Below are positions 1-64,000 of a stretch of DNA of 64,000 nt, piece by piece. The position numbers and the translations under genes were made by a program. The stretch is taken from positions 718,351 to 782,350 of the forward strand of contig JACPOV010000008.1 of the NCBI GenBank assembly GCA_016191325.1, given 5' to 3'. This DNA is from Candidatus Babelota bacterium (GTDB taxonomy: Bacteria; Babelota; Babeliae; Babelales; JACPOV01). Below the pieces are notes generated by a model. The model had not been told where the DNA came from, made no database searches, and saw only the letters and a program-made list of their open reading frames with translations. Within the stretch, counting starts at the first letter, position 1. Each line of letters begins with the position of its first letter.

Positions 1-888
1 CAATTGCTTTGCGATTAAAATTTTTTCAGGGCGAACGCTCATATATACTTTTTTGCCCGGCACCATCCAATCTCTTTTTTCAGGAACAAACATACGAACG
101 GTTGCCAATTGATCAACATCCATAAGTATTTCTTGCCCATTAATTTCTTGAAGTTTACCCTGCAAAAGATTTGTAGTACCCACGAATTTTGCAACAAATG
201 TAGAAACAGGAAACTCATAAATTTCTTTTGGCGTTCCAATTTGTTCTATTGCGCCATCGTGATTCATAATTGCCATTTGATCTGCTACGGTGAGCGCTTC
301 AAATTGATCATGGGTCACGTACACAAACGTCGTTTGCAAATTACTTTGAAGATCAATCAATTCAAGAAGCATTTTTTCTCGTAACTTCAAATCCAAAGCT
401 GCAAGTGGTTCATCTAGCAACAGAACGTCGGGCTGATTAATCACGGCGCGGGCAAGTGCCACGCGTTGTTTTTGCCCACCCGACAATTGATGAATAGATT
501 TGAACATGTGTTGTTCAAGATGCACGCTATTGAGCATTTTAATAACGCGTTGCTCGATAATTTCTGGCGAAACACCTTTTATTCGCTGGCTATAAGCGAC
601 GTTATCAAAAACATTTAAATGGGGGAAAAGAGCATAGTTTTGAAATACGGTATTTATGCGGCGTTTATTGATCGGAGCGTGAGTGATTTCTTGATCGCCC
701 AAAAAAATGTGCCCGTTATCAACCGATTCAAAGCCGGCAATAAGGCGCAAAATAGTTGTTTTTCCGCAACCGCTTGGGCCCAGAAGAGCAAAAAATTGGC
801 CTGAAGGAATTGTTAAATTCAAATCCTCAAGAATCGCCTGTCCATCATACGTTTTCTTTATATTTTCGAGCTTAATGCTCTTTGTCAT
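1..888 (-). CDS. potA: ABC transporter ATP-binding subunit, PotA-like; C-terminus runs off the window
   Basis: Absent from the ORF track because there is no stop in the window. Reverse-strand ATG at 888-886 opens MTKSIKLENIKKTYDGQAILEDL...FFALLGPSGCGKTT (Walker A), LSGGQKQRVALARA (ABC signature), LLLDEPLAALD (Walker B), FVYVTHDQ (H-loop). Frame stays open to position 1. ATGA overlap with the stop of the upstream ORF. Confidence 0.88.
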   Translation of the reverse strand, partial: MTKSIKLENIKKTYDGQAILEDLNLTIPSGQFFALLGPSGCGKTTILRLIAGFESVDNGHIFLGDQEITHAPINKRRINTVFQNYALFPHLNVFDNVAYSQRIKGVSPEIIEQRVIKMLNSVHLEQHMFKSIHQLSGGQKQRVALARAVINQPDVLLLDEPLAALDLKLREKMLLELIDLQSNLQTTFVYVTHDQFEALTVADQMAIMNHDGAIEQIGTPKEIYEFPVSTFVAKFVGTTNLLQGKLQEINGQEILMDVDQLATVRMFVPEKRDWMVPGKKVYMSVRPEKILIAKQL

Positions 889-1562
889 GCTTTCTCCGAC
901 CGCGCAATCACGACTGGGATAATAATATCTGCAAGCGTGCATGGTATCACAACTGCCATAATTAACAACACAAAAAGAGGACCCATAAACGGATACCAAT
1001 TAGTAAACCCTTCGGAAACCATATAAAAAAGTGCCGCTAACGAACTGCAAAAGATGTGCCCGATATGCGTGATCAAAGAATAGATTTTTTTTGAAGAGCC
1101 GTTTTTGCTAATCACTAAACCGTTGATAAGGCCGATCGACAAAAAAGGAATAACATTGCGCAGCTCTGAGCCCCAACAAATATGCAGCCTCATCGAAACG
1201 CCCAATAATCTTCCCGCTACGTACGGCAGCAAAATATCTGAAAGTGTACAGAAAACGATCGCTGAGCACATTGCAACCACAAAGCCACGCATCATATTAG
1301 TTGAATAGCGCGAAAATGTAATCAATGCACCAGATGCAGCAAACGCTAAGTGCACAAAATGAAAACTGTGAAAAAGCATGTGCGTCCCACGCGAAGCCGA
1401 TGCTGGATCGCCGCGCATAATACCAAAAAACTCAACTAAGCTGAGTACCAAGATCCCCACCGCTACCGAAAAAATAGCGTACGGAAAATGGCACATCAAT
1501 TCGTCCATTAACGTCCCGTTATGATGCTCGTGTAGATCGCATCCTTTTGAATGATCTTCCAT
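885..1562 (-). CDS. polytopic membrane protein with His-rich N-terminus (HEHH) and HSFHFVH motif; possible metal-ion transporter, function unknown
   Basis: 225-aa ORF with about 6 hydrophobic helices by eye. Its stop overlaps the potA-like start (ATGA). No family recognised. Confidence 0.6.
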   Translation of the reverse strand: MEDHSKGCDLHEHHNGTLMDELMCHFPYAIFSVAVGILVLSLVEFFGIMRGDPASASRGTHMLFHSFHFVHLAFAASGALITFSRYSTNMMRGFVVAMCSAIVFCTLSDILLPYVAGRLLGVSMRLHICWGSELRNVIPFLSIGLINGLVISKNGSSKKIYSLITHIGHIFCSSLAALFYMVSEGFTNWYPFMGPLFVLLIMAVVIPCTLADIIIPVVIARSEKA

Positions 1563-1660
1563 TTTATTTTAAACCTTTATTTTTCAATTAAAAAAGCCAT
1601 AAAAAGCCTGTGTCTTACACTATAAATCTTTTTTGGGAATTAATCAAAAATTGGATAATA

Positions 1661-1692
1661 AAAAAGAGCCCAGATTCAACCAGGCCCTTTTT
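1661..1692 (-). terminator. weak rho-independent terminator downstream of the 1716..2465 gene
   Basis: On the minus strand AGGGCC/GGCUCU form a 6-bp stem (one G.U) followed by a T run. The left half resembles the hairpin at 2527-2560. Confidence 0.4.
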
Positions 1693-1715
1693 ATAGTTTT
1701 TGTATTAAAATAAGG

Positions 1716-2465
1716 CTATTTTTTCTGCCACCTTTTGAGATATGCGGCAAATCCACAGGCGCTAACAATTGCACCGATTCCTGCAGCGATTACTGTTTTT
1801 TTGGTAAATAAGCGCTCGCCCATCTTGTTTTGATATGCAAGTTGCACTTGCAGTTTTTTAATCTGCTCTTCCTGGCTTTTTTGCTTTTCAGCATGTTGTT
1901 TCTTAAGTTCATCGTTGATTTTGATGAATTCCTGAAGCTGCTTTTCACATTGCTCGTTCTTATTTGCAGAGTGACGGCGCAAACTCTGATTAAATATGTT
2001 TTCTTTATAAAGGGGCATATACGGTGTATTTAAAGTTTCTATATTATTGTAATCTAAAACTGTTTTCTCCAATACGATCATTGCATCGACCAACAAGCGA
2101 TGTTCTTCTCTTGGGGCGAGTAAGTACATACCCGAATTAAATGGCACCACACTTACAGAATTGAGCGGCATAAGCGATTCAAAGGCGCACGCGACCTTCA
2201 CAAGCAAATCGATAAACCCACCGTTTTCATCAACGCGTAAGAGCTTATGATTTGGGTATTTTTTCATAGTTTCACCCATACTTTTTGGAGAAAGCGGCAT
2301 CGCATCAACGCTTTCCTTTGAGCTTTTAAGCTTTTCAATCATTGTTATAAATTGTCGTGCTGCCGACGGTGCTTCTTTTCGAGGCACAAGAGGGGATTCC
2401 ATCCCCAAGAGCACTTTTGAACAAATACTTATTATTATCAAACTGATAAACCCAAACTTTTTCAT
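1716..2465 (-). CDS. secreted/tail-anchored coiled-coil protein, hypothetical
   Basis: N-terminal signal peptide (MKKFGFISLIIISICSKVLLG), K/E/Q-rich heptad-like segment, C-terminal TM helix (VIAAGIGAIVSACGFAAYL) followed by KRWQKK. Confidence 0.7.
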   Translation of the reverse strand: MKKFGFISLIIISICSKVLLGMESPLVPRKEAPSAARQFITMIEKLKSSKESVDAMPLSPKSMGETMKKYPNHKLLRVDENGGFIDLLVKVACAFESLMPLNSVSVVPFNSGMYLLAPREEHRLLVDAMIVLEKTVLDYNNIETLNTPYMPLYKENIFNQSLRRHSANKNEQCEKQLQEFIKINDELKKQHAEKQKSQEEQIKKLQVQLAYQNKMGERLFTKKTVIAAGIGAIVSACGFAAYLKRWQKK

Positions 2466-2526
2466 ACCCCACTCCTTTTGAAAGCATTCATTTTTAGAAT
2501 AGCTCTAAAGGAGATCGGTTTAAAAT

Positions 2527-2560
2527 AAAAAGAGCCCGAATTGCATCGAGCTCTTTTTAT
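2527..2560. terminator. bidirectional hairpin terminator
   Basis: AGAGCCCGA / TCGAGCTCT form a 9-bp stem (1 mismatch) with loop ATTGCA, flanked by A-rich and T-rich runs. Lies just downstream of the 2585..3643 gene. Confidence 0.55.
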
Positions 2561-2584
2561 TTTTACTAAATTAGGTTTATATTT

Positions 2585-3643
2585 TTATGCTTTATTCATG
2601 TACCAGTTATAAGCTTTTTGTAAACCTGCGTAGCTAGCAAGCGTAACGGCACCGCCTACAAAATATTTTCGCCAAGAGTTTTTTTCGGCTTTTAGTTGGG
2701 ATTGAAGATTTTGAATCGTTGCGGCTTCGTTTCCAACTGGCTGGTTACCCATTTGCTCAATTAAAGTTTTTTGAGAATCTATTTGCTCTTCCAGCTGGTT
2801 TACAACCTGCTGATATTGTTGCGATTTAGCAAGAGCATCCTTTTGACATTGTTGATGGGCAGAATTAGTTTTCTCTGCGCGCAAGAGGGCTTTAATATCC
2901 CCTTCTTTTTGCTCTAATGCTTCATTGCCGCAATCTATTGTCTTTTTATAAAATTCAATATTTTGCTTCAGTCGTTTTACCTCTTCCTGAAGCTCATTTC
3001 CATTAGAATTGCCATTTTTCACTGAATGTTCAAGTTCGGCTTTTTCTTTTGAAATTTGCGAATAGAGTTTAGCAAGTTTTTCATTTTCTTCAGAAAGTTT
3101 TTCAACGGTTTCTTTCTCAGAATCACTTAGGCTATCGCGAACTAGCTTTTTAATTTTTTGAATATCTTGATCGCAAGCTTCGAAATCTAAGCGATCTAAT
3201 TTTAGATACCCGTACTTATCAGATTCGGAGTGAAAAAGTTTTATTGCTCCATCTTTGGCAAATCTACTTTCGAAAGTTCTGCCTGCGTCCACAATCGCAT
3301 TCATGAGCGCTGCATCACCAATTATGCCATCTTTATTATATTCTAGACGAATATATACATGCTTATTGTGTGGCGATCTCTCAAACGGCATGCTTAGGTG
3401 CGCGGGTAGGGTATTATATTTTTCATTTAGTTTTCGACCTTCGCTAATGGCTTGGGAAAACCTAAGTAGGCCCCCATTTATTACGTTTAGCCCTCCGTTA
3501 ACGCCATTAACGTATTCCAGTCGCTCTATATTTTCTTTTTTTAGTTTCTCTGCTAATTCAGTACTCTTATTTTCATTCATCCCAAATGCGGAACCGAATG
3601 GTATAAGTGCCATTGCTAATAACAATTTTTGTATTTTCTTCAT
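2585..3643 (-). CDS. secreted/tail-anchored long coiled-coil protein, hypothetical
   Basis: Signal peptide (MKKIQKLLLAMALIPFGSAFG), ~170 aa of E/K/Q-rich coiled-coil-like sequence, C-terminal TM (YFVGGAVTLASYAGL). Same architecture as the neighbouring 1716..2465 gene. Confidence 0.7.
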   Translation of the reverse strand: MKKIQKLLLAMALIPFGSAFGMNENKSTELAEKLKKENIERLEYVNGVNGGLNVINGGLLRFSQAISEGRKLNEKYNTLPAHLSMPFERSPHNKHVYIRLEYNKDGIIGDAALMNAIVDAGRTFESRFAKDGAIKLFHSESDKYGYLKLDRLDFEACDQDIQKIKKLVRDSLSDSEKETVEKLSEENEKLAKLYSQISKEKAELEHSVKNGNSNGNELQEEVKRLKQNIEFYKKTIDCGNEALEQKEGDIKALLRAEKTNSAHQQCQKDALAKSQQYQQVVNQLEEQIDSQKTLIEQMGNQPVGNEAATIQNLQSQLKAEKNSWRKYFVGGAVTLASYAGLQKAYNWYMNKA

Positions 3644-3769
3644 AAATCACATCCATAGTTTCATAGATTCAATAATCACTTATAGAATGCCCAAAATTAA
3701 ATAACTTGTCAAATAGAAATTATTACAAATAGGCCATTCTTATAGCCCCCTAGAAAGAAAAACTAAATC

Positions 3770-6643
3770 TCAAAAAGCATGGCCCAGTGTAAACCAAGCC
3801 GCGTAAGAGTTTTCTTCAGGGTCTTGCTTGCGCCATTTCCAGCCAATATCAAAACGCAAGGGGCCCATAGGGGTTAAATACCGCAAGCCAAAACCGGTTG
3901 ATCCCAAAAGAGAATTGCTATCGATCGCCGTTAGCGGTGCATCAGATACTAAAATGCCAATATCTTCAAAAACCGCGCCCCAAAGCCGATCCATAATCGG
4001 GATTGGAAATCGTATTTCCAGATTTGCGTTAAAAACAAAACGCCCCCCCTGCGGCACTAAACACTCTTTTCCTTTTTCATCAATAAAAACGCCAAGGGGC
4101 GGCGCAAAATCTGGCAAATAGCCCCTGAGGGACATTTCGCCACCCAAATAAAAACGGTCGATCGGCATGATCGTTGCAAAATGATGAGCAAAAATATTTC
4201 CCACGCGAACATGCAAACCAAAAATCGTGCGCCACACCGGAAAGAAGAGCGATTGATCCAGCAATATTTTTAAAAACGGTACGCCATTTTTATTGAAGGG
4301 GGCCATGCTCTTGCACGAAATAACGGTGAGCGATCCAAAACGTGGATTTGCTTTATTATCGAGCTTATCAATAAAAAGATTTGGTTCGATATAGGCATAC
4401 GGAGCTTTTTTATCAATTAAAACAGGCTCAAAATTAATGGCGCGAGCTAATTCTACCGATAAATGATTTGTTTCAAGAAGCTCAATGCCAGCATTTATGC
4501 CCCATTCCCTTTTATCAGCTTTATAACTTAACCCAAGTAATCCGCCTTGTTGGCGTGCTTGGTAAAGTGGTTTTGCAGATCCCAAAATAATCGGCTGCAT
4601 ATAGGTGCTATTGTATCCCTTCAAAATCAAATTGATCGGAAATCCTAAAAACCATGGCCGCTTATAAATGCCCGAAACATTTCGATAGAAACGAGTAACA
4701 TCAATATCCAACCGCATACTATCTGCATAATTAAACGGATTTTTAATCAACAACGATCCGCCAAGTTTATAAGTGGTGCCGTTGCGAAATGCGAAATTTC
4801 TGCTGACCTGCTGAAATCCTGCACGAACACGAACTTCATAAGGATCATCGTGTACTAATTTTAAGAGTACCGCTTTTTGGCTATCAAATTCTTGCGAACT
4901 ATCGCCATGCGCATAAATGGTCTCGAAAACATCTAAATCTCGTAATTTTAAAAAAGATTCCCGCACAAGTTCTTTGTTCCACCAATCTCCCTCGCGATAG
5001 CTCAGATTTTTTTCTATGAGCGAAAATGGTAATCGTGTCGCCCCTTGCAAAATAGTTTTGCCAAACTTGAATCGCTTTCCTGGAGTAACATGCCAAATAA
5101 TCTCGACACATTGATCTCGATGCACAATTTCTGCTTTCAATTGAGCATAAAGGTAACCGCGCGATTGAAAATAATTGAGAAGAGTTTTTTTATGGTTATT
5201 TAATGTATCGAATGTAAAAAGATCATCCGTTCTCTCTTTACGCAAAAGAATCGCAGCGCATTTTTCATCATCGCTGCATGCGCCCTCAACCGATATTTTT
5301 TCAATTGTTTTACGACTTCCTTCATATATTGTCAGCTCCAACATATATTCGTGTGGATTTATTGTGGGTACAAATAGCTCTTTCTCGATTTTTGCATCCA
5401 CAAATCCTTGTTGGTGATACCATTTTATTAATTGAGCAATCTGATTTTTCAAAACATCTAGATCAATAGGCTTCTTTTTTTTATAAGCTTTGAAAAATTT
5501 TTTACAAAGCCATTTTTCATCCATTGATTTTAAGCCTCGCAGAGTAATTGAGCATGCGTGAGCCCGAAGCCCCTCATTAACTAAAAAAAAATGGTTGTTT
5601 TTTTCCTGCTCAATTTCTATGCGAACTTCCCAAAAGCCTTTTGAATGATATCGCTCAATTATTTCCTCAGATATAATCGAAAGCGGCACCATATCAGCTG
5701 CCCTACCAAAACTAACGCAATGATCTATCAACTCTTTTTTTGAAAAAAACTGATTTCCAAAAAAAATAAATCTCCGCTGGTGCGCCACATTTAAATGAAA
5801 CGCCAAATTGACCGTGCATCGATCACTTTCGATAGTTTTGCGTAATTCAATGCGCGGATTTAAATATCCTTTTTTTGCTAAATATTCTCTGATCTTTTGT
5901 GTTTCATTATTAAGAAGATGCTGGCTGCACACCGAACGTAAAAGTTTTTTTGAACAGCGTTCTTCAATCTTGTGAGCCATCATTCGATGCTCATCATCTA
6001 CCACTTCTTGATCAAACTTGATCGATACTGCATCGATCGTAAATGGTGCGCCGGGCACAATCGATACGGTTGGTGTCACTAATTTTGATCGGTGATCATA
6101 AGTATTATAACTGCTGACACTTGCATTAATAAAACCTTCAGCGACTAACGCTTCTTTAATAATCTTTATAAAATGATAATGGCGCTCAATATCAAATTGT
6201 TCACCTTGCTCCATGCTATAAAGATGGCGATATGCTTCTTTTCCAAAAAAAACACCATCGAATTTAACTTTGTGAAACGTCCAGAACCCAACAAGTTTGA
6301 AATGGATTCGATAGCTCGTTTGATTACTATTACTAAAAAAAAGTTGGATTGTTTCGAATTTATTTTTTTTCTTTAGATAGGAAAGTGCGCACTCAAGCTG
6401 CGCGAAGGAAAGTTTCACTCCAGGTTTAATATCAACTAAATAATTGAACTCGTTCTGACTAAAGAAAACATCAGATTCGTATGAGACCGATTCTATTTTT
6501 AATTCTTCAGGAAATTTTTCTTCGAGTTCTTGAATTACTAAATCCCCAGATCGAACGACGGTAACATCAAAATCCGATTGAGCAGAAAATGATATTAATA
6601 AAAAGATAATAGAATTAAAAAACAAAACGCGGCAGTATAACAC
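3770..6643 (-). CDS. bamA: outer membrane protein assembly factor BamA (Omp85 family), long form 957 aa
   Basis: Signal peptide, repeated POTRA-like units, and an Omp85 C-terminal barrel with GGRFVFNANLEIRFPI...GAVFEDIGILV...GFGLRYLTPMGPLRFDIGWKW. Terminal residue is F. Confidence 0.85.
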   Translation of the reverse strand: MLYCRVLFFNSIIFLLISFSAQSDFDVTVVRSGDLVIQELEEKFPEELKIESVSYESDVFFSQNEFNYLVDIKPGVKLSFAQLECALSYLKKKNKFETIQLFFSNSNQTSYRIHFKLVGFWTFHKVKFDGVFFGKEAYRHLYSMEQGEQFDIERHYHFIKIIKEALVAEGFINASVSSYNTYDHRSKLVTPTVSIVPGAPFTIDAVSIKFDQEVVDDEHRMMAHKIEERCSKKLLRSVCSQHLLNNETQKIREYLAKKGYLNPRIELRKTIESDRCTVNLAFHLNVAHQRRFIFFGNQFFSKKELIDHCVSFGRAADMVPLSIISEEIIERYHSKGFWEVRIEIEQEKNNHFFLVNEGLRAHACSITLRGLKSMDEKWLCKKFFKAYKKKKPIDLDVLKNQIAQLIKWYHQQGFVDAKIEKELFVPTINPHEYMLELTIYEGSRKTIEKISVEGACSDDEKCAAILLRKERTDDLFTFDTLNNHKKTLLNYFQSRGYLYAQLKAEIVHRDQCVEIIWHVTPGKRFKFGKTILQGATRLPFSLIEKNLSYREGDWWNKELVRESFLKLRDLDVFETIYAHGDSSQEFDSQKAVLLKLVHDDPYEVRVRAGFQQVSRNFAFRNGTTYKLGGSLLIKNPFNYADSMRLDIDVTRFYRNVSGIYKRPWFLGFPINLILKGYNSTYMQPIILGSAKPLYQARQQGGLLGLSYKADKREWGINAGIELLETNHLSVELARAINFEPVLIDKKAPYAYIEPNLFIDKLDNKANPRFGSLTVISCKSMAPFNKNGVPFLKILLDQSLFFPVWRTIFGLHVRVGNIFAHHFATIMPIDRFYLGGEMSLRGYLPDFAPPLGVFIDEKGKECLVPQGGRFVFNANLEIRFPIPIMDRLWGAVFEDIGILVSDAPLTAIDSNSLLGSTGFGLRYLTPMGPLRFDIGWKWRKQDPEENSYAAWFTLGHAF

Positions 6644-6873
6644 AGCTTTCCTAGAGCTTTTCCTTGATGCAATTAGCTTATCATAATGGGCTACGATTGG
6701 TAGGTAACTCTCTGCGATACTATTTGCTAGCTTACGAAAAACAATTTGAAAACGAATTTTCTGAGAATGTAGATAAAAAAAGAGGTTCGCTCATCGCCGA
6801 ACTGAAAAAAAGAGAACTCTTGTTATTAGAAAAGCATTGGATTTGGCAGGCTAGGAAAGCCTGCCATTTAAAT

Positions 6874-7158
6874 TTATTCGATGATCCTGAAAACTCCTCG
6901 ATAATCCTTCGACTTAATGAACGGCTCAATTTGAATTCGATCGATACTTTTATTTGCCGCTTCTTTGTGCAAGGTGTCTATTAAATCTTGCAAATCATCT
7001 TTTTGCCCGCACGCGATGACCGTGATCGTAGGCTCCGTAGCGCCCACTAAATGCGCAGTTCCCTCGATCGACAATTCTCGAGCTCGATGCGCCACTGTTG
7101 CCTGCAAAAATCCCTTGGGGACTTTTAAGACAAACGTAATATGTAAACATTGCTTCAT
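6874..7158 (-). CDS. acylphosphatase-like small protein
   Basis: Start chosen at the ATG at 7158, preceded by AAGGAG 7 nt upstream. Has a beta-alpha-beta pattern (FVLKVPKGFLQATVAHRARELSIEGTA...VIACGQKDDLQDLIDTL) ending YRGVFRIIE, typical of the acylphosphatase fold. Motifs are degenerate. Confidence 0.5.
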   Translation of the reverse strand: MKQCLHITFVLKVPKGFLQATVAHRARELSIEGTAHLVGATEPTITVIACGQKDDLQDLIDTLHKEAANKSIDRIQIEPFIKSKDYRGVFRIIE

Positions 7159-7384
7159 TATCGTCTCCTTTTTCCAGAGCAATCAACCGCTAATGCTCGG
7201 TCTATTTTTTTCGCATCTCGTCGGCACCCAGAACTCGCAAGCCTTGAGGGCAATAAATTTGAGAGGAACCTAACAAAAGAGAATTTCGAATGTCAAAGTA
7301 AATTGCTGCTAAGTAGCAATACTGGACTCGAAACACCAAGAACGGTACACTATTGACAAAGATACGTATACTCAAGGAATATCA

Positions 7385-8815
7385 ATGAAACCATCAACAG
7401 TGCGAGTGCGTTTTGCACCTTCTCCTACCGGCCTTATGCATCTTGGAAGCGTTCGCATTGCACTTTTTAATTTTCTGTTTGCTCGCCATTATAACGGTAC
7501 CTTTATTTTGCGTATCGAAGATACCGATCTTGAGCGGAATTTTGATCCAGGTGGCGCGATCATTATGGAAGATCTGGGATGGCTTGGACTTTCTTATCAA
7601 GAAGGCCCTATTGTTGGCGGGCCCGATGCACCGTATGAACAATCAAAACGCGGCGCCCTTTATCAAGAAAAATTAACAGAACTTATTCAGAAAAATTCGG
7701 TCTATCGTTGTTTTTGCACCGTTGAAGAATTAGATCGCAAAAGAACTCGGCAAATAGCAAGCAAGCAGCCACCACGCTACGATAGAACGTGCTTAAAATT
7801 GACGCAAAAGCAACTAGATGAAAATCTTTTAAATAACGTCCCTTTTATTTGGCGCTATCAAATACCCGCCGGCACTATACAAATTACTGATCTTTCTCGC
7901 GGAAACGTTTCATTTGATCTGTCTAACTTTTCAGATTTTCCGCTTACACGAGAAGATGGCAGTTTCACTTTTTTGTTTGTTAACTGCGTTGACGATATTT
8001 TAATGAAAATTTCTCACGTCATTCGCGGCGAGGATCATCTTTCAAATACTGCAAATCAAGTTGTACTCTATCGTGCATTTGATAAAGAAGTGCCACTTTT
8101 TTGGCATATGCCGATTATTTGCAATCCTGAAGGAAAGAAACTTTCAAAAAGAGATTTTGGATTTTCCTTGCGCGATTTACGGCAAGCAGGATTTTTGCCT
8201 GAAGCAGTATGCAATTATTTAGCAATCATCGGCGGTTCATTTGAGCAAGAAGTAATGACTCTTCAAGAGCTTTCAAAGGCGATTGATTTTAAACATATTC
8301 ATACGGCAAGCACGATAAAATATGATCTTGAAAAACTTCGCTGGATGAATCATCAATGGATTATGCGCATGGATATCCCAACGCTCACCGATGCAATTTT
8401 GCCTTTTTTGATTGCCTCTTATCCGCAGGCTGCAAATCTTGATCGTATAACTATTGAAAAGCTAGTTTCATCAATTAGTAAAGAAATTCACACACTCAAA
8501 GATGCATCTACTGCTCTCCACTATTTCTTTGAATCACCTTTAATCACAAAAGAAAAATTGCTTGAACATATTTCGCCAGAAAATTTAGAAATTTGTTTAA
8601 CAATAATTCAAGAGAAAAAAAAGTTGCTGAGCAAACCGGAAGATTTTATCAAGGAAGTAAAGCAAGCTGCTGCAACTAAAAATGTGCCAACTAAAGCGCT
8701 CTTTGCTACCTTGCGTTTACTGATCGCTGGATCGGCGCATGGCGCATCGCTTCACGATATGATTACACTTCTTGGCGCCGATGAAATTACGAAACGGTTG
8801 TCGGTAAAAATATAG
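7385..8815 (+). CDS. gltX: glutamate--tRNA ligase
   Basis: VRVRFAPSPTGLMHLGSVRIALFNFLFAR (HIGH-type motif), ILRIEDTDLERN, KLSKRD (KMSKS-type). 476 aa. TAG stop. Confidence 0.95.
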   Translation: MKPSTVRVRFAPSPTGLMHLGSVRIALFNFLFARHYNGTFILRIEDTDLERNFDPGGAIIMEDLGWLGLSYQEGPIVGGPDAPYEQSKRGALYQEKLTELIQKNSVYRCFCTVEELDRKRTRQIASKQPPRYDRTCLKLTQKQLDENLLNNVPFIWRYQIPAGTIQITDLSRGNVSFDLSNFSDFPLTREDGSFTFLFVNCVDDILMKISHVIRGEDHLSNTANQVVLYRAFDKEVPLFWHMPIICNPEGKKLSKRDFGFSLRDLRQAGFLPEAVCNYLAIIGGSFEQEVMTLQELSKAIDFKHIHTASTIKYDLEKLRWMNHQWIMRMDIPTLTDAILPFLIASYPQAANLDRITIEKLVSSISKEIHTLKDASTALHYFFESPLITKEKLLEHISPENLEICLTIIQEKKKLLSKPEDFIKEVKQAAATKNVPTKALFATLRLLIAGSAHGASLHDMITLLGADEITKRLSVKI

Positions 8816-8826
8816 TGCATTAAAAA

Positions 8827-9019
8827 TTGCGCACCCTTCGATACAATTTTTAACGTAGTTAAAAATCACTCAGGGCGAGCGCAGTAGGTCTCAGTTTTAA
8901 ATTAGCTCCAGAATCGTTGATAAAATAAAAATTGTTCCCTTCAAAATTTGAAAAATTTCTCTCGCGCTCGTCCTGAGTGGTTTCGAGCGTAGCGAGAAAT
9001 TGTATCGAAGGATGCGCGA
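8827..9019. repeat. ~190-bp nested inverted-repeat (MITE/REP-like palindromic) element between convergent genes
   Basis: Outer arms 8829-8849 GCGCACCCTTCGATACAATTT and 8997-9017 AAATTGTATCGAAGGATGCGC match 20/21. Inner arms 8866-8882 and 8964-8980 match 15/17. Both internal spacers are exactly 16 nt. The centre is AT-rich, ~80 nt. Confidence 0.7.
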
Positions 9020-9029
9020 CGCGATGATT

Positions 9030-9284
9030 TCAAACAACAGCATCTGCTTGCATCAATCGATTAGGTAATTTTTTTAAATTACGTACGATCTCTTTTTCTT
9101 TAAATAATTCCATCAACTCGAGAAATGGTACTTCGTTCGCCACTGGAACAAAAAATTCAAAAATACTTTCTTGTTTATCAATCGTGCGTTCAAAAACCAA
9201 ATGTTCGTAACTGCGCAAAATCGCGGCAAACATCCAAACTCGCGAGCGCTCTATATGAGCTTGATAGTAAAAACAGTACGCCAT
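9030..9284 (-). CDS. small conserved-looking hypothetical protein (84 aa)
   Basis: ORF with a compact globular-looking sequence (WMFAAILRSYEHLVFERTIDKQESIFEFFVP...KKLPNRL). Family not recognised with confidence. Confidence 0.5.
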   Translation of the reverse strand: MAYCFYYQAHIERSRVWMFAAILRSYEHLVFERTIDKQESIFEFFVPVANEVPFLELMELFKEKEIVRNLKKLPNRLMQADAVV

Positions 9285-9383
9285 GCAAACACCTGTTTAG
9301 GAGAAAAAAAATCACAACCTTGTTTCCTAATGATCGTTTAGTATAGCATAAATGCACCGCTCATGCACACATCATCCAGCTGA

Positions 9384-9413
9384 TTGACGAACGTTATCTA
9401 AAGGTGCTATAAA
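9384..9413 (+). promoter_or_regulatory. candidate sigma70-type promoter for the downstream OMP gene
   Basis: TTGACG (9384-9389), an 18-nt spacer, then TATAAA (9408-9413), ~30 nt upstream of the ATG at 9445. Confidence 0.3.
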
Positions 9414-9444
9414 GGAAAAAGAAGCTTTGATTGAAAGGATAGTG

Positions 9445-10845
9445 ATGAAGAAAAAATTTATACCGGTGCTTTTGGCTGCCCTCGCCTTAGCTGTATGGCA
9501 TCGCACCAGTATGGGCATCACGATGCTCACCAAAAACGATCCTTACCCACTTTATACTACAGCCTATCCGTACCACTATCTCCTTTTTGGTGTAACTAAT
9601 TACTTTAAAGATATCACCGACTGCGTTAAAATTGATCGCGTCTCATTCCATGTTACCCCCTTTCATCAAAAAGCTAGCAGGGGCAGAGATTTTGAAGGTT
9701 GCATAAGATTTCTAGGAGATCTTGAAGGCCGCTGGAACATGCTCGGGCTTCTTTATGGCGCAGTGCCAACTGGCCAAAGTTTAGCAGGCACTCAAATCGG
9801 ATTTGCAAAACAACAAATTTTTCCTCCACTAGGGCCTAATGATACCGTCCCAGTAGAAAACGTATTGACCGATACAGGTTGTCATATTGGCTATTTTGCA
9901 GTACCACTCAAATATCGAAAAACCGGTGTTCGCTTTGAACTTGACGTCCAACCTTTTGAAGACTTTGGATTCACCATTCAAGCGGGACTCGCGGATATAA
10001 AACAAACACAAACCTGCCCATGCTGTGGCTTTATCGATCTTACCCCCACGGTAAGTTTAGATGATAGTATTTTCCCTGCTGCAGCTGTGCCTGTTATTGA
10101 ATCGCTTTTAATGTCTTGCACCGCCGCGACTCTCACCTTCAGCCAAATCGGGCTTGAAACATGCGACTTTGAAGAAGACTCTGTCGAAGATATGCGGTTC
10201 TTTGTTTGGTGGCGCCATGTATTTGAAGTAAATGCGAACAACTGTACTTATCCTTATTTTCTGTTTATTCCGTTTGTTCAGATTGAAGCAACTGCTCCTA
10301 TAGCCAAAACACAAAATCGACGAAAAGCGTTCGCGCTACCTTTTGGTAACGATGGCCACTCTTCGGTTGGGTTTACCGCAGGCTTCCATCTAGACTTTAA
10401 AGAAACAATCGAGATTGGGTTTTTTGGCGGTTACACAGCTTTTTCATCCAGAACCATTGATCTTTACAGATTACCAACGAGCCCCGTACAATCTGGCGTC
10501 TTTCCTTTTTCTACCACCGCGAAGGTACAACCGGGGCACAACAGCATATTTGGCGTACTTTTCCATGCATATCGTTTCCTTGAACGCCTCTCGTGCTGGG
10601 TCGAATACGACACCATTCATCATACTGAGGATAAAATAACAATCGAAAATCCGCCGGCTAATAACCCGTTTATTCCGCGGCAGCAAGAATGCCTTTCAAA
10701 ATGGCGAGTTCAAGTGCTCAATACAGCGTTTAATTATGAAATTTCACCTAATTTAACGCTTGGCCTTGCGGCGCAATGGCCAATCACACAAAGAAACGCG
10801 TACCGATCAACTACTCTTGCCGGTTCGCTCATTGCAACCTTCTGA
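9445..10845 (+). CDS. outer-membrane beta-barrel protein (porin/MOMP-like), Cys-containing
   Basis: Start moved to the ATG at 9445 (AAAGGA upstream). Signal peptide MKKKFIPVLLAALALAVW, alternating beta-strand-like pattern, C-terminal LAGSLIATF ending in F, and a CPCCGF motif. Confidence 0.65.
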   Translation: MKKKFIPVLLAALALAVWHRTSMGITMLTKNDPYPLYTTAYPYHYLLFGVTNYFKDITDCVKIDRVSFHVTPFHQKASRGRDFEGCIRFLGDLEGRWNMLGLLYGAVPTGQSLAGTQIGFAKQQIFPPLGPNDTVPVENVLTDTGCHIGYFAVPLKYRKTGVRFELDVQPFEDFGFTIQAGLADIKQTQTCPCCGFIDLTPTVSLDDSIFPAAAVPVIESLLMSCTAATLTFSQIGLETCDFEEDSVEDMRFFVWWRHVFEVNANNCTYPYFLFIPFVQIEATAPIAKTQNRRKAFALPFGNDGHSSVGFTAGFHLDFKETIEIGFFGGYTAFSSRTIDLYRLPTSPVQSGVFPFSTTAKVQPGHNSIFGVLFHAYRFLERLSCWVEYDTIHHTEDKITIENPPANNPFIPRQQECLSKWRVQVLNTAFNYEISPNLTLGLAAQWPITQRNAYRSTTLAGSLIATF

Positions 10846-10992
10846 TGTGATGTTTAAATAATACCTGTGGCTGCCTGCAAAAGAGCCGGCCTTACTAGAC
10901 ACGCCTGGCAAAAAGGGATATAGTTAAAGGCAGTTCTATAAACCTATTATTTACCCCGGCTGCGCTGCAGCTTGAAAGGATTGTGTTTCTCT

Positions 10993-11205
10993 ATGAGTAA
11001 GAGAAAAGCAAATATCGTTATCAACGTAAATGCAAACGTAGAAAAATCACTTAAGCAGCTTAAAAAGAAAATTGAGCGCGAAGGTGTTGTCCGAGATATG
11101 AAGCGATTAGGTTACTTTGAGCCGCTAAGCCAAAAAAGACGTAAACGCTTATTGCGCGCTATTAAGCAAAACTATATCCGCATGGCCTCTCAAAAGTTGA
11201 TTTGA
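10993..11205 (+). CDS. rpsU: 30S ribosomal protein bS21
   Basis: MSKRKANIVINVNANVEKSLKQLKKKIEREGVVRDMKRLGYFEPLSQKRRKRL matches the S21 pattern (VEKALR-FKRK-EKEG...R-R-YEKPS-KRK). The ATG at 10993 is preferred over the upstream TTG. Confidence 0.85.
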   Translation: MSKRKANIVINVNANVEKSLKQLKKKIEREGVVRDMKRLGYFEPLSQKRRKRLLRAIKQNYIRMASQKLI

Positions 11206-11216
11206 TCTCATAAGTC

Positions 11217-11594
11217 ATGGCCAACTTTGAATCCAAACGTGTACGCGATATAAAAAAAGCACAAAAAGAAAAATTGTTTTTTCGTGAAATATCGCAACTT
11301 TTTTTGCAAATGACGCTTGATGATAATCGCATCAGAGATATTCACGTAAACCGTGTCGAGCTTTCAGCTGATAAAAGTATGTGTTACATTTACTTTTACA
11401 CGCCAAAGGGCATTGAGGGCTTTAAAGAGAAGCTTGATATTTTGAAGCTCTACAAACCATCTTTGCGTAAAGCTATAGCAGCAAAAATTAAAGCTCGTTA
11501 TACGCCAGATCTTGTTTTTATGTTCGATGAACACTACGAAAAACAAGAAAAAATAGAACGGCTTTTTGACGAGATAAAAAAAACTGAGGAATAG
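11217..11594 (+). CDS. rbfA: ribosome-binding factor A
   Basis: 125 aa. KRVRDIKKAQKEKLFFREISQLF...IHVNRVELSADKSMCYIYFY...LRKAIAAKIKARYTPDLVFMFD follows the RbfA layout. Stop TAG at 11592-11594. Confidence 0.75.
   Translation: MANFESKRVRDIKKAQKEKLFFREISQLFLQMTLDDNRIRDIHVNRVELSADKSMCYIYFYTPKGIEGFKEKLDILKLYKPSLRKAIAAKIKARYTPDLVFMFDEHYEKQEKIERLFDEIKKTEE
11586..11590 (+). promoter_or_regulatory. Shine-Dalgarno (GAGGA) positioned for initiation at the ATC codon at 11598 of pilD
   Basis: GAGGA lies inside the last codons of rbfA, 7 nt upstream of ATC 11598-11600. There is no ATG/GTG/TTG in the pilD frame until 11829. Confidence 0.4.
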
Positions 11595-11597
11595 CTC

Positions 11598-12359
11598 ATC
11601 GAGCCATTACTTCTTCTGCCAATTTTTTTATGCTGGGGTTCATTCCTTAACGTTGCCGCTTATAGACTCATTCACGGCGGATCAATCATTTTTGGCCGCT
11701 CTTCATGCCCACATTGCCATCACATTCTTTCTTGGCCAGAACTCATTCCTGTTGTTTCGTGGTTTGCGCTGCGCGGAAAATGCTTACATTGCAAAAAACC
11801 GATTTCTTGGCTTTATCCATTCATTGAATTGCTGACAGCCTTTATATTTTATAGAATGGTAACTCAATTATCATCCACTTATTGGATCGCGTATTCGATT
11901 TTCTTTTCTGCATTAATTATTACTATTCGTACCGATATTGAAACAATGCTTATATCAAGATTTGTAAGCGCATTTCTCATTCCGGTAGGATTTTTGTTAA
12001 GTATTTTCGATCTATTGCCCATAACTTTTGTGCAAAGTTGTATTGGGGCAATCTCAGCGTATGTTTTTTTATACGGGATTGGCTGGCTCTATTATAAATT
12101 TACTCACCGCGTTGGCATGGGGCAAGGCGATGTCGAACTCATCGGTATGATTGGCGCTTTCTTAGGCGCTCAAGGCTGGTGGGCTTCGCTTATGCTCGCA
12201 TCTCTTGTCGGTTCATTTTCCGGTGCAATCATTCTCTTTGCGATTTCTGCAAGTAAAACTGAAAAAATCAAGCTTCCCTTCGGACCGTTTCTTGCTCTGG
12301 GCGCATTGTGCTATGTATTCTATGCACACTCTTTAATGAAACTATTTCTAGGCTTCTAA
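11598..12359 (+). CDS. pilD: prepilin peptidase (A24 family, PilD/GspO-like); start codon non-canonical or unresolved
   Basis: The frame opening at 11595 encodes LIEPLLLLPIFLCWGSFLNVAAYRLIHGGSIIFGRSSCPHCHHILSWPELIPVVSWFALRGKCLHCKKPISWLYPFIELLTAF. This carries GSFLNV and two CxxC pairs and continues into track ORF 11829..12359, which has the catalytic Asp regions IRTDIETM and GMGQGDVELIGMIG. Track ORF 11653..11835 is in the wrong frame. Confidence 0.85.
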   Translation: MEPLLLLPIFLCWGSFLNVAAYRLIHGGSIIFGRSSCPHCHHILSWPELIPVVSWFALRGKCLHCKKPISWLYPFIELLTAFIFYRMVTQLSSTYWIAYSIFFSALIITIRTDIETMLISRFVSAFLIPVGFLLSIFDLLPITFVQSCIGAISAYVFLYGIGWLYYKFTHRVGMGQGDVELIGMIGAFLGAQGWWASLMLASLVGSFSGAIILFAISASKTEKIKLPFGPFLALGALCYVFYAHSLMKLFLGF

Positions 12360-12890
12360 TTTTCTTAGTAAGTAATTTGGAATCGGCGGTATTTCTAATG
12401 CAAGCAGCTTTGGTGCGGCAAGAACTCGTTCATATTTAAAAAAATGTTTTGATTTTTCTTGGATTGTCAGCATATTCTTAGCAATTAACGAATATCCATA
12501 GAGTCGCCAATCTGTACGATTAACTTCAGATGTGAGTGCATTGGCTATAAGATCTAATGCTTCCAATGGCTTCTTGTGATACGTAAGTAAACTCATCGCT
12601 GCAAGGCGAAACGCACTGGTAAAATGCGGATCGAGTTTTTTCATAAGCATCATTCCATTTACAATTTCGTTTGCACCGCAGCGAGCAAAATCTTTTTGCA
12701 AAAACTGAAACCAATAAAAATCGGAAGCCATTAATCTCCAAGATCCTAAAAATTGGGCATATTCATAATGAGAGATTGAATGCCCGTTGCCCAATTTGGA
12801 TTCTTGCAATAAGACATTCAAAATAATCGAGAGTAGATAAACAACTACGATAAAAATGCAAACGAAATAATTTTCACGCCAAATCGTCAT
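12348..12890 (-). CDS. membrane-anchored helical-repeat (TPR-like) protein downstream of the pilin gene, hypothetical
   Basis: 180-aa ORF with an N-terminal TM (YFVCIFIVVVYLLSIILNVLL). Overlaps the pilin stop by 17 nt, suggesting co-translation. Confidence 0.55.
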   Translation of the reverse strand: MTIWRENYFVCIFIVVVYLLSIILNVLLQESKLGNGHSISHYEYAQFLGSWRLMASDFYWFQFLQKDFARCGANEIVNGMMLMKKLDPHFTSAFRLAAMSLLTYHKKPLEALDLIANALTSEVNRTDWRLYGYSLIAKNMLTIQEKSKHFFKYERVLAAPKLLALEIPPIPNYLLRKLEA

Positions 12891-13362
12891 GCGTAATTTT
12901 TATTTCATTGCGATGATCAACGGTGAGTCGATCGTCGGTACCATCCCCATCAATATCACCAATTGCTGCAGCTAGAAAAGTATTGGCATCAGCTTTGGTG
13001 TCGCCAAGGCTTGAACCACTCGCGCCCAATTTTCCAGTAAAACAACAATGACCTTCTTGGCCACTAAATCCATAGGTATAATAAAACCGTTCGTTTGCGC
13101 CGCCGCCTGAATATCCCTCCGGCTGCCATCCTGCGCCGTCTTTGCCAATAAGTTGCGTTGTATATTTTCCGTTTTCTGCCCAATACGCTTTTTCTGCTAA
13201 ATAAAGCGTTCCTAAATTCATATATGCTTCGGTCCGTTTTGCTTTTGCTAAAAATCTAAAAAAGCTTGGCATAGAAACCATCGATAGAAACGCGACGATC
13301 GCCACAACGATCATTAATTCAATTAAAGTAAATCCGCGACACTTTTGCGTGATCTTTTTCAT
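12874..13362 (-). CDS. type IV pilin / pseudopilin with class III signal peptide
   Basis: MKKITQKCRGFTLIELMIVVAIVAFLSM carries the prepilin cleavage/N-methylation motif (G|FTLIE). Strong SD (GGGGGGAGAA). The C-terminus has the Asp-rich loop GDIDGDGTDD. Confidence 0.9.
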   Translation of the reverse strand: MKKITQKCRGFTLIELMIVVAIVAFLSMVSMPSFFRFLAKAKRTEAYMNLGTLYLAEKAYWAENGKYTTQLIGKDGAGWQPEGYSGGGANERFYYTYGFSGQEGHCCFTGKLGASGSSLGDTKADANTFLAAAIGDIDGDGTDDRLTVDHRNEIKITHDDLA

Positions 13363-13593
13363 AGACTTGTTCTCCCCCCTAGCCCCTCATTCATCTGTTA
13401 CATTTTACGCAGGGAACGAACTATTAAGTCAATGATTGTCAGATAAATTTTTGGGTCGAATGAGCGTGGGGCTGCCACCATTAATAACTGCACCATTTTT
13501 AGAAAAATACCCGTGCTAATCCAATTTGAATAATTTACATTTAATCTGTCGTTTGCGTATAGTTGGTATAAAATGAAAATGTGAGGTGCATTT

Positions 13594-13998
13594 ATGAATT
13601 TTTTTTTTAAGCTCATTATAGCGGCAATAATAACGAACTCGCTTCTCTGCCAAAACTATCTAGATAACATTCCAAAATTTAGTCTTAAACAAACCGGCCT
13701 TATTAAAATGTCGATCGGTTCATTGATTATGTTTTACGGCGGCGCACAGTTTGGCATACCGGTTCCTTTTTTTTCTGCGAATCGATTTGAATCATTTTCT
13801 ACTCTTGTAAGAAGTGGAATTTTAGCAGGCACCGGTTTTACGCTTTTTGAAAGTGGCCTGAGTAACTACCATCAAGAAACAAACGTTGCTCTTGAGCCGC
13901 GTTCAATAATCCATCATTGGGAAGATCATTTTAAGAAAGCCGTGAAATACAGCATGCTCATAACTGCTGTTCCTCTTGCTCGTTTTTTAAATAAATAA
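13594..13998 (+). CDS. small membrane protein, hypothetical
   Basis: 134 aa. GAGGTG SD. Signal/TM N-terminus and 2-3 further hydrophobic segments. Layout resembles the next ORF (both have NIP shortly after the signal region). Confidence 0.55.
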   Translation: MNFFFKLIIAAIITNSLLCQNYLDNIPKFSLKQTGLIKMSIGSLIMFYGGAQFGIPVPFFSANRFESFSTLVRSGILAGTGFTLFESGLSNYHQETNVALEPRSIIHHWEDHFKKAVKYSMLITAVPLARFLNK

Positions 13999-14082
13999 TC
14001 GGCATACCGGAAAAAGACTATTGCTAATGGCGATTTTAAAAAAAGCTGTTATGATAATCTAAAGTAGTTGTCATTAAGCGAA

Positions 14083-14502
14083 ATGGATGCCATGAAAATT
14101 TCTACAAAGAGCCCGGCTCTCGCCTTGGCCTTTCTCATATTTTCAGCAAACGCTGGCGTATTGAACAATATACCGGTAGAAAAAACGTCAGTTGAACAGC
14201 CCAAAAGACAATTCGAGAAAATATCACGCAAATCACAAATGGCTCAATTTACTCTCGGGGCAGGCTTGGTTCTTATCTCCGCTTTTCTTATTGATACGAA
14301 TAAAAACAACTCACCCACTGAGGAAATTGTTCGGTTAGCAACAGGCCTACCAATATTTGGCATCGGATGCGAATTGGCCTATCAAAGCTTATCTGATCAT
14401 CGATTTACTACCGCTAAAGATTATTTCTATGGAGCAGCAGGACACACCGCGTTCGGTACGCTGAGCGTTCTCTGCATCAAATTCTATATTTCTAAGAAAT
14501 AA
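14083..14502 (+). CDS. small membrane protein, hypothetical (possible paralog of 13594..13998)
   Basis: Signal peptide KISTKSPALALAFLIFSANA plus further TM segments. Start ambiguous between 14083 and 14092. Confidence 0.5.
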   Translation: MDAMKISTKSPALALAFLIFSANAGVLNNIPVEKTSVEQPKRQFEKISRKSQMAQFTLGAGLVLISAFLIDTNKNNSPTEEIVRLATGLPIFGIGCELAYQSLSDHRFTTAKDYFYGAAGHTAFGTLSVLCIKFYISKK

Positions 14503-14736
14503 CCTTTCTTTTAGCTAAAAAACTGTAACTTTTGCCATTTTTTTACTTTTTTGTAAATAAAATACCCATATTTCCGCTTTAATTCGTAATTTGACATTTT
14601 TCGGGAATAATATATTCTATATGCATATAAGGAAAGCCTGAAATTTCAGTTTGAGATTTTAGGCTATAAAATCTGTCTGTAAAATTGTATTAAACTAGAG
14701 TGCGGCAATTTAACTACCGTCGAGTGGAGAAATCTT

Positions 14737-16161
14737 ATGATAAACCAAAATAAGCAGACGCAGGCGCCTAAGGGTGCAATATCTGGGTCTCAGAGAAACT
14801 ACAACGAAGTTGTGGAGTTTTTGGATGCTCGTTGGTCAGAACAACGAACAGAAAAGAACCTGGCAGCGGTCAAAGCGCTCGATAAAGCTTTAGGACATCC
14901 CAGCAAAAACGTTTCTACTGTTCTTGTTGCCGGAACCAATGGTAAAGGGCTCACGATCAACTTTGCAACGAGTTTGCTCAAAGAAGAAGGTTTAAAAGTA
15001 GGCGGTCTTTATAGCCCGCACGTTCTCACGTATAACGAACGCATCTCATTGAATAACGAAACAATTTCAAACAAAGCTTTTACTGAAGTTGCTAACGAAG
15101 TTATTAATGCTGCCGCAATCAATGATATCAAAGCTGATTCGCTCGATATCCTCAATATGATGGCACTTCTTTATTTTAAACAACAGAAAGTCGACCTTGC
15201 TTTATGCGAGTTATCTGACAGTTCTGTGAACCACCCACTCTCTCTAACAACGCCACAAGTCGTTGCGATTACGCGCGTTACGCAAGATAGCTCAACAATC
15301 GTTGATGAAAAAACGCTTGAACAAGAAGTTTTAAACTTAATGAAATTTGCTAAAGAAACAACCTACGTCGTTTCAGCAGATCAAAGCAAAGCTCATCTAC
15401 AATTAATGCTTGATGAAACAAAGCGTATTGGCGGCCGCTGGTCGATGCCAATTCGTAAGCTCGCACCACTTCGCTACCCATTTGAGCAGCTTTTTGGTCG
15501 CTGCGCAGCACTTGCTGAACGCATTGCACAAATTCATATCGATCACTTTGCCAATAAAGATTCACTCATTCCTGAAAATAGCTTACTAGCTAAGCAAAAA
15601 GGTCAACGTGGCCGTCCAACATTGGAAAAGAAACGTTTTGATGAATTGAATCCAAAACGTACTATCGAACAATTCTGGAAAGAAACAAATACAACACTTC
15701 CTGCTCACTTTGAACTGCTTGATAAAGAAAAGCCAACCATCTTGCTTGATAATGCACGAAATATCGATGCATTAAAAAACTTGCTTCTTGGTATTCGCTT
15801 GTTGCATTATCAACGTCCGCTCAAAGGGCTCACCTTTGTTTTTGGCTGTGATAAAAACAGACTTCATGTTGATGAGTTCTTGCGTTTGCTTCGTTATTTT
15901 TCAAAGAAAAACTCAGCAAACGTTATTTTCTGCCCAATATCTCATGCGGTTCCTGGTATTCAAACCGAATCATGGGATGTCGAGCAAATTACTAATGATG
16001 TTAAAAGCTTGAAAATTAAAGCTCGTTCTGCAAAAAACTTTGAAGAAGCATTCGATGCTGCTAAAAAATCGGTTGATGAAAGACACGGTCTCGTGGTTAT
16101 TACCGGTTCGCCATCGATTATTGCAGAATATTGGCATCACAAGGGAATTAAAAAAATCTAA
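14737..16161 (+). CDS. folC: folylpolyglutamate synthase/dihydrofolate synthase-like Mur-ligase family protein (divergent)
   Basis: VLVAGTNGKGLT P-loop and YSPHVLTYNERISLNNETIS are typical of FolC. The usual DGAHN motif reads DNARN here. GGAGAA SD. Confidence 0.65.
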   Translation: MINQNKQTQAPKGAISGSQRNYNEVVEFLDARWSEQRTEKNLAAVKALDKALGHPSKNVSTVLVAGTNGKGLTINFATSLLKEEGLKVGGLYSPHVLTYNERISLNNETISNKAFTEVANEVINAAAINDIKADSLDILNMMALLYFKQQKVDLALCELSDSSVNHPLSLTTPQVVAITRVTQDSSTIVDEKTLEQEVLNLMKFAKETTYVVSADQSKAHLQLMLDETKRIGGRWSMPIRKLAPLRYPFEQLFGRCAALAERIAQIHIDHFANKDSLIPENSLLAKQKGQRGRPTLEKKRFDELNPKRTIEQFWKETNTTLPAHFELLDKEKPTILLDNARNIDALKNLLLGIRLLHYQRPLKGLTFVFGCDKNRLHVDEFLRLLRYFSKKNSANVIFCPISHAVPGIQTESWDVEQITNDVKSLKIKARSAKNFEEAFDAAKKSVDERHGLVVITGSPSIIAEYWHHKGIKKI

Positions 16162-16164
16162 CCA

Positions 16165-16428
16165 ATGATTACTTTTTCTCAAAGCATTTTTGCAATTGCT
16201 GCGGGAATTATTGGTGGAGCAATTTATGGGCTTTTGTTCTTGCGAGCAAAGGCCCTTTGCCTTATTAAACCTCATTTTACCCCCATTTTAACCTTTCTCC
16301 GCCTTACGGGTTTAGCAATTTTTTTATTTTATGTATTGCGTAGCTCCATTTCTCATTCTATACTCCTAATAGTTAGCTTTTTTTCGGCATTCTGGTTCGT
16401 CATTATTAAGCACTCCCGGCAGCGTTAA
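16165..16428 (+). CDS. small 3-TM protein preceding atpB, AtpR/AtpI-like
   Basis: 87 aa, starting 3 nt after the folC stop. Helices IFAIAAGIIGGAIYGLLFL, ILTFLRLTGLAIFLFYVL (intramembrane Arg) and ILLIVSFFSAFWFVII resemble the N-ATPase AtpR layout. Assignment rests on pattern and position only. Confidence 0.4.
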   Translation: MITFSQSIFAIAAGIIGGAIYGLLFLRAKALCLIKPHFTPILTFLRLTGLAIFLFYVLRSSISHSILLIVSFFSAFWFVIIKHSRQR

Positions 16429-16471
16429 GAACTACGCGCTTATTGAGGGATCAATCTAAGGGCATGCGCTC

Positions 16472-17209
16472 ATGGAAGCGTTTGAAAATGGACAATCACT
16501 TTGGAATCCACTTGGTTGGTTGGGAATAGAAAACGAACTGTTAAAGTTAAACGGTTCGACTATTATCAATACCTGGATTGTTCTTTTTGTTCTTATAACC
16601 CTCTTGATTCTCGCTCGTATCTTTATCGCAAAAAGTACAATTTTAGCGCACCTCATAAAGAAATCGGTACAAAGTCTTATCGATTTGATAGAGCAAAACA
16701 TGGGAAAATTTATTTATTCCCACTTTTTGATGGTTGCTGCACTTTTCCTCTTCATTCTTGGCTGCAATTGGGTGATTCTTTTACCATGGACAAAAGAACC
16801 TACTACCGACATTAATACAACACTTGCGCTCGCTGTAATAGCATTTTTCTATAAAGAAATTGCCTGCATACGCGCTCGTGGATGGTGGGGTTATTTAGAA
16901 GAATTTCTAGAACCGTTTTTTATTATGGCGCCCATCAATGTAATCGGCCATTTTTCAAAAATCATCTCTCTTTCGTTTCGTCTTTTTGGCAATATTTTTG
17001 GCAGCTCAATTATCATGGATTTGTACACGCACGTTATTTCTACATTTTGGCTTACGGAACTGCTTGGCCTTCTTTCTGGGCTTAATATCGTTGTCGTTCT
17101 TTTCTTTGGGCTCTTTGAAGGGCTCATTCAAGCATTTGTTTTCTCAATGCTCACCCTTACTTATATTGGTTTAGCGGTGCAAAAAGATCATCACGGCGAA
17201 AGTAACTAA
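16472..17209 (+). CDS. atpB: F-type ATP synthase subunit a
   Basis: 245 aa. Contains the conserved ISLSFRLFGNIFG (essential Arg) and EGLIQAFVFSMLTLTYI helices. Confidence 0.85.
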   Translation: MEAFENGQSLWNPLGWLGIENELLKLNGSTIINTWIVLFVLITLLILARIFIAKSTILAHLIKKSVQSLIDLIEQNMGKFIYSHFLMVAALFLFILGCNWVILLPWTKEPTTDINTTLALAVIAFFYKEIACIRARGWWGYLEEFLEPFFIMAPINVIGHFSKIISLSFRLFGNIFGSSIIMDLYTHVISTFWLTELLGLLSGLNIVVVLFFGLFEGLIQAFVFSMLTLTYIGLAVQKDHHGESN

Positions 17210-18159
17210 TGCTTAATCCATCAATTATACATTACTCGAGCTTAGCAAGCGTTATTGCACTCACCAGCTTGGGAGCAAGTTTGGGCGGTGCGCGCGCAAG
17301 TAAGGCGGCGGTTGAAGCAATAAATATCCAACCAGCATCAAAAGCAGAGATCACAAAGGTTACGATTGTTGGACTCGCCTTAATCGAAACTGCTGCAATT
17401 TTGGCACTTATTTTAATTTTACTTTTATTATTCAAAATTAAAGGATTGCCAACTCCCGCAATGGCCTACGCAGAGCTTGGCATTGCTGCAGGAATGGGCA
17501 TAACAGGATTTATTAGCGGATTGGTTTCAGCGGCCCCTGTTGTACAAACATGTTTTGCAATTGCGCGCCAACCTTTTTTTTCGCAACAGTTGATGAATCT
17601 TATGATCATTACCCAAACAATTATTCAAACGCCATTGATTTTTGTATTTCTTATTTCACTTTTTGTAACATTTCAAAGCACTCCTGAACTTACACTCAAA
17701 TCGGGAATTATTTTAATGTCGGCCGGAATTTGTATGGGGCTTGGATCTGTCGGTCCATCAATTGGTTTAGGAAGATTTGCCGAAACCGCGTGTAGAAGCG
17801 TCGGCATCAATAAAAAAGCATATAGTTATATTTTGCCGTTCACGCTCATGAGCGGAGCGTTTATTGAAACGCCTCTTATTTTTGCTTTTCTCGTTTCTCT
17901 CATTTTGCTTGGCAATATTTCAAGCGCCGATGCTTTTATTGGAATCCGTTCGATTTGTGCAGCGCTTTGCATCGGCGTTGGCACGTTCATGCCCGGTATA
18001 AGTTCAAGCAAAACCGCAAGTGCCGCATGCGAGCAAATGGCATTTCACCAAACAAGCTATTCGCGTGTTTCGCAAGTGAGTATGTTTGCTCAAGGAATAA
18101 TCGACGCGGCTGCCGTCTATGCTTTACTGACCGCCCTGTTTATAGTATTTCTTAAATAA
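17209..18159 (+). CDS. atpE: fused four-hairpin F-type ATP synthase c subunit (8 predicted TM helices)
   Basis: 316 aa. TAATG overlap with atpB. Four c-like helix-loop-helix units with ~80-aa period. Unit 1, SKAAVEAINIQPASKAEITKVTIVGLALIETAAILALILILL, aligns well to canonical c subunits. Ion-site residues are E60, Q140, E220, D299. Loop motifs are NIQP, ARQP, GINKK, FHQTS. Confidence 0.8.
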   Translation: MLNPSIIHYSSLASVIALTSLGASLGGARASKAAVEAINIQPASKAEITKVTIVGLALIETAAILALILILLLLFKIKGLPTPAMAYAELGIAAGMGITGFISGLVSAAPVVQTCFAIARQPFFSQQLMNLMIITQTIIQTPLIFVFLISLFVTFQSTPELTLKSGIILMSAGICMGLGSVGPSIGLGRFAETACRSVGINKKAYSYILPFTLMSGAFIETPLIFAFLVSLILLGNISSADAFIGIRSICAALCIGVGTFMPGISSSKTASAACEQMAFHQTSYSRVSQVSMFAQGIIDAAAVYALLTALFIVFLK

Positions 18160-18163
18160 GTAG

Positions 18164-18195
18164 CCCCACAGACCGCTGCGCGGTCGTTTGTGGGG
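18164..18195 (+). terminator. GC-rich stem-loop directly after the c4 gene (no U-tract)
   Basis: CCCCACAGACCGC ... GCGGTC GTT TGTGGGG: 13 bp in two segments with a 3-nt bulge and a 3-nt loop, followed by ACCCCAGAAG rather than a T run. Confidence 0.4.
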
Positions 18196-18252
18196 ACCCC
18201 AGAAGAAAAACGTAACAGTTTTTGTTTCTGTCAAAAAATATTTAAGGAAAGT

Positions 18253-19392
18253 ATGAAAAAAAAAGAAGTGCACGTTTTGTATATTATTACAAAACTGGAA
18301 TTGGGCGGCGCGCAGAAAGTATGTTTAGCTCTTTTAAATGGAGCGCAAGAACAAGGCCACACGAGTTTTTTAATTGCAGGCGATGGCGGCATTTTATCTC
18401 AATCGGTTGCACACAATAAAAATGTTTTTTTATTAAATTCACTAAAACGAGAAGCGAATTTCGCATCGATTTGGGCCGAATTGAAAGCATTTAAAGATCT
18501 TGTCGCACACATAAGAAAAATTAGAATTAATTTCCCGAACTTAATCGTGCATACTCACAGCACAAAGGCTGGCATTATAGGAAGATGGGCCGCATTTTTT
18601 GCCGGCGCTTCTCGGCGCGTTCATACGATTCATGGTTTTGCATTTCATGATCATCAATCATGGCCACTTTGGTTTTTAATCTATGTTCTTGAGCTTCTGA
18701 CAAGTTTTATCACAACGCATTATGTTTGCGTTTCTTCGTACGATGTGCGAAAAGCTATTAACTTATTTCCGCGCTTTGCAAAAAAACATTCAATTATTCG
18801 CGCTGCGGTTGATCCCGAACCGTTTTTTCACGCTTCACGAAAAACAACGTTCGAAACCAAAAATGATTTATTCACTTTTGGGACCGTATCGTGTTTTAAA
18901 AAACAAAAAAATCTTTTTGATATGCTTCAAGCATTCTCTTATGGATATGAAAAAAATAATTTAATACGCCTTGAGATTATCGGAGACGGCGCAATGCGCC
19001 CCTCGCTTGAAGCATGGATTGCTCAGCGTAATTTGCAAGACGTTGTTAAATTACATGGCTGGCAAGAGAACGTCGCACCAATTATGGCAACATGGAACGC
19101 ATTTCTTTTAAGTTCCCTCTGGGAAGGATTGCCGTGTGCAATAGTTGAAGCGCGACTTTTAAAACTTCCCGTGCTTTCTTATGATACGGGCGGTGTGCAT
19201 GACGTGATATTTAACGGCGAAAATGGATTATTATACAAACCAAAATATTGGCAAGAACTTGCGCAAGGTATGCTTTCGGTAAGCAGCAATCGATTATTGC
19301 ATAAAAAACTTTCGCAATTCAAAGATGATCTTTCATCATTTGATCAGAATGTAATGATCAATCAACACTTGCAGCTTTATCGTTCATTTTAG
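18253..19392 (+). CDS. glycosyltransferase, GT4-like (GT-B fold)
   Basis: Start moved to the ATG at 18253 (AAGGAAA SD; the track start lies inside the upstream hairpin). MKKKEVHVLYIITKLELGGAQKV N-terminus and the C-terminal EGLPCAIVEA motif are typical of the family. Confidence 0.8.
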   Translation: MKKKEVHVLYIITKLELGGAQKVCLALLNGAQEQGHTSFLIAGDGGILSQSVAHNKNVFLLNSLKREANFASIWAELKAFKDLVAHIRKIRINFPNLIVHTHSTKAGIIGRWAAFFAGASRRVHTIHGFAFHDHQSWPLWFLIYVLELLTSFITTHYVCVSSYDVRKAINLFPRFAKKHSIIRAAVDPEPFFHASRKTTFETKNDLFTFGTVSCFKKQKNLFDMLQAFSYGYEKNNLIRLEIIGDGAMRPSLEAWIAQRNLQDVVKLHGWQENVAPIMATWNAFLLSSLWEGLPCAIVEARLLKLPVLSYDTGGVHDVIFNGENGLLYKPKYWQELAQGMLSVSSNRLLHKKLSQFKDDLSSFDQNVMINQHLQLYRSF

Positions 19393-19457
19393 TGACTTTT
19401 TCCGATCGTTGCATTACGTTATCATACGTAATTGCGCTTTGAGGTGAGGGGAAAACT

Positions 19458-20420
19458 ATGACACAAAATCAAGTCGAAAAAAAAACGTCGATTCAAAAAC
19501 TAATTCCTAAAGAATATAAAAACGTTATTGAATCGATCGGCAATACACCGTTAGTTAAAGTGGATTTTGGAACGGCACCCTTGATGCTTGCAAAACTGGA
19601 TTATCTCAATCCAGGCGGCAGCATAAAAGATAGATCAGCACTTTATATGATTGAAGAAGCAGAACGTCTTGGCCTCTTAAAACCTGGCGGAACGATTATT
19701 GATGCATCTTCTGGAAATCAAGGAATCGCCAGCGCAATGATCGGTGCGGTTAAAGGATACAACGTTATCATCACCGTTTCTGAAAAAATCAGCAAAGAAA
19801 AATTGCAAACAATTAAAGCATACGGCGCGCAGGTTGTAATGTGCCCCGCTACTTCATACCTTGAAGATCCCAATTCCTATCACAGCAAAGCGGTAGAAAT
19901 TCATAAAAATACACCCAACTCATTTATGCCAAACCAATATTTCAATAAATCAAATGCGTGGGCGCATTATTATTCCCTCGGCCCTGAAATCTGGAATCAA
20001 ACGGACGGCATGGTAACTCACGTTTTTGCGGCAGTGGGAACCGGTGGCCATATGAGCGGATTAGGCAAATATTTAAAAGAAAAAAATCCGAACGTAAAAG
20101 TAATTGCGCTCGATTCAATTAATTCATGGCGCTCCACAAACGGAAATCCAAAGCCGTATAAAATTGAAGGAATCGGCGTAGATTTTGCATCGCCTGTTCT
20201 TGATTATTCAGTCATTGATGAATTTGTCGGCGTAAGCGATGAAGATGGGCTTGGTATGCTCAAAACAATGGCACGCCATCATGGCTTGCTCATTGGGCCA
20301 AGCAGCGGTGCAGTGGCTTATGCTGCATGCGAATATAGCAAAAAACTCAAAGCGACCGATGTTGGCGTTATGATTTTTGGCGATTCTGGAAGAGCTTATT
20401 TGACGAAAGATTTTTATTAA
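19458..20420 (+). CDS. PLP-dependent cysteine synthase / cystathionine beta-synthase family enzyme
   Basis: IGNTPLVKV, NPGGSIKDRSALYMI (PLP lysine), SSGNQGIASA and GTGGHMSG motifs. 320 aa. CysK, CysM and CBS cannot be distinguished by eye. Confidence 0.85.
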   Translation: MTQNQVEKKTSIQKLIPKEYKNVIESIGNTPLVKVDFGTAPLMLAKLDYLNPGGSIKDRSALYMIEEAERLGLLKPGGTIIDASSGNQGIASAMIGAVKGYNVIITVSEKISKEKLQTIKAYGAQVVMCPATSYLEDPNSYHSKAVEIHKNTPNSFMPNQYFNKSNAWAHYYSLGPEIWNQTDGMVTHVFAAVGTGGHMSGLGKYLKEKNPNVKVIALDSINSWRSTNGNPKPYKIEGIGVDFASPVLDYSVIDEFVGVSDEDGLGMLKTMARHHGLLIGPSSGAVAYAACEYSKKLKATDVGVMIFGDSGRAYLTKDFY

Positions 20421-20422
20421 TA

Positions 20423-21715
20423 TTAATCGAGCTCTTCAAGTTTAGATTGAGCACCAAATAATTTTGCTTCTGTTTTAAGAAGCTCGCTAATGCGGCGTGC
20501 ATTATCATAGCCATAGGGGGCAAACGCATGCTCTTCTTTATCAGCAAATTCACGAAATTTCTCAGCATATTGCACACGCGTCATCTGATCTCTCTTTTTA
20601 TCATCATTCTCTACAGCTTTCTTTAAACAAAATTGCATACATTTATAGATTAGAGGAATACTTATGATACCAGCGAGACCTATTACTTTAAAAACATTAT
20701 CTTCATCCTTTTTATTACTCAATTCGATATAACCCCTCGCAAACAAAGCACTTGGGATCCCTGCTGCAATACCAGTTAACAACAAGGCCTCTGGTTGGGA
20801 AACCAGTCTAAGATCGGTCTGGGCACTCTTGGCATTCTTGCTATTAAGAGATGCAAAATGCTGGTCTGCTTGATATTCCTGGTGCCTCCATAAAGACAAT
20901 CTATCTGCTTCTGGTATGGTTTTTCCTCCTATTTCCCACGTATACTGAAATGAATGTAACTTTTTTGCATGCCCTAATTCATGCATCAATAATGCTATTT
21001 GCTTATCTGTGTTCATTAGTGCACAACGCGGAGTAAAAACAAGACGTACCCCATCTTTTCTTGAACGGAAATCACAGTAGCCGATCCAAGAACTATTGGG
21101 AAAGTCATTGCTAACCTCAACATAAATTTTCATTTTTTTAAGATCATCATCGCAAGAGACAATTTCTTCTAATTTCTCTCGCAATGGTTTAAAAAGCGAT
21201 ATTTTAACTAATTTTGAATAAATAATCCCAGGTTCTTTACAAAATTTTTCTTTTTTTTCCTGGCAATATTTAGAAACCGCAGAATATAATTCGCCAGGGG
21301 CATTAAATTTATCACCAAAATCTTTTTGCTGTATTTCATCAAAAATTCGCTCAGTGCGCTTATCCAAAAATTTGTGCACAAACTTCGTCACCGTCTGATT
21401 ATTTGCATGAATAGCGCGAACAAAACTTTCTTGAGGATTTACTTTCTGGGTGACGCGCTCTCGATAAGAGCGAAAATAACTATCGATCGTAGTTGGGTTA
21501 TCTTTTTGCCAAACTGTGTTCAATAATGCTTTTTCATTAAATTTTTCTGCAATACCAATTCCCAAAGCTGCTGGCTGAGGCGTGTTAGCTTGCCTAGAAA
21601 TTGTTTGTTTATTGGCGAATTTTTGCAAACCTTGAAAATCGGCATACGATGCCGAGGCAAAATTGTATAAAAAAAGGCAAATAATTATTTTCATTTTATT
21701 CATAAAATATCCCAT
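20423..21715 (-). CDS. secreted HExxH zinc metallopeptidase-like protein (M48-like) with C-terminal TM segments
   Basis: Signal peptide (MKIIICLFLYNFASASYA), LLMHELGHAKK followed by EYQADQHF (HExxH ... ExxAD pattern), and two hydrophobic helices near the C-terminus. Start ambiguous among 21715, 21703 and 21694. Confidence 0.6.
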   Translation of the reverse strand: MGYFMNKMKIIICLFLYNFASASYADFQGLQKFANKQTISRQANTPQPAALGIGIAEKFNEKALLNTVWQKDNPTTIDSYFRSYRERVTQKVNPQESFVRAIHANNQTVTKFVHKFLDKRTERIFDEIQQKDFGDKFNAPGELYSAVSKYCQEKKEKFCKEPGIIYSKLVKISLFKPLREKLEEIVSCDDDLKKMKIYVEVSNDFPNSSWIGYCDFRSRKDGVRLVFTPRCALMNTDKQIALLMHELGHAKKLHSFQYTWEIGGKTIPEADRLSLWRHQEYQADQHFASLNSKNAKSAQTDLRLVSQPEALLLTGIAAGIPSALFARGYIELSNKKDEDNVFKVIGLAGIISIPLIYKCMQFCLKKAVENDDKKRDQMTRVQYAEKFREFADKEEHAFAPYGYDNARRISELLKTEAKLFGAQSKLEELD

Positions 21716-21820
21716 AATTGATTACTTTATTATAGTATCAAATTTGATATTTTTTTCAAGTTGAATAAAATTGGCCAAATTTATAGCCATTTTAACAGAT
21801 ATACATCAGTTTGAATTGAC

Positions 21821-21875
21821 GTGATGGTTTTTTGGTGATTCGGGAAGAGCGTATTTAACAAAAGATTTTTATTAA
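21821..21875 (+). pseudogene. relic of the last ~18 codons of a cysteine-synthase-family gene (diverged direct repeat of 20367-20420)
   Basis: GTGATGGTTTTTTGGTGATTCGGGAAGAGCGTATTTAACAAAAGATTTTTATTAA encodes VMVF(+1 T)GDSGRAYLTKDFY*. The intact gene end is VMIFGDSGRAYLTKDFY*. There are 7 substitutions, 6 of them synonymous third positions, plus one extra T. Confidence 0.75.
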
Positions 21876-22456
21876 TAATACCCGAGACATTTCGTAAAGT
21901 TCCTCACGATGCCCGCGCTAACAGCACCAGTTACAACCAAAATAGTAAGATGGGCAATATAAGCTCTCGAAAAAGGATCATATACGCGCGGCCATTCGCT
22001 CAAACGGTGAAGCTGTGTCCCTTGTTTTTCGTACAAGGCATATGACCTAATATCCGCTTGCCTGATAAGGTCTTTTTTGCCTAAAATGAACGATTCTCCA
22101 ATGTGCTCAACGTCTTCTTTTTTTCCAAAATGGTGAGCAAAAGAATTCGCTTCATAATAAGAATGATATTTTAATAAATTTCTGGGGTTACGCGTCTCAA
22201 CGCGAACAACTTTTTTTCTTTCCTCAAATTGATTTATCGGAATCTGCGAAAATGTTTCTTGATCATCAAATTCATCCGATTTAATAAAAATGCGCACTTC
22301 GCCTGTTTGAGCCGGTTCGTCTTTTGGATCCATTTCAATGCGTGCAGGATGAGCATACTTTTGCTCAACACTCAATACCCAGCGCGGTAAGCAAGCATGT
22401 GTAATAAGTGTTAGATTAAAAAGTATCACCGAAAAAATAGTTGTTATAAAATTCAT
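21872..22456 (-). CDS. secreted/tail-anchored hypothetical protein, tandem paralog A
   Basis: Signal-like N-terminus and C-terminal TM (HLTILVVTGAVSAGIV). IRSYALYEKQGTQLHRL matches ISSYAVFKRSGTHLKKI of the next gene. Confidence 0.6.
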   Translation of the reverse strand: MNFITTIFSVILFNLTLITHACLPRWVLSVEQKYAHPARIEMDPKDEPAQTGEVRIFIKSDEFDDQETFSQIPINQFEERKKVVRVETRNPRNLLKYHSYYEANSFAHHFGKKEDVEHIGESFILGKKDLIRQADIRSYALYEKQGTQLHRLSEWPRVYDPFSRAYIAHLTILVVTGAVSAGIVRNFTKCLGYY

Positions 22457-22968
22457 TTACAGCTTCCGAATACATAAGAATCAACACAACATAAAGCACA
22501 TGCTACAACTATTTGCGCTCCAAAAAAATGATACGGCTTACTATCTATCAATGGGTGATAACTATTTTGTGAATTATTAGACTCCAATTTTCTTTCATAA
22601 ATTTTTTTTAAATGAGTTCCACTTCTCTTGAACACTGCATAAGAAGAGATATTCAACTGATAATTTGCATCAAGACGCTCCGATGGTTTCTTTTTGTACC
22701 ATTGATCAAAAAAAGGCACCGAGTCATAAAAGGATACTAATTTTTTACCATTCTTATCCAAACAAATGGTTTGAACGATTTTCTCACTTCTTCTGTTAGA
22801 TCGTCCGCTGATATCAATGATTTCACCCATCGAAATGTTCCGAATCCGGTCTTGATATACTATGTCTTTGTAATTCTTACTAAATAAAATCTTAATTTTG
22901 TTGGGGTGCTCTTCTGCATTGATGGAAAAAACCATAAGTAATTGCAAAATAAAAAAACGTTTGATCAT
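22453..22968 (-). CDS. secreted/tail-anchored hypothetical protein, tandem paralog B
   Basis: Signal peptide MIKRFFILQLLMVFSINA and a C-terminal hydrophobic Cys-rich helix. 4-nt overlap with the downstream paralog. Confidence 0.6.
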   Translation of the reverse strand: MIKRFFILQLLMVFSINAEEHPNKIKILFSKNYKDIVYQDRIRNISMGEIIDISGRSNRRSEKIVQTICLDKNGKKLVSFYDSVPFFDQWYKKKPSERLDANYQLNISSYAVFKRSGTHLKKIYERKLESNNSQNSYHPLIDSKPYHFFGAQIVVACALCCVDSYVFGSCK

Positions 22969-23074
22969 AGAGCCTGCAAGTAAAAATTAAATTTTTCTCG
23001 CACTAAAGATACCAATTTTTTGCAAATAATAAAGGCTTGCGCAAAACCGACAACCTTTAAAAATAATTATTCTT

Positions 23075-25447
23075 TTAAAAAGGTTTTTTTCTTTTTTGGT
23101 ATTCGCGCCAGATAATTGTAGCGCCGATGAGAGCAATAAAGAATATTAGCATGAAGATTCCGCTCGTTAAGGAATGCGAAGCTGCATAATTCTTTTTTTC
23201 TTCAGGTTGCATTCGTTTGCCAGAAACATTCCCTTTCGTTCCTTCTTCCATTGGCCCTTGATAGGGGTCGATTTCTCGATAGGGAGAGAACGGAGCAGTT
23301 GGCATGCCTTCTTTTGCATAACCAAATGGCTGAGCTAAAGGTTTTTGTTCTTGCGTTTGGCTCGCTTTTTCTGATGGCGTAGCGGGAATTGAATAACCTC
23401 CGTAAGGAAGTTGATTTCGCTCGCCCGTATCAAAGAAACCGGGTATGGACGGATAAGCTGCGGAATTGCGAGTTACGGATGAATTTCTATAACGATCTCC
23501 GGGCGCAAACGATTGATTGAACTCTCTTATTGGCAAAGTTCCTGTAGACTCGTATGGGGCATTGTCAGTTGATCTCGCGCGATTGCTTGATGAAGGTATT
23601 ATTCTTGATCTGCCCGGCTGTATTCGTGACCAAGGAGTAAATTCAATCTTGTCGTACGCTTTTTTAATTTCTGGTAATTTACCCTCGAACTGTTTTTTTT
23701 CAGAACTAGGCAATTTTGAATCTTTTTCAATACGCAGCATTTCATCTTTCTTATCAACTATTTTTTCCGGAACTGCTGATATTTCTGGAGAAAGAATTAT
23801 CTGCTCTTTTTCGCTTATTGCTTTCTTTGCATCTTTTTGACTATCAGCTTTTTTAATTTTCTTGAAAGCATTTTCATCATCTCCTGCAACATCACCAATT
23901 CTTGGGCGCTTAATTGTCGGTGGTAAATTCCCGCCTGCTACAATCGCTTGTTGCAACTGAAGAGTTCCTGGTTTTAGTTCTATCAAAGCTTGTTGGCGTG
24001 CAACATCTTGAAAAACCCCTTCTTTGAGAGCGGCAGATTCTTTAATGATACTCTCTTGCTCTTCGGGCGGTAAATTTTCGCCTGAGACGATCGCTTGTTG
24101 CAGCTCAAGAGTTCCTGGTTTTAATTCTATCAAAGCCTTCTCGCGCGCAATTTCTTGAGTGGCCCCTTCTTTTAGAGCCGCGGATTCTTTAACAATACTA
24201 TTTTGCTCTTCTTTGTTTTCTTGCGATTTTGGCATGCTAATTTCTAACTCTTTGCCTATTTGCTCAATCGATTGCGCAGGAACTCGAGGTTCCACTTTTT
24301 CTACTGCCTTGCTAACTGGCTCTTGAATATTCTTTTCTATAATTGTTTCCGGTTCCGGCGCGATTTGAACGATTGGTTCAGCTACGAACGGAATAGGGGG
24401 AATGATTTGTGCAGGAGAAACTACCGGTATAATGTAGTTTGATTGGCCAAAGTTCACCGGTTCGGTAAGCGCACGATATTTTTGCTCACTAATTTGCGGG
24501 CGCTGTTGTTCACGCTCTGCATTAATCGCAAGAGCATTAAGTCGCTCAACCGTTGTGCCAAATAAATTTCTTAGTATTGCGTCATCCGGAAGTTGAATAA
24601 CATCTTGCCTTGAGTTGTAACCGCTTAAACGGGCCATATCAACTACTAATTTTTTAATCAATTGCTGTACCTGAGGAATTGCTAGCCCTTTCAATGAGCC
24701 AATGCGCATTGCAATTTGAGCGACAGATTGAGATCCATATCCTTCAAACGGAATCATTTCTTTTGATTCTTCTTGCGGCAATTGCTCTAAAACGTGCTGC
24801 GCAATCGTATCAAAACCCGCAAGTATCAATTCAATTTTCCTTTGTTCTATTTGCGGCCGGGTAAGTGCTCGTTGCTCAAAACGTTGCTGAGCAATCTCTT
24901 GCCCTTCTATTTCGCTTAGTGCAGGAACAAATTCTTCTTGCTCCAGCTCCGGTTCTATAAGAGAAAGCTCTTGGTACATCGGATATTCAATTGCCGGATA
25001 TTCTTTTTTTACCGACTCAGTTTTTTTAATCGTTGCCTGTTTTTCAGCTTGGCTTTTTATTTTTTGTGCCATTTGAGCGGGAGTTAATATTGTTCTTTGA
25101 GAAGGCGCTGGCTCAATCTCTTGCTCTACGGGTTTTTCTAGAGGTGCAGAATAGACAGGAAAAAGGGGTTTAGTAAATTGGAATGACTTAATTGTTTGGG
25201 TAAATCTTTGAAGATAGGTAGGCTGAGCTGATTTTTCTGGCTCAATCGCTGGAGTTATGCTTGCTCCTGAAAATGCAGGCGTCACAGTTTTCGTTTGCAC
25301 CGGCCTAATTGTAGGGGATTGCTTCGTTTTGCGTATTGGCTGTGCAGGCTTTTTAAACTGTATACGGCTAGAAGCAGTACCAAATATTCCTGCAAAAGCT
25401 TCTACGCTTAAAAGTGATAATAAACTAAGGAATAATAATTTTTTCAT
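23075..25447 (-). CDS. large secreted, P/E/Q-rich low-complexity protein with C-terminal membrane anchor
   Basis: Start moved to the ATG at 25447 (AGAGG upstream). Signal peptide MKKLLFLSLLSLLSVEAFA, long disorder-like sequence, a 49-aa tandem repeat, and C-terminal TM SGIFMLIFFIALIGATIIW followed by REYQKRKKPF. Confidence 0.7.
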   Translation of the reverse strand: MKKLLFLSLLSLLSVEAFAGIFGTASSRIQFKKPAQPIRKTKQSPTIRPVQTKTVTPAFSGASITPAIEPEKSAQPTYLQRFTQTIKSFQFTKPLFPVYSAPLEKPVEQEIEPAPSQRTILTPAQMAQKIKSQAEKQATIKKTESVKKEYPAIEYPMYQELSLIEPELEQEEFVPALSEIEGQEIAQQRFEQRALTRPQIEQRKIELILAGFDTIAQHVLEQLPQEESKEMIPFEGYGSQSVAQIAMRIGSLKGLAIPQVQQLIKKLVVDMARLSGYNSRQDVIQLPDDAILRNLFGTTVERLNALAINAEREQQRPQISEQKYRALTEPVNFGQSNYIIPVVSPAQIIPPIPFVAEPIVQIAPEPETIIEKNIQEPVSKAVEKVEPRVPAQSIEQIGKELEISMPKSQENKEEQNSIVKESAALKEGATQEIAREKALIELKPGTLELQQAIVSGENLPPEEQESIIKESAALKEGVFQDVARQQALIELKPGTLQLQQAIVAGGNLPPTIKRPRIGDVAGDDENAFKKIKKADSQKDAKKAISEKEQIILSPEISAVPEKIVDKKDEMLRIEKDSKLPSSEKKQFEGKLPEIKKAYDKIEFTPWSRIQPGRSRIIPSSSNRARSTDNAPYESTGTLPIREFNQSFAPGDRYRNSSVTRNSAAYPSIPGFFDTGERNQLPYGGYSIPATPSEKASQTQEQKPLAQPFGYAKEGMPTAPFSPYREIDPYQGPMEEGTKGNVSGKRMQPEEKKNYAASHSLTSGIFMLIFFIALIGATIIWREYQKRKKPF
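23918..24211 (-). repeat. 2 x 147-bp in-frame tandem repeat inside the 790-aa gene
   Basis: GGTAAATT anchors at 23922 and 24069 give a 147-nt period. Encoded units are ESIIKESAALKEGVFQDVARQQALIELKPGTLQLQQAIVAGGNLPP and NSIVKESAALKEGATQEIAREKALIELKPGTLELQQAIVSGENLPP. Confidence 0.8.
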
Positions 25448-25536
25448 CTTTTCCAACCTCTTTTAATTCAACTATTAGTATAACTGATTTTGCAAAATTT
25501 TCAATCAGTAATTAATTAAGGTGCGGAAAAGTGATA

Positions 25537-25562
25537 TTTTTTTATAGCGCCCTATAAAAAAA
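25537..25562. terminator. AT-rich palindromic hairpin 5 nt downstream of the 25568 gene
   Basis: TTTTTTTATAG CGCC CTATAAAAAAA: a perfect inverted repeat with a 4-nt centre. Confidence 0.45.
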
Positions 25563-25567
25563 GCTAA

Positions 25568-25918
25568 TTACTCGCCTATTTGATTAGAGCAAGAAAACAA
25601 AGAGAAAAGGCCTAAAGAATGAGTTCTATTTATTTGCTGCGAGCGTACTTTGCTTATTTCTTGCGGTTTCGGTTCAAAATGGGATTTCTTTCTGCGGTTT
25701 CGCAAACCGGTTTCTTCATTCTCTTCTGTTTTTTCCATAATCATAGCTTGCGGCTGCTCAGAATCATATGAACGGCAGGATGGAAGAACTTGTTCATTTT
25801 GAGGTTGTTCTATAACTTTTTTAACCTCAACTTTAACAACGATTGGCTTTGGTAGCGGCAAATATTGCGTTGCTTCACTATTTAAAAATATTAATACAGC
25901 GACATACTGCAATTTCAT
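25568..25918 (-). CDS. small secreted protein, hypothetical
   Basis: Start moved to the ATG at 25918 (AAGGAAGAG SD 4-5 nt upstream). Signal-like MKLQYVAVLIFLNSEA, then basic/Glu-rich sequence. Confidence 0.5.
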   Translation of the reverse strand: MKLQYVAVLIFLNSEATQYLPLPKPIVVKVEVKKVIEQPQNEQVLPSCRSYDSEQPQAMIMEKTEENEETGLRNRRKKSHFEPKPQEISKVRSQQINRTHSLGLFSLFSCSNQIGE

Positions 25919-26124
25919 AACTCTTCCTTTGTTCCAAGAGTAGAAAATATGAGCTTCGTTAACTATCCTACCTGTTTTACGGCTGAGCGCAAACCAAGAA
26001 AAACATTCACCAAATAATTTTTGGTTCAAAAAATTAGAAAAAACGTTCTCATTTTAGATTATTTTTAGCATTCTCATCTATTTTCTATACACTAAAGTGA
26101 AATTTTATTTTAGGGAGACAACTA

Positions 26125-27405
26125 ATGCACGGCCTCAAAAAACATATCCTCTCAATAATAGTAGTGACGAAATTTTACTGTATATCGGCAATGGAACCGC
26201 AACCTGCACCAGAAATTGTTTCCTATGCTCAAGAATTCGCGCAGGATGAGATTCGCCCAGAGCTTCTTGAGCAATTGCTTGCTACGTGCCCCAAACTGAA
26301 GCAATTGGTTTTCCGTTTACAAAATCCTCTCCGCTATGGCAGAACAATCCCTACTAAACTTTTGCTCGTTGGCCCTCCTGGAGTTGGCAAAACTACTATT
26401 GCAAAAGGAATTGCTTCACTCATTAATCGCCCCTATATATTTCTTCGAGCATCGTTACTCACAAATGAATATAAAAATTCTGGGCCGCAAAATTTAGCGC
26501 GCGAAATAATACCTATTTTACAAAGCGGGCAACCTTATGTAATCATCGTGGATGAACTGCATGCGCTCACTGAAAATTATAAAAAAGACCACAATGCAGA
26601 TCCAGGAACTGCAGAAGCATTATGGTCGATTCTCGATGAATGCGCCAAAAATCCACAAGTTCTTTTTATTGGTACCACCAATGATGCTGTAAAACTTCCA
26701 GAACCGCTCAAAACAAGATTTGCAAACGGGATCATTGAAATACCACTGCCAAATCTTGAACAGCGAACTAATATTATTAAATATTATTTACACAACATCT
26801 CTTACACATTCGACAGATCATATTTTACAACTCTGGCAAAACAAACGAATCAACTTTCGGGTCGCAATCTTGAGCAACTAGTTTCTGATGCGATTACGTA
26901 CGCTTTAGATCGAGAAGAAATTCCGATGATTAGAAAAAAAGATTTTGAGCGCGCTTTGAAGGATATGAATGAAAATCAAAGTTCATTGGCATTGTTGGGC
27001 TGGGAAAAACATAAGCAATTTTTAAAAGATAACGCCACAACTATCGCCACGATTATTGGTATAGGTGTAAGCCTTGTTGGGCTCGCAATGCAATACTGGT
27101 CGATGCAGCGACAAATTTCCCTTCAGTTAGTTGCGCAAAACGCGCAAATAGACCAAAATAAAAAATTTCTCGATCATCAAGTAAAAGTGCAAAATGAGCA
27201 ATTTACTATCGAACAGGGAAACAAAGAAAAAAAAGCAAACCAGTCTGCGTTCATACAAAAAACTGGTGCCGGCGCGGGTATAGTTACAGGAGCATTTACA
27301 TTAGCTGCATCATTCCCACCCCTTTGGCCAGTAGCTTACGTAATTGGTGGTAGTGGAGCATTGATGGCTGCTGATGCATTTGATCAGAATTGGAGCAAGA
27401 TGTGA
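26125..27405 (+). CDS. membrane-anchored classical-clade AAA+ ATPase
   Basis: N-terminal hydrophobic anchor (ILSIIVVTKFYCISA), Walker A LLLVGPPGVGKTT, Walker B YVIIVDELH, sensor-1 region FIGTTN, PEPLKTRF. C-terminal TM TIATIIGIGVSLVGLAMQYW and Gly-rich helix GAGAGIVTGAFTLAASF. GGGAGA SD. Confidence 0.8.
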   Translation: MHGLKKHILSIIVVTKFYCISAMEPQPAPEIVSYAQEFAQDEIRPELLEQLLATCPKLKQLVFRLQNPLRYGRTIPTKLLLVGPPGVGKTTIAKGIASLINRPYIFLRASLLTNEYKNSGPQNLAREIIPILQSGQPYVIIVDELHALTENYKKDHNADPGTAEALWSILDECAKNPQVLFIGTTNDAVKLPEPLKTRFANGIIEIPLPNLEQRTNIIKYYLHNISYTFDRSYFTTLAKQTNQLSGRNLEQLVSDAITYALDREEIPMIRKKDFERALKDMNENQSSLALLGWEKHKQFLKDNATTIATIIGIGVSLVGLAMQYWSMQRQISLQLVAQNAQIDQNKKFLDHQVKVQNEQFTIEQGNKEKKANQSAFIQKTGAGAGIVTGAFTLAASFPPLWPVAYVIGGSGALMAADAFDQNWSKM

Positions 27406-30368
27406 TTTTTTCCAAAGCACGAAAAAAACTCTCTAAGAAAATCTTATTCGCTGCATTCGTTTCATTCAGCTTTTCAACATTGCAATCTATGGCAATACCG
27501 TGGCAAACCATTGCACCGACTCTTGCAAATTTAAGCTACGGATGCGGAGCTTTAGTTAATAAACTCTTAAACACACAGCGCCATAGCATTCCATCTCCAG
27601 CTCAACAAATACCAATTACTCGCGCGCCTCTAATTTTAAGCGTTAGGCAATCCTCGATCGCCCCAATTAGATCATTATGCATAAAATCGCCAATCGAAAC
27701 CTACAGCAGAGCGCTTCATTGTAAATTGCAACAGAATTTACCTACAGCGCTTCTCAAAAACCCCGCTTCGACCGCAACGCCAAAACTACGATTGGGTCAC
27801 CTGCCCTCAGCTCGTGGCAAAAGCGAAATTTATAAAACGAAAACTGCATCATCGCTCCTAAAATTGCCTCAAGTCAGGCCAGATTTGCAGTATGTAAAAC
27901 CTAAAAGCGCTTGGGAATCTTTTATCGATAAATTAACAATAACAGTCGTTCCACATGATATTGATTATCGCACATATGGCGCAGTCTCCGATCTGCATCG
28001 AGCTACCGTCGAACAGCAATCCCTCATCAACCAATACCAGCAAAATGGCATGTTCCATGTGCTAGAACAGAACGTTGCAAAATTTCAATCAATCTTATTG
28101 GATCTCTCGCGATCAGATCCTCAAGGCGTTATCGCGCGCAATAAATTTTCTGAATTGCAAGCACCTTTGCCACTCGCCCAGCATTATCTTAATGATTTTA
28201 AAACATGCATAAAAATGTTTGCTTTTGATAAAGCAGATACCATAAAACAAAACCTTTCGAAAGTTGATTCATTTTATATAGCAGCTCATTGTCAATCATT
28301 TATACAACGAAGCTTCGGCGCTCAAGCAGCAGCCGATTTTGTAAAAATGGGATGCGAACAAAAAATTCCTGGGTACCTTGAACTCAGCGGGCAAGTAAAA
28401 TATGGAAATATTTTTTCTCGAGCGCGTCGATGGTTTGCAGGATGTAAAACTGGATTCCGTTCAAATGAATTTAATCCGCATCATATTCTTGAAAATAGCT
28501 TTAATCAAAAGATAACGCACGTACGAACATTATGCGAAAACCAAAAATTCCATTTAGCTCATGCTTATATTCAGCAATCGTCAGGGGAAAGCAAGCAAAG
28601 TTTGCTGGGTGTTTATGGGGAATATTTTAAACAAAGCTATAATCAACTTGGTATCGAGCGCTGTTATGAAAATGATCCTTTTTTTGCGCAAATTTCATCC
28701 CAACTTAAATATAGTAGCGTACCCAGCGCAGGCCTCAATGATGTTTTTAAATCACGCCACGATATGTTCAATGCCATTAAGCAAACATGCGCTATCCCTA
28801 ACAACGCTGACGCGTTCAGCAATTCTTTAATGTGGCATCTAGTTGATCAATGCGGAAATAACGCAACTCCAAAGCAGATGGTGAGCGATTTAGCTGTTCT
28901 GTGCAAAGATAGCGCAGCCAAAACAATTTCTGGAGCGTATCATCATTTTTTTGATGGCAACGGGATCTTTAAGCTCTTAAATTATGATAAATCTAACTTT
29001 GCGCATCTTTCTTTTCATGAATCGATTCACCATGAACGCAATACTCACACACGAATCTTCTTAAATGATCTTATACAGATTCCGTGTACAACCAAGCAAC
29101 AGTTAGAGGCTTTTTCAAGCGCCCTAAATCACCTAAACCAATCATGCAAAAATCCTTCCCTAGCTACGCAACATATGACGTTCGCGCAAGACATTGCCAA
29201 TGCGCTCTCAAATCCTGATTACGACCAAAAAATTATTTCCTGCGGCGATTTTAGTAAATATGATATGCGCCTTCTTAAACTTGGATCCGAAATAATTACC
29301 GCTAAGAATAATACGAATGTTCAGCTTGCTGACATGCAAGAGCTGAATGCTGCATTGGCGCAACTAAACGATGCTGGAATCGCACGCTTGAATGGAGATT
29401 ATTATCTTTCAGAACACCTAACCAACAAAACCTTAGGATCGCTCGATATTGAATCAAGCAGTTTTTGGCAGCAAGAAAAAACGAGCTTTATAAAACCGAT
29501 ATCCGCTGATTTAAAAACATCATTTTTCAATATTCAATCTCCCAAAACTCAAGAAGCTGCCCCTTCTAAAAATAGTTTTGCAAACGGTTTTGCGGCCGCC
29601 GTGGGAGCTCGAGCATTGCAGCAGGCTTTTTCTGGAAATTCTTTCGCGCCAGCACCTTCAGCTAATTATTCACAGACGCAAACAGATGCCGCTAGTGCGT
29701 GCCCGCAATGTGCAAACGATGCAGACGCAATTCATGAGTATTTTGACTATTTAAATCAAGGCGGCCAACCTGTTGCCATTTCTGGCGGACAGGCTGATGC
29801 TGCTCAAAAGGCAAAAGAAGACGATTGCAATGAAGCGCCGACAAAATTATCACTTTTAGAACAAATAGAATTAGCAAGAAAAGCAAATGATTATTTCCGG
29901 GAACAAATTGCGAAATATGAAGCTGAAATCGTTGAGGCGATAAAGAAAAAGCTCAAAGAAAATAATTTAAATTATGAACCAACGATTCACGTTAAAGATA
30001 TTAATATGAAACACATCATGTTTACAGAATCGAGAGGCAAAAACCCAGTCGGATTACATTCAAAACGCTGGAATCCTGAACGAATAGTTACGGCAAGCGT
30101 CCGCCCTTGCAAATTCAATACAAGCCATGGGAAAGTTCAGCTCAATTGCATCACTAAACCTTCAACCTTTTTCCCCGATAGCTGGAATGAATTCATGATT
30201 GTTGATAAAATTTTTGAAGCATTAAAGAATATTATTAACGTAAATACAATAAGCAGTAAATTAATAATAAAAGGAATTACGCAAGAACAAATCTATATTG
30301 AATTACATCTTGAAAGTGGAGGTTTAATTTCAACGGCCTATCCATCATTTAAGGATTTATGCATTTAG
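27390..30368 (+). CDS. large secreted protein with C-terminal EndoU-like RNase (polymorphic-toxin type) domain
   Basis: Starts at TTG 27390 or GTG 27402, the latter overlapping the AAA stop as GTGA. Signal peptide KKILFAAFVSFSFSTLQSMA. The last ~128 aa (nt 29982-30365) carry KHIMFTE, VGLHSKRW, KPSTFFPDSWNEFMIVDKIFEALKN and LISTAYP. These parallel the EndoU His/His/Lys motifs and the bacterial EndoU hallmarks. Confidence 0.65.
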   Translation: MEQDVIFSKARKKLSKKILFAAFVSFSFSTLQSMAIPWQTIAPTLANLSYGCGALVNKLLNTQRHSIPSPAQQIPITRAPLILSVRQSSIAPIRSLCIKSPIETYSRALHCKLQQNLPTALLKNPASTATPKLRLGHLPSARGKSEIYKTKTASSLLKLPQVRPDLQYVKPKSAWESFIDKLTITVVPHDIDYRTYGAVSDLHRATVEQQSLINQYQQNGMFHVLEQNVAKFQSILLDLSRSDPQGVIARNKFSELQAPLPLAQHYLNDFKTCIKMFAFDKADTIKQNLSKVDSFYIAAHCQSFIQRSFGAQAAADFVKMGCEQKIPGYLELSGQVKYGNIFSRARRWFAGCKTGFRSNEFNPHHILENSFNQKITHVRTLCENQKFHLAHAYIQQSSGESKQSLLGVYGEYFKQSYNQLGIERCYENDPFFAQISSQLKYSSVPSAGLNDVFKSRHDMFNAIKQTCAIPNNADAFSNSLMWHLVDQCGNNATPKQMVSDLAVLCKDSAAKTISGAYHHFFDGNGIFKLLNYDKSNFAHLSFHESIHHERNTHTRIFLNDLIQIPCTTKQQLEAFSSALNHLNQSCKNPSLATQHMTFAQDIANALSNPDYDQKIISCGDFSKYDMRLLKLGSEIITAKNNTNVQLADMQELNAALAQLNDAGIARLNGDYYLSEHLTNKTLGSLDIESSSFWQQEKTSFIKPISADLKTSFFNIQSPKTQEAAPSKNSFANGFAAAVGARALQQAFSGNSFAPAPSANYSQTQTDAASACPQCANDADAIHEYFDYLNQGGQPVAISGGQADAAQKAKEDDCNEAPTKLSLLEQIELARKANDYFREQIAKYEAEIVEAIKKKLKENNLNYEPTIHVKDINMKHIMFTESRGKNPVGLHSKRWNPERIVTASVRPCKFNTSHGKVQLNCITKPSTFFPDSWNEFMIVDKIFEALKNIINVNTISSKLIIKGITQEQIYIELHLESGGLISTAYPSFKDLCI

Positions 30369-30757
30369 TAAAAATAAAACTTACCCCTTATTATCATATT
30401 GCATACGCGACGTCTGAGCCATTAAAGCTTCTGGGCTTTTTCTTAGAAGACTTTGGATCTGAAATTGGAATTGAGATTTTACGCTCAATTGTCATTGATA
30501 AATTACAAGACTGTACGTCGGGCAATAAAACATCACTATATACATTAAAAAATGGAAATTTGTGTATTACTATATTATTTCCAGACAAGAAAGATCCTGT
30601 ACGGTTAGAAATAACACCTGAAACGTTGCTTCAGGTTACAAAATTATATTTGGAAGCAGAAAAAAAACGACCAGCCGAAATTATTATTAAATTGGATCAT
30701 TCAATGGAAAATCCAACGATAGAAACTATACTATATTGTCCTCTTAATAAGGCCTAA
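30359..30757 (+). CDS. putative cognate immunity protein (132 aa, cytoplasmic)
   Basis: The ATG overlaps the toxin ORF end by 10 nt. No signal peptide. Small acidic protein. The assignment rests on position only. Confidence 0.4.
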   Translation: MHLVKIKLTPYYHIAYATSEPLKLLGFFLEDFGSEIGIEILRSIVIDKLQDCTSGNKTSLYTLKNGNLCITILFPDKKDPVRLEITPETLLQVTKLYLEAEKKRPAEIIIKLDHSMENPTIETILYCPLNKA

Positions 30758-30760
30758 AAT

Positions 30761-31201
30761 ATGAAATATTACGCACTGCTCAGTATTCTGTTATTTTTTT
30801 CCGCAGATGAGGCACGCTGTTCTAATGATTCAAATAAAGCACATTCTAACGATACCGTTTCTTTTCTAACTTCCAAAAATTGCTGCGCTGCTCTTTTAGG
30901 ATCGATGGCATTGGCATACTGCTATTACCTTTATAAATCAATACTATCACCAAAGCCACAAAAAAAATTAGCTCAAGAAACCGCAGATTCGCGTTTATAC
31001 AAGAAAAAGATCGAGGAGCAACAGCTGAAGCGCTTAAAAATAATTTTGCCAATGCTTTGCGTAATGTGGATTTTAAACTCGATTATTTTTAGTTACAATC
31101 CTTATTACAATCCAATCTATATTCCCCCAACCCATCTATATCAATATAGATACCCATATCAGTATTCATACTCATATCCATATATTTGGACATTCTACTG
31201 A
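30761..31201 (+). CDS. small membrane protein with Tyr/Pro-rich C-terminal tail, hypothetical
   Basis: Signal-like N-terminus and two TM segments. The tail is YNPYYNPIYIPPTHLYQYRYPYQYSYSYPYIWTFY. Confidence 0.5.
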   Translation: MKYYALLSILLFFSADEARCSNDSNKAHSNDTVSFLTSKNCCAALLGSMALAYCYYLYKSILSPKPQKKLAQETADSRLYKKKIEEQQLKRLKIILPMLCVMWILNSIIFSYNPYYNPIYIPPTHLYQYRYPYQYSYSYPYIWTFY

Positions 31202-31320
31202 GGCGCTAAGAATTTCATCTCGAAGTTATTTTATTTAAGGAATTTTGAGAAAGCAAACAGCTCTTTTTTTTACACTTTTTGATCGCTCTAACCCGTAATC
31301 ATAAATTCAAGGAAATTATT

Positions 31321-31776
31321 ATGAAATTAAAATCTCTAGGACTATTTTTCATCATGTTGATCTTTTTTAAAGGCATGAATGCGGAGCGTGTGTATTTCTA
31401 TCATGATTTCCATGAGCCGGTACGCGCAAGCGTAACAAAATCGATTGTTGCTAGCATTGGAGGAATTCTATTGCTCTCATTGGGATATAAACTGGAACAG
31501 AAACTCGAACAAACTGCCCGCGCGACTATTCCAGATTATAATAGACTCTTGGCTGAGCTTAAAAACAATGTCGAGTATATGAATAAAAAATACGGATTCT
31601 GGACACCAAGTCTCACCCGCTACTACGTTCCTGATATGCCCCAGTTTTATGAGATTGCAGCAAGCTCGCCAGAAACTGCCGCAGCGCTGAAAAAGCTTTA
31701 CTACCAAAGCGGGTGCTCATATGTTGCAGGCAGCGTTTTATTAATATTCGGGATATTTGGGTTATTAGGTGACTAA
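31321..31776 (+). CDS. small membrane protein, hypothetical
   Basis: Start moved to the ATG at 31321 (AAGGA SD). Signal peptide MKLKSLGLFFIMLIFFKGMNA, an internal TM and a C-terminal TM (VAGSVLLIFGIFGLLG). Confidence 0.5.
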   Translation: MKLKSLGLFFIMLIFFKGMNAERVYFYHDFHEPVRASVTKSIVASIGGILLLSLGYKLEQKLEQTARATIPDYNRLLAELKNNVEYMNKKYGFWTPSLTRYYVPDMPQFYEIAASSPETAAALKKLYYQSGCSYVAGSVLLIFGIFGLLGD

Positions 31777-31790
31777 ATATTAGTCAGGGC

Positions 31791-31830
31791 AAAAAAAACC
31801 CCTATCCAGACAGAACGTCGTGGACAGGGG
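31791..31830 (-). terminator. rho-independent terminator for the minus-strand ferredoxin/ligase/glycosyltransferase operon
   Basis: CCCCTATCCA (31799-31808) pairs with TGGACAGGGG (31821-31830) at 9/10. It is preceded on the plus strand by A8, which gives a T8 run after the hairpin on the minus strand. Confidence 0.65.
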
Positions 31831-31984
31831 AAATGGAGGTTATCTAATTAAATCGAATAATAAATTATTCTGTGTTGATGATACATCAAGCACACACAAA
31901 AATCAAATTTTATTCCGATCGCGCTTGCAACTGCATCATCAAGAAAAAACATATCAAAATATTATTTCAAAATGCAAATATTTC

Positions 31985-33100
31985 CTATTTTTTCCCAGAA
32001 AGTCTTTCATAAAGCTCCCGGTAGGAATCTGCCATTCGGTCAAATCTAAATTCATTCGCTATTGTAGCCATCCCCTCTTTCCCGAGAGCGGCCGCAAATG
32101 GGCTATCGGTCATTATAGCGCATAAATTATCATAAAAAATAGGGCCGTTATTTGCGGGCAATAAAAGCCCATTTTTTTTATGCTGAATGACATCGTGCTC
32201 AAGCTCGGCATTGGTAACCACACAGGGAATTCCGATACTCATCGCCTCTAAAAGTGCCATTGAAATCCCCTCTTTTACAGAAGATTGAACGAAGCAATCA
32301 AAAATAGGATAATAGCCGATCGCATTCTTCCCAACGATAAAAATAACCGCGTCTTTTATATCCAATTTCTCCGCCAGTGAACGCAAATAGGCCTCCTGGG
32401 GCCCGCCGCCAACCAAAACTAAGCGGGTTGAGGGATAATTCTTATGAATTTTTGCAAAAACTTCGATTAAGAATGAGTAATTTTTAAGTGGCACGAAACG
32501 GCCAACCGAGCCAAACACAAAATTATCTTCAGTAAGGCCTAAACTCTCTCTAGTTATAAGATTTTTTTCACTCTTGCTGCGTATTCGATCGGCATCAATG
32601 CCATTTTTAATAATGTGAACGCGTTGCGCTGGCATAAAGCGATAATCGTTCATGGTGCGGCAAATCCCCTCTGAAACAGCGATAATCTCATCTGCCAACC
32701 AAAGGGAAAGCGAATCGATCGCATTCCGCACGAAACCGTTTTGATCGTGATTATTATGAAGCGCACAAATGACGGGAATACCTTTCAGTTTCCCTACTAT
32801 TCGGCTGGCCACATTTGCCGCCCAAAGTGATGCGTGAATACAACTCGGTTTTTCTGAATCGATTGCTCGATAAAGCGCAATCCAAAAAAACGGATCGAAT
32901 AGACAAAAATAGCCTTTAACGTGATAGGTTTTTATGCCAAGTTCATTAATGCGCGCGACAAAAGGGCCTTCATGAAAATAAACCACTGCTTGCTGAATGT
33001 TTTTTTCTTGAAGCCGCTCAGTCAGATCATAAAGCAAACTCTCTGCGCCGCCCATTTTAAGGCTTGAAATGATATGAATTACTTTAACTGCGCTCCCCAT
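31985..33100 (-). CDS. glycosyltransferase, GT4-like
   Basis: KVIHIISSLKMGGAESLLYDL N-terminus and EGISMALLEAMSIGIPCV C-terminal motif. 371 aa. Confidence 0.8.
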   Translation of the reverse strand: MGSAVKVIHIISSLKMGGAESLLYDLTERLQEKNIQQAVVYFHEGPFVARINELGIKTYHVKGYFCLFDPFFWIALYRAIDSEKPSCIHASLWAANVASRIVGKLKGIPVICALHNNHDQNGFVRNAIDSLSLWLADEIIAVSEGICRTMNDYRFMPAQRVHIIKNGIDADRIRSKSEKNLITRESLGLTEDNFVFGSVGRFVPLKNYSFLIEVFAKIHKNYPSTRLVLVGGGPQEAYLRSLAEKLDIKDAVIFIVGKNAIGYYPIFDCFVQSSVKEGISMALLEAMSIGIPCVVTNAELEHDVIQHKKNGLLLPANNGPIFYDNLCAIMTDSPFAAALGKEGMATIANEFRFDRMADSYRELYERLSGKK

Positions 33101-33104
33101 TTTT

Positions 33105-34676
33105 TTAATCTCTGATCGTGTGATTTGCTAACTCAACACGAAGCTTCTTTTTATCTATTTTGCCCAAAGCGGTCATCGGCAAATCATCCATCACGATAAA
33201 TTTTCGCGGAATTTTATAAAGAGCTAAATTACGTGCACATAATTCTTTTAGCTGCTTTTCAATATCGGTAACTTTTTCTTTCAGCGCCAGAAACGCTACC
33301 GGAATCTCACCTATTGCTTCATCTTTTTTTCCTACGACAGCCACTTTGATCACCGCTGGATGACCCATAATAATATTTTCGATCTCTTGCGGATAAATAA
33401 TGAGCCCTTTGTTTTTGATAATGTCCCGCTCGCGTCCATAAATCACTATGCGGCCTTGATCATCAAAATAGGCGCAATCTCCCGTATTGAGCCAACCATC
33501 CTGCATCACAGCAGCTGTTTGCTCCGGCGCGTTATAATACCCAAGCATCACGTTATCGCCCTTCACCCAAAGTAACCCTTTTTTACCGTACGGAACTTCT
33601 TTATTATCTTCATCACGGATCGAACAATCAATGCCAATCGCTGGGCGACCTACCGTATTTGGGTCACACAGTTCCTCGTCAAAGTTGATCGCGATCAACG
33701 GCGAAGTTTCGGTCATTCCATAGCCATTGCTAATTTTGCGGCGATAAATAATTTCAAAACCGGTTCGAATTTTATCCGGCATCGCGTCGCCACCCGAAAC
33801 AAAATATCGAACGGAACTAAAATCTATGGTGCGCATCAAACAAAATAGGCCATACATTGCAGGAACCCCAATCACAGCAGTGGGTTTATGGCTCAAGCCA
33901 TGAAGAATGTATTTGCGGTCAATTTTGGGCACAATGATAACGCTTGCACCAACCACTAGATTTCCCCAAACACATGCAAACTGTGCAAAGCTGTGAAAGA
34001 ACGGCAAAACACCCAACACGCGATCCTCGGGATGAACATCTAAAATCGCTAAGCCTTGCATGATATTGGTCAAAATGCATTTTGTGCTCAACATTACGCC
34101 TTTCGGAACACCTGTTGTTCCTGAAGTATAAAGGAGTACCGCAATTTCATCCTCTTCCCGCTCAGGAATTTCCAGATTTTTCAGCTGATCGTCGGTCGGT
34201 AGGGCAAACTGCGCCATTTGCTCTGCAGAAATTAATGGTGGGAGTTCTCGGGCAATTTGTTTTATTTTTTCAGCAAGCTGCGCACCTGCAAGGAGTGCTT
34301 TCGGTTGCGCATCGCTAATAATATGATCAAGTTCTTTTTCATGCAAATACGTGTTGAGTGGGGCAACCACCGCTCCGGTTTGCCAAGCGCCGTAATAGGC
34401 AATGTAAAAGTCGATCGAATTTTCAAAAAGTACGCACACGCGATCGCCAGCTTTTACGCCCATTTGCCTTAACGCGAGAGTAACCGCTGTCGCTCGTTCA
34501 TAAAGCTTTTTATAGGTAACGATTTCCTCATCGGCAATAAGCGCCGGCATATCGGCAAATTTCATTGCCGCCCTTTTTAGTAAATGCCCCGCAAAAATAA
34601 ATGAACCGTTATGAGAAAATTCAGACTTTAAATGATTGAATCGGCCAATTTCGGCCCGAGAATGGCGCACCTGCAT
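33105..34676 (-). CDS. AMP-dependent synthetase/ligase (acyl-CoA ligase family)
   Basis: LLYTSGTTGVPKGV (AMP-binding motif), GYGMTETS, TGDCAYFDDQGRIVIYGRERDIIKNKG, and a C-terminal GKIDKKKL. Confidence 0.85.
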   Translation of the reverse strand: MQVRHSRAEIGRFNHLKSEFSHNGSFIFAGHLLKRAAMKFADMPALIADEEIVTYKKLYERATAVTLALRQMGVKAGDRVCVLFENSIDFYIAYYGAWQTGAVVAPLNTYLHEKELDHIISDAQPKALLAGAQLAEKIKQIARELPPLISAEQMAQFALPTDDQLKNLEIPEREEDEIAVLLYTSGTTGVPKGVMLSTKCILTNIMQGLAILDVHPEDRVLGVLPFFHSFAQFACVWGNLVVGASVIIVPKIDRKYILHGLSHKPTAVIGVPAMYGLFCLMRTIDFSSVRYFVSGGDAMPDKIRTGFEIIYRRKISNGYGMTETSPLIAINFDEELCDPNTVGRPAIGIDCSIRDEDNKEVPYGKKGLLWVKGDNVMLGYYNAPEQTAAVMQDGWLNTGDCAYFDDQGRIVIYGRERDIIKNKGLIIYPQEIENIIMGHPAVIKVAVVGKKDEAIGEIPVAFLALKEKVTDIEKQLKELCARNLALYKIPRKFIVMDDLPMTALGKIDKKKLRVELANHTIRD

Positions 34677-34681
34677 ACTAA

Positions 34682-34867
34682 TTATTCCTCATACTTGATA
34701 ACGGCAACAGGACATGCAAGCGCAGCTTCTTTAATCTGCTCTTTGTGCGCGTTAAAATTAGCTTCTTTTTTTACACGACAGATATCGGTAACCTCAAAAA
34801 CCTCAGGCGTAATAAATTCACACGCACCGCAGGTAATGCATCCGGGTTGAATAATAACTTTTTTCAC
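34682..34867 (-). CDS. small ferredoxin (single Fe-S cluster type)
   Basis: 61 aa. CITCGACEFITPEVF ... CPVAVI gives the CxxCxxC...CP pattern. First gene of the operon. Confidence 0.75.
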   Translation of the reverse strand: MKKVIIQPGCITCGACEFITPEVFEVTDICRVKKEANFNAHKEQIKEAALACPVAVIKYEE

Positions 34868-35064
34868 AAATATTCCTTCGGATAATCAGGCCACGACAAT
34901 GGCTTTTTATTATTTACCATAAAGTTTTTTTCAACATTTATCAAAAAACTCGTGGCTCGCCGCAAAAGTAATCGAACTGTTTAAGGTTTTTGTTATACTT
35001 TGCAATACTGTCATTTTAAAAATCTGTCTATGTAGATCTTTTGGTACTCAACCGAGGATAAACT

Positions 35065-35760
35065 GTGAGAAAGTTTTTCTTATTCGTTTTGTGCAGCGCA
35101 TTTTTTCAAACGAACACAATGGAGCTAACTAAAAAAACGGCAGCCCCAATCATTTTTAATGAACTTGCATGGCAACTTATTTTCCGCACGATTATTGATA
35201 CAACTTATGAACAAGATTCGGGAAAAGATAAATGCACTGTCAAAAATGAGATGCGCAACATAGCGCTTTGCTGCACATCCTTAAACAAAATAGTTAAGAA
35301 TCTAGGGTCTGACGATTCGTTCAATAACTATTTTATTTTGCGACGGGCCCCAAACATAAAATTCAAGAATTCCAGGCTCAATGACCTTATATCCAAGCAA
35401 ATGCTAGCTGCGGCCCATCTTGGAACACCTTCCGCTTTAAAAATTTTGGAAAAGCAACTTCAAGAAGGAACCCTAACATCGATCAAACTCGTTTTGGATG
35501 CGAAATTTAAATCGCGACAGCACCTCGTGCCTTGGTTTTTTGCTTGCAGCAATACATGTGGGGGTGAGTATGAAACAACGGTCTCCATCGCGGAAGCGCT
35601 AGCGGACGTTTTGAAAAACTTTCCCAAGACAACTCAATTATTTTGCCACAACGTTTTGAAGGAACGACAGAAGCAAACCCCATCATTTGCAAAGACCCAA
35701 AGCGTTTCCTCTGAATTGGATAAATTGGCCGCAGCGTACGACGAAAAGGAAGAATCATGA
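35065..35760 (+). CDS. hypothetical protein with N-terminal signal-like segment and a possible F-box-like motif
   Basis: GTG start with GAGGA SD. IIFNELAWQLIFRTII ... MRNIALCCTSLNKIV loosely fits the F-box pattern LPxE(L/I)xxxI(F/L) ... VC(K/S)xW. ATGA overlap with tmk. Confidence 0.45.
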   Translation: MRKFFLFVLCSAFFQTNTMELTKKTAAPIIFNELAWQLIFRTIIDTTYEQDSGKDKCTVKNEMRNIALCCTSLNKIVKNLGSDDSFNNYFILRRAPNIKFKNSRLNDLISKQMLAAAHLGTPSALKILEKQLQEGTLTSIKLVLDAKFKSRQHLVPWFFACSNTCGGEYETTVSIAEALADVLKNFPKTTQLFCHNVLKERQKQTPSFAKTQSVSSELDKLAAAYDEKEES

Positions 35761-36422
35761 TTACAAAATTAAAGCGTGGGCTTCTCGTCGCTATCGAAGG
35801 AATTGACGGTTCTGGTAAATCAACGCTCGCGCGAACCCTTGCTGAACAATTTGAAGGACAGAATATTACAACAATTTTAACCCGCGAACCGGGCGGCAGC
35901 CAATTAGGAAAGTCGCTGCGCACCATTTTGCAGCATCAGGAAAAGCCGCTCTCACCGATCGCCGAATTTTTGCTTTTCGCTGCAGATCGCGCTCAGCATT
36001 TTAAAGAAGTTGTTGTTCCTGCGCTTAATGAAAAAAAGCTTGTAATTTCAGATCGCCTGAGCGATTCATCACTCGTTTATCAAGGATTTGGCAAAGGAGT
36101 GGATCGCACAATGATCGCGCAAGTAAATGAATGGGCAATGCAATCAATAAAGCCTGATTTGGTTATTTACGTCCGCATTGATGCACAAACGGCCCGCGAA
36201 CGGTTGCTTGCTCGCGGCAAAAAGCTAACATCGTTCGAAAAAGAAGCAAGCGAATTTACCCAACGTTTGATCGATGGATTTGAAACTCTTTATGCAAACA
36301 CAAAAAATGTTATCATAGTGGATGGTACTTTCTCGCCACATGAATTGGCAACGTTCACCTTTAACCAGATTAATGTATGGCTCACCTCCAATCACCGCAT
36401 CACCGACTCAGCGAAGTTTTAA
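35757..36422 (+). CDS. tmk: thymidylate kinase
   Basis: LLVAIEGIDGSGKSTLARTL P-loop, TREPGGSQLGKSLRTIL, and the DRLSDSSLVYQG lid region. Confidence 0.92.
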   Translation: MITKLKRGLLVAIEGIDGSGKSTLARTLAEQFEGQNITTILTREPGGSQLGKSLRTILQHQEKPLSPIAEFLLFAADRAQHFKEVVVPALNEKKLVISDRLSDSSLVYQGFGKGVDRTMIAQVNEWAMQSIKPDLVIYVRIDAQTARERLLARGKKLTSFEKEASEFTQRLIDGFETLYANTKNVIIVDGTFSPHELATFTFNQINVWLTSNHRITDSAKF

Positions 36423-37156
36423 CGCTACACCCCGCTCACTTGGTGGTGGGCAACGAGTATGATGCAAAAGAAGCGGCAATGCATGCCCTTAAAAACTATT
36501 GGTGCACAAAAAAAGGATGTGGCTCGTGCATCGCCTGCATCCAATTAAAAGAAAATCAGCATCATGGCGTTTATTGGGCTTTTCCAGATCCGAATTATAC
36601 GCTTGCTCAGATTGATGAGCTTCTTGAAAAAACACTTCTTTCGCTACAGGAAAATGAACATTTCTTTTTAATTTTGAAAAAAACCGATTTTTTATCGGCC
36701 GCATGCGCAAATCGAATGTTAAAAATCCTTGAAGAACCGCCTCGGGGTTATCATTTTATTTTATTAGCAGAACGAACTGATGGCCTGCTTGTAACTATTC
36801 GATCCCGCTGTTTGGTTACCGATCTTAAATCGATCGCAGCAACTGCAGTTACCCATCCGATAGCATCACTTTTCGTTTCTCTGAATTTTAAACATCCTGA
36901 TGTTTTGCTGAAACTTCTTGATGAGCATGATTTGCATGATCGGCAAACGCTAGAGCTGACAGATCAACTTCTTGCTTACTGGTTGCAAAAAAAATCTGCT
37001 GCTTACAAAGAATCTGAAAAGAACCAGACCACGGCTTGCATCATGGTTGATTTGTTAAAAGAAGCTTTACTGCATCCGCCTATGCCAGGAAGCAGTAAGC
37101 TCTTTTGGAAAAATATGTATCTCAAGGCAAAAAAATTATCCGGCAGAATTAGTTAA
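36377..37156 (+). CDS. holB: DNA polymerase III delta-prime subunit (short form)
   Basis: HPAHLVVG, ANRMLKILEEPPRGYHFILLAERTDGLLVTIRSRC. Canonical tmk-holB order. The start is uncertain (46-nt overlap with tmk). Confidence 0.8.
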   Translation: MAHLQSPHHRLSEVLTLHPAHLVVGNEYDAKEAAMHALKNYWCTKKGCGSCIACIQLKENQHHGVYWAFPDPNYTLAQIDELLEKTLLSLQENEHFFLILKKTDFLSAACANRMLKILEEPPRGYHFILLAERTDGLLVTIRSRCLVTDLKSIAATAVTHPIASLFVSLNFKHPDVLLKLLDEHDLHDRQTLELTDQLLAYWLQKKSAAYKESEKNQTTACIMVDLLKEALLHPPMPGSSKLFWKNMYLKAKKLSGRIS

Positions 37157-37171
37157 TCGCGCCTAGAGAAA

Positions 37172-38821
37172 TTACTTTTTTTCTAGCAATGCCTTCACTT
37201 CTGCTGGTAACTTTTTATATTCATCTGCGAATTCTTTATTAAGCGCATTGACGCCTGCTTCTTTTGCAATTAAGAATATAATGAGCTGCTTGAGCGAAAG
37301 CGATTTTAATTTGAGCTCATCAGATTCCCAGATAATAACCGATCCTTTGATACCACCTACGCCCTGCGCTGATGCAAGTTTTCCATTTGAGTTGAATACC
37401 ACGTTTTGCACCCCCTTCGCCTCTAGAGTTTGAAGTTTTTTGCCGGTAAGCGCATCCCAAATTGTAATTGAGTCTTGGCCGCCAACGGCTAGTTTCGTGC
37501 CATGTTCATTGAATGCGACTGAAGTTACCAGCCTCTTTTCGTTATCGTTACTTTGCAATTTGTTTCCTGTAGCAAGATCCCATACTATAAAGCCATCGTT
37601 TCCTCCCGAAGCAAGCTTTGTACCATCTGGACTAAAAGCTACAGAGTTTATGATATGTGAATGACCAGTTAATGTTTTAAGCTTATTTCCAGTTGCAAGA
37701 TCCCATATAATTACCGAAAAATCTTGCCCGCCTGAGGCTACCATTTTTCCATCCGGGCTGAATTTTACCGAGTGAGCAGAAGCTGTGTGGCCTTGCAGGG
37801 TCTGAATTTGCTTTTCTTGCATAATATCCCATATAATGACGTTGGGGCCAAACGCCTCAGCCAAGGCCAACTTTAAGCTATTGGGGCTGAATGCAATAGA
37901 TCTTGTATTAACAGGTATCGCTTTAAGTTGTTTACCGCTAGGAAAATCAAATAGAGAAAGGTCTCGGGTGATTGATCCTGCAACAAGTTTTTTGCCATCC
38001 GGACTAAACAAAACGTTTTCAGGGCGAGTCTCAACTTGGATTAATGCAAAATCTTTTTTTAGAACAAGGTCCCAAACTATGATTGTAGCTTTATTTGCCC
38101 TACGAGACCCATACGCGATTTTTCCACCATCTGGACTGAATGCTACCGAGTCAATTTCACTGAGTTCAGTTAATGATTCTGATTGACTGAATGGCAAGCC
38201 CAAAGCGCTTATAAGATTGTTCGTTACCATTTTTTGAAGATCTTGTGGAAGCAAAGCATTTATTTGGTTGAAGATTCCCTGTCTTGCATTAAGCTCCGCC
38301 AAAGCGTTCGAGGATTGCAATCGTTTTACTAGAGCGTTAACTGATGCTTTTAATAGTTTTTCAATGTCTAAATAATTGGCAGCTTGAGCTACGTATGCAA
38401 TTTCTGTGAAAGTAAAATTTTCTAATGATTTTTCTATTAACTTTGCATCATCAAGTACGCCACTGTTTGCCAATGAAAAAATAGCTTGAACTGCCCCAAG
38501 CGAGAGTTTAGGAAGGGTTATTACACTCCCTGCTTGCAGTACTGCCTGATCATCCTCCGCCATATTTTTCAACGTGACAGAGCTTGCTACTACTTTTTTT
38601 AGTAATTGATATGCCTCAGAATTTATAGCAGGCACGGTTACTTCAATATTACCAGTATCGTCTTGCACAATAAACGGAAATTGGGGGGCTGATGTCTGTT
38701 GTATCCCTGTCGCTGGCAGATATTCCTCTTCCTCCATACCGCTCGGGGGACAACTGGCGTAAGCAAGATTCGTGCAAATGAATAATATGGATATCGCTCT
38801 GAATGTATTAATTATTTTCAT
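37172..38821 (-). CDS. secreted Skp1-like (BTB/POZ fold) domain fused to a seven-blade WD40 propeller
   Basis: Start moved to the ATG at 38821 (GAGGT SD). Signal peptide MKIINTFRAISILFICTNLAYA. SVTLKNMAEDD, VITLPKLSLGAVQAIF and AQAANYLDIEKLLKASVNALVKRL parallel Skp1 SVTIKTMLED, PVPLPNVNAAILKKVI and [24 protein letters not shown]. Seven repeats of the (V/I)xFSPDGxK(L/V)ASGG ... IWD type follow. Confidence 0.7.
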   Translation of the reverse strand: MKIINTFRAISILFICTNLAYASCPPSGMEEEEYLPATGIQQTSAPQFPFIVQDDTGNIEVTVPAINSEAYQLLKKVVASSVTLKNMAEDDQAVLQAGSVITLPKLSLGAVQAIFSLANSGVLDDAKLIEKSLENFTFTEIAYVAQAANYLDIEKLLKASVNALVKRLQSSNALAELNARQGIFNQINALLPQDLQKMVTNNLISALGLPFSQSESLTELSEIDSVAFSPDGGKIAYGSRRANKATIIVWDLVLKKDFALIQVETRPENVLFSPDGKKLVAGSITRDLSLFDFPSGKQLKAIPVNTRSIAFSPNSLKLALAEAFGPNVIIWDIMQEKQIQTLQGHTASAHSVKFSPDGKMVASGGQDFSVIIWDLATGNKLKTLTGHSHIINSVAFSPDGTKLASGGNDGFIVWDLATGNKLQSNDNEKRLVTSVAFNEHGTKLAVGGQDSITIWDALTGKKLQTLEAKGVQNVVFNSNGKLASAQGVGGIKGSVIIWESDELKLKSLSLKQLIIFLIAKEAGVNALNKEFADEYKKLPAEVKALLEKK

Positions 38822-39191
38822 ATTTACCTCAGCCACCTTGCGAGAATTGAATTGGTTTACTGTATTTATCATAGAGTATATATTAAATCTTATTTGAAAA
38901 TAAATAAAAAATTTGGGCTTATAATTAATTATTTTTACATTAAGAGTAAAAATATATTTTGAGAATATTATTTTATAAAATATGCCTGAATAGGCTGTTG
39001 AATATATGCTGGCTCACTAACTACTGTTTTTTGGGCTTGAGCTAGGAAACTTGTCTTACCTAAGCGCAACAACTATGCGCCCTGCCCACCCAATAACCTT
39101 CAAAAAATTTATTTTTTTCTAATTCCTTTTTTTTGTAAACCGGCAGCTTCTCAGGAATTTCGATGCTTACAAAAAAGTCGACCACCCATTA

Positions 39192-40700
39192 TTATCCGCC
39201 CTTAATCACCGCAATCGGCACTAAGCGCGCTACCTTTTTTGCAATACCCGCATCATGCACAACGTTTACTACTTCTTCGACATCTTTGTAAGCGCTCGGC
39301 GCTTCTTCTGCAAGGCCAACATCCGAATCGCATCGCACAATAATCCCTTTTGATTCCAATTGCCCGCGAAGCGCAGATCCGCGAACCGATTTTTTCGCCG
39401 CGAAGCGAGACATTTTTCTTCCTGCACCGTGGCATGAGGAACCAAATGATAACTCCATTCCTTTATTCGTGCCCACAAGTACATAAGAAGCGGTTCCCAT
39501 CGTGCCAGGAATTAAAACAGGCTGCCCAACTGCGCGGTATTTTACCGGAACCTCCGATCTTTCTGCGCCAAAAGAACGTGTTGCGCCTTTTCTATGCACT
39601 AAGAGATCAAGCATCGAGCCATCAACTTCGTGCTTCTCCTTTTTTCCCATGTTGTGCGAAACGTCGTACACTAAATTAAGATGTGCATTATCTCCGAGCA
39701 CCTCTTGCCATGCTTGCCGCACCCAATGGCCAATCAAATGTCTATTTGCCCACGCAAAGTTTGCTGATGCTTGCATTGCTGCAAAATATTCTTGGCCTTC
39801 AGGTGATTTAAAAGGCGCGCATACCAACTCCTTATCGGGCAGTTGTATGTTCCATTTTGGCAATAAGGGCATAAATTGCCGTACATAATCTGTGCATGTT
39901 TGATGGCCCAAACCGCGGGAGCCGCAATGGATCATCACCGTCACTTGATCTTTGCGCAAACCAAAAATCTGTGCCGTTTCAGGATCTAAAATCTCATCAA
40001 CTTTTTGCACTTCAAGAAAATGATTACCAGAACCGAGCGTTCCTAATTGATCAGCTCCCCGTTCTTTTGCTTTATCGGAAACGAGATCTGGATTTGCACC
40101 GCTCATGCATCCGCGCTCTTCACAATATTCAATATCAGCAGGTTCCCCAAATCCCTTTTCGAGCATAAAAGGTGCACCGCGAGCCAGAACATTATTAAGA
40201 TCTTTTCCTTTCATCACGACGTTGCCGCCCCGCCCAACGCCTGATGGCACTGCGTTAAAAAGTGCTGTCGCTAATCGTTCAAGATCTTGTGCAATTTCTT
40301 TCGCAGTAACATTTGAAGCCAATAGACGCACACCACAATTAATATCGTAACCTATTCCGCCGGGCGATATGACACCTCCATGATCAATAGCGGTCGCTGC
40401 AACGCCGCCGATTGGAAACCCGTATCCTTCGTGAATATCTGGCATCGCAAGCGCATAATTAACGATACCAGGCAACGTGGCAACGTTCACTAACTGCCAA
40501 AGGGAACGGTCAATGCCGATATCTTTGAGCATTTTTTCAGTTGCAAAGATGCGTGCCGGAACTCGCATATCAGAGCGAAATGTCCGCGGAATCTCATAAA
40601 GGTATTTTTCGATTTTAATTAAATCTGCTTGAGTTATTTTTTCTGCCATAGCTTCCTTTTTTTTGTGCGCAGCAGTTAGATCATCGTATAGAGAGATCAC
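39192..40700 (-). CDS. rtcB: RNA-splicing ligase RtcB (long archaeo-eukaryotic type, 502 aa)
   Basis: GYDINCGVRLL, GSGNHFLEVQ, HCGSRGLGHQ, LVHRKGATR, GTMGTASYVL, SCHGAGR, and a C-terminal PIAVIKGG. Confidence 0.95.
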   Translation of the reverse strand: MISLYDDLTAAHKKKEAMAEKITQADLIKIEKYLYEIPRTFRSDMRVPARIFATEKMLKDIGIDRSLWQLVNVATLPGIVNYALAMPDIHEGYGFPIGGVAATAIDHGGVISPGGIGYDINCGVRLLASNVTAKEIAQDLERLATALFNAVPSGVGRGGNVVMKGKDLNNVLARGAPFMLEKGFGEPADIEYCEERGCMSGANPDLVSDKAKERGADQLGTLGSGNHFLEVQKVDEILDPETAQIFGLRKDQVTVMIHCGSRGLGHQTCTDYVRQFMPLLPKWNIQLPDKELVCAPFKSPEGQEYFAAMQASANFAWANRHLIGHWVRQAWQEVLGDNAHLNLVYDVSHNMGKKEKHEVDGSMLDLLVHRKGATRSFGAERSEVPVKYRAVGQPVLIPGTMGTASYVLVGTNKGMELSFGSSCHGAGRKMSRFAAKKSVRGSALRGQLESKGIIVRCDSDVGLAEEAPSAYKDVEEVVNVVHDAGIAKKVARLVPIAVIKGG

Positions 40701-40702
40701 CG

Positions 40703-41146
40703 TTAAATATCAAAAACAAGTTCCGTAGTCCACAGGCCGTCAGCTGTTTTCGTAATATGACATTCATGATAGGTTACCGCTTTTATTTCTATTTCAAAAC
40801 GCAAAACAGGCACTCCTCGGAGCGTAGCTTTTAAAACATTGGTGCCCAACTGGTGAATGACCGCGTCAAGATAGGCTTCGTTATGAACATCTGAAAGATA
40901 CAATGCATCTGATAAAAAATTTACTAGAAGATCTTCTAGTTTTTCTCCAGAAACTTTTGAATTGCGTGTGACTATAAGATCTTGGCAAACAAGATAATCT
41001 TTTTTTTTAATGCAATTGACCGCCGACGGACCAATTGATTGAAACATGCCGATAAGCGCATTTATAAATAGTTCTTCCTGTGTCGAGCCAAAAACGCGAA
41101 TTTTCAAATCGGCGGTATGGGATTCAACCTCAAATTTTTTTTGCAC
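40703..41146 (-). CDS. archease (RtcB activator)
   Basis: 147 aa. ESHTADLKIRVFG at the N-terminus and KAVTYHECHI near the C-terminus. Lies 2 nt upstream of rtcB. Confidence 0.85.
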   Translation of the reverse strand: MQKKFEVESHTADLKIRVFGSTQEELFINALIGMFQSIGPSAVNCIKKKDYLVCQDLIVTRNSKVSGEKLEDLLVNFLSDALYLSDVHNEAYLDAVIHQLGTNVLKATLRGVPVLRFEIEIKAVTYHECHITKTADGLWTTELVFDI

Positions 41147-41178
41147 TTCGCTTACTCCCCTCTTTCACAAAACCACCA

Positions 41179-41481
41179 CTAAGAAATGAGACAATGCTTA
41201 TTTGTATCGGTTTTCATATCTGCATTGTCATCTTTATTTTTCGCATGCGCAATATCGACTTTACTGTTTTGGGATGGATTATTTTCCAGAACATACTCAC
41301 AGTAATACGCGCCGCGCGAGGCGCTACCAAAATCGAACTCAGGGTTTGGGGTGCAAGAGACAATCTTATATCCTAGGCAGACCGCTTGGAAATTGCGGTT
41401 TTGAGATTCGGTGCCAACAGGGCCCACGGCATTTACAATTACTGAGCCTAAAAACATTATTCCCAAGAGATTATATTTCAT
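41179..41481 (-). CDS. small secreted protein, hypothetical
   Basis: Start moved to the ATG at 41481 (AAAGGA SD 8 nt upstream). Signal-like MKYNLLGIMFLGSVIVNA. ~100 aa. Confidence 0.45.
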   Translation of the reverse strand: MKYNLLGIMFLGSVIVNAVGPVGTESQNRNFQAVCLGYKIVSCTPNPEFDFGSASRGAYYCEYVLENNPSQNSKVDIAHAKNKDDNADMKTDTNKHCLIS

Positions 41482-41590
41482 CGAAGATCCTTTATTATAA
41501 AAGCAGATGCAAGGTGAATGATCGCTCATTATACTTCGTATTGGAGATAATCTGTAGTATATTTCGCTATAAAAACTTTTACAGCAAATC

Positions 41591-41887
41591 TTAAAAACTA
41601 CCAGTACTCGAAACCTTGGGAGCGGCACTATTATTATTTGTTGCTGCGCTTGGATTTTGCTGTTGTAACGGATTTAGAACTTGGGGAGAATTTTGAAAAT
41701 TTTGTGCGCCGTAACTAATTCCTGGAAAGTCTGCCCAATACTGGCCCGTTTGTTGGGAAGTTATAGCGTAGCCAATGACTATAGAAACAGTGGGCTGCGT
41801 TTGGTTTGTTCCCGAGTCGATAGGACACGAAGTACCAATGGCGGTCCATGCAATGAGCATTATAGCAGTTAATAATCTTAGTTTCAA
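41591..41887 (-). CDS. small secreted protein, hypothetical
   Basis: A TTG start at 41887 gives (M)KLRLLTAIMLIAWTAIGTSC, a signal-like N-terminus, and a Q/N-rich C-terminus. The longer track ORF is less plausible. Confidence 0.4.
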   Translation of the reverse strand: MKLRLLTAIMLIAWTAIGTSCPIDSGTNQTQPTVSIVIGYAITSQQTGQYWADFPGISYGAQNFQNSPQVLNPLQQQNPSAATNNNSAAPKVSSTGSF

Positions 41888-42022
41888 AATTATGCCCTTT
41901 TGAAAAATTAATAATTTATTGAAATGAAAAGTATGCCAATCATTATAAGGTAATTCTGCTGGATGTTCAACCCAACACTTTTGCACAATCATTGATCTGG
42001 AGGCAATAAGTATCTACACTAC

Positions 42023-42493
42023 ATGAACGTTGAACTACTTTTTAAGGATTTCCTATCGATGCCAATGCATATAAAAGAACTCCTGCCACACTTGCTACCT
42101 GCAGATCAATCGTGGAAAGTGACACTCCTTGCACAGTGGCAAACGATTGTTGGGAACCTAAAGGCACATGTTACGCTTCTTAAAATCGCGGAAGACACGA
42201 TAACCTTAGGGGTCTTTAACTCAAGCTGGCTTCAGGAAATGTATCTCCTCTCCCCGGTCATTCTGGAAACAATTAACAAAAGTCTCGACCAGCCCAGAAT
42301 AAAAAATATACGATTTAAACAGATAGCGCAGAAAAAAAAAGGTGGAAACGCTCCTTCTTTTAAGCGGATTACTGCCGTCGCCCCACTATCGTTATCAAAG
42401 GAACAAGAAGCGGCGCTTAGCAAGATAAATGATCCAGAACTGCGCATCGTTTTATTTCAGTTTTTACAACGCTGCAATAGGGAGAAAGAGTAA
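42023..42493 (+). CDS. dciA: DciA-like (DUF721 family) protein
   Basis: WQTIVGNLKAHVTLLKIAEDTITLGVFNSSWLQEMYLLSPVILETINKSL matches the DUF721/DciA core pattern (W..IVG......T....i..g.L.v.v.ss.w..EL......il..iN). Confidence 0.6.
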   Translation: MNVELLFKDFLSMPMHIKELLPHLLPADQSWKVTLLAQWQTIVGNLKAHVTLLKIAEDTITLGVFNSSWLQEMYLLSPVILETINKSLDQPRIKNIRFKQIAQKKKGGNAPSFKRITAVAPLSLSKEQEAALSKINDPELRIVLFQFLQRCNREKE

Positions 42494-42494
42494 C

Positions 42495-44072
42495 ATGAAG
42501 CAATTAAGCCTTTCAGGCAGTTTTCTCTTCATTTTAATACAAACGACTTTATCCTTAATGCCAACTCCCCCGCCCCATCTAGATGATGGCCCTACTAATC
42601 ATTTTCATCTTTATATATGGGGATATTATAATGATTTATCAGCACAACATAACGTAGCTAAAAAATGTTTTGATACGATCATGCGATCAGGCGGATCCCT
42701 TTACAGCTATCCAGGCTACATTCACAATCTCTTTAATACTAAACAATACGAAAAAATAATTTCGATGATTCCGCAGATCGAAGCAAATTTTTCGCAGCAG
42801 CTTGATCTCCAGATGATCATTATTAAAGCTCTTGAATTGAGTGGCAAGCAATCACAAGCTGATAAACGAATCATGGCGCTAGCAAACTCACATCCAGAAG
42901 ATGCAGAACTCGTTTATTATGCTGCAGCGGCGCATGTTCGTGCACGGCATCCTGAAGAAGCAGTCGCAATCATGGATCGTTATTTAAAAATTCGGGGTGA
43001 AAAAAGCTCGAGCTTTATTTTCTATTTCTTAAAAGCCCAGATTTTTTTTCAGCTCATGCAAAAAGAGTCGGCCGTTTCTAACATCGGCAAATGCGTCGAA
43101 TTAAATCCAAATTTTGAGCAAGGATGGCTTCTTTCCGGTTTGATCAATGAACTCAGTGGAAATGTAGATAAAGCAATGTTAAGTTATCGCAACTTTCTCT
43201 CTATAGTCGGGCATGATCCCAACGTCGAACGCCAAATATTGAATCTGATGCTTAAGAAAGAAAACAGCAAACTCATGCCGCTGAATGATTCTCTCCTAGA
43301 TCGAGCACTCGACTTATATCACCAAAAAGAATTTATTACAGCATTGGAACTCATAAACGATCATTTATTGATTCATCCCTATGAAGAGTCTGCAAGACTC
43401 TTTAAAATTGAGCTTCTCGGCTGTCTTAAAAGGTCAAAAGAGGCGATCGCTCTTTTAAAGAACTGGATCGACGAAAATCCGAATAACCCTTCCTTGTATC
43501 GAATTTTGCATCTTATGTATCTTAACAAGACCGAACAACGAGCTGTTATAGCGACATTAAAGCATTATGCGCATTTAAATCCCTCGATTACCTATCCTTT
43601 TTTTTATTTGATCGATATTGCGCTCAAGAAAAATACGCTTTCAGAGGCATTATATTATCTTAATCAAGCGATTGCTTCATCAAAAGATGTACTGATTAAA
43701 ACACAACTTCTCTATCAAATTGCGATTATTTATTATGAGCGGCATCAATGGCCATCGATGCTTGAGACCCTTAATGTAGCATTTAAAATTAATCCAGACT
43801 TTGCTCCCCTGAGCCATCTCCTTGCCGACTATTATTTAGTAAAAGATAAAAATTTCAAAGCGGCGCAATTACATATCGATGCAGCACTTAAAAAAGATCC
43901 AAACAATCATCTTTTTCTCAATACTCAAGCAAAAATTTGGTATAAAGAAAGAAAATTCTATAAAGCACCAGATTTAATTCAAGTCAGTAGCTATCAGAGC
44001 ACAAAGAAATTACCTAAACTAAAATATGTTCAGAAGTTGAACAAAAAACACAAAGAACTTTCATTAGCGTAA
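42495..44072 (+). CDS. TPR-repeat protein with signal peptide
   Basis: Start moved to the ATG at 42495, 1 nt after the dciA-like stop. MKQLSLSGSFLFILIQTTLSL, then multiple 34-aa helical repeats (for example AQIFFQLMQKESAVSNIGKCVELNPNFEQGW). Confidence 0.7.
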   Translation: MKQLSLSGSFLFILIQTTLSLMPTPPPHLDDGPTNHFHLYIWGYYNDLSAQHNVAKKCFDTIMRSGGSLYSYPGYIHNLFNTKQYEKIISMIPQIEANFSQQLDLQMIIIKALELSGKQSQADKRIMALANSHPEDAELVYYAAAAHVRARHPEEAVAIMDRYLKIRGEKSSSFIFYFLKAQIFFQLMQKESAVSNIGKCVELNPNFEQGWLLSGLINELSGNVDKAMLSYRNFLSIVGHDPNVERQILNLMLKKENSKLMPLNDSLLDRALDLYHQKEFITALELINDHLLIHPYEESARLFKIELLGCLKRSKEAIALLKNWIDENPNNPSLYRILHLMYLNKTEQRAVIATLKHYAHLNPSITYPFFYLIDIALKKNTLSEALYYLNQAIASSKDVLIKTQLLYQIAIIYYERHQWPSMLETLNVAFKINPDFAPLSHLLADYYLVKDKNFKAAQLHIDAALKKDPNNHLFLNTQAKIWYKERKFYKAPDLIQVSSYQSTKKLPKLKYVQKLNKKHKELSLA

Positions 44073-44086
44073 AGGTTTTATTTCCT

Positions 44087-45127
44087 ATGAATAGCCCTAT
44101 TTGTTTTGTTGCTGGCGGATCGGGGGGCCATGTAGTTCCTTGTGCCACCATCGCGCAAGAATATCGCGAGCGCACAAATGCACCGTTCCTTTTTTTTACT
44201 TCAGATCGCGCACTTGAGCATTCTATTTTGAAAAATTATTCATTCATAGAAAATCCTGAAAAACTCCGCCTCAAAAAGTTTCCTGGCTGGCGCTTCTGGC
44301 TTTATCCTTCGTTTATAGTGTCGTTTGCCAAAAGTTGCTCCGCAGCATTTTCAGTATTAAAAAAAAATAAGCCATCCAAAATTATCAGCTTTGGTGGCGC
44401 AATTTCTATTCCTGTTTGCTTGAGTGGAGCGCTCCTTGGTATTCCAATTGAGCTTTATGAGCTCAATGCGATTCCAGGAAAAGCAGTACGCTTACTTTCA
44501 TATTTTGCTCAACGCATTTACATTTGCTTCGAGCAAGCGCTCGATAAGTTGCCCACATCAAAATGCATACTTACTCCCTACCCAGTGCGTTTCAAAACTG
44601 CAAAACGCGAACCATTGGCACTTGCGCAACCAAAAGAACACAAGACAATCTTAGTGCTTGGTGGATCTCAAGGATCTGCATTTATTAATTCGTTTATTAA
44701 AAATTGGATTAAAGAAAGTCCACTCGCGCCATCGTTGCATATTATTCACCAAACCGGTGCTCAACATAGAGCCGAACTTATGGAATTTTATACAGCCAAT
44801 CGCGTTACAGCGCATGTTTTTGATTACGATAATGCGCTTGACGCCTATTATCAACAAGCAGATTTAGTTGTATGCCGCGCGGGCGCCGGCTCACTATTTG
44901 AAACTCTTTTTTTTCAAAAACCTTGCATTACCATTCCGCTTGAAAATTGTGCAGACAACCACCAAAATGCAAATGCATCGGCATTTGCTGAGCGTTATCC
45001 CGAACTCGTGTATATTTTGCGCCAAAACGATTTGGTAACCGACCCAGAACTTTTTGATTACGCGGTTCGTATTGCGTTGAACTACGAAGGCCAAGAATCG
45101 GGCCTACCACCCAGCGTAAATACATAA
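44087..45127 (+). CDS. murG: UDP-GlcNAc:lipid I N-acetylglucosaminyltransferase MurG
   Basis: CFVAGGSGGHVVPCATIAQEY, LVLGGSQGSAFIN, DLVVCRAGAGSLFE. Confidence 0.9.
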   Translation: MNSPICFVAGGSGGHVVPCATIAQEYRERTNAPFLFFTSDRALEHSILKNYSFIENPEKLRLKKFPGWRFWLYPSFIVSFAKSCSAAFSVLKKNKPSKIISFGGAISIPVCLSGALLGIPIELYELNAIPGKAVRLLSYFAQRIYICFEQALDKLPTSKCILTPYPVRFKTAKREPLALAQPKEHKTILVLGGSQGSAFINSFIKNWIKESPLAPSLHIIHQTGAQHRAELMEFYTANRVTAHVFDYDNALDAYYQQADLVVCRAGAGSLFETLFFQKPCITIPLENCADNHQNANASAFAERYPELVYILRQNDLVTDPELFDYAVRIALNYEGQESGLPPSVNT

Positions 45128-47010
45128 TAGTTAATCCCTGCTTTTCGCAAAAGTGGATAGTTTGCAATACTTATAGGGCCGTCCAAAATCATATCAACCA
45201 TATGTTGCCCTTGTTGCGTAAGAACACGCTCACCGCTGGCTCCTGAACCATTAACAAAGAGCACCGCATTTCCATTTTCCTGAATATATTTTTTCACCTC
45301 GCTTTGAACATTCGCTTTATTCTTTGGATACTGCGCAAGCCAAGAAAGAAAGTTTTTCTGGGCAGCTTGAGCGATCGAAGGCTTTAAAACAATTGCGCCA
45401 TTTTGATCTTTAGTATACGAATCGTCGGAAAAATAAATGAGTCCCAATAATTGATCAATGCGCAAATCTGGCGGTGGCGCAAAATAATAAAAATTCGCTG
45501 AACTATCAACGCCCGTAGGTAGAAACGAATCGGCAAAAATAACATACCCAATAACTCCTGAACGGTTTCCATCTTTTGGATCGGTGTCAGCAATTAATCC
45601 ATTCGTATTTGCGCTCATTTTAGAGAGATCTAACTCGCCACCAATCAAGCCAGCTTTGGTATACACTGCGCCCTGCCCAATTTTGCCTTCACTCAAACGA
45701 TCGAGAAATTTTTTCGCTTTTGTGTCATCATTAGTTAAGAGAGTGACACCATACAGCCACGCCTCTTTTTCTTTTATTTGTGGACGAATAATCGTAAAAT
45801 CTAAAACTTTTCCCGCTTCCACTTTTTTTGCAATACTATAATCCTGAGTTTTATACGCAACCCAAAATGTTTCAGGCGCGTCGTACGCAATAGAAGTAGT
45901 ATCGTCAGTCGATTCTTTTGTAGCTGCCTTAGTGCGTTCGATTTGGGCCTGCTGCGCCGATTGCCGCCATACATGACATTGAACTGGATTGATATCACGT
46001 AGTTTTCCGGAAATTGGCTGATCAAAATTTCCGATCGATAAACCCTGAATTGTTACATCCAGCGCACCGCTATCTTTAGAATATACTTCATACGTGTAAA
46101 GCATAGGGCCAGCTGGATCGTAAGTTTTGGTGGTTTCATTATATGAAACGTTTCCTATGCCCTGCTGCGCAATCGGCATCGTTGCAAATGGATTGTTTCC
46201 CGCTGAAAAATTAAATGCAGCTTTTTTGCCCGGCTGCGGCCGAATAGAAAAAGGAAAATTTGTTGAGGTAGATTGCAATGAATTGAATGTGCCTGCTTCA
46301 AGAGTTATTTTATAATCCTGGCTATCTTTAACAAATTCGAGCGTCACATCTTTTGCACTATTATTATAGAACATTCCTAGAAAATCGGTTGTCGCCGTTT
46401 TTATCCCCAAATATTCTGCAGCAAAATTAGTTTTTGCTCTATAAACGCGATAGAAATACATATTATTATCATCTTTTGGCCAAGGATAAATATCACGAGA
46501 CAAAATTTGATATTGAGCAGATGCACCCGCTACTTTTTGTAAATCTTGCACAGACGCTTTACCAAGCAACTGAGCAAAACTATTTTTTGGATCCGCAAAA
46601 AGAGCCACACTAAAATAAAGTTGTTGATTTACAAACGATTGGCCACTATTAGTAAACGGCTCAACGATTTGAGCATAATCATAATCTTCTGAAATGCTCA
46701 TCCCCATTGCCGGAACAATTCTTTGCGTGGCAGCAAGTACTGCATTTGCCGTATCGTTCCATACTTGAAAGCTATAATGATAATCTGCCGTGACGATACC
46801 AACACTTTGGCCTATACCGTTAAGGAAACCACTCGCGCCATCACTAGCATTTTGCGCCGTATTTACAAACTTATTTTTTAAATCGTCCCACTTTTGGTCA
46901 ATATTTTCGTTTTTATTTGATTGATCGTTCTGGCTAGCGTGGCCCAAATGAGGCGTTATGAGAGAAAGAAAAATTATCACCCAATAAAATGGATTGCCGA
47001 TTATGCTCAT
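45082..47010 (-). CDS. large secreted hypothetical protein (642 aa)
   Basis: Start moved to the ATG at 47010 (AAGGAG SD). Signal peptide MSIIGNPFYWVIIFLSLITPHLGHA. No recognisable domain. The 3' end overlaps murG convergently by 46 nt. Confidence 0.65.
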   Translation of the reverse strand: MSIIGNPFYWVIIFLSLITPHLGHASQNDQSNKNENIDQKWDDLKNKFVNTAQNASDGASGFLNGIGQSVGIVTADYHYSFQVWNDTANAVLAATQRIVPAMGMSISEDYDYAQIVEPFTNSGQSFVNQQLYFSVALFADPKNSFAQLLGKASVQDLQKVAGASAQYQILSRDIYPWPKDDNNMYFYRVYRAKTNFAAEYLGIKTATTDFLGMFYNNSAKDVTLEFVKDSQDYKITLEAGTFNSLQSTSTNFPFSIRPQPGKKAAFNFSAGNNPFATMPIAQQGIGNVSYNETTKTYDPAGPMLYTYEVYSKDSGALDVTIQGLSIGNFDQPISGKLRDINPVQCHVWRQSAQQAQIERTKAATKESTDDTTSIAYDAPETFWVAYKTQDYSIAKKVEAGKVLDFTIIRPQIKEKEAWLYGVTLLTNDDTKAKKFLDRLSEGKIGQGAVYTKAGLIGGELDLSKMSANTNGLIADTDPKDGNRSGVIGYVIFADSFLPTGVDSSANFYYFAPPPDLRIDQLLGLIYFSDDSYTKDQNGAIVLKPSIAQAAQKNFLSWLAQYPKNKANVQSEVKKYIQENGNAVLFVNGSGASGERVLTQQGQHMVDMILDGPISIANYPLLRKAGINYYVFTLGGRPDSWPS

Positions 47011-47101
47011 CCGTTTCTCCTTGCTTCTTAAAAACATTGCTATACTACTAACCTGATTATGCGATTAGCAAGCATTGTATGTGTGCCCAGCAAGCCCCAT
47101 T

Positions 47102-48997
47102 TCATTCGGCAACGAGAATTCTCGTTGCGCGAGAATCGGCCAAAGTGCAACGCTTTCCGGTTTTTTCGTCGATAATTATAGCTTTTAAAGAAGGGTCATA
47201 GGTGAATTTTTTTTGCCCGCATGAAATATATTTCTGCATTGATAACCATAAAGGAAATGCTGTCGCTGATCCAAAAATATATCTCCCCAATGATCGATTG
47301 TCGTCGCAACCTATATAGACGCCGGTCGTGTGCGTTGGCGTTGAGCCAATGAACCAACAGGTGCGGCACGTATTTTCTGTTCCCGTTTTTCCTATCGCTT
47401 CACTTTGCAATAAATCTGGGTGCCTTTTTTTTAATCGCTCGATGCTCAAGCCAAGAATGTGTGCAACTTGTCCACTAACTGCAGGGGCGATCACTTGTTT
47501 TTTTAGCGGCTGTGCTTTCCAAATTTTAGTTCCCCATTGATCTTTTACCCATGAAACAAGATGTGGCTCCACATACGCTCCGTGTTGAGAAAAAATGTTG
47601 AACATTCCTACCGCTTCTTTAAGCGTTCCATCAATGCAGCCAAGTGCAAGCGAAGGATATTCGTGGATTTGACATTTTATTTGGCAGTCACGCGCGAGTT
47701 GTGCTACGCGCGCGGCACCGATGCGCAATAATGTTTTGATCGTCACGATATTATTTGAATGAGAAAGCGCATAGGCAAGCGTCATCGGCCCATCAAACTG
47801 ATTCGAAAAATTTTCTGGCTTCCAAACATTATTTCCCGAAGGAATTTCTAGCGGCTCATCAATCTCAACTTCATCAAATCTAATTCCTTTTTCTACCGCG
47901 GCTGCAAACACGAGCGGTTTTAATATTGAACCAAATTGCCGATGCGCTCCGTGCGCTCGATCAAATTTCGATGCAGCAAAATTGTATCCGCCCACAAGCG
48001 CTTTGATTTCGCCCGTCGCACCTTCCATAACGATAACGCTTCCATCTATTTCTGGCATCATCTTAATACGTAGTTGGCTAATTTTTTTTTCAAATTCTTC
48101 TTCAGCGTCCTTTTGCATCTGCAGATTTATTGTCGATTGAATAATCAGGCCGCCCTTGTACAATAGATCGCGCCCAATTGCTTGTTCTGCAAATGCACGA
48201 ATCCATTCTTTTGCATGTGGTGCGTGCATCGCTGTGGGCTTTGCAAGCTCAAGCGGTTTTTTTATCAAATTTTCGTAATCGTCTCTTTTAATAAATTCGC
48301 ATTGAAGCATCGAATGCAAAATAATATTTCTGCGCTCTTGGCAAGAAAGCGGAAACAAGAGCGGGCAATAATGCCCCGGCGATTTCATGATCGATGCAAG
48401 AACCGCAGCTTGATCAATCGTTACATCTTGCACCGAGCAATTCCAAAAACGTTGGCTCGCTGCTTGAATGCCATAAATACCACAACCAAAATAAACGTTA
48501 TTTAGATAAAGTTCTAGAATTTGATGTTTGCTTAATTGCTGTTCCAACATCAATGAAACAATTTGTTCTTTAATTTTGCGAATGAATGTTTTTTGTGGAT
48601 CAAAATAAAGCATTCGCACGAGCTGCTGCGTGATAGTGCTCGCACCCTGCATTTTTTTTCGGTGATAAATATTAACAAATAAAGAACGAATAATACCGCG
48701 CCAAGAAATGCCGGTATGTTTAAAAAAAGAACGGTCTTCTGCCGCGACAAATGCTTGGATTACATGCTCAGGGACGGCTGAAATAGTTATTGGCTCTTTA
48801 CGGTCTACTTGAAAGCGTGCCCATTCAACCCCTTCATCATCAAGAATAATTGAAGGGCGAACAGCACTATCCCGATGCAAAGCTGAAACATCAATCCAGG
48901 GATATGCTGCAATAAAAACAAAACAGCCAAAAAGCAGTCCTAAAAAAGAACCAAAAAAAATAAGGAAAAGTGTCAACACACGTGAATATATGTTCAT
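47102..48997 (-). CDS. mrcA: class A penicillin-binding protein (glycosyltransferase GT51 + transpeptidase)
   Basis: N-terminal TM. GT51 motifs EDRSFFKHTGISWRGIIRS and GASTITQQLVR. Transpeptidase motifs SILKP (SxxK), SHSNN (SxN) and KTGT. Confidence 0.9.
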   Translation of the reverse strand: MNIYSRVLTLFLIFFGSFLGLLFGCFVFIAAYPWIDVSALHRDSAVRPSIILDDEGVEWARFQVDRKEPITISAVPEHVIQAFVAAEDRSFFKHTGISWRGIIRSLFVNIYHRKKMQGASTITQQLVRMLYFDPQKTFIRKIKEQIVSLMLEQQLSKHQILELYLNNVYFGCGIYGIQAASQRFWNCSVQDVTIDQAAVLASIMKSPGHYCPLLFPLSCQERRNIILHSMLQCEFIKRDDYENLIKKPLELAKPTAMHAPHAKEWIRAFAEQAIGRDLLYKGGLIIQSTINLQMQKDAEEEFEKKISQLRIKMMPEIDGSVIVMEGATGEIKALVGGYNFAASKFDRAHGAHRQFGSILKPLVFAAAVEKGIRFDEVEIDEPLEIPSGNNVWKPENFSNQFDGPMTLAYALSHSNNIVTIKTLLRIGAARVAQLARDCQIKCQIHEYPSLALGCIDGTLKEAVGMFNIFSQHGAYVEPHLVSWVKDQWGTKIWKAQPLKKQVIAPAVSGQVAHILGLSIERLKKRHPDLLQSEAIGKTGTENTCRTCWFIGSTPTHTTGVYIGCDDNRSLGRYIFGSATAFPLWLSMQKYISCGQKKFTYDPSLKAIIIDEKTGKRCTLADSRATRILVAE

Positions 48998-49007
48998 AAA
49001 AAGGATA

Positions 49008-49040
49008 AAAAAAGGCCGCTTTTTTAAACGGCCTTTTTTA
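49008..49040. terminator. bidirectional hairpin terminator
   Basis: AAAAAAA GGCCG CTTTTTTAAA CGGCC TTTTTT, downstream of the 49077..49358 gene. Confidence 0.55.
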
Positions 49041-49076
49041 AATTCAAATTAATCAATGACTAATTCGAGCTCACAC

Positions 49077-49358
49077 TTAATTACGTGCAGCAAGCTTTGT
49101 CATATCATCTGATGTTTGTTCTTCTTGGCTAGAAACAATTTTGTAAACAACCAAAACACCAGCAATAAGAGCTGCGCCCACGCCATATTTAATTGGATGA
49201 GAACGAACGTGTGCTACAACAGATGATCCAACTTCTTTAATACGCGCAATAACTGAAGTATTGTCAACTGACTTAACCTCAACTTCTGCAGAAATATTAG
49301 AAACATTTACAAGTACTAAGCTAGCAAGTGCCGCCCCGAATAATAGATTTTTTTTCAT
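49077..49358 (-). CDS. small secreted/membrane protein, hypothetical
   Basis: Signal peptide MKKNLLFGAALASLVLVNVSNISA and an internal TM YGVGAALIAGVLVVY. 93 aa. Confidence 0.55.
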   Translation of the reverse strand: MKKNLLFGAALASLVLVNVSNISAEVEVKSVDNTSVIARIKEVGSSVVAHVRSHPIKYGVGAALIAGVLVVYKIVSSQEEQTSDDMTKLAARN

Positions 49359-49474
49359 AAGATCAACTCCTAAAAATAATGGTATCCTTATTATTTCGTA
49401 TAAAAGTTACTTGAATAAGGTGGTTTGTCAATATAATATCTCGATGGAGTCAATTTTTTAACGGAGGACCCAAA

Positions 49475-49918
49475 TTGAATATTATTTGCGCACCCAATAT
49501 ATATGTAATTCTGCCCGTATTTTTTTTTGCTGATCTTTCTGTAGCCTATTTTTTCTCCTATCCTTATTTGCAATTATTATGGTCACTTTTTTCTGTGGCA
49601 CTTTTTGCTACCAATTCTCTACCAACGCTGTGCGCACTGCTCGGCTTTCTTTATCTTGAATATTTTTCTTATATTTCATGTGCGCAGGAAAGTGTTACCG
49701 TTATTGCATACGCCACCTTATGGATCGTGCCTCTTCTGCCTTTTTTGAATTACAGGATAGATCTTTTTTCGTATATATTTTTGGGTTTTTCACTCATTAT
49801 GGCCCATTTTTTGCAAAATCCATCTTGGATACTCACGCGAAGCGAGATATCCTGTACCATTCTTCAGATTTTTGTTAATCTAATACTGATTCGCATACTT
49901 TTGAAATATAAGAATTAG
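49475..49918 (+). CDS. polytopic small membrane protein, hypothetical
   Basis: TTG start with GGAGGA SD 7 nt upstream. 4-5 hydrophobic helices. The stop abuts the 5' end of rnpB. Confidence 0.5.
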   Translation: MNIICAPNIYVILPVFFFADLSVAYFFSYPYLQLLWSLFSVALFATNSLPTLCALLGFLYLEYFSYISCAQESVTVIAYATLWIVPLLPFLNYRIDLFSYIFLGFSLIMAHFLQNPSWILTRSEISCTILQIFVNLILIRILLKYKN

Positions 49919-50255
49919 AGGCAATCTAGACAATCGCTTTCCCCTATAAAACAGGGAAAGAGGAAAGTCCGGACTCCTAACGAAAAAGCACCTTAGAAAC
50001 TAAGGGGGGCGTAAGCCCATGGAAAGTGCCACAGAAAATAACCGCCTTTTTGTATAAAAAAGGTAAGGGTGAAAACGTGCGGTAAGAGCGCACGCGTTAT
50101 TCTAGTGATAGCATAGCGAGGCAAACCCTGCTTGGAGCAAGACACAATAGGCACGGACGGTATTCGTTCCGGTTTTTACGTGCGGGTACGTCGCATAGAT
50201 AAATGATTGTCATTCGCGCAAGCGAAAACAGAATCTGGCTTACTGATTGCCTTTA
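49919..50255 (+). ncRNA. rnpB: RNase P RNA, bacterial type A
   Basis: GAGGAAAGTCCGGACTCC (P4 5' strand), GTGCCACAGAAA, GGTAAGGGTGAAA, GGTAAGAGCGCAC, ACAGAATCTGGCTTA (P4 3' strand). P1 pairs AGGCAATC (49919-49926) with GATTGCCT (50245-50252). P3 hairpin is TTTCCCCTATAAAACAGGGAAA. Confidence 0.95.
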
Positions 50256-50281
50256 ACCTTTTTCTTAACAGCACAACGACC

Positions 50282-50980
50282 TTGAAAATTAGTTCATTCT
50301 TTTGGATACTTCCATTTATAAGTTGTATTGCTGGCTACAGCATTCTTTATGTTCGCTACGCTCAGCAACAAATACCAGTTCCGCCACTTATTGGCAGCAC
50401 TGTGCACAATGCATCACTTCTTCTTGCAGAAAATCAACTTAATTTGCGCCTCCTTGCACAAAAAGAAGATAACGATTTGCCAGAAGGCACCATCGTAAAT
50501 CAAACACCGCAAGCTGGCCAATTAACACGTATTAATCAACCAGTTTTTTGTGTTGTCTCAAAAAAATCAACACTTATGCAAGCGCCTGATTTCATAGGAA
50601 AATCTATTTATGAAATCGATCAACTAGCAAAGAAGAATTCATTGCGTTTGAGCGTTTATGAAGTTCCGAGCTTGCAACCATCTGGCGCCTGCATCGGCCA
50701 AATTCCCGCAGCAAACACAGATTTAATAAACCGAAAACTAATGGTATATATCACGGCACCCGCAAACAAAGAATTTATTTTTCCAGATATCTGTGGCAAA
50801 AAAGTTTCGGATCTGATTTCTTTTATTGATGAGAATAATTTTAAAATAGAAATCGTGCATAATCGTGAGAAAACCTTCGCACACGATTGTTCAAAATGCA
50901 CCATCCGCGAACAACGTCCGCTTGCCGGCACAATTATTAATCAAAAAAACTATCTCTCGGTTCAGCTCTTGGTTGAATAA
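50282..50980 (+). CDS. membrane-anchored protein with three PASTA domains (no kinase or PBP domain)
   Basis: Start moved to in-frame TTG 50282 because the track start (50207) lies inside rnpB. TM FFWILPFISCIAGYSILYV. Three ~65-aa PASTA-like units begin VPPLIGSTVHNA, APDFIGKSIYEI and FPDICGKKVSDL. Confidence 0.65.
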   Translation: MKISSFFWILPFISCIAGYSILYVRYAQQQIPVPPLIGSTVHNASLLLAENQLNLRLLAQKEDNDLPEGTIVNQTPQAGQLTRINQPVFCVVSKKSTLMQAPDFIGKSIYEIDQLAKKNSLRLSVYEVPSLQPSGACIGQIPAANTDLINRKLMVYITAPANKEFIFPDICGKKVSDLISFIDENNFKIEIVHNREKTFAHDCSKCTIREQRPLAGTIINQKNYLSVQLLVE

Positions 50981-51039
50981 GCAAAATCCTTTGTTATACT
51001 GAACTCGAATTCCATATGTTTTTTTCTCAAGGAGAATTT

Positions 51040-51558
51040 ATGAAAAAACAAATCTCACTTTATGCTTTTGCATTTGTTTCATCTCTTGCGCAAGCAGATT
51101 GCTCAACATGCCCTGCTGCTGAATCTACTTCAATGAGAGAAATGGCAAACAAAATTGAAGGAATCGAGTTCAGATTTTCTGTAAGCAGAAAACCTGGATG
51201 CGACGAAGCAAATTGGAATCGCATTGTTGGCATGGCAAGTGATTGCATTATGATGTGCCAAAATCAAGCTGATCAAACAAATATTATGCCTGAAGTTTCA
51301 AGCGTAATGTGCCAAATCGCTGATTGCTGCAAGATGGATAAAAACCTCGAAGGTAATTTGTCTATCGGCGCTTTTGCTGATTCAGAAGAAACCACACGCC
51401 AAATGCCAATGGACGAAACCTGCAACACCTGCGAATCAGAATGCCAAGATGGCGTTTGCCCAGCAGTAAAGAACGAAGAAGTGTGTTGCGAACAAGTATG
51501 CGAAAAAGATGCTTGTGCAGAAAATTGTGCATCTACTGATATGCAAATGACTGCTTAA
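51040..51558 (+). CDS. secreted Cys/Met-rich protein, possible metal-binding
   Basis: Start moved to the ATG at 51040 (AAGGAG SD). Signal peptide MKKQISLYAFAFVSSLAQA. 17 Cys in the mature part, including CC pairs and CxxC/CxxxC spacing. Confidence 0.6.
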   Translation: MKKQISLYAFAFVSSLAQADCSTCPAAESTSMREMANKIEGIEFRFSVSRKPGCDEANWNRIVGMASDCIMMCQNQADQTNIMPEVSSVMCQIADCCKMDKNLEGNLSIGAFADSEETTRQMPMDETCNTCESECQDGVCPAVKNEEVCCEQVCEKDACAENCASTDMQMTA

Positions 51559-51582
51559 TAGCTTTTAAAAAACAACTATCTT

Positions 51583-51616
51583 AAGGGACGGCATTCGCTG
51601 TCCCTTATTTTTTTTA
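51583..51616 (+). terminator. rho-independent terminator
   Basis: AAGGGAC ... GTCCCTT stem followed by ATTTTTTTTT, just after the Cys-rich gene. Confidence 0.7.
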
Positions 51617-51624
51617 GGAGATAA

Positions 51625-52191
51625 ATGAAGTTAAAAAATATACTCGTTATTTTAATCATTGCACAAAGTTTCATCATTTATTCAGAAGATACTTTGCAGC
51701 AGAACTTTCAAACAGTAGCAATTATTCCTGGGTTACAAATTTTCCAAGGGATCGCTTCACAAAGTGAAATAATTTCGGTACAGGATGGAACAATCAAAGG
51801 AAATTTGGTGGTGCCAAGCGAGGCTCAAAAAAAGGGATTGGCGCTCATTTCTAAAATCAACGGAAATAAAGCTGCTTCTGAAAAATTACTCAGTGCTTAT
51901 GTAAACTATTTGAAAGAGATTGATCTCGTTCCAGATGCTGAACAACTTTCAGCGATAGAATTAATGATCAATTCAACTGCAATGCAAGCGCTCATGTTTT
52001 TGAATCTGCAGCACCGCAAAGAAAAGCAGCTGATTGAAATTTTCAAAAAAAATAATACCGATACTGAAAAAATTGCAGCGATCGAAGAATATAATAATCA
52101 AAGGCTTGCAGAATTCACCTTATTTCTCAATCAAACAAGAGATCTCATGAAAGAGCACTTCTTTCCTAAGTTTGAAGTTACAAAAAAATAA
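51625..52191 (+). CDS. secreted hypothetical protein
   Basis: Signal peptide MKLKNILVILIIAQSFIIYS. 188 aa, helical-looking. No family recognised. Confidence 0.55.
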   Translation: MKLKNILVILIIAQSFIIYSEDTLQQNFQTVAIIPGLQIFQGIASQSEIISVQDGTIKGNLVVPSEAQKKGLALISKINGNKAASEKLLSAYVNYLKEIDLVPDAEQLSAIELMINSTAMQALMFLNLQHRKEKQLIEIFKKNNTDTEKIAAIEEYNNQRLAEFTLFLNQTRDLMKEHFFPKFEVTKK

Positions 52192-52208
52192 TAAGTGATA
52201 GTAAAAAT

Positions 52209-52233
52209 AAAGAGGCATGCTTTATGCCTCTTT
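52209..52233. terminator. bidirectional hairpin terminator between convergent genes
   Basis: AAAGAGGCAT GCTTT ATGCCTCTTT: a perfect 10-bp stem with A/T-rich flanks on both sides. Confidence 0.7.
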
Positions 52234-52237
52234 TATA

Positions 52238-53245
52238 TTAATTTATAATAACGCATTCTTGTTCGAGTGGTCTTTTCATGAGCTCATTAAGCAAATCATC
52301 AATTTTTTTTATTCCAACAATTATTTCGTAAACACCCTTGCATACAGGCAAATCAAGTGAAAGCTCGGCGATCAATTGATTTACGGAAGCTGCGGTATTT
52401 ACACCCTCGGGAATGTATCCTGTTTGCGCAAGAATGTGCTCAATTGTTTGTCCTTTTCCAATTCGCTTTCCAACTTCGCGATTGCGACTGCGCTCTCCCA
52501 TCGCAGTAAGCACTAAATCTCCCACCCCAGAAAGCCCGAAGACCGTTTCCGCTCGTCCACCACGCAATTGGCAAATAAGCATCATTTCATGAAGCCCGCG
52601 CGTGAGAATAAAAGATTTTACATTATCTGAATAACCTGCCCCATCAAGCATCCCGATTGCCAGCGCAATAACATTTTTGAGTGCACCGCCTATTTGCACA
52701 CCAATAAGATCGAGCGATAAATAGGATCTAAAAAAATCGTTGCTCAACATTTTTTGCAATTCTAAACCGAAATCACAATCGGTGGTAGCTAAAGTTACTG
52801 CTGTGATTTGCTGAGTTGCGACATCCTGCGCAAAACTTGGGCCGACCAGTGCCGCTTTGTGTGCAACCGGGCCAAGAACATCATCAAGCATTTGCGTTGG
52901 CAATAATAATGTTTTGTTTTCAATACCCTTAGAAAGAACAACCCATTTTTGATCTGGTTTCACATATTTTTTGCAATTTTCTAACGTTGAACGTAAATAT
53001 TGAACCGGAATTGCTTCAAATATTATAGAAGAAGTATTAAATAATTCTTCTAAATCTGTGGTCGGCGTAATACGATCTGAAAGAATAATACCGGGCAGAT
53101 AGCGGGAATTAGTTTTTTTTGTTCGAATTTCTTGAGCAACTTCTTTATCATGGCACCACAAATGAACATTGAATCCATTATGGGCAAGCAATGTTGCAAT
53201 TGCTGTTCCCCAATTCCCCTCACCAAGAAGTGCCACGTGCTTCAT
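52238..53245 (-). CDS. gpsA: NAD(P)H-dependent glycerol-3-phosphate dehydrogenase
   Basis: VALLGEGNWGTAIATLLAHNG, GALKNVIALAIGMLDG, GDLVLT. 335 aa. Confidence 0.92.
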   Translation of the reverse strand: MKHVALLGEGNWGTAIATLLAHNGFNVHLWCHDKEVAQEIRTKKTNSRYLPGIILSDRITPTTDLEELFNTSSIIFEAIPVQYLRSTLENCKKYVKPDQKWVVLSKGIENKTLLLPTQMLDDVLGPVAHKAALVGPSFAQDVATQQITAVTLATTDCDFGLELQKMLSNDFFRSYLSLDLIGVQIGGALKNVIALAIGMLDGAGYSDNVKSFILTRGLHEMMLICQLRGGRAETVFGLSGVGDLVLTAMGERSRNREVGKRIGKGQTIEHILAQTGYIPEGVNTAASVNQLIAELSLDLPVCKGVYEIIVGIKKIDDLLNELMKRPLEQECVIIN

Positions 53246-53931
53246 GTACCAAAATTCCTTTTACTTTCTTCAAAATTTAAACAAGCAGCTTGCAGATGAT
53301 CTTCGGTAATTTCTGGCCAAAAACAATCGAGAAAATAAAATTCACTGTAAGCCGCTTGATAGAGAAGGAAATTACTCATCCGTTTGGTACCACCAGTACG
53401 AATAATCATATCTGGCTCAGGAATACCGGCAGTCCACAATGAATTATTGAGTGTTTCATCAGTAATATCATTTTCCGAAAGTTCACCGTTTTTTATTTTC
53501 TGAATTATAGATTTAACGCCTTGTATAATTTCCTGCCGAGCACCGTAGCAAAAAAGAAAGTTTACTTGCAGGTTATGCCCTTGGTTCGTTTGAGATTCTA
53601 GATTCTCAATTGTTGAAAGTAATTGCGCAGGAAAAAGTGATCGATCGCCAATAAATCGGGCACGCACACCATATTTAAGAAAATCGTCGACAAGTTGAGG
53701 CGCTTTTGAAGCAAGCAAATCAAAAAGGTAACTGCGCTCATGTTCTGATCGTTTAAAATTTTCAATCGAAAACGTATAAAGCGAAAGATAGGCAATTTTC
53801 TTCTTTAAACAGAATTCCACCGCTCGCTTTGCTGCTTCAAAACCGTTTGAATGACCGATAAGAGAACCCAGACCTTTTGATCGAGCCCAGCGCCGATTAC
53901 CATCCATAATAATTGCCAAATGCTTCATCAT
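53242..53931 (-). CDS. uppS: undecaprenyl-diphosphate synthase (cis-isoprenyl transferase)
   Basis: HLAIIMDGNRRWARSKGL, IIRTGGTKRMSNFLLYQAAYSEFYF. 4-nt overlaps with both neighbours. Confidence 0.92.
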   Translation of the reverse strand: MMKHLAIIMDGNRRWARSKGLGSLIGHSNGFEAAKRAVEFCLKKKIAYLSLYTFSIENFKRSEHERSYLFDLLASKAPQLVDDFLKYGVRARFIGDRSLFPAQLLSTIENLESQTNQGHNLQVNFLFCYGARQEIIQGVKSIIQKIKNGELSENDITDETLNNSLWTAGIPEPDMIIRTGGTKRMSNFLLYQAAYSEFYFLDCFWPEITEDHLQAACLNFEESKRNFGT

Positions 53932-54587
53932 GCCATCGATCCTTTTAAACCAATTGCAAAACCTTTAATCTTGATTAATTTTCCACCGAGCCAATTTACT
54001 AAATGATACATAAGCACCATGCCAGAAGCGTAAATTAATCGTTCAATGATAACAACCGGCATCAAAGCTGCAAACATCGGCACGGTCATTGGTAGGCAGT
54101 AAATCCATAAAACAGAACCAACTGCGTGCGCAGTAAAAGTACTCCCGAGAGCCGTCAGGAAAAGAGACCGAACCGGAAGCAACTGAATAATCATTGGAAT
54201 AAACCAATACAAGCTATACCACCATGCTTGAGCTCCAACCGAATGCGCAAGAAAAAGTGCTATACAAATAAGTGGAATAAGAATTTTAATTGCCCTGTTT
54301 TCTACCGTCCAATAAGCGGATGCACAAATGGTTGGAATCTGGTATGCTAGTGGTGTGAAGATAGTACCAGTAATTAACAAGCCTCTCAGCAATCCCCTTA
54401 TTACTAATCCGCCGATCGCCAACGGCAATCCGCACCAGATACCAATTAAAGGTAGCATCGAATTACTCAACGAAAAAAACCCATATTGGGAACCCAAAAT
54501 AGCGTTTACTTTAAAAAGGCTGACTATTTGAAGTAAAATAAAACTAAGAGCGAGCCCGAAAAGCGCTTTTGATGAAGGGCGAACCAT
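53928..54587 (-). CDS. polytopic membrane protein (about 6 TM), function unknown
   Basis: 219-aa hydrophobic ORF, translationally coupled to uppS. Family not recognised. Confidence 0.55.
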   Translation of the reverse strand: MVRPSSKALFGLALSFILLQIVSLFKVNAILGSQYGFFSLSNSMLPLIGIWCGLPLAIGGLVIRGLLRGLLITGTIFTPLAYQIPTICASAYWTVENRAIKILIPLICIALFLAHSVGAQAWWYSLYWFIPMIIQLLPVRSLFLTALGSTFTAHAVGSVLWIYCLPMTVPMFAALMPVVIIERLIYASGMVLMYHLVNWLGGKLIKIKGFAIGLKGSMA

Positions 54588-54684
54588 TAACTACCCCTGA
54601 GGTAAAATAAACAATGAAACATTTAAAACACATAAACGTAGTATATACACAAGACTGCTACGGGACAACACCGAAAGGGAACTC

Positions 54685-55362
54685 ATGATAAATCGGTATA
54701 AAGCCGTCATCTTTGATTTAGATGGCACAATCGTTGATACCGAACATATTTGGAAACGAGCAACTAAGGAATTGCTCAACCATCGCGGCATAGCGGTTTC
54801 GTCAGAAATCGAGCTTTTGTTGCAAGAAAAATTGAACGGCTTGGCACTCAATCAAAGCTGTACTTTTTTGAAGAATCATTTTGATTTACCAGATGCACTC
54901 GCAGTACTTATAGAAGAAAAAGCGCTACGCGCCAATCAACTGTATGTGCACGAAGTTCGGTTCGTTCAAGGTTTTTTAAGTTTTCACGGCGACGTGATTA
55001 AGCATAACTTAAAGACCGGCGTTGCGACTAACGCACACGATGAAACTGTAGCGATCACCGATCGAGCACTTGGCCTTTCCAAACTTTTTGGTGAGCATAT
55101 TTATCCAATATCGCGCGTAAGCAATAAAGGAAAACCCGATCCTGCGATCTACCTGCATGCGGCGGAAAAGCTCGGCATGAACCCGGAAGACTGCATCGCT
55201 ATTGAGGATTCGGCGCATGGACTTGCTGCAGCAAAAACCGCTGGCATGTTCTGCATTGGTATTAATACCGCAAAACGCAGATCCCAACTTGAGCAAGCTC
55301 ATCAGATCATTGAAGGATATGAGGAAATTAGCTTACCTCATCTATTGAGCCGCACTTCGTAA
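54685..55362 (+). CDS. HAD-superfamily hydrolase (beta-phosphoglucomutase/phosphatase-like)
   Basis: AVIFDLDGTIVDTE (motif I), GVATNA (motif II), GKPDPAIY ... IAIEDSAHGLAAAKTAGM (motifs III/IV). Confidence 0.85.
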   Translation: MINRYKAVIFDLDGTIVDTEHIWKRATKELLNHRGIAVSSEIELLLQEKLNGLALNQSCTFLKNHFDLPDALAVLIEEKALRANQLYVHEVRFVQGFLSFHGDVIKHNLKTGVATNAHDETVAITDRALGLSKLFGEHIYPISRVSNKGKPDPAIYLHAAEKLGMNPEDCIAIEDSAHGLAAAKTAGMFCIGINTAKRRSQLEQAHQIIEGYEEISLPHLLSRTS

Positions 55363-55392
55363 GCGAGGCTAACTTTTTGAGGCACATTATCT

Positions 55393-55440
55393 GTAATCAT
55401 CAGCACATCGGCTCATTTGAAACCGTGTACTGCTGATTAC
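55393..55440. other. intergenic stem-loop between convergent genes
   Basis: GTAATCATCAGCACA (55393-55407) pairs with TGTACTGCTGATTAC (55426-55440) at 13/15, with an 18-nt loop. Confidence 0.4.
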
Positions 55441-55487
55441 ACGCCTGGTTACACCAAGTTACAACCGGCCTCCAATTAGGAATTTCT

Positions 55488-56198
55488 TTATTTTTCACGA
55501 ATTCTCTTCTTTTTTTTCAGCAAATCTGTGTTCTCATGACTCGCATGCTGTAGAAACTTAAGCGCCTCGTCCAGATCATCGGTCATTCTAATAAAATTAA
55601 GCTCTTCTTGCGTAATCAATTTTTCTTTTAAACTATAGTCTTTAAGCCAAGCCACAAACGGTTTCCAGTATTCGGTACCAATCAAAACAATCGGAGCAAC
55701 TGATAAATTTTTTGTTTCCATTAAGGTTAATATTTCAGTTAATTCTTCCATCGTCCCAAATCCGCCCGGAAAAACGGCAAATGCAACCGAGTAATTAATT
55801 AGTAAATATTTACGCGCAAAAAAATAATCAGTGGTAATATAATCATCCATTAAACATGCATTCCCTGGCTCAGCATCCGATAATCCTCGTACTAGCACTC
55901 CAAGCGTTCTCGCCTTTGAAGTTTCGGCTCGAACTCCGCAAGTTGCTGCCTGCATAATACCAGGGCCGCCTCCTGTAATAACCGATAATTCATGTTCGAT
56001 TAATTTATGTGCTAAAAGATGCGCTTGGCGCGCATAAATGGTATCTTGCGCAAGGCGAGATCCCCCAAAAACTGTGACTATTGGTTGTGGTAACTTTGAT
56101 ATTTTCCAAACTCCGTAAATAACTTGAATCGTTGTTCGAAGCGATCCTCTCAGCAAGAGGCCATAGGTATACAAAAATCGTTTAAGCCCATCCAGCAT
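55488..56198 (-). CDS. LOG-family (TIGR00730-type) nucleotide phosphoribohydrolase-like protein
   Basis: VTVFGGSRL, ITGGGPGIMQAA, PGGFGTMEELTEILT motifs. Confidence 0.8.
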   Translation of the reverse strand: MLDGLKRFLYTYGLLLRGSLRTTIQVIYGVWKISKLPQPIVTVFGGSRLAQDTIYARQAHLLAHKLIEHELSVITGGGPGIMQAATCGVRAETSKARTLGVLVRGLSDAEPGNACLMDDYITTDYFFARKYLLINYSVAFAVFPGGFGTMEELTEILTLMETKNLSVAPIVLIGTEYWKPFVAWLKDYSLKEKLITQEELNFIRMTDDLDEALKFLQHASHENTDLLKKKKRIREK

Positions 56199-56269
56199 GG
56201 ATCCTCCTGTTTTTAAGTACTACGAGGCGTTGCCTTTTTGCAACGCCTCGTTCGTTTATGCAAATTTAA

Positions 56270-57427
56270 TTAAAGCACATCGATCATGAAGAGCGATTCA
56301 AACGAAGCGAATCTATTTAGAGCCGCTTTTTTCGTCATCCATTCTGGAACAACGCGTTGCGCGTATTCCATAAAGAAACGTAGCCCAACTCGATATTCCG
56401 TACTTCCATCTGGATACGAATATTTTTCAGGAAATGCGATCCCTATTCCAAATAAGCGAGGCGCTATGATTCCGGAGACATCATCATAGATGAGTTCTGT
56501 TTTACCATTGATTGGGGGTAATTGATTCGGCTCATAACCAACAGCGTAAATAATTTTATTGCATATCGGCAACCAAGCTTCCAGAGATTCCGGCGTATTA
56601 AAAATTCTGACTAAATTTGCAGGTGGATTCTTTTCGAGCACATTTTTTGCCCACTCTGCAGTTGTACCTTTCAATCCCGCTTGTTGGTGCTGCGCCCACG
56701 TACCATGATCAATAACATAGACGAGCGGATTCTTATAAAAATTCACAATTCTGCCAACCGGCAACTCAGAAAGAAATTTTAAAATGAGCATTGCAGAATG
56801 AGCACTTCCTACTACCGCAATCGTATCGGTACTTCGTACATGCTGCGCCAAAAAAGATTTATTAAGTGCAAGATCTAAAGGAATTTTATGCGCAACTGGA
56901 TAATCAAATTCCTTCGGATGCGAACCGGTAGCAAGCACTACATAATGCGAGTCAAAATGATTATTTTCTGTCGCTACATGCCATGTTTCATTATCAAAAT
57001 GAAGCGATTTAATTTTGTCATGAATTGCATGAACTTTTGTTTTTAAACATTCGGTAATTTTTCTGAGAGGATCGATAATCACATGCAGCGGATATGCGGC
57101 CGTCAGCTCAAGCTTTTTCAATTCATCAAGTGCTTCTGGCGCGCACTGCTGAAATGTATTGCATGCGCTCAAATAATCGATGTACATTTTTGTGGTCGCG
57201 TTTCCAGGCACCGTGTAATAATACTGGCCGAGCCGACCAACATCAAATTCAGGATCGATCCAAGCAATTTTATCAGGATCAACTCCCAGATCCATAAGCA
57301 ACCCCAGCACTGCTAGGCCCGCTGGCCCTGCACCAACAATAGTCCACAGAGGTTGAAAATCTCCATAAGATAAAGTGGTTATAAAAAAAAACGAATTTAA
57401 CAGCGCGATTTTTATCAGCTTCTTCAT
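56270..57427 (-). CDS. FAD/NAD(P)-binding oxidoreductase with N-terminal signal/anchor
   Basis: Hydrophobic N-terminus MKKLIKIALLNSFFFITTLSYG lies directly before WTIVGAGPAGLAVLG (GxGxxG). A second dinucleotide motif is IAVVGSAHSA. Confidence 0.7.
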   Translation of the reverse strand: MKKLIKIALLNSFFFITTLSYGDFQPLWTIVGAGPAGLAVLGLLMDLGVDPDKIAWIDPEFDVGRLGQYYYTVPGNATTKMYIDYLSACNTFQQCAPEALDELKKLELTAAYPLHVIIDPLRKITECLKTKVHAIHDKIKSLHFDNETWHVATENNHFDSHYVVLATGSHPKEFDYPVAHKIPLDLALNKSFLAQHVRSTDTIAVVGSAHSAMLILKFLSELPVGRIVNFYKNPLVYVIDHGTWAQHQQAGLKGTTAEWAKNVLEKNPPANLVRIFNTPESLEAWLPICNKIIYAVGYEPNQLPPINGKTELIYDDVSGIIAPRLFGIGIAFPEKYSYPDGSTEYRVGLRFFMEYAQRVVPEWMTKKAALNRFASFESLFMIDVL

Positions 57428-57560
57428 CGCCTTCTCCTTTTAATTGTAATCGATTTCACTGTACCTCAGAGCCTACTCAAAATACAAGATGCGCAGCGCA
57501 TCCAAGTGATTGACGAATGAAGCGTTCTTGAATTATGGTAAACAAAAAAGGAGTAGATCA

Positions 57561-57959
57561 ATGCCTAAACTTACGGAACAATCCAAAGAAATCTTAAATA
57601 ATACAATTGTTGAGTGTGAAAATTGTATCACAGCTTGCCAAGATCTCGTGGATATGTGCAGCACGAGTAACGGACCAGAATGCGCTGAGGCAGTTGGAAA
57701 AGCTGTTAAACAATGGTCGATTACTATTGAAACGTGCAATCAAACAATCGCATGGTGCAAACAAGAACTCAAAGATGGCTCGTTTGCTGGCCGCTCGCTT
57801 TATGATAATTGCATGCAGCTTTGCCACGAAGTAGTTGATAGTTGTAAAAAATGCATTGAAGAATGCCGCACTGGCAATGAAGGCTGCATGAATGCAACTC
57901 TTGATTGCATAGCAAAATGCGACGAAGCTGCAGAATGTTGCGATGAAATAATTGAATAA
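57561..57959 (+). CDS. Cys-rich four-helix-bundle protein (DUF326 / Csp3-like copper storage type)
   Basis: Start moved to the ATG at 57561 (AAGGAG SD). Repeated CxxC/CxxxC spacing along predicted helices (CENCITACQDLVDMC, CNQTIAWC, CMQLCHEVVDSCKKCIEEC, CMNATLDCIAKCDEAAECC). No signal peptide. Confidence 0.6.
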   Translation: MPKLTEQSKEILNNTIVECENCITACQDLVDMCSTSNGPECAEAVGKAVKQWSITIETCNQTIAWCKQELKDGSFAGRSLYDNCMQLCHEVVDSCKKCIEECRTGNEGCMNATLDCIAKCDEAAECCDEIIE

Positions 57960-57964
57960 TTAAT

Positions 57965-58816
57965 ATGAGGTCGGCTGGTAAACTAGTTATCAAAAGATTC
58001 TTTGTGGCACTTTTTTTTGCCGCAACCGTTCATTGGCACTCCAATTGCGCAAGTGGCGGATCTATTAGGGAAGATATACTTCCTGATATAGGTAAAACCA
58101 TTCCGCGCCAAGCAGGAGTCACCGATGTGCGAGAAACAATATTTTATTACCGAGCAAAAGAAGATCTTTTAGCATTTCTTGATACAACAGTTTCCTACGG
58201 GTTTACAGACAGAATTGGAATTCGATTTAATCTGCCAATTATTTTCCTTTACCAAAAGCTAGGACGTCAATCGAGCGGCAGCGGTGATTTGCGCGTAGAG
58301 CTTTCCGCAAACATTTTTATGGAAAAAACCTATTTAGTAAACGTGATGGCTGGCTTTTCGGCTCCTCTTGGAAATGTAAAAAAAATTCCCAACCTCGGCA
58401 CGGGAGCATACGGATTCACCGGACAATTTACCCTGGTTCATAGTTCTCATGATTGGTACATGGGCCAGCGGCTTGCATGGCATGCTACGACGACCACCAA
58501 ACGTGGATTTAAAAACGGAAATGAAGTAAATCTTGAGCTTGGATTTGGTAGACGCATGCATTTTGATGAAGAATCATTGTAATCTTTTTACTATATTATG
58601 CAGTTTGTTACACTTATAAATGAGCAGGATATTTTGTTTAAAAAGAAACTAAAAAATACGGGCCAGGCAGTTATTTTTTTTGGACCGCTCTTGAGTTGGA
58701 CGCGAGCAAATTTCTTAATGGAAGGAAGCTTTCAAGTGCCTATTGCACAGAATAGGTACGGCTTGCAACCGCTATTTGATTTTCGAGCTGCCTTTACTTG
58801 TGAATTTAAATTCTAA
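57965..58816 (+). pseudogene. outer-membrane beta-barrel protein (MetA-pathway/transporter-like OMP) interrupted by one in-frame TAA
   Basis: Track ORFs 57965..58582 and 58598..58816 are in the same frame, separated only by TAA at 58580-58582 (…FDEESL*SFYYIMQFVTL…). The combined 284 codons read as one barrel ending FTCEFKF. Confidence 0.7.
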
Positions 58817-58830
58817 ATCTTGAAAAGAAT

Positions 58831-59511
58831 ATGATCATTTCAAAACAAAAAAAAATCACTCTTTTTCTTATTCTCTTTTTGATGAGCTTTGCAATCTACT
58901 ACGCACAACATTCATCATATTTAAGCTTTGCATGCTTTAATGAAGGTAAAGAAGAACTGCTTATTCAAGTGCAAAATAGCCAAACCAAAGCAAGCCTCAT
59001 CTATATCTTGCTTTATATTATTGTTGCGATGCTCACCCCGAGCGCTGCCATGTTTGCTCTTGCTGGCGGTTTTTTATTTGGAGTCCTAAAAGCGACATCC
59101 TTTATTATTATCAGTGCAACAATAAGTGGGTCGATCGCCTTTGTTGCAACACGCTATTTATTGGGGCGTCAGATGCAAAACAGCTATTCTGTTCAACTAA
59201 AAAAATTTAACGATGAACTAAAGAAATACGGGAGTTATTATCTTCTGATGGTGCGCATTATACCTATTTTTCCATTTTTTTTGATTAATATCATTGCTGG
59301 GCTTACGAAGATTCCCTTCAGCACTTTTGTGTGGACTACTGCCATTGGCATTATTCCGGGAACCGTTATTTACACTTTTGCAGGCCGCCAATTATGCACT
59401 ATCAATTCACCCCGAGATATTTTATCCCCGCATCTTTTTGCAGCGCTGCTTTGCCTGGGTCTACTCACCCTGATTCCAGTTCTGCTCAAAAAGCGAAAAA
59501 ATTTGCAGTAG
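58831..59511 (+). CDS. TVP38/TMEM64 (DedA superfamily) membrane protein
   Basis: LLMVRIIPIFPFFLINIIAGLTKIPFSTFVWTTAIGIIPGTVIYTFAG is the family core motif. Confidence 0.8.
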   Translation: MIISKQKKITLFLILFLMSFAIYYAQHSSYLSFACFNEGKEELLIQVQNSQTKASLIYILLYIIVAMLTPSAAMFALAGGFLFGVLKATSFIIISATISGSIAFVATRYLLGRQMQNSYSVQLKKFNDELKKYGSYYLLMVRIIPIFPFFLINIIAGLTKIPFSTFVWTTAIGIIPGTVIYTFAGRQLCTINSPRDILSPHLFAALLCLGLLTLIPVLLKKRKNLQ

Positions 59512-59512
59512 G

Positions 59513-60304
59513 TTAATTCGTTTTATCTTTGGTTGTATCTTTATTACTTGGGTAAACCTCCGTGCTACTTCCATATTCACTGTTGCTGCTTGACTCAATT
59601 TCCCCAAGATGTGGCGTATCTGGATTGCTTCGGGTAAAATTAAAATCTTCTAATTTATATACGATTTCTCTGTTTTCAAGGGCAATTCTTTTTTGCTGTA
59701 TGCAATAGTTCTCATGCGAAAGTGCTTTATTAATACGATTTAATCCGGACGTACAAAGAGAAAGCGATGCAAAGCCCAAACCTGCAAAGCAAAATCCCAT
59801 TTTTGCCGCATCCATGGGTTTTAATTCGCGAGCGATCAAGCTTTGCCCAAAATTTTTAATATCATAAAATAAAACCGCTCCAATGCCTAATGCGCCAAGA
59901 AATTGAATGCTACCTTTCAAAAAACGCCATCTCACATAGCGACCTTTTTGTTTTAATTCATAATCCATTTTTGCATTAATTTGCTCTTCTTTATTTGGAG
60001 TCTCTTTCTTTAGAAGCTCCATCAATCCTTCATGATTCGCGTAAGCAGTTTTTATAACATGCGCGTCTTTAATTTTCAGAAGCTCATCGACTGTAGATTT
60101 TCTTAAAGAATTCTCATCGACACGCATGAGTTGCGCAAGTGGCTTTACAATGGATCGATTCTTTGCAAGATCCGTTACGATTTTTAAAGATTCGATTGTA
60201 GCATTGAAAGGCTTTTTGGCCTTTGTTGGCAGGACGGGCTGTTCCATTGCATAAGCATTAAGATAAGCTGTGGCCGAAAAAAAAATCGCTAAAAAAAAAC
60301 GCAT
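59513..60304 (-). CDS. secreted membrane protein, tandem paralog A, hypothetical
   Basis: Start moved to the ATG at 60304 (GGAGGT SD). Signal peptide MRFFLAIFFSATAYLNAYA. KGRYVRWRFLKGSIQFLGALGIGAVLFYDIKNF matches the next gene. S/T/N-rich tail. Confidence 0.6.
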   Translation of the reverse strand: MRFFLAIFFSATAYLNAYAMEQPVLPTKAKKPFNATIESLKIVTDLAKNRSIVKPLAQLMRVDENSLRKSTVDELLKIKDAHVIKTAYANHEGLMELLKKETPNKEEQINAKMDYELKQKGRYVRWRFLKGSIQFLGALGIGAVLFYDIKNFGQSLIARELKPMDAAKMGFCFAGLGFASLSLCTSGLNRINKALSHENYCIQQKRIALENREIVYKLEDFNFTRSNPDTPHLGEIESSSNSEYGSSTEVYPSNKDTTKDKTN

Positions 60305-60357
60305 GATTACCTCCAAAAGAGTAATGGGCCATCCCCAAAAGAATGGCCCATAATTCG

Positions 60358-61224
60358 TTATTGGTTGCTACTTGGCTTATCTTTTTCTTCTTTGCCCTTA
60401 TTTGTAGTTAGCCTAACTCGTTTTTTTGCCTTAGGCGTTTTTTCATTCTCTGGCAATTCAGATCGAACAAGCTTTCTATAATCGATCAGTGTTTTTAAAC
60501 AAACTAAATTATCGTCAGTATTATTTTTTGCTTGAGCAAGTTCTTCCTCTAGGTTTATACCTTTGTAGAGATTAGAAAACCCATTTTTCAATCCCCAAAT
60601 AGAGCCACCTATAAGTGTCGCATACGCCGCTGTCTTGATTGCTCCGTTATGCGCTGTTTGTTGAGTAAATAATGCTTCGCGACTTATTAATCCACCGTTT
60701 ATACAATTTTTAATATCATAAGCAAGAAATGCTAAGAAGCCCAACCCAAATGCTGCTTGCGCAAAACCCTTCGCGATATACTTACCTTTTACTGCATACG
60801 GCTTTTCATTAAGTTCTCTTATTTCTTGATCTAATGCCACTTGCAAGTCAACCGCACAATCGGCAATTCGGATCAAACTATTTTTATGCGGCCTCACATC
60901 TCTATAAAGCTTTTTTCGGTCAAGTTCAGCATTATCAGTTTGATCTCTGAGTACAAAGGTATCACTTCCAAATTCTGGCCATTGAGCAATACGAAATAAT
61001 TCTGTTAGTCCAGGACGGATCGGCATCCTTGACGTAACAACGCAGTCAAATTGTTTTAAAAGCTGGCATTTTGTTGGCATCGGTTCCGCTTCAAGCTTTG
61101 GTTCAGGTGCAGGAACTTGTGGGCCTTGCGTTGGGTTTTCGGATGGTTGTGGGTTCTCCATCCCAAAAACATTCATCGAGGTGAGGATCGCACATAGTAC
61201 AATTATAGAAAAAAACTTTCTCAT
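60358..61224 (-). CDS. secreted membrane protein, tandem paralog B, hypothetical
   Basis: AAGGAG SD. Signal peptide MRKFFSIIVLCAILTSMNVFG. KGKYIAKGFAQAAFGLGFLAFLAYDIKNC. Lys-rich tail. Confidence 0.6.
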   Translation of the reverse strand: MRKFFSIIVLCAILTSMNVFGMENPQPSENPTQGPQVPAPEPKLEAEPMPTKCQLLKQFDCVVTSRMPIRPGLTELFRIAQWPEFGSDTFVLRDQTDNAELDRKKLYRDVRPHKNSLIRIADCAVDLQVALDQEIRELNEKPYAVKGKYIAKGFAQAAFGLGFLAFLAYDIKNCINGGLISREALFTQQTAHNGAIKTAAYATLIGGSIWGLKNGFSNLYKGINLEEELAQAKNNTDDNLVCLKTLIDYRKLVRSELPENEKTPKAKKRVRLTTNKGKEEKDKPSSNQ

Positions 61225-61293
61225 ATTAACTCCTTTTGTTTTTTCCCAATCTACTCAAGCAGCTCGTAACGATTCAAGAAATTGCTGTAAAGT

Positions 61294-61809
61294 TTATCGG
61301 TAGAAGTAAAGGAGCATACAAAGCGCCATGATCGCCATTGAAATATTTTCTATGAGCGTAACGTAGGTCATCGGTAATTTAAAAACTGCGCCAAGGCATG
61401 CACAAACTATTTCTTTATTCTGCGCAAGTTCGTAAGCAACACCGATACTTCCCACTATCATGAAAAAAAGAGTTGCCAAATTGGTAGCGATCGGAAAAAG
61501 ACCATTAAGATAGGCGATTCCTAAACATAATTCTATAAATGGATACGCATACGCATACATGGTCGATCGTTTTGCAATAAGATCGTACATAGAGAATGCC
61601 TCAACAAAACCGTGCAAATTGTAGATTTTAAAAAGACTAAAAACAATAAAGAAACTCCCCATAAAATCATTCATCGCTGCAATAGCATCCCACCCATAGA
61701 TAAAGCGACGCATAATTGTAAAAAACATAATAATACTCAGAATTAGTATTAAAGGCGTAAACGTTTTTATGGTGCTCAAAGAACGCGCGTCCGAATTATT
61801 AAGATTCAT
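61294..61809 (-). CDS. MauE/DoxX-like membrane protein
   Basis: 171 aa with 4-5 TM. FFIVFSLFKIYNLHGFVEAFSMYDLIAKRS...YAYPFIELCLGIAYL resembles the MauE/DoxX layout. Confidence 0.55.
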   Translation of the reverse strand: MNLNNSDARSLSTIKTFTPLILILSIIMFFTIMRRFIYGWDAIAAMNDFMGSFFIVFSLFKIYNLHGFVEAFSMYDLIAKRSTMYAYAYPFIELCLGIAYLNGLFPIATNLATLFFMIVGSIGVAYELAQNKEIVCACLGAVFKLPMTYVTLIENISMAIMALCMLLYFYR

Positions 61810-61955
61810 TCAGTTTTTCCTTTTTCTTTTTTTATTCAATAAAGTCAACGTAATAGGTTCAATGATGGAAATAAATAATTTTGATATGTATTTTGTTTAC
61901 TCATAATCATCGTTCTGCAAATAACGAATAATAATTTCTTACCGTAAAGATTGAT

Positions 61956-63119
61956 ATGAATTATATCGCGCACTTGTTTCTTTTTATTTTCATGTTCTCA
62001 ATGAATGCATATTCATCTCATCATGAAACCTACATCCCATTGCGTAAGATGAAACAGCATATGTTTGAAGCGAACCATCGAATGCATGGCATGTACGGTT
62101 ACTATCCGATGGAGCGAGATATTTCAGGAACCGATTGGCAACCAGAGTCCATTCCGCTTGACGGGTTACAATTCGAAGCGCATAAATGGCTTTTTATGAC
62201 CCATGATTTTTTAAACGCAGCCTATACACACCAAACAGGGCCGCGAGGGGGCAGCCAATTATTTAGTACCAGCATGTTCATGGCAACTGCACAGCGCGAT
62301 TTTGGAAATCGATATACGTTTGCGCTGCGCGCTATGTTTTCTTTAGATCCGCTCATGGGCCCTAAAGGCTACCGCCTATTACTGCAAACGGGAGAACCGG
62401 GAAACGGAGAAACGCCGCTCATAGATCGCCAACATCCGCACGATTTATTTGATGAGCTTGCAATCGTCAATACGTTTGAAATTAATCAAAAGCATTCGGT
62501 TTTTTTCTATTTTGGATTGCCGGGACAACCAGCCCTAGGTCCGCCGATTTATCTAATGCGTTATAGCGGAACCTATAATCCTGAAGCACCAATCTCGCAT
62601 CATTGGCTCGATTCGACGCATGTTCAATTTGGTGTTTTTACCGCTGGCTATATTTGGCAAAATCTTAAAATAGATACCTCAATCTTTACCGGTCGCGAAC
62701 CGGATCAACACCGTTATGATATTGAGCGTCCTCGTTTTGATTCTTATTCGGTACGAGCCACCTATAATGCAACGCCAAATATTTCGTCGCAGATAAGTAC
62801 AGGTTTTTTAAAATCTCCTGAACAGCTTGAACCGACAATTAACATCACCAGAACAACTGCGTCTCTTTCTTACAACATCGTCTGGCGGTCGATAAAATGG
62901 CAATGGACCGGCTGTTGGGGAAGAAATCAGAAACATCCTGGGTCTGCTAGCAATGCTTTTTTGCGTGAAACGACGCTTAACGGTGCAGAAAAACATATTA
63001 TATTTGGTCGTTATGAACATGTAGAAAAAGATGACCTATTTCCTCAACCATTCGCTCAAGAAAAATTTCAAGTCGGCAAATTAACGATCGGCTATATTTA
63101 CCAAATAACCGATTGGTAG
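61956..63119 (+). CDS. putative outer-membrane beta-barrel protein with His/Met-rich N-terminal segment
   Basis: Signal-like N-terminus, then SSHHETYIPLRKMKQHMFEANHRMHGMYGYYPM, then amphipathic strand-like sequence ending IGYIYQITDW. Confidence 0.55.
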   Translation: MNYIAHLFLFIFMFSMNAYSSHHETYIPLRKMKQHMFEANHRMHGMYGYYPMERDISGTDWQPESIPLDGLQFEAHKWLFMTHDFLNAAYTHQTGPRGGSQLFSTSMFMATAQRDFGNRYTFALRAMFSLDPLMGPKGYRLLLQTGEPGNGETPLIDRQHPHDLFDELAIVNTFEINQKHSVFFYFGLPGQPALGPPIYLMRYSGTYNPEAPISHHWLDSTHVQFGVFTAGYIWQNLKIDTSIFTGREPDQHRYDIERPRFDSYSVRATYNATPNISSQISTGFLKSPEQLEPTINITRTTASLSYNIVWRSIKWQWTGCWGRNQKHPGSASNAFLRETTLNGAEKHIIFGRYEHVEKDDLFPQPFAQEKFQVGKLTIGYIYQITDW

Positions 63120-63975
63120 ATAGAAATTAATTTGACCCGCATCGCGTGGATCAAATTTTCCTGCTTTTAGCTCAACAACAATAAAACACGGTAACTTGAA
63201 GATAAAAAAGAAGATCAATATAATAATCTGTGTCGCCTACATATAAATGGACCTGCCTACCAACGAATGCAAATCCTTGCCCTAGTTCGAGGAGAAATTT
63301 TTGAATATGATCAATGAGCCCCCGTTCAATTTATTTTTCAAGATGTTCATCAGTATGTTCTAAGAAGTCAAAAAGATAGGGATCTTTGAGCGAGCGATGA
63401 GCCATGTCAGAATGAGGCTTTGACAATGTTTGGCTAAAATTGGTGATAGCCTTTCCTTCTCGTTGATATATTTTTGATTGAATTCTCATTTCTAATACAT
63501 TGCCTGACCAACCATTTTCAATGGCTTTTTGGGCATACCAAAATCGTTCAGCGTTATCTTTCAGCTTGGTTAACAGAATTACGTTATGCCACCATGGGAT
63601 ATTAAAAATAGGAAGGTCTTCTAATTGTCCAGAAGCCTTCTGGACTTTTTGATAAGCAAGACAAAATGCTTTCATATAAAAAAGATTTGCTCTTGAAAAG
63701 CCTCTCATTCCAGGGAATAAATTTTGAATATCTTTGGATAATTTTTCAATAGTACTTGATCCCCATCCATTTTTCTCTTGCTTCTCATTAATTATTTCGC
63801 CAATTTCCCAATAGAGCTCGATTAACTCTCTATTGGCAGACATAGTCGCTTTGACTTGAGCATTCTGAATTCTATTTTTTATATCTGCAAGTGTCTCAGC
63901 GTAATCTTTGATAGATATTTTTTTGGAAGGAACATTCTTTTTTTTATGATCTTGCTTTTTTACGACTCTTTTCAT
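63120..63975 (-). pseudogene. decayed DUF1016/YhcG-type PDDEXK nuclease gene (in-frame stop, frameshift, 3' truncation)
   Basis: The 214-aa ORF (63331..63975) is the N-terminal domain (NIPWWHNVILLTKLKDNAERFWYAQKAIENGWS). After TAA at 63331-63333 the same frame continues IERGLIDHIQKFLLELGQGFAFVGRQVHLYVGDTDYYIDLLFY. A +1 shift then gives FKLPCFIVVELKAGKFDPRDAGQINFY. The homology ends where the opposing gene stops at 63119. Confidence 0.75.
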
Positions 63976-64000
63976 ACCATGAACTCACGTTTATATTGTT

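Follow-up and report, generated by a model that had tools for sequence, protein, structure and literature searches.

Dependentiae (TM6) are a widespread and almost uncultured phylum of bacteria that live as intracellular parasites of protists. Within a 64,000-nucleotide stretch of DNA (the window) that probably comes from this phylum, to judge by named relatives of three linked genes, a sequence-only reading had picked out a 992-aa protein with a signal peptide, a C-terminus resembling EndoU RNases and a small overlapping gene downstream. This raises the question of what the predicted RNase is exported for and which cells it acts upon. We put the probability at roughly 0.6 that this is a polymorphic-toxin-type toxin-immunity locus on the chromosome of a diderm bacterium, in which an exported EndoU RNase is blocked by a 132-aa protein and is most likely aimed at competing bacteria. 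Our literature search found no article joining Dependentiae with polymorphic toxins or immunity proteins, and the only mention of EndoU in the Dependentiae literature that we found treats it as a digestive enzyme (PMC6561590).

The toxin gene and its EndoU-type tip

The toxin gene lies on the forward strand, as do all parts of the locus described below, and encodes 992 aa when read from a TTG at 27390 (27390..30368), with an ORF that is unbroken across 2.98 kb. An alternative start, GTG 27402, has a GGAG 6 nt upstream and overlaps the stop of the upstream AAA gene (ATGTGA). As a start this GTG is no worse than the TTG, and the signal peptide is retained from either. In the public annotation the gene (P0001, 959 aa) begins only at Met34, so that the signal peptide is missing. 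The same miscall was made for the relative P0004, where we found the signal peptide upstream of the annotated start. If our reading of the locus is correct, gene callers systematically drop the signal peptides of this toxin family.

Signal peptides of the family were called by sequence inspection. In the window toxin the Sec-type signal peptide spans aa 1-35 (27390..27494) and consists of a basic n-region (KARKKLSKK), the h-region ILFAAFVSFSFS and the c-region TLQSMA; the SFSTLQSMA on which its recognition had originally been based is present at aa 27-35. A canonical Sec-type N-terminus was seen in every full-length member of the family, and these signal peptides have no lipobox Cys.

The signal peptide is followed by a variable stretch rich in Pro, Ser, Leu and Ala (aa 36-189, 27495..27956), defined by composition and by a homology map in which only the closest relative has a homologous stretch. 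Next comes a constant all-alpha region (aa 190-720, 27957..29549), assigned from an AF2 model and from homology in about 30 proteins, within which aa 190-353 form an N-subdomain and aa 356-657 (nt 28455-29360) a conserved central module. The model has 28 helices and is confident (pLDDT 90.7, pTM 0.77). A Foldseek search of the PDB returned no fold match (best E 0.56, TM≤0.18), so the function of the region cannot be read from its fold. A low-complexity linker with abundant Ala, Ser, Gln and Gly (aa 721-814, 29550..29831), recognised by its composition and by the low pLDDT with which the model ends, then leads to a long pre-toxin helix (aa 822-857, 29853..29960; residues 8-43 of the AF2 model of this part).

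The first ~860 aa matched no Pfam or NCBIfam family at E≤1, including the T5SS, T6SS, T7SS and Rhs domains, and an NCBIfam scan of the toxin and the immunity ORF gave nothing. The reported absence of a T5SS, T6SS or T7SS trafficking signature was thus borne out at this threshold. The accompanying view that the ~860 aa hold no recognised domain is right as far as these families go, but it passes over the conserved all-alpha region common to the ~30 proteins. A word search of 5.8-billion clusters with the full-length toxin found no close homologue besides the protein itself.

The EndoU-type RNase toxin domain occupies aa 861-988 (29970..30353), an assignment based on PF14436, conserved columns and an AF2 model. 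The sequence-only reading had suggested an HMM search of the tip against EndoU_bacteria. When this was run, the last 128 aa scored 27.8 bits against PF14436 (E 3.7e-6), above the gathering cut-off of 25.3 bits, with only profile positions 63-128 aligned; the full-length toxin scored 22 bits, which is below the cut-off. An exhaustive phmmer search recovered about 40 relatives of the domain, and these relatives (30-57% identity) scored 28-58 bits across profile positions 4-128.

The motifs quoted earlier for the tip were all found where they had been placed: KHIMFTE (aa 874-880, nt 30009-30029), VGLHSKRW (aa 887-894, nt 30048-30071), ITKPSTFFPDSWNEFMIVDKIFEALKN (aa 921-947, nt 30150-30230) and LISTAYPSF (aa 979-987, nt 30324-30350). 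H875 and H890 are invariant in a 28-sequence alignment, as are F928, P929, W932 and a G column, and S925 is at least 90% conserved. K923, T926 and T982 are also present in the toxin tip. The XendoU reference pattern consists of two catalytic His, each paired with a Ser or Thr (H162/T278 and H178/S229), together with a Lys (PMC3482391). We therefore list His875, His890, Lys923, Ser925/Thr926 and Thr982 as putative catalytic residues, predicted from the alignment.

The AF2 model of the tip (pLDDT 92.1) contains two helix plus beta-meander units of 4-5 strands each, and the EndoU fold is described as a duplicated unit of this kind (PMC3482391). Foldseek against the PDB gave no match at E≤1e-3; the best coherent match was the Nsp15 NendoU structure 7me0_A (E 0.18, prob 0.82, TMq 0.43, rmsd 4.6, 126 columns). 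A search of BFVD with the model gave nothing, and comparison of the tip with solved EndoU and CdiA-CT structures by phmmer and profile hmmsearch (E≤1, E≤10) gave only noise. The score above the PF14436 gathering cut-off and the conserved His/His/Lys-Ser-Thr/TAYP columns of the 28-sequence alignment uphold the proposed C-terminal EndoU-type domain. This score, the ~40 relatives and their own PF14436 scores show that the match is more than chance. A conserved C-terminal tail of the form CI(Y/P) was considered as a lipidation or CaaX-like signal and rejected, because the immunity gene starts within its codons (xxA-TGC/T-ATx), with an overlapping ATG-CAT/TAT.

The predicted immunity gene and the family with exchangeable tips

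The predicted cognate immunity gene (30359..30757) encodes a cytoplasmic protein of 132 aa and was assigned by family alignment, BLASTP, HMM and gene order. Its ATG lies within the final toxin codons (...TTA TGC ATT TAG), and comparison of the two ORFs confirmed that it starts 10 nt before the end of the toxin gene, giving an overlap of 10 nt. The product has no signal peptide, TM or hydrophobic segment. We found homologues (35-45% identity, BLASTP E 1e-17 to 1e-29, and down to 1e-30) directly 3' of the EndoU clade in seven loci, namely the window, L002, L003 and L005, the relatives in the last three being found by BLASTP, and the independent loci L013, L014 and L018, found by HMM. The ORF is present in three copies in L003 and in two copies each in L005, L013 and L014. 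The family follows the EndoU clade regardless of the N-terminal architecture of the toxin, and in several loci its start codon lies inside the toxin tail. Identity between toxin tips correlates with identity between the immunity proteins (Spearman 0.58), the latter diverging more quickly.

All seven members failed to match any Pfam Imm family at E≤1, including Imm-SUKH, Imm-SuFu and Imm28, and we found no PDB relative of the immunity ORF. The suggestion of an overlapping downstream immunity gene is thus supported by a conserved family in seven loci, by tandem paralogues and by orphan toxin fragments. The same data support the view that the 132-aa ORF represents an undescribed, predicted family of immunity proteins for EndoU toxins. 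Two further small ORFs of 146 aa and 165 aa, with a signal peptide and TM segments, follow at 30761..31776. They show no relation to the immunity family and are doubtful members of the toxin system.

The central module is common to about 30 large signal-peptide proteins, and these end in different tips. An EndoU tip is found in P0004, P0022, P0025, P0049, P0051, P0052 and P0056, an Ntox37 tip in P0024 and an Ntox35 tip in P0032, while several other members end in unrecognised domains. P0013, which has an unknown tip, is followed by a gene for a PF24172 CdiI_ImmP protein (113.5 bits). Conversely, the EndoU cassette also occurs on unrelated N-termini (P0011, P0017). The pre-toxin helix travels with the cassette in such relatives, and homology to the window toxin begins at its residues 816-828 in P0009, P0010, P0011, P0016 and P0017.

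Each module, the immunity gene included, is present once in the window, which has no orphan cassettes. Relatives are richer: L003 has an orphan 5'-truncated EndoU with its immunity gene plus a third immunity gene, L005, L013 and L014 have tandem immunity genes, and L014 and L018 have orphan central-module fragments. All named members of the central-module family are Dependentiae/Babeliales. The features by which polymorphic toxins are recognised were found here as a trafficking signal, a constant region with varied tips and an adjacent immunity gene, the orphans and arrays occurring in relatives only. On its predicted domain organisation, the toxin is a member of an undescribed polymorphic-toxin family.

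The AAA ATPase neighbour and the surroundings

Immediately upstream lies a gene for a 426-aa AAA ATPase (26125..27405; PF00004, 80.7 bits), the 3' end of which overlaps the toxin start. The N-terminus is signal-peptide-like (MHGLKKHILSIIVVTKFYCISA, followed by MEP), Walker A is at aa 83, and hydrophobic C-terminal segments are at aa 304-322 and ~385-415. The protein is single-domain, and its closest solved relatives are p97/Cdc48 D2 domains (E 5e-29). By BLASTP and HMM, a homologous AAA gene adjoins the central-module toxin in 8 of the 8 informative loci, and signal-peptide-like N-termini occur across the linked AAA family. A scan of the genome collection with the AAA alignment returned only the Dependentiae UR.bin19 locus, which was already known. 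From this linkage we infer that the AAA ATPase is a conserved accessory partner of the toxin family.

The window encodes BamA, which indicates a diderm cell, as well as a prepilin peptidase and a pseudopilin. The L008 locus has T2SS genes next to it. In the window, the toxin locus itself is part of an island of orphan genes for secreted and membrane proteins. We found no CdiB, T6SS, ESX, sheath, tube, baseplate or VgrG genes within ±10 kb, no lysis gene and, in the whole window, no tRNA genes. Counts from a promoter and terminator scan equalled those in shuffled sequence. An eCIS/PVC reading of the AAA gene was rejected because no phage-tail-like genes are nearby. ORFs of ~170-200 aa near the AAA genes of L006 and L008 were also considered as a third conserved component and rejected, the window ORFs 21872..22456 and 22453..22968 being dissimilar.

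The AAA ATPase could be a Cdc48-like unfoldase that works beyond the cytoplasmic membrane, either in the periplasm or at the surface of an energy parasite surrounded by host ATP, and that together with the all-alpha region forms an undescribed export or delivery route in Dependentiae. Having recognised the constant region, it would push the toxin through the outer membrane or into its target, whether a rival bacterium, the host cytosol or an organelle of the host. We regard this proposal as speculative and rather unlikely.

Proposed function, rival explanations and known systems

In the model that we favour, the 992-aa protein would be exported through the inner membrane by virtue of its Sec signal peptide, as the sequence suggests. 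The constant all-alpha region would serve as a family-specific carrier, and the long helix and EndoU domain as an exchangeable warhead, a modularity that emerges from comparison with relatives. The warhead would be a metal-independent RNase that cuts its target RNA by means of His875/His890, Lys923, Ser925/Thr926 and Thr982; the conserved columns and the established behaviour of XendoU, MafB and CdiA-CT point to this step. The 132-aa protein, translationally coupled and without an export signal, would inhibit the RNase by binding it in the cytoplasm of the producer and would shield sister cells, a role as inhibitor suggested by gene order and co-divergence. Candidates for the outer-membrane step are the nearby type II secretion or type IV pilus parts, outer-membrane vesicles and the linked AAA ATPase. 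Signal peptides are found on 44% of CDS in Dependentiae, and outer-membrane vesicles have been observed there (PMC6561590). The likeliest targets would be competing bacteria sharing the host cell or niche, since relatives have arrays of immunity genes, orphan toxin tips and, in one case, an immunity gene of CdiI type.

The main alternative is that the toxin and the signal-peptide AAA ATPase are released into the protist as host-directed effectors. The EndoU tip would then cut RNA of the host, whose cell would be shut down or reprogrammed as a result, and the small ORF would be self-protection before export. We consider this possible, though clearly a minority view. A host target is plausible because Dependentiae are obligate intracellular parasites, and they export a large share of their proteome, nucleases and ankyrin proteins among it, by way of Sec (PMC6561590). 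Endosymbionts are known to turn polymorphic-toxin domains on their hosts (PMC3482391), and intracellular phytoplasmas have been proposed to possess outward-facing AAA+/FtsH proteins (PMC6981957). The signal-peptide-like N-termini of all linked AAA ATPases, and the availability in the host cytosol of the ATP they need, fit action outside the bacterium and possibly in the host, and the surrounding island of secreted and membrane proteins points the same way. By the logic of barnase and barstar an exported RNase requires an inhibitor in the cytoplasm of its producer, so an immunity gene alone is compatible with a host target. However, Zhang et al. take an absent immunity gene as the mark of host-directed versions (PMC3482391), and here an immunity-family gene is present and conserved. 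Tandem immunity genes and orphan toxin tips are hard to explain without inter-bacterial conflict, and one family member is paired with the CDI-type immunity protein PF24172. The immunity arrays and orphan cassettes thus appear to favour the antibacterial reading over a host-directed effector.

Two other readings fare less well. EndoU could be a secreted nuclease that breaks down host RNA for nucleotide salvage, with the small ORF as a barstar-like inhibitor; the Chromulinavorax paper places endoU among enzymes for host-polymer breakdown, finds nucleases enriched among signal-peptide proteins and reports that Dependentiae are without nucleotide biosynthesis (PMC6561590). We think this improbable, since a digestive enzyme needs neither a ~860-aa carrier, nor interchangeable tips that are other RNases or no nucleases at all (Ntox35, Ntox37, unrecognised domains) on one carrier, nor orphan cassettes and divergent immunity-gene arrays. 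The marginal and partial PF14436 match of the toxin itself, and the want of a close full-length homologue, might instead suggest a degenerate remnant in which the domain has decayed and the overlapping ORF is a chance frame. The catalytic columns are all intact, though, in an uninterrupted ORF, both AF2 models are highly confident and the protein encoded by the downstream ORF is conserved across all seven loci. Conservation largely refutes a remnant, and we hold it to be very improbable.

If the toxin-immunity reading is correct, reduced-genome parasites retain a classical toxin-immunity arms race with swappable warheads, which would imply real competition inside or between host cells. The system would be built from private parts, namely a new all-alpha carrier region of ~530 aa and an immunity family for EndoU toxins that is likewise new. 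Strict linkage of the carrier to an apparently exported AAA ATPase would provide a testable handle on the outer-membrane or delivery step, and the new immunity/RNase pair is a potential orthogonal toxin-antitoxin tool.

Nuclease colicins and S-type pyocins, such as the tRNases colicin D and E5, are three-part proteins with a helical middle, a C-terminal RNase and a small co-expressed immunity protein; colicins lack a signal peptide and are released by lysis proteins. The window toxin shares the N-terminal stretch, helical middle, predicted C-terminal BECR-fold RNase and small immunity protein, but it has a signal peptide, no detected colicin or pyocin domain and no lysis gene. The BECR fold unifies such RNase toxins with those of EndoU type (PMC3482391). 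A Cdc48-like classical-clade AAA protein beside a toxin, which could handle cargo, is also seen with Pvc15/Afp15 (eCIS), ClpV (T6SS) and EccA (T7SS). The AAA protein described here differs from these in being single-domain, with a signal peptide and C-terminal hydrophobic segments, and in having none of the sheath, tube, baseplate, VgrG or ESX genes in its ±10 kb neighbourhood. Unlike T6SS, Rhs and T7SS toxins, the window toxin has no PAAR, VgrG, Rhs/YD repeats or LXG/WXG detectable at E≤1.

The CdiA-CT EndoU/CdiI (T5SS) and Tox-EndoU systems (Zhang et al. 2012, PMC3482391) share a C-terminal EndoU warhead with two His paired with Ser/Thr, an immunity gene directly 3' and orphan modules. In contrast to CdiA, the toxin here has no TPS secretion domain, FHA repeats, VENN/PT motif or CdiB neighbour, and in contrast to Tox-EndoU systems its immunity protein is not Imm-SUKH, Imm-SuFu or Imm28. 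APD1/APD2 of the protist symbiont Amoebophilus asiaticus and the Microscilla-N toxins (PMC3482391) likewise have a signal peptide, a lineage-private constant domain and polymorphic C-terminal effectors. The APD proteins carry a lipobox, lack immunity genes and have been interpreted as host-directed, whereas we found immunity genes, orphan cassettes and no lipobox Cys.

The earlier choice between a new delivery architecture and a host-directed effector is, for the architecture, only partly right, because a signal peptide as the sole delivery signal defines a recognised class, the 'T2SS'-type polymorphic toxins, with MafB and APD1/2 as examples (PMC3482391, PMC4287609). Neisseria MafB/MafI (Jamet et al. 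2015, PMC4287609) shares a Sec signal peptide, a constant N-terminal domain confined to one lineage, a variable C-terminal toxin, an immunity gene immediately 3', a conserved upstream accessory gene, an unsettled outer-membrane step and orphan CT cassettes without start codons, and one MafB variant was shown experimentally to be an EndoU RNase. The parts differ, and the locus falls outside the MafB, CDI, Rhs, T6SS and T7SS families. The PF06255/DUF1020 constant domain of MafB is absent here, where no Pfam family besides PF14436 was found at E≤1, and the carrier is much larger, ~530 aa, all-alpha and without Pfam or PDB relative. The accessory gene encodes an AAA ATPase with a signal peptide instead of the MafA lipoprotein, the immunity family is unrelated to MafI, and the lineage is an obligate intracellular phylum. 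This comparison suggests that the locus works like Neisseria MafA/MafB/MafI, with different and unrelated parts.

The EndoU tip and its proposed immunity gene

We found that the 992-aa toxin ORF (27390..30368, +, counted from TTG) and the 132-aa immunity ORF (30359..30757, +) overlap by 10 nt, as the sequence-only reading had described. The motifs it had listed are all present in the toxin (aa 874-880, 887-894, 921-947 and 979-987), as is SFSTLQSMA at the end of the signal peptide (aa 27-35). The claimed EndoU domain was likewise recovered, since PF14436 (EndoU_bacteria) matched the last 128 aa with 27.8 bits (cut-off 25.3, E 3.7e-6), although the match is confined to the profile's second half and the toxin at full length scored 22 bits. 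When 1.84 billion representatives were searched exhaustively with phmmer, 72 relatives emerged, about 40 of which align to aa ~820-990; those EndoU-tip relatives tested scored 28-58 bits across nearly the whole profile. Every conserved column of a 28-sequence alignment is kept by the toxin, with His875, Gly888, His890, Phe928, Pro929 and Trp932 invariant and Ser925 and Pro985 at least 90% conserved. These columns match the EndoU catalytic pattern of His/His plus Ser/Thr (XendoU H162/T278 and H178/S229; PMC3482391). The locus belongs to the EndoU_bacteria domain family.

Modelled confidently by AF2 (pLDDT 92.1, pTM 0.88), aa 815-992 were predicted to form a long leading helix and then two helix plus beta-meander units, the latter being the published description of the EndoU fold (PMC3482391). 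Foldseek gave 0 matches at E<=1e-3 for this model, and the one coherent superposition was with SARS-CoV-2 Nsp15 NendoU (E 0.18, prob 0.82, TMq 0.43, 126 columns, rmsd 4.6). As structural confirmation of the EndoU fold, the predicted model is only suggestive.

The immunity ORF had no relative in Pfam, NCBIfam or PDB, did not belong to the known EndoU immunity families, and carried neither a signal peptide nor a TM segment. Consistent with the proposed immunity arrangement, homologous ORFs directly follow the same EndoU clade in six other loci (L002, L003, L005, L013, L014 and L018). The family, whose HMM was built without L013, L014 and L018, has the motifs M[HY]LLKI, LLGxFLEDFG and EIIIKLD, and the L002 homologue is 41% identical (E 2e-30). 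The immunity ORF thus belongs to a real family. The toxin tail (L/I/K)CI(Y/P) is conserved because the ATG-CAT/TAT start of the immunity gene is embedded there, which points to translational coupling of the two genes. In a comparison of seven cassettes, identity between toxin tips varied together with identity between immunity proteins (Spearman 0.58), the immunity protein diverging faster. In the relative P0011 the same EndoU tip sits on an unrelated N-terminus, yet two immunity copies lie downstream; therefore the immunity gene tracks the toxin tip and not the carrier.

Tandem immunity paralogues were found in L003, L005, L013 and L014. L003 also has an orphan 5'-truncated EndoU tip (9224-9586), which is without the first His motif and has an immunity gene of its own behind it. 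Past the immunity genes of L014 and L018 lie orphan ORFs (1241-1435 and 9872-11209, respectively) retaining part of the central module only. By analogy, these fragments look like the recombination substrates of CDI, Rhs and Maf loci.

The carrier region, its signal peptide and the AAA ATPase partner

The N-terminal ~860 aa had been read as unrecognised. We found that it does contain a domain: about 30 proteins, 640-1530 aa long, share residues ~360-660 as a conserved module. With P0004 (34% identity), which is the closest relative, the shared stretch extends to 195-669, and in P0013 and P0064 the module is duplicated. The AF2 model of aa 190-720 (28 homologues, pLDDT 90.7, pTM 0.77), all-alpha with 28 helices in two subdomains, had no counterpart in the PDB (best E 0.56, TM<=0.18). 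In family members the signal peptide is followed by a variable 200-400 aa, then by the ~310-aa central module, and last by a variable tail of 170-800 aa with the toxin domain at its end. The tips are EndoU (seven members), Ntox37 (P0024, 49.9 bits), Ntox35 (P0032, 27.8 bits) and several types that were not recognised; the gene after P0013 encodes a PF24172 CdiI_ImmP protein (113.5 bits).

In L006 (8580-9220) a 111-aa ORF overlaps the Ntox37 gene and precedes a DUF6980 protein, and in L008 (8714-9103) a 129-aa ORF lies downstream of P0014. These small ORFs may represent new immunity families, for Ntox37 in the first case and for a toxin domain that was not recognised in the second. Many genes of L002 (ENA ERZ25039529 contig_106150), among them PPDK, Phe-tRNA synthetase and the toxin itself, are split into short ORFs, which suggests a frameshift-rich long-read assembly or pseudogenisation. 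The 208-aa P0002 thus represents the C-terminal end of a longer toxin and not a stand-alone EndoU protein.

The toxin has two candidate starts, TTG 27390 and GTG 27402, and the signal peptide is kept with either; the GTG is preceded at 6 nt by GGAG and overlaps the upstream gene's stop in ATGTGA. A canonical signal peptide opens all full-length central-module family members, often ending just before M[EDQ]. The sole public call for the toxin (P0001, Logan assembly of SRR12113392) begins at Met34 and so loses the signal peptide, and the annotated start of P0004 likewise skips one in frame. In the toxin family and the linked AAA genes a Met, often M-E/D/Q, directly follows the predicted cleavage site (27489 in the window, toxin Met34; L003 5914-6001, upstream of P0004). 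The P0001 and P0004 starts could reflect a systematic annotation error; alternatively, dual initiation could give exported and cytoplasmic isoforms.

Directly upstream of the toxin lies a classical-clade AAA ATPase gene (26125..27405, +; PF00004), whose closest solved relatives are p97/Cdc48 D2 (E 5e-29). It is the single AAA gene of this type in the 64-kb window and abuts the toxin. In each of the eight informative loci, a homologous AAA gene (23-59% identity) sits 0-3 genes from a central-module toxin. These loci are the window, L002, L003 (two copies, 4305-5897 and 11130-12644), L006 (3706-4815), L007 (two in tandem, 2292-5998), L008 (two, 9349-10593 and 12244-13212), L018 (two in tandem, 3575-5979) and L020 (4432-5592). 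L019, cut at the contig end, was outside this count. P0011, an EndoU protein without the central module, has no AAA neighbour. Nearly all linked ATPases have signal-peptide-like starts, and hydrophobic segments occur at the C-terminus of several. Export is unusual for an ATPase, and would be sensible only with ATP outside the cytoplasm, for example in the periplasm or where host cytosol bathes the cell surface. The literature offers a precedent as a prediction only, in the outward-facing AAA+/FtsH proteins of phytoplasmas (PMC6981957). The AAA-toxin link is a robust observation, and any mechanism for it is speculation.

Organism and genomic surroundings

The window encodes BamA with POTRA domains, MurG, PBP1, ATP synthase subunit a, GluRS and a bacterial class-A RNase P RNA (49917..50258, +, 252 bits), and is chromosomal DNA of a diderm bacterium. 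All named relatives of the toxin, AAA or immunity genes are Candidatus Dependentiae/Babeliales. Around the locus, at about 20.4-31.8 kb, lie ORFs with no Pfam match, and a signal peptide or TM segment is present in most of them. These include a minus-strand run of 430, 194, 171, 793 and 153 aa (20423..26029), the majority having signal peptides, C-terminal TM segments or both; with the toxin locus, this run makes up an island of putatively secreted orphan proteins flanked by housekeeping genes. The 793-aa protein has an internal ~45-aa repeat (…IKESAALKEG…ALIELKPGTL(E/Q)LQQAIV…GENLPP…). GC is 0.349 at 30001..32000, taking in the toxin-gene end, the immunity gene and two small membrane ORFs, against ~0.40 in the rest of the window, a drop compatible with recent exchange of the cassette.

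At 15 kb upstream of the locus (11829..13362) are the genes for a prepilin peptidase (Peptidase_A24) and for a pseudopilin-like protein with an N_methyl motif, and in L008 a T2SS F/G/pseudopilin cluster divergently adjoins the toxin locus. Such genes are a possible outer-membrane route for the toxin family. A 566-aa WD40/beta-propeller protein (37172..38872, -) and the RNA ligase RtcB (39192..40700, -) lie 7-10 kb downstream. RtcB repairs RNA ends with 2',3'-cyclic phosphates, the product type of EndoU-like RNases; its closeness to the toxin locus may be coincidental.

Proposed function and comparison with known systems

The locus has the defining features of polymorphic toxin systems, and its best-supported reading is a putative polymorphic RNase toxin, exported through Sec and translationally coupled to a cytoplasmic immunity protein. 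The immunity arrays, orphan tips and CDI-type immunity gene of the relatives point to conflict between bacteria. A toxin aimed at the host fits the lifestyle and the exported ATPase and is plausible, if less likely; immunity genes are present, whereas by the criterion of Zhang et al. (PMC3482391) host-directed versions are without them. In the Dependentiae literature searched, EndoU is mentioned once, as a cytoplasmic digestive enzyme (PMC6561590). A purely digestive nuclease is quite improbable here, and a decayed remnant scarcely credible.

The sequence-only reading had rightly noted the absence of T5SS, T6SS and T7SS signatures: the locus did not belong to the CDI, Rhs/T6SS or T7SS classes, nor to eCIS. 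Functionally, the locus parallels Neisseria MafA/MafB/MafI. Signal-peptide-dependent secretion and EndoU RNase activity have been shown by experiment in the Maf system (PMC4287609); the toxin has no DUF1020 and is not a MafB. Our literature search found no article on polymorphic toxins or immunity proteins in Dependentiae. The sequence-only reading had also proposed either a new delivery architecture or a host-directed effector. The kind of system is already known, because polymorphic toxins that rely on a signal peptide alone and have constant domains specific to one lineage form an established class (MafB-N, Microscilla-N, APD1/2; PMC3482391). New here are the phylum, the immunity family, the carrier region and an obligate AAA partner that bears a signal peptide.

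Follow-up and report, generated by a model that had tools for sequence, protein, structure and literature searches.

Sec/T2SS-type polymorphic toxin cassettes with Tox-EndoU domains (Zhang et al. 2012, PMC3482391) encode proteins in which an N-terminal signal peptide and a long conserved N-terminal region precede interchangeable C-terminal toxin domains. The EndoU domain carries catalytic H, H, K and S/T residues, an immunity gene that co-varies with the toxin lies directly downstream, and orphan toxin and immunity cassettes occur. In the same survey AAA+ partners were found only with T6SS (ClpV) and PVC (CDC48-like) (PMC3482391). The cdiBAI loci have the gene order export partner, large toxin with a variable C-terminus and immunity gene, the first gene encoding an Omp85-family TpsB transporter. 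A further AAA+ partner is EccA of the T7SS; ClpV, the CDC48-like proteins and EccA are all cytoplasmic.

The Dependentiae (TM6/Babeliales) are parasites of protists, and the phylum is widespread and almost unstudied. Here we describe a toxin locus in a 64,000-nucleotide stretch of a genome of this phylum (referred to below as the window; Table 1). The locus shares with the Tox-EndoU cassettes the domain and gene features given for them above, orphan cassettes being present in a related locus, L001. It differs from them in two respects. The N-terminal regions of the large proteins, which fall into two families (bigA and bigB), match no Pfam family, and directly upstream of the toxin gene, often translationally coupled to it, is a gene for an AAA+ ATPase with a signal peptide. 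The three-gene order is that of cdiBAI, and CdiI-like immunity proteins adjoin two related cassettes. However, an AAA+ ATPase takes the place of the transporter, and a Pfam search of the window toxin found neither a TPS domain nor FHA repeats.

Table 1. Features of the ATPase-toxin locus (window coordinates; a slash within a protein sequence marks a predicted cleavage site).
Feature	Coordinates	Strand	Description	Basis
Shine-Dalgarno-like motif of ATPase gene	26113..26117	+	GGGAG, 7 nt 5′ of the ATG	read from sequence
ATPase gene	26125..27405	+	single-module classical AAA+ ATPase with signal peptide, 426 aa	ORF, Pfam, PDB matches, AF2
Predicted Sec signal peptide of ATPase	26125..26190	+	aa 1-22, MHGLKKHILSIIVVTKFYCISA/MEPQ	heuristic judgement
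AAA+ module	26257..26979	+	aa ~45-285; pore-loop Tyr in NEYKNSG, sensor-1 TTN, Arg finger R198, helical lid	Pfam, PDB matches, family alignment, AF2
Walker A	26371-26394	+	within the AAA+ module	
Walker B	26539-26556	+	within the AAA+ module	
Hydrophobic helix	27031..27099	+	aa 303-325, a single, moderately hydrophobic helix straight after the AAA lid	mean Kyte-Doolittle 1.96
Polar helix and tail	27100..27384	+	Q/K/E-rich helical stretch, aa 326-380; Gly/Ala-rich GxxxGxxxG tail, aa 381-420	AF2, alignment
Shine-Dalgarno motif of toxin gene	27392..27395	+	GGAG within the ATPase 3′ end, 6 nt 5′ of GTG 27402	read from sequence
Toxin gene	27402..30368	+	polymorphic-toxin-like predicted secreted protein of 988 aa counted from the GTG; central region helical and conserved, EndoU RNase at the C-terminus	
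Predicted toxin signal peptide	27402-27488	+		conserved in L001, L003, L035, L036, L037
EndoU-type RNase domain	29952..30353	+	His871, His886, Lys919, Ser921/Thr922 (GTG-start numbering)	PF14436 (weak)
Putative cognate immunity gene	30359..30757	+	132 aa, no signal peptide; start overlaps toxin stop by 10 nt	
146-aa ORF	30761..31201	+	signal peptide, one transmembrane helix, Tyr/Pro-rich tail; co-directional, cassette membership uncertain	
165-aa ORF	31279..31776	+	probable start ATG 31321; signal peptide, C-terminal transmembrane helix; co-directional, membership uncertain	
Hairpin	31791..31830	-	CCCCTATCCA / TGGACAGGGG, 9/10 pairs, 12-nt loop, then T8 on the minus strand	sequence read

The public gene calls for the ATPase and the toxin (P0001 and P0103) start too far downstream and therefore hide the signal peptides of both proteins. 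P0001 begins at M23 of the ATPase (26191), and the Shine-Dalgarno-like motif favours the start at 26125; an exact look-up of the 426-aa protein retrieved no record, the public copy being the one that begins at M23. From this start the ATPase comprises, in order, a predicted signal peptide, a short acidic linker, the AAA module, a hydrophobic helix, a polar helix and a Gly-rich tail. Pfam AAA (PF00004) matched residues 79-201 with 80.7 bits (E = 1.7e-22, cutoff 21.2), and AAA_lid_3 gave a weak match. The motifs GPPGVGKT (83-90), IIVDEL (139-144), TTN (184-186) and PEPLKTRF with R198 are present, and D143, E144, T184, N186 and R198 are invariant in an alignment of 13 family members. R198 is the lone arginine of the second region of homology (SRH), the position of the first being occupied by Lys/Thr (LKTRF). 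The single classical-clade AAA module named in the first-pass annotation was confirmed, with the motifs described there, as were one hydrophobic helix in the C-terminal region, which it had called a TM, and a Gly-zipper pattern. The zipper pattern is formed by GAGAGIVTG (G382xxxG386xxxG390), in a tail which is less hydrophobic than helix 303-325 and has low pLDDT. The AF2 model gave a core of pLDDT ~90, a single long helix at 313-380 and the low-confidence tail. Among homologues the stretch of residues 326-420 keeps its composition and varies in length. A counterpart of the hydrophobic helix was found ~215-235 aa past Walker A in 43 relatives, in which it is flanked by 2.9 K+R on the AAA side versus 1.9 on the other side.

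The first-pass annotation had taken the N-terminal hydrophobic segment of the ATPase for a membrane anchor. This was not borne out. In a 19-residue hydropathy window the N-terminus, MHGLKKH-ILSIIVVTKFYCISA/MEPQ, stays below transmembrane strength, because a Lys breaks up its hydrophobic core, which also falls short in length. Signal peptides were judged heuristically, the criteria being positive charge in the n-region, a length of 7-15 residues for the h-region and small side chains at -3/-1; by these criteria the N-terminus parses into n-, h- and c-regions as MHGLKKH, ILSIIVVTKFYC and ISA/M. The same layout was recognized in 101 of the 119 single-module family representatives, and all of the ~22 members derived from collected loci carry a signal peptide. 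Across the 101 relatives the uncharged N-terminal run has a median length of 12 residues and reaches 20 in only one; 86 of them have a net positive charge in the n-region, and in 86 the 20 residues behind the run are on balance acidic. AxA-type sites are frequent at the N-termini of the family, and cleavage sites predicted in relatives include AIA/Y, VYA/N, LFA/E, VVA/E and LNA/I. A lipoprotein signal was rejected, there being no lipobox before Cys19. We conclude that the segment is probably a cleavable-type Sec signal peptide of predicted N-in/C-out orientation. Its sequence describes a classical AAA+ protein with a single ring, predicted to be exported by Sec, in which the ATP site is intact and the pore loop has an aromatic residue.

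By homology the ATPase belongs to a large, paralogue-rich and apparently lineage-specific family. All of its identified members are from Dependentiae, every taxonomically labelled genome match being assigned to Dependentiae or Babeliales. The family profile matched 1,866 cluster representatives at E <= 1e-30; this count is an upper limit, since generic classical AAA proteins are picked up by the profile too. The best PDB sequence matches were p97 D2, VAT and PAN. When fold matches were included, p97 D2, VAT, PAN, AFG2, Yme1 and FtsH were the best and had near-equal scores, with Vps4 also listed (Foldseek E ~1e-15, phmmer E down to 5e-29). With the classical-clade unfoldases (p97/VAT D2, PAN/Rpt, FtsH/Yme1, Vps4) the ATPase shares Walker A and B, the sensor-1 Asn, the Arg finger, the pore-loop aromatic and the helical lid. 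Unlike them, it lacks an N-domain, a protease domain and a second ring, its pore loop reads Y-K-N-S-G and not aromatic-hydrophobic-Gly, it has one SRH arginine, and it carries an export signal.

The ATPase stop codon, TGA at 27403-27405 (...ATG TGA), overlaps GTG 27402 in a 4-nt GTGA, and this GTG is in frame with the 992-aa ORF, as had been annotated at the first pass. The alternative toxin start TTG 27390 has no Shine-Dalgarno-type motif 5′ of it, and the N-terminal length of the homologues suits the GTG; TTG is therefore the less likely start. Five homologous loci (L001, L003, L035, L036 and L037) encode the same toxin signal peptide 5′ of the ATG picked by gene callers. Because this conserved signal peptide lies upstream of the first ATG, the early start at GTG is real. 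The possibility, raised at the first pass, that the true start is far downstream and coupling is absent did not hold. Comparable overlaps are found at the ATPase/toxin junctions of L036 (ATGA) and L035 (TAATG).

The five ORFs of the block 26125-31776 are indeed co-directional, with gaps of -4, -10, +3 and +77 nt, but the terminator that had been placed at its end does not belong to it. On the plus strand the stem-loop at 31799-31830 is preceded by an A8 run and followed by no T run, and the T run sits on the opposite strand; a plus-strand terminator past 31776 was therefore ruled out. A scan of the plus strand after 31776 found none either, its loop limit being <=8 nt and the loop of the hairpin 12 nt. 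From the position of the A8 run and the lack of a plus-strand T run we assign the hairpin as the intrinsic terminator of the convergent minus-strand gene 31985-33100; it is bidirectional at best. No homologue of the 146-aa ORF was found adjoining other cassettes. Between 20423 and 31776 the genes form an island whose products combine a signal peptide with a transmembrane segment.

The window toxin is 30% identical to a 939-aa EndoU protein of L001 (E = 4e-103). PF14436 matched it with 22.0 bits, under the cutoff of 25.3, and matched orthologues 44-55% identical with 41, 33.8 and 43 bits, over the cutoff. The catalytic residues KH(871)IMF, GLH(886)S and K(919)PS(921)T(922)FFP align with those of the orthologues and fit the Tox-EndoU motif H, H, [SNT], [SNT] (PMC3482391). 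A PDB sequence search with the EndoU region gave nothing significant. Homology searches with the large protein, as a single sequence and as a 5-sequence alignment, recovered only itself, and a metagenome scan with the alignment gave no match.

Large proteins with related N-terminal regions end in different C-termini. In the bigA family the C-terminus is EndoU in the window and in L001 and a different one in L010; in the bigB family it is EndoU in L034, PD-(D/E)xK-like in L014 and of another type in L015 and L039. What follows the toxin gene changes as well. Proteins of a ~130-aa immunity-like family follow all five EndoU domains of the window's subfamily (window, the main and orphan copies of L001, L004 and L034). 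Orphan copies of this family are present in L014 and L015, and L001 has an orphan EndoU and extra immunity copies. Behind non-EndoU C-termini lie small proteins of other kinds: for the L015/L039 type of C-terminus the protein in L039 was flagged as CdiI-like, and the protein encoded after the L022 toxin matches CdiI_2 weakly. The large proteins thus appear to behave as polymorphic toxins, with N-terminal regions kept and C-termini swapped. The 132-aa protein of the window gave no Pfam match, and its single-sequence AF2 model (pLDDT 44.7) was useless for fold search; we regard it as a putative cytoplasmic immunity protein to the EndoU toxin.

Loci of relatives were collected starting from the ATPase and not from the toxin. 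A layout of AAA gene, large signal-peptide protein and small protein without a signal peptide was found in at least 14 distinct loci (it is seen in the window and in L001, L003, L010, L012, L014, L015, L019, L021, L022, L028, L034, L035, L036, L037 and L039). Across these loci the gap between the ATPase stop and the toxin start ranges from -20 to +44 nt and includes ATGA, GTGA and TAATG overlaps. All seven ATPases that are at least 50% identical to that of the window adjoin a homologue of the large protein, directly downstream on the same strand with a gap of -4 to +24 nt in six and convergent in one; at L004 the toxin and ATPase genes converge and are not co-transcribed. More distant relatives show the same gene layout, and in the family tree at least four clades contain ATPases linked to a toxin. 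It had been allowed at the first pass that the pairing might be absent from relatives and the orthologues of the ATPase lie in unrelated contexts, which did not hold. We conclude that the pairing of the ATPase with the toxin-bearing protein is genuine and conserved. Across the same genomes the ATPases are 52-59% identical versus 26-30% for the toxins, a contrast typical of a stable machine whose partner toxin evolves fast. The ATPase family as a whole is not dedicated to toxins, because many of its members sit in toxin-free loci (L005, L009, L013 and L016 among them).

On the basis of gene linkage our best functional guess is a dedicated unfoldase or export helper. This had been proposed at the first pass; the linkage behind it is conserved, and the mechanism and site of action are what we infer. 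The best explanation, which is tentative and which we rate a little below an even chance, is that an exported AAA ring helps the toxin across a further barrier outside the cytoplasm. Both the ATPase and the toxin would leave the cytoplasm by Sec, and the immunity protein would stay behind, keeping the RNA of the producer safe. Once exported, the AAA ring would be tethered through its C-terminal hydrophobic segments, bind the toxin and unfold or thread it over the outer membrane or a host-derived membrane. The ATPase would fill the position held by CdiB in cdiBAI loci.

We know of no periplasmic AAA+ machine. The ATP needed would come from the host: it must reach the Dependentiae periplasm because host ATP is imported via inner-membrane ATP/ADP translocases. 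If the ATPase were released, it would sit instead in the ATP-rich host cytosol. With its K+R excess on the AAA side, the helix is a poor match for a periplasmic AAA module tethered to the inner membrane and a better one for release and insertion in a host membrane. All TM6 genomes encode ATP/ADP translocases, parts of type II secretion and two gspD copies (PMC4776705), and in Chromulinavorax 44% of coding sequences have signal peptides (PMC6561590).

Other explanations of the locus were considered. The one that survives best, although we find it somewhat unlikely, is that the ATPase is an independent host-directed effector, anchored by its C-terminus in a host membrane with the AAA module remodelling host proteins in the host cytosol, and that adjacency to the toxin reflects clustering and co-regulation of effector genes. 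The size of the family and its many paralogues, a good number of them without a toxin neighbour, speak for this, as do the location of the genes in the island at 20423-31776, the greater K+R content on the AAA side of the helix, which suits an AAA module on a cytosolic face, and the closest folds, which are of the eukaryotic/archaeal type (p97, PAN, Yme1). Babela encodes AAA-Ulp1 proteins with signal peptides which are predicted to be secreted and have been read in a similar way (PMC4378268). The Babela massiliensis family (Pagnier et al. 2015, PMC4378268) is likewise a Dependentiae-specific AAA expansion; in contrast to it, the window ATPase has no Ulp1-like peptidase and ends in a transmembrane helix, a polar helix and a Gly-rich tail, and it is linked to a toxin and an immunity gene, a linkage not reported for the Babela proteins. 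Clustering alone, however, leaves unexplained why, at more than 14 divergent loci, the ATPase gene invariably comes directly before the toxin gene on the same strand with stop and start codons that overlap or nearly touch, and why the link persists over two toxin N-terminal families and several C-terminal types.

A distinctly unlikely explanation, and the one preferred at the first pass, is an N-anchored cytoplasmic AAA protein of the Msp1/ATAD1 or Bcs1 style, which, working at the cytoplasmic face, would extract the toxin or pass it into or across the inner membrane. ATP is certainly present in the cytoplasm, and the second helix has more K+R on its AAA-facing side. The ATPase resembles Msp1/ATAD1 and Bcs1 in being a membrane-tethered single classical AAA module without an N-domain and with a minimal N-terminal region that contains a hydrophobic segment. 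Its SRH reads xxRF and lacks the RPGR spacing, which we take to recall the meiotic/Msp1 group. Against this, N-termini in the family are of signal-peptide length with AxA-type sites, so that the window ATPase has a cleavable-type signal peptide where these proteins have an anchor, and its hydrophobic tether is C-terminal. Bcs1_N is absent from the 16 Pfam families that matched at E <= 0.01, and Msp1/ATAD1 is absent from the best 60 PDB sequence matches and the best 50 Foldseek matches. The protein shows no preferential similarity to either in sequence or fold, and assignment to this style of extractase was abandoned.

Two remaining explanations are very improbable. A degenerate FtsH paralogue that has lost its protease, serving housekeeping quality control of membrane proteins and with no specific relation to the toxin, would account for the NCBI annotation of a 59%-identical homologue as FtsH, for FtsH proteins being the next-best matches after the ATPase's own family and for FtsH structures among the top fold matches; we rejected it, as a Pfam search found neither the M41 peptidase (PF01434) nor the FtsH extracellular domain (PF06480), a single N-terminal hydrophobic segment stands where FtsH has two, bit scores fall steeply between family members (>=128) and FtsH-like proteins (<=79), and the toxin operon is conserved. 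An anti-phage or abortive-infection module, with an IetA-like AAA sensor or motor, a nuclease effector and a small regulator, would agree with the adjoining nuclease gene, the PADLOC IetA match to the AAA module (73.8 bits) and the NCBIfam IteA match (61 bits, cutoff 510), and was rejected as well: these scores, far under the family cutoffs, reflect generic classical-AAA similarity (to TRIP13 as to IetA), both ATPase and nuclease carry export signals, the nuclease has polymorphic-toxin architecture and an immunity gene, and an IetS protease is lacking.

AAA+ unfoldases are thought to act only where ATP is, and a large AAA+ family with export signals is paradoxical because the bacterial periplasm is regarded as ATP-free. 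The operon described here points to an as yet undescribed toxin-delivery helper that acts outside the bacterial cytoplasm. In Plasmodium, an intracellular parasite, PTEX HSP101 is an exported AAA+ unfoldase with a signal peptide that moves effectors over a further membrane; it is a two-ring Clp/Hsp100 protein and has a separate pore protein, EXP2. The analogy would be functional only, the window ATPase being a single classical ring with hydrophobic segments of its own. A wider proposal, which we consider unlikely, is that the signal-peptide AAA ATPases define an unrecognised ATP-driven post-Sec route by which energy-parasitic bacteria deliver polymorphic toxins and other large effectors, and in which an AAA ring in the periplasm or at a host-derived membrane would use host ATP to thread the toxin across the outer or vacuolar membrane. 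If true, this would be a bacterial counterpart of the HSP101 idea and would break with the view that direct use of ATP is closed to bacterial machines outside the cytoplasm. The signal-peptide AAA+ ATPase is a new accessory component for the catalogue of polymorphic toxin systems. It marks either ATPases delivered to the host or an extracytoplasmic ATP-driven transport step that uses the ATP of the parasitised host, and either outcome would reveal something new about how Dependentiae attack their hosts or rivals.

The ATPase ORF opens a conserved operon in which an AAA protein with the N-terminal character of a signal-peptide protein precedes a large and a small protein showing a polymorphic-toxin/immunity pattern. 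GGGAG lies 7 nt upstream of its start. The protein contains a single AAA module (PF00004, residues 79–201, E 1.7e-22) and a lid that Pfam matches weakly. All of the AAA motifs listed in the first-pass annotation were found, and D143, E144, T184, N186 and R198 are invariant in an alignment of 13 family members. Hydropathy analysis agreed with that annotation on one clear hydrophobic helix in the C-terminal region (residues 303–325), and the Gly-zipper-like tail is present as a GxxxGxxxG pattern. K+R is 2.9 on the AAA side of the helix after the module versus 1.9 on the other side, a bias that fits poorly with a simple inner-membrane tether.

The top PDB sequence matches were p97 D2, VAT, AFG2, Cdc48, Yme1 and PAN; NCBIfam ranked PAN, CdvC, FtsH, IteA and CDC48 in that order, all far under family cutoffs. 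In the AF2 model the AAA core is confident (pLDDT ~90), and the Foldseek matches Yme1, Rpt, FtsH, PAN, p97 D1 and Vps4 differ little in E-value. The ATPase is thus a classical-clade AAA forming a family of its own. The likeness to Msp1/ATAD1 or Bcs1 suggested earlier was not borne out: no Msp1/ATAD1 is among the PDB sequence and Foldseek matches listed, and the protein has no Bcs1_N domain.

The closest named homologue (59% identity) comes from Candidatus Dependentiae bacterium ADurb.Bin331. Scanning one genome per species gave 11 family loci; the labelled ones, Vermiphilus pyriformis included, belong to Dependentiae or Babeliales, apart from two whose automatic bins are labelled Pseudomonadota and Bacteriovoracaceae, and three have generic titles only. 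Searching 1.84 billion cluster representatives with a profile returned 1,866 proteins at E <= 1e-30, an upper bound because generic classical AAA proteins also match; each of the best 150 scores more than 235 bits. Thirty-seven of these 150 are giant proteins of 700–2,124 aa with 3–7 AAA modules (P0105, P0106, P0111, P0131 and others). The N-termini of several resemble signal peptides, and the composition of some points to other phyla with higher GC; exported multi-AAA proteins may therefore exist beyond the Dependentiae.

The N-terminal hydrophobic anchor proposed earlier was not recovered, the segment being below transmembrane strength in a 19-residue hydropathy window. All family members taken from the loci have a positively charged n-region at the N-terminus, then a short hydrophobic core, and many have an AxA-type site (e.g. 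SNAIA/Y, RVYA/N, FLFA/E, SVVA/E, QLNA/I, LVYA/E). Such a core is present in 101 of 119 single-module cluster representatives, the remainder being mostly fragments or mis-started calls. The median length of its uncharged run is 12 residues (IQR 10–14), and 20 is reached in one protein only. Net charge is positive in the n-region of 86 of the 101, and it is negative over the 20 residues after the core, also in 86. Judged by the established rules for signal peptides and for positive-inside topology, this core length and charge pattern predict a signal peptide and an exported AAA domain. The signal-peptide character fits published observations on the phylum: signal peptides occur on 44% of Chromulinavorax coding sequences (PMC6561590), and Babela encodes nine AAA-Ulp1-like proteins that carry signal peptides and were considered probably secreted into its amoeba host (PMC4378268).

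As first described, the ATPase stop TGA (27403–27405) overlaps GTG 27402, in frame with the toxin ORF; GGAG lies 6 nt upstream of this GTG. Both public calls start at internal Met codons, P0001 (ATPase) at M23 and P0103 (toxin, 959 aa) at ATG 27489, which removes both signal peptides (26125–26190 and 27402–27488). Toxin calls are truncated likewise in L001, L003 and L037 (L numbers denote homologous loci found outside the window via the ATPase). The toxin does not start far downstream: L001, L003, L035, L036 and L037 each encode a signal peptide of this kind ahead of the corresponding Met (e.g. MNYFRKKRELSR..., MKFFKKKRVIRS..., M-IFSKARKKLSKK...), which makes ATG 27489 too late. From toxin start to ATPase stop these loci have 16, 21, −1, −4 and 24 nt, respectively, L036 showing the same 4-nt overlap, as ATGA. 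The five ORFs of block 26125–31776 are indeed co-directional, with gaps of −4, −10, +3 and +77 nt, but the terminator said to end the block serves the opposite strand, and scanning found none on the + strand. Missed by the scan because of its loop length, the hairpin is followed by a run of T on the minus strand and is therefore the terminator of the convergent glycosyltransferase-like gene.

Features of the window around the ATPase–toxin operon
Feature	Position	Strand	Details
Four-ORF cluster	20423–25456	−	divergent; 430, 194, 171, 793 aa
ATPase	26125–27405	+	426 aa
Toxin	27402 (GTG start)	+	988 aa
Immunity-like ORF	30359–30757	+	
Hairpin	31799–31830		terminator; 10 bp, 12-nt loop; A8 flank on +, so T8 on −
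Glycosyltransferase-like gene	31985–33100		convergent
231-aa ORF	35065–35760	+	signal-peptide-like start (MRKFFLFVLCSAFFQ)
WD40 beta-propeller protein	37172–38872	−	eukaryote-like; 566 aa
RtcB RNA ligase	39192–40700	−	Pfam E 7.5e-174

Local HMMs defined two toxin N-terminal families, bigA (window, L001, L003, L010, L012, L035, L036, L037) and bigB (L014, L015, L019, L021, L022, L034), which the mosaic large protein of L039 bridges. The pairing is conserved in relatives: among loci all found through the ATPase, a bigA gene adjoins the ATPase in 7/7 at >= 50% identity to the window protein, directly downstream on the same strand in six and convergent in L004. In more distant relatives an AAA gene is again followed by one for a large signal-peptide protein and then one for a small protein (L010, L012, L014, L015, L019, L021, L022, L028, L034 and L039). 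The gaps in these loci are −20 to +44 nt, and the clusters often end in a second, shorter AAA gene. In a neighbour-joining tree the toxin-linked ATPases are spread over at least four clades. ATPases are 52–59% identical where toxins are only 26–30% identical. At L011 6861–10777, three tandem family signal-peptide AAA genes (377, 483, 414 aa) adjoin a divergent bigB-like 684-aa protein.

Compared with the EndoU protein of L001 (939 aa), the toxin is 30% identical over ~890 residues (E 4e-103); its identity to the truncated L003 protein is 26%. Its C-terminal domain is 44–55% identical to EndoU domains passing the Pfam threshold and keeps His871, His886, Lys919 and Ser921/Thr922, which match the Tox-EndoU signature (PMC3482391). 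C-termini vary within each of bigA and bigB: the window, L001, L004 and L034 carry EndoU, L014 has a PD-(D/E)xK-like end, L015 and L039 share a third type, and L010 has a further one. The gene directly downstream co-varies with the C-terminus; a ~130-aa family including the immunity-like ORF directly follows 5/5 EndoU domains of the subfamily, an L022 partner matches CdiI_2 weakly, and orphan immunity copies occur in L014 and L015. Conserved N-termini, varied C-termini, a co-varying downstream gene and orphan copies define polymorphic toxin systems, and the partner of the ATPase is thus a putative polymorphic toxin with its immunity gene.

The domain common to L039 2537–5803 and L015 10951–13173 (YYEVNGFKFT..YY.KLW....W.M..NP.TK...HL.PISK) has no Pfam match and is a candidate new toxin domain; small proteins follow it, the L039 partner being flagged CdiI-like. 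L001 14911–16192, downstream of the main toxin–immunity pair, is an orphan toxin/immunity array with two extra immunity paralogues and a standalone 124-aa EndoU ORF whose first catalytic His is replaced (KQVMF). A second signal-peptide AAA gene (504 aa) on the opposite strand closes this cluster.

Further genes of the window code for BamA, a class A penicillin-binding protein, a WD40 protein and RtcB. Each ORF of the four-ORF cluster has a signal-peptide-like N-terminus, most also a C-terminal transmembrane helix, and the 430-aa protein carries HELGH with a weak Peptidase_M48 match (E 0.009); with the toxin block they form a predicted 11-kb island of exported and membrane proteins. The WD40 protein and the 231-aa ORF are both typical of Dependentiae host-interaction repertoires. 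About 9 kb separate the rtcB gene from that of the EndoU toxin. EndoU-type RNases leave 2',3'-cyclic-phosphate/5'-OH ends, which RtcB joins, and the ligase might mend RNA damage that is self-inflicted or caused by rivals.

Of the dedicated unfoldase or export helper proposed earlier, the conserved operon with the toxin stands; the helper role itself we infer. In this reading the ATPase would serve the toxin as a dedicated accessory, unfolding or threading it once it has been exported by Sec, and would occupy the gene position of the transporter CdiB in cdiBAI loci; it might act in the periplasm, at the outer or vacuolar membrane, or in the host cytosol. ATP/ADP translocases of the inner membrane are encoded in all TM6 (Dependentiae) genomes, which means that ATP from the host has to enter the periplasm, where it could be available to an exported ATPase; the genomes also encode components of type II secretion, with GspD in two copies (PMC4776705).

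The strongest alternative is that the ATPase is an independent host-directed effector: family ATPases in L005, L009, L013 and L016 have no nearby toxin. Next comes the first-pass model of a cytoplasmic N-anchored extractase; under the same rules, the N-terminal features do not point to an N-out anchor that leaves the AAA module in the cytoplasm. A degenerate FtsH is less probable still: although FtsH is among the fold matches, the M41 protease is absent, and bit scores drop steeply from >= 128 in family members to <= 79 in FtsH-like proteins. A defence module ranks last, PADLOC similarity (IetA, TRIP13) being only generic.

The toxin and immunity part is of a known kind, Sec-dependent polymorphic toxins with Tox-EndoU, and signal-peptide AAA proteins have one published precedent in Dependentiae, Babela (PMC4378268). 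In the literature searched, AAA+ links of polymorphic toxins were only cytoplasmic ClpV and PVC CDC48-like proteins (PMC3482391), and no paper linking Dependentiae, AAA proteins and toxins was found. We therefore regard the cassette as a variant of known systems; that it represents a new route of ATP-driven delivery after Sec export is unlikely.

Follow-up and report, generated by a model that had tools for sequence, protein, structure and literature searches.

The Skp1-like/WD40 gene at positions 37172-38821 of the window (the whole 64,000-nucleotide stretch of DNA that was analysed), on the minus strand, encodes a protein whose N-terminal domain is, as judged from profile comparisons and structure prediction, a diverged and apparently full-length relative by descent of Skp1, the adaptor of eukaryotic SCF ligases, the homology being real but remote. 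The gene comes from a MAG of Candidatus Dependentiae (TM6), a phylum of obligate protist parasites. We propose that the protein may be a Sec-exported effector acting as a single-chain cullin adaptor and substrate receptor, and give this reading a probability of roughly 0.45. The 549 residues fall into five parts: a signal-peptide-like N terminus, a segment predicted to be disordered, a BTB/POZ domain of the size of Skp1, a WD40 propeller with seven blades, and a conserved three-helix tail.

The open reading frame (37172..38872, minus strand) comprises 566 residues counted from its first ATG, and 549 when begun at 38821 (Met18 of the longer frame). A Shine-Dalgarno-like GAGG (38827..38830, minus strand), read from the sequence, precedes the 38821 ATG by 5 nt, and inspection found no comparable element upstream of the ATG at 38872. 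All six family members start with a hydrophobic leader that can be aligned at 38821, so this start, chosen in the original prediction, is the better one. The NCBI protein MBI2775162.1 starts at MEEEEY and has 521 residues; its start is probably too short, since both the leader and a conserved S-C-P-P motif are lost. At its other end, the gene (stop codon at 37172..37174, minus strand) faces holB (DNA polymerase III delta'), a convergent neighbor whose end lies at 37156.

Residues 1-22 (38756..38821, minus strand) form a Sec-type signal-peptide-like leader, MKIINTFRAISILFICTNLAYA, in which inspection recognizes a K/R n-region, a hydrophobic core, and A-Y-A ahead of the likely cleavage site, followed by S. 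Equivalent leaders are seen in alignments and by inspection in all six family members and in the metagenomic relative P0025, in agreement with the signal peptide claimed originally. The following acidic/polar stretch, predicted to be disordered, residues 23-49 (38675..38755, minus strand), opens with the family-conserved S-C-P-P, of which P26 is invariant in the family alignment; residues 1-44 have a pLDDT below 50 in the AlphaFold model. A lipoprotein reading was rejected: a lipobox is unlikely because the Cys of A-S-C-P-P is unconserved: two members have Y or S in its place, and that of the paralogue P0006 lies 37 residues in, distant from the leader.

The Skp1-like BTB/POZ core covers residues 50-170 (38312..38674, minus strand), as delimited by a PDB profile search, hhalign, shuffled controls, AlphaFold, and alignment with Skp1 and P0025. 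On its own, the window protein does not reach the Skp1 family gathering score (PF03931 Skp1_POZ/PF01466 Skp1), and a single-sequence search with its N-domain returned no Pfam family at E <= 10, including Skp1_POZ, Skp1, and BTB. The sole match in a single-sequence search of the PDB was Dictyostelium Skp1a (E 0.043), BLASTP against human Skp1 aligned only 18 residues, and identity of the N-domain to Skp1 is ~19%. The missing Pfam match, low identity, and short BLASTP alignment would be compatible with a chance or compositional resemblance, the N-terminal region being an unrelated helical domain.

Comparison at the profile level argues strongly against such a coincidence. A seven-sequence family profile searched against the PDB (177,635 sequences) matched Skp1 chains only, with Skp1 filling all of the top 28 places and a best match of E 2.2e-5 over 101 positions; BTB-ZF, Kelch, and SPOP chains did not appear at E <= 10. 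In hhalign, with Skp1 and BTB comparison sequences entered by hand, the family profile aligned with Skp1 at Prob 92.3 (E 5.6e-7, 102 columns), compared with Prob 55 (E 1.2e-4, 85 columns) for long-form BTB domains (PLZF, BCL6, KEAP1, SPOP), 1.3 for Elongin C, and 1.5 for KCTD5. The Skp1 score of 46.8 is ~15 SD above that of 200 column shuffles (11.9 ± 2.3, maximum 18.8), and reversed controls also score far lower than the real alignment. By PDB search, hhalign, and shuffles, profile-level homology to Skp1 is thus significant and better than that to other BTB-fold families.

Structure prediction points the same way. The N-domain was modeled poorly by AlphaFold from the single sequence (pLDDT 50-70), and a full-length model from a six-sequence alignment was used instead (pLDDT 85.5, pTM 0.77; ~90 in the Skp1-like core). 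Its core strands (51-53, 59-62, 100-103) and helices (69-95, 108-119, 126-133, 138-151, 154-168) follow the order of Skp1, with helix 126-133 in the place of the Skp1-specific helix 4, helix 138-151 (AANYLDI) corresponding to H5, and helix 154-168 to H6. The BTB core consists of three strands and five helices, to which Skp1 adds a helix after the A3 insertion (PMC1257465). The three Skp1-like segments noticed originally (residues 81-91, 100-115, and 145-168) also occur in the same order as in Skp1, and the Skp1-like BTB/POZ call as a whole is borne out by the profile matches, the shuffles, and the confident model.

The metagenomic protein P0025 bridges the remaining distance. It combines a signal peptide, the N-domain, seven WD40 repeats, and a helical tail; a single HSP, running from the N-domain through the propeller, connects it to the window protein; and it passes Pfam Skp1_POZ (38.6 bits, cut-off 21.9) and matches human Skp1 at E 4e-11. 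In these comparisons P0025 links the Skp1-like/WD40 family to Skp1. Among the seven family copies, one reaches Pfam Skp1_POZ at E 0.1 and one reaches Pfam BTB at E 0.017. With this bridge, significant profile matches colinear over more than 100 columns, far lower scores for shuffled and reversed controls, and a predicted mixed alpha/beta topology that agrees with that of a BTB domain, a chance resemblance is largely refuted and extremely improbable.

Downstream of the core, residues 171-210 (38192..38311, minus strand) form three helices (171-179, 181-190, and 193-206) colinear with Skp1 H7-H8 and hold an invariant Asn178, which aligns near Skp1 F139-N140, and a conserved L-(S/L)-P-x-x-Q-K-x-I motif. 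In HMMER, the match to Skp1 reaches as far as its residue ~145, and a low-threshold hhalign alignment covers Skp1 residues 2-162, with low posterior confidence toward H8, whose conserved residues (E-N-x-W) are absent from the window protein. From these alignments, H5-H6 are clearly kept and H7 probably so; helices colinear with H8 appear to come next, a placement of low confidence. The statement in the original prediction that a linker replaces the C-terminal helices of Skp1 is therefore inaccurate: H5-H6 and probably H7 are retained, helices appear to stand at the H8 position, and the Skp1-like domain has 164 residues, against 163 for the whole of Skp1. An F-box remnant in the "LLPQDL" helix after the core was considered and rejected (hhalign against an F-box alignment, Prob 0.2; no Pfam match).

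The cullin-facing surface is less well preserved. In Skp1, the PxPN motif of strand B3 contacts Cul1 (PMC1257465). Its counterpart in the window protein is T-L-P-K, half kept, which counts against cullin docking; across the seven copies 5/7 have the second Pro and none has the first Pro or the Asn, while P0025 has P-I-P-V-N at this site. Cul1 specificity is thus uncertain. Possible cullin-facing elements that are retained include M-A-E, which aligns with Skp1 M-L-E, the L-P of strand B3, and the AANYL of H5, whose Y and L are invariant in the family. Compared with Skp1, the window domain shares the S-x-T-(L/I)-K-x-M-x-E-D and AANYLDI motifs; it has a predicted BTB/POZ core with a helix where Skp1 has its extra one, and appears colinear over the entire 163-residue protein. 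It differs in its ~19% identity, its scores under Pfam thresholds, x-L-P-x in place of PxPN, and unconserved H8 residues, and in belonging to a bacterial protein that has a putative signal peptide and ends in a novel tail.

The seven-blade WD40 propeller called originally, residues 211-500 (37322..38191, minus strand), is confirmed by Pfam WD40 (116.6 bits, cut-off 27; many beta-propeller families match too), by PDB 2ymu (E 6e-101), by 28 strands in seven blades in the AlphaFold model, and by a Foldseek TM of 0.92 to the seven-bladed PkwA propeller 5yzv. In HMM searches, the WD40 part of the original prediction is thus found directly, and the Skp1 part with the family profile, the single sequence being negative in Pfam. 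WD40 matches dominate a Foldseek search of the full model against the PDB. In the model, strand 211-218, at the N-terminal start of the propeller, is the "velcro" that closes blade 7, so that the Skp1-like domain is predicted to be rigidly tethered, directly onto the propeller. The WD40 repeats belong to the "SPDG" type common in bacteria, and the propeller is not a relative of Fbw7 or beta-TrCP, which counts against a cullin adaptor.

The same blade gives rise to a family-specific three-helix tail, LSLKQLIIFLIAKE...KLPAEVKALLEKK, residues 501-549 (37175..37321, minus strand). This tail is the most conserved region of the family, with a mean pairwise identity of 40.6% against 26-28% elsewhere, and is modeled at a pLDDT of ~90. 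Profile searches of Pfam and the PDB gave noise only and no relatives of the tail. A possible F-box remnant at its end ("KLPAEVK") was also rejected (hhalign against an F-box alignment, Prob 4.7; no Pfam F-box match). The original prediction overlooked both the tail and the paralogues.

The window gene is one of four paralogues in its MAG, one of which has a duplicated Skp1-like domain. Their propellers are divergent, which fits a family of effectors or receptors. Only three further relatives were found when 1.8 billion representative proteins were searched, along with 5.8 billion clusters through a word index, all from the exhaustive phmmer search with the N-domain and the full-length search. 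Word-indexed searches with the N-domain and its profile returned nothing, missing even the window protein itself; degenerate-pattern scans of GTDB genomes and JGI metagenomes yielded no family members; and tblastn detected no paralogue within the window. The Skp1-like/WD40 family is small. Two paralogues, P0006 and P0007, adjoin umuD/umuC-like genes, an arrangement that is uninformative.

A Sec signal peptide alone delivers a protein to the periplasm only, which counts against a host effector, as do the housekeeping neighbors of the gene (tmk, holB, rtcB, and archease) and its GC content, 0.41 in gene and flanks alike. Recent horizontal transfer, judged by composition, was rejected, as this gave no signal. 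These observations would suit a periplasmic or surface protein with no tie to host ubiquitination, its BTB-like domain serving oligomerization or as a scaffold and its propeller as a TolB/BamB-like platform or adhesin. The leader found in every member and the bacterial-type repeats, which show weak similarity to NCBIfam TolB propellers (E 3e-11, far below the cut-off), agree with such a role. We nevertheless consider it unlikely, as the specific Skp1 similarity and the Pfam Skp1_POZ match of P0025 would be hard to explain and Skp1/BTB domains occur elsewhere essentially only in eukaryotes, in viruses of eukaryotes, and in amoeba-associated Chlamydiae (PMC1257465, PMC4209131). Moreover, signal peptides are the rule for presumed Dependentiae effectors: most eukaryote-like proteins of the phylum bear Sec signal peptides, and signal peptides are found on 44% of CDS and 78% of ankyrin proteins in the cultured Chromulinavorax, for which secretion via Sec and vesicles has been proposed (PMC6561590). 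A one-piece adaptor-receptor therefore fits Dependentiae biology. TM6 genomes are also known to encode WD40, F-box, LRR, and TPR proteins whose presumed targets are amoebal hosts (PMC4776705).

In its predicted architecture, an N-terminal BTB fold and a C-terminal beta-propeller in one chain, the window protein shares the defining feature of BTB-propeller CRL adaptors. Its top Foldseek matches are putative BTB/POZ-WD proteins of Mimiviridae (mimivirus R739, R786, and R731; Powai lake megavirus; moumouvirus), whose alignments take in both domains (E 1e-20 to 1e-12). They come from amoeba parasites and, like the window protein, place an N-terminal BTB fold before a C-terminal WD40 propeller in ~450-550 residues. 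Most of the full-length structural alignments show no more than 9-16% identity; the viral proteins carry a generic BTB annotation rather than a Skp1-like one and were absent from the exhaustive sequence search with the window N-domain. A signal peptide is not expected in these viral proteins. BTB-Kelch and MATH-BTB proteins, which work with Cul3, likewise join a cullin-binding BTB fold to a beta-propeller substrate receptor in one chain, and BTB-Kelch proteins have been described as single-chain analogues of Skp1/beta-TrCP1 (PMC3597819, PMC4403949); poxviral members (vaccinia A55) subvert host Cul3 (PMC6484134). They differ in having a long-form dimeric BTB, a BACK/3-box linker, Kelch repeats, and Cul3 binding, whereas the window protein has a Skp1-type BTB, no BACK/3-box domain, and WD40 repeats.

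By analogy, the window domain might be an ordinary, possibly dimeric BTB that recruits host Cul3, as the poxviral proteins do and the giant-virus proteins presumably do, rather than a Skp1 mimic for Cul1. The viral structural matches, the hhalign match to long-form BTB, the weak Pfam BTB match of one paralogue, and the incomplete PxPN would all be in keeping with this. However, every test favors Skp1, AANYLDI is present together with a helix where Skp1 has its specific helix 4, and the long-form beta1/alpha1 dimerization elements are absent along with any BACK or 3-box domain, making recruitment of Cul3 by an ordinary BTB rather improbable.

A Skp1-type domain paired with a WD40 propeller recalls the SCF-Fbxw ligases (Skp1/beta-TrCP1, Skp1/Fbw7, and Skp1/Cdc4), except that here both lie in one polypeptide and no F-box is present. 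Under our preferred reading, an exported single-chain adaptor and receptor, the protein would pass through Sec and then leave the cell by release or in outer-membrane vesicles, a route that has been suggested for other effectors of Dependentiae. Its Skp1-like domain would bind the N-terminal domain of a cullin of the host in the way that Skp1 docks on Cul1 and BTB proteins on Cul3, and the propeller would bring in host proteins for ubiquitination, with no need for host Skp1 or an F-box. The linker helices and C-terminal tail would probably occupy the F-box groove in cis, fixing the orientation of the propeller. The same domain evidence might instead describe a decoy or inhibitor whose Skp1-like domain engages, without productive outcome, either a host cullin or, by way of the H5-H7 groove, F-box proteins of the host, blocking SCF assembly or sequestering its components, with the propeller providing localization or a second target. 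H5-H7, around which the F-box-binding face of Skp1 is built, do appear to be retained, and the degenerate PxPN could mean altered or non-canonical binding. A propeller of substrate type held on a rigid tether, and propellers that have diversified among paralogues, look more like a receptor family, however, and the groove is probably filled in cis, leaving a decoy similarly improbable to a Cul3 adaptor. A bolder version of the adaptor-receptor reading, possible but doubtful, would make this the first bacterial Skp1 homologue, secreted to dock on host Cul1 while its propeller selects substrates, in an F-box-independent single-chain SCF-like ligase whose tail replaces the F-box in cis, and a member of a wider, hitherto unrecognized class of signal-peptide-Skp1-WD40 proteins, P0025 included, in protist-associated microbes.

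In bacteria that live with amoebae or plants, eukaryote-type CRL adaptor or receptor domains fused to repeats are also found in chlamydial BTB-box/F-box effectors (Protochlamydia BTB-LRR, Neochlamydia NEX) and in other F-box effectors (Legionella AnkB, Ralstonia GALA, Agrobacterium VirF), which are thought, or have been shown, to hijack host ubiquitination (PMC4209131, PMC1257465). Those effectors mimic the F-box receptor side or use a generic BTB and are type III/IV substrates, whereas the window protein carries a Skp1-type adaptor domain behind a Sec leader in Dependentiae. Chlamydiae have been reported as the sole bacterial lineage with BTB domains (PMC4209131). The original remark that no such effector type had been seen described needs correcting, given the precedents of BTB-Kelch (PMC3597819), giant-virus BTB-WD, and chlamydial BTB-LRR proteins (PMC1257465, PMC4209131). 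The novel part is a Skp1-type adaptor in a bacterium; the BTB-propeller concept itself has precedent.

To our knowledge, pathogen CRL mimics copy the receptor (F-box or SOCS-box-like), a RING/U-box/HECT-like catalytic part, or a generic BTB. If our reading is true, a Skp1-type adaptor fused to its own receptor would be a different solution, bypassing host Skp1 and F-box proteins. It would also extend BTB-fold proteins to a second bacterial phylum beyond Chlamydiae (compare PMC4209131). Nature's own version of such a fusion could also be a model on which to engineer single-chain SCF receptors. The Dependentiae are almost uncultured and we know of no established effectors from them; a small, well-defined family with a predicted partner, the host cullin, would offer an entry point to Dependentiae effectors.

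The window has a GC content of about 40% and looks like an ordinary bacterial chromosome, carrying bamA, gltX, a class A PBP gene, tmk, holB, rtcB, and archease. NCBI names the product of the gene studied here (MBI2775162.1) only "WD40 repeat domain-containing protein." The open reading frame spans 37172..38872 (-). The Logan-assembly gene call (566 aa) starts 17 codons too early, and the NCBI version (521 aa, beginning MEEEEY) leaves out a signal-peptide-like leader and the S-C-P-P motif (38737-38821 (-)). We favor the originally predicted start at 38821, which yields a 549-aa protein (37172-38821 (-)), because GAGG lies 5 nt upstream as the sole Shine-Dalgarno site among the candidate starts, because the hydrophobic leaders at the N termini of all relatives align with this one, and because the family-conserved S-C-P-P motif lies upstream of the shorter NCBI start.

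Elsewhere in the window, a 231-aa ORF (35065-35760 (+)) whose end overlaps the tmk start by 4 bp has a signal-peptide-like N terminus (MRKFFLFVLCSAFFQTNT) and no Pfam match, and may encode another exported protein. The rtcB RNA ligase gene (39192-41146 (-); 579 bits) is directly followed by that of its activator archease, an RNA-repair/tRNA-ligation pair kept in a reduced parasitic genome. Pfam (E ≤ 1e-5) matches none of five large ORFs of 430 to 992 aa (23075-25456 (-), 27390-30368 (+), 45082-47037 (-), 9427-10845 (+), and 20423-21715 (-)); the one of 992 aa overlaps an AAA+ ATPase gene (26125-27405) at that gene's end, and the two may form an operon. A 547-aa TPR-repeat protein (42429-44072 (+)) weakly matches eukaryote-type ANAPC3 and TTC21; repeat proteins of this kind have been considered as candidates for host interaction in TM6 genomes.

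There is no ambiguity about the C-terminal 60% of the fusion protein, which is a WD40 propeller. It matches Pfam WD40 with 116.6 bits, a PDB sequence search gives 2ymu as the best match (E = 6e-101), and the AlphaFold model has the seven blades originally predicted, with a Foldseek TM score of 0.92 to the seven-bladed PkwA propeller.

The N-terminal domain is very probably Skp1-like, as had been proposed. Of the HMM searches put forward with that proposal, WD40 succeeded, Pfam matched no family to this domain alone, and a profile from seven copies of it found Skp1. With the single sequence, BLASTP against human Skp1 aligned only AANYLDI, and a PDB search (E ≤ 10) gave one match, Dictyostelium Skp1a (E = 0.043). 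With the seven-copy profile, the first 28 PDB matches are all Skp1 (best E = 2.2e-5, 101 positions), and hhalign against a small Skp1 profile gives 92.3% probability (E = 5.6e-7, 102 columns). The short BLASTP alignment might suggest resemblance by chance, which is highly improbable: the real alignment scores 46.8, against 11.9 ± 2.3 (maximum, 18.8) for 200 column shuffles and 14.4 for the reversed profile. Other BTB-fold families align more weakly (long-form BTB, 55%; Elongin C, 1.3%; KCTD5, 1.5%); the sequences of Skp1, BTB, and F-box proteins used for comparison in hhalign were entered by hand, and the PDB searches are independent of them.

When 1.84 billion representative proteins were searched exhaustively with this domain (phmmer), only five other relatives appeared, all with a leader, the Skp1-like domain, a propeller, and a conserved C-terminal tail. 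One paralogue from the same genome but outside the window (P0004, MBI2774472.1) has two tandem Skp1-like domains ahead of its propeller, the first ending after the H6 equivalent and lacking H7-H8-like helices. Two further paralogues, P0006 and P0007, are encoded by neighboring genes (locus L001) and have much more degenerate WD40 repeats. A word-indexed search with the domain returned nothing, not even P0002, the 100%-identical cluster representative, which the full-length query recovered; when that type of search finds nothing for a domain that is short and divergent, the result is not to be relied on.

The full-length search gave one match of unusually high coverage, P0025, a 546-aa protein encoded on a metagenome scaffold of 3.7 kb and 33% GC (locus L002, 211-1851 (+)), which brings the family to seven proteins, four of them from one genome. 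Its leader and N-terminal domain are followed by seven almost identical WD40 repeats and then a helical tail; neither flanking gene has a Pfam match. Its N-terminal domain passes Pfam Skp1_POZ (E = 1.3e-9; 38.6 bits, gathering score 21.9), matches human Skp1 (E = 4e-11), and aligns to Skp1 with 97.7% probability and 34% identity. BLASTP joins it to the window protein in one HSP from residue 67 of the N-terminal domain to the propeller end (31% identity, E = 3e-60), and the family domain profile aligns colinearly over 145 columns (E = 1.4e-4). Because P0025 both passes Skp1_POZ and aligns with the window protein, this architecture exists with a Skp1 domain by curated criteria; the Dependentiae family has it in a form that has diverged further.

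All structural statements come from one AlphaFold model based on a six-sequence alignment (pLDDT 85.5, pTM 0.77). After a leader/disordered segment (residues 1-44), the predicted BTB core (residues 50-170) follows a strand-strand-helix-strand-helix order, with a modeled helix (126-133) at the place of the family-specific helix 4 of Skp1 (PMC1257465) and AANYLDI within the H5 equivalent. The original prediction had a linker replacing the Skp1 C-terminal helices; the model instead places three helices (171-206) colinear with H7-H8. The domain has 164 aa (Skp1, 163), HMMER alignments reach Skp1 residue ~145, and a permissive hhalign alignment covers Skp1 2-162. We count residues 171-206 as a positional equivalent only, because the H8 signature is not conserved there. 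Four residues past the last of these helices, a predicted strand (211-218) closes blade 7, from which the C-terminal tail also exits as three helices (pLDDT about 90). This tail (37175-37321 (-) and relatives; LSLKQLIIFLIAKE...KLPxEVKxLxEKK), with a Lys-rich end, is the best-conserved region of the family (mean pairwise identity, 40.6% versus 26 to 28% elsewhere); profile searches of PDB and Pfam found no known relative. From the model we infer that tail and linker helices would pack against the Skp1-like domain at the site an F-box would take. The tail may be a secretion or targeting signal instead of a structural element.

Skp1 binds Cul1 via its BTB fold, and Dependentiae are obligate parasites of protists. 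The best-conserved elements of the N-terminal domain are S-x-T-L-K-N-M-x-E, the L-P of strand B3, and A-x-Y-L of H5, which appear to coincide with cullin-facing regions of Skp1 and BTB complexes and would speak for an adaptor. We take N108/Y109 to correspond to Cul1 contacts and M-x-E to the phi-x-E Cul3 motif. That the protein is a Cul3-type BTB adaptor instead of a Skp1 mimic is improbable, given the higher hhalign score for Skp1. The Cul1-contacting PxPN motif is only half kept, which counts against an adaptor; such a loss would fit a decoy that binds cullin or F-box proteins non-productively, to which we assign an equally low likelihood.

The interfaces by which BTB proteins engage Cul3 and Elongin C engages Cul2/5 are structurally analogous (PMC4403949), and proteins of the BTB-Kelch type have been viewed as single-chain analogues of Skp1/beta-TrCP1 (PMC3597819). 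An action on the host is presumed for the WD40, F-box, LRR, and TPR proteins that TM6 genomes encode (PMC4776705). In Chromulinavorax, signal peptides occur in 44% of CDS and 78% of ankyrin proteins, and Sec export plus vesicles has been proposed for delivery (PMC6561590). A leader could also belong to an envelope protein that takes no part in host ubiquitination, an unlikely reading. Given this cullin biology and the parasitism and secretion of Dependentiae, the most economical reading is that the protein, predicted to be secreted, is a putative single-chain cullin adaptor-receptor (probability about 45%).

The closest overall look-alikes are Mimiviridae "BTB/POZ domain and WD-repeat" proteins, which top a Foldseek search of viral models with both domains aligned (E down to 4.5e-20); the exhaustive N-terminal-domain search detected no sequence similarity to them. 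Bacterial BTB-fold proteins have been reported from Chlamydiae only, as BTB-LRR proteins (PMC1257465, PMC4209131), and a full-text search of open-access papers found neither a bacterial Skp1 homologue nor a Skp1-WD40 fusion. The original prediction of an undescribed type holds in part: it is a known general strategy for a parasite to encode a BTB-fold cullin adaptor that is fused to a repeat receptor. What is new is the Skp1-type adaptor, its being joined directly to WD40 with neither an F-box nor a BACK linker, its occurrence in Dependentiae, and the conserved C-terminal tail. P0025 suggests that Skp1-WD40 fusions form a wider class.
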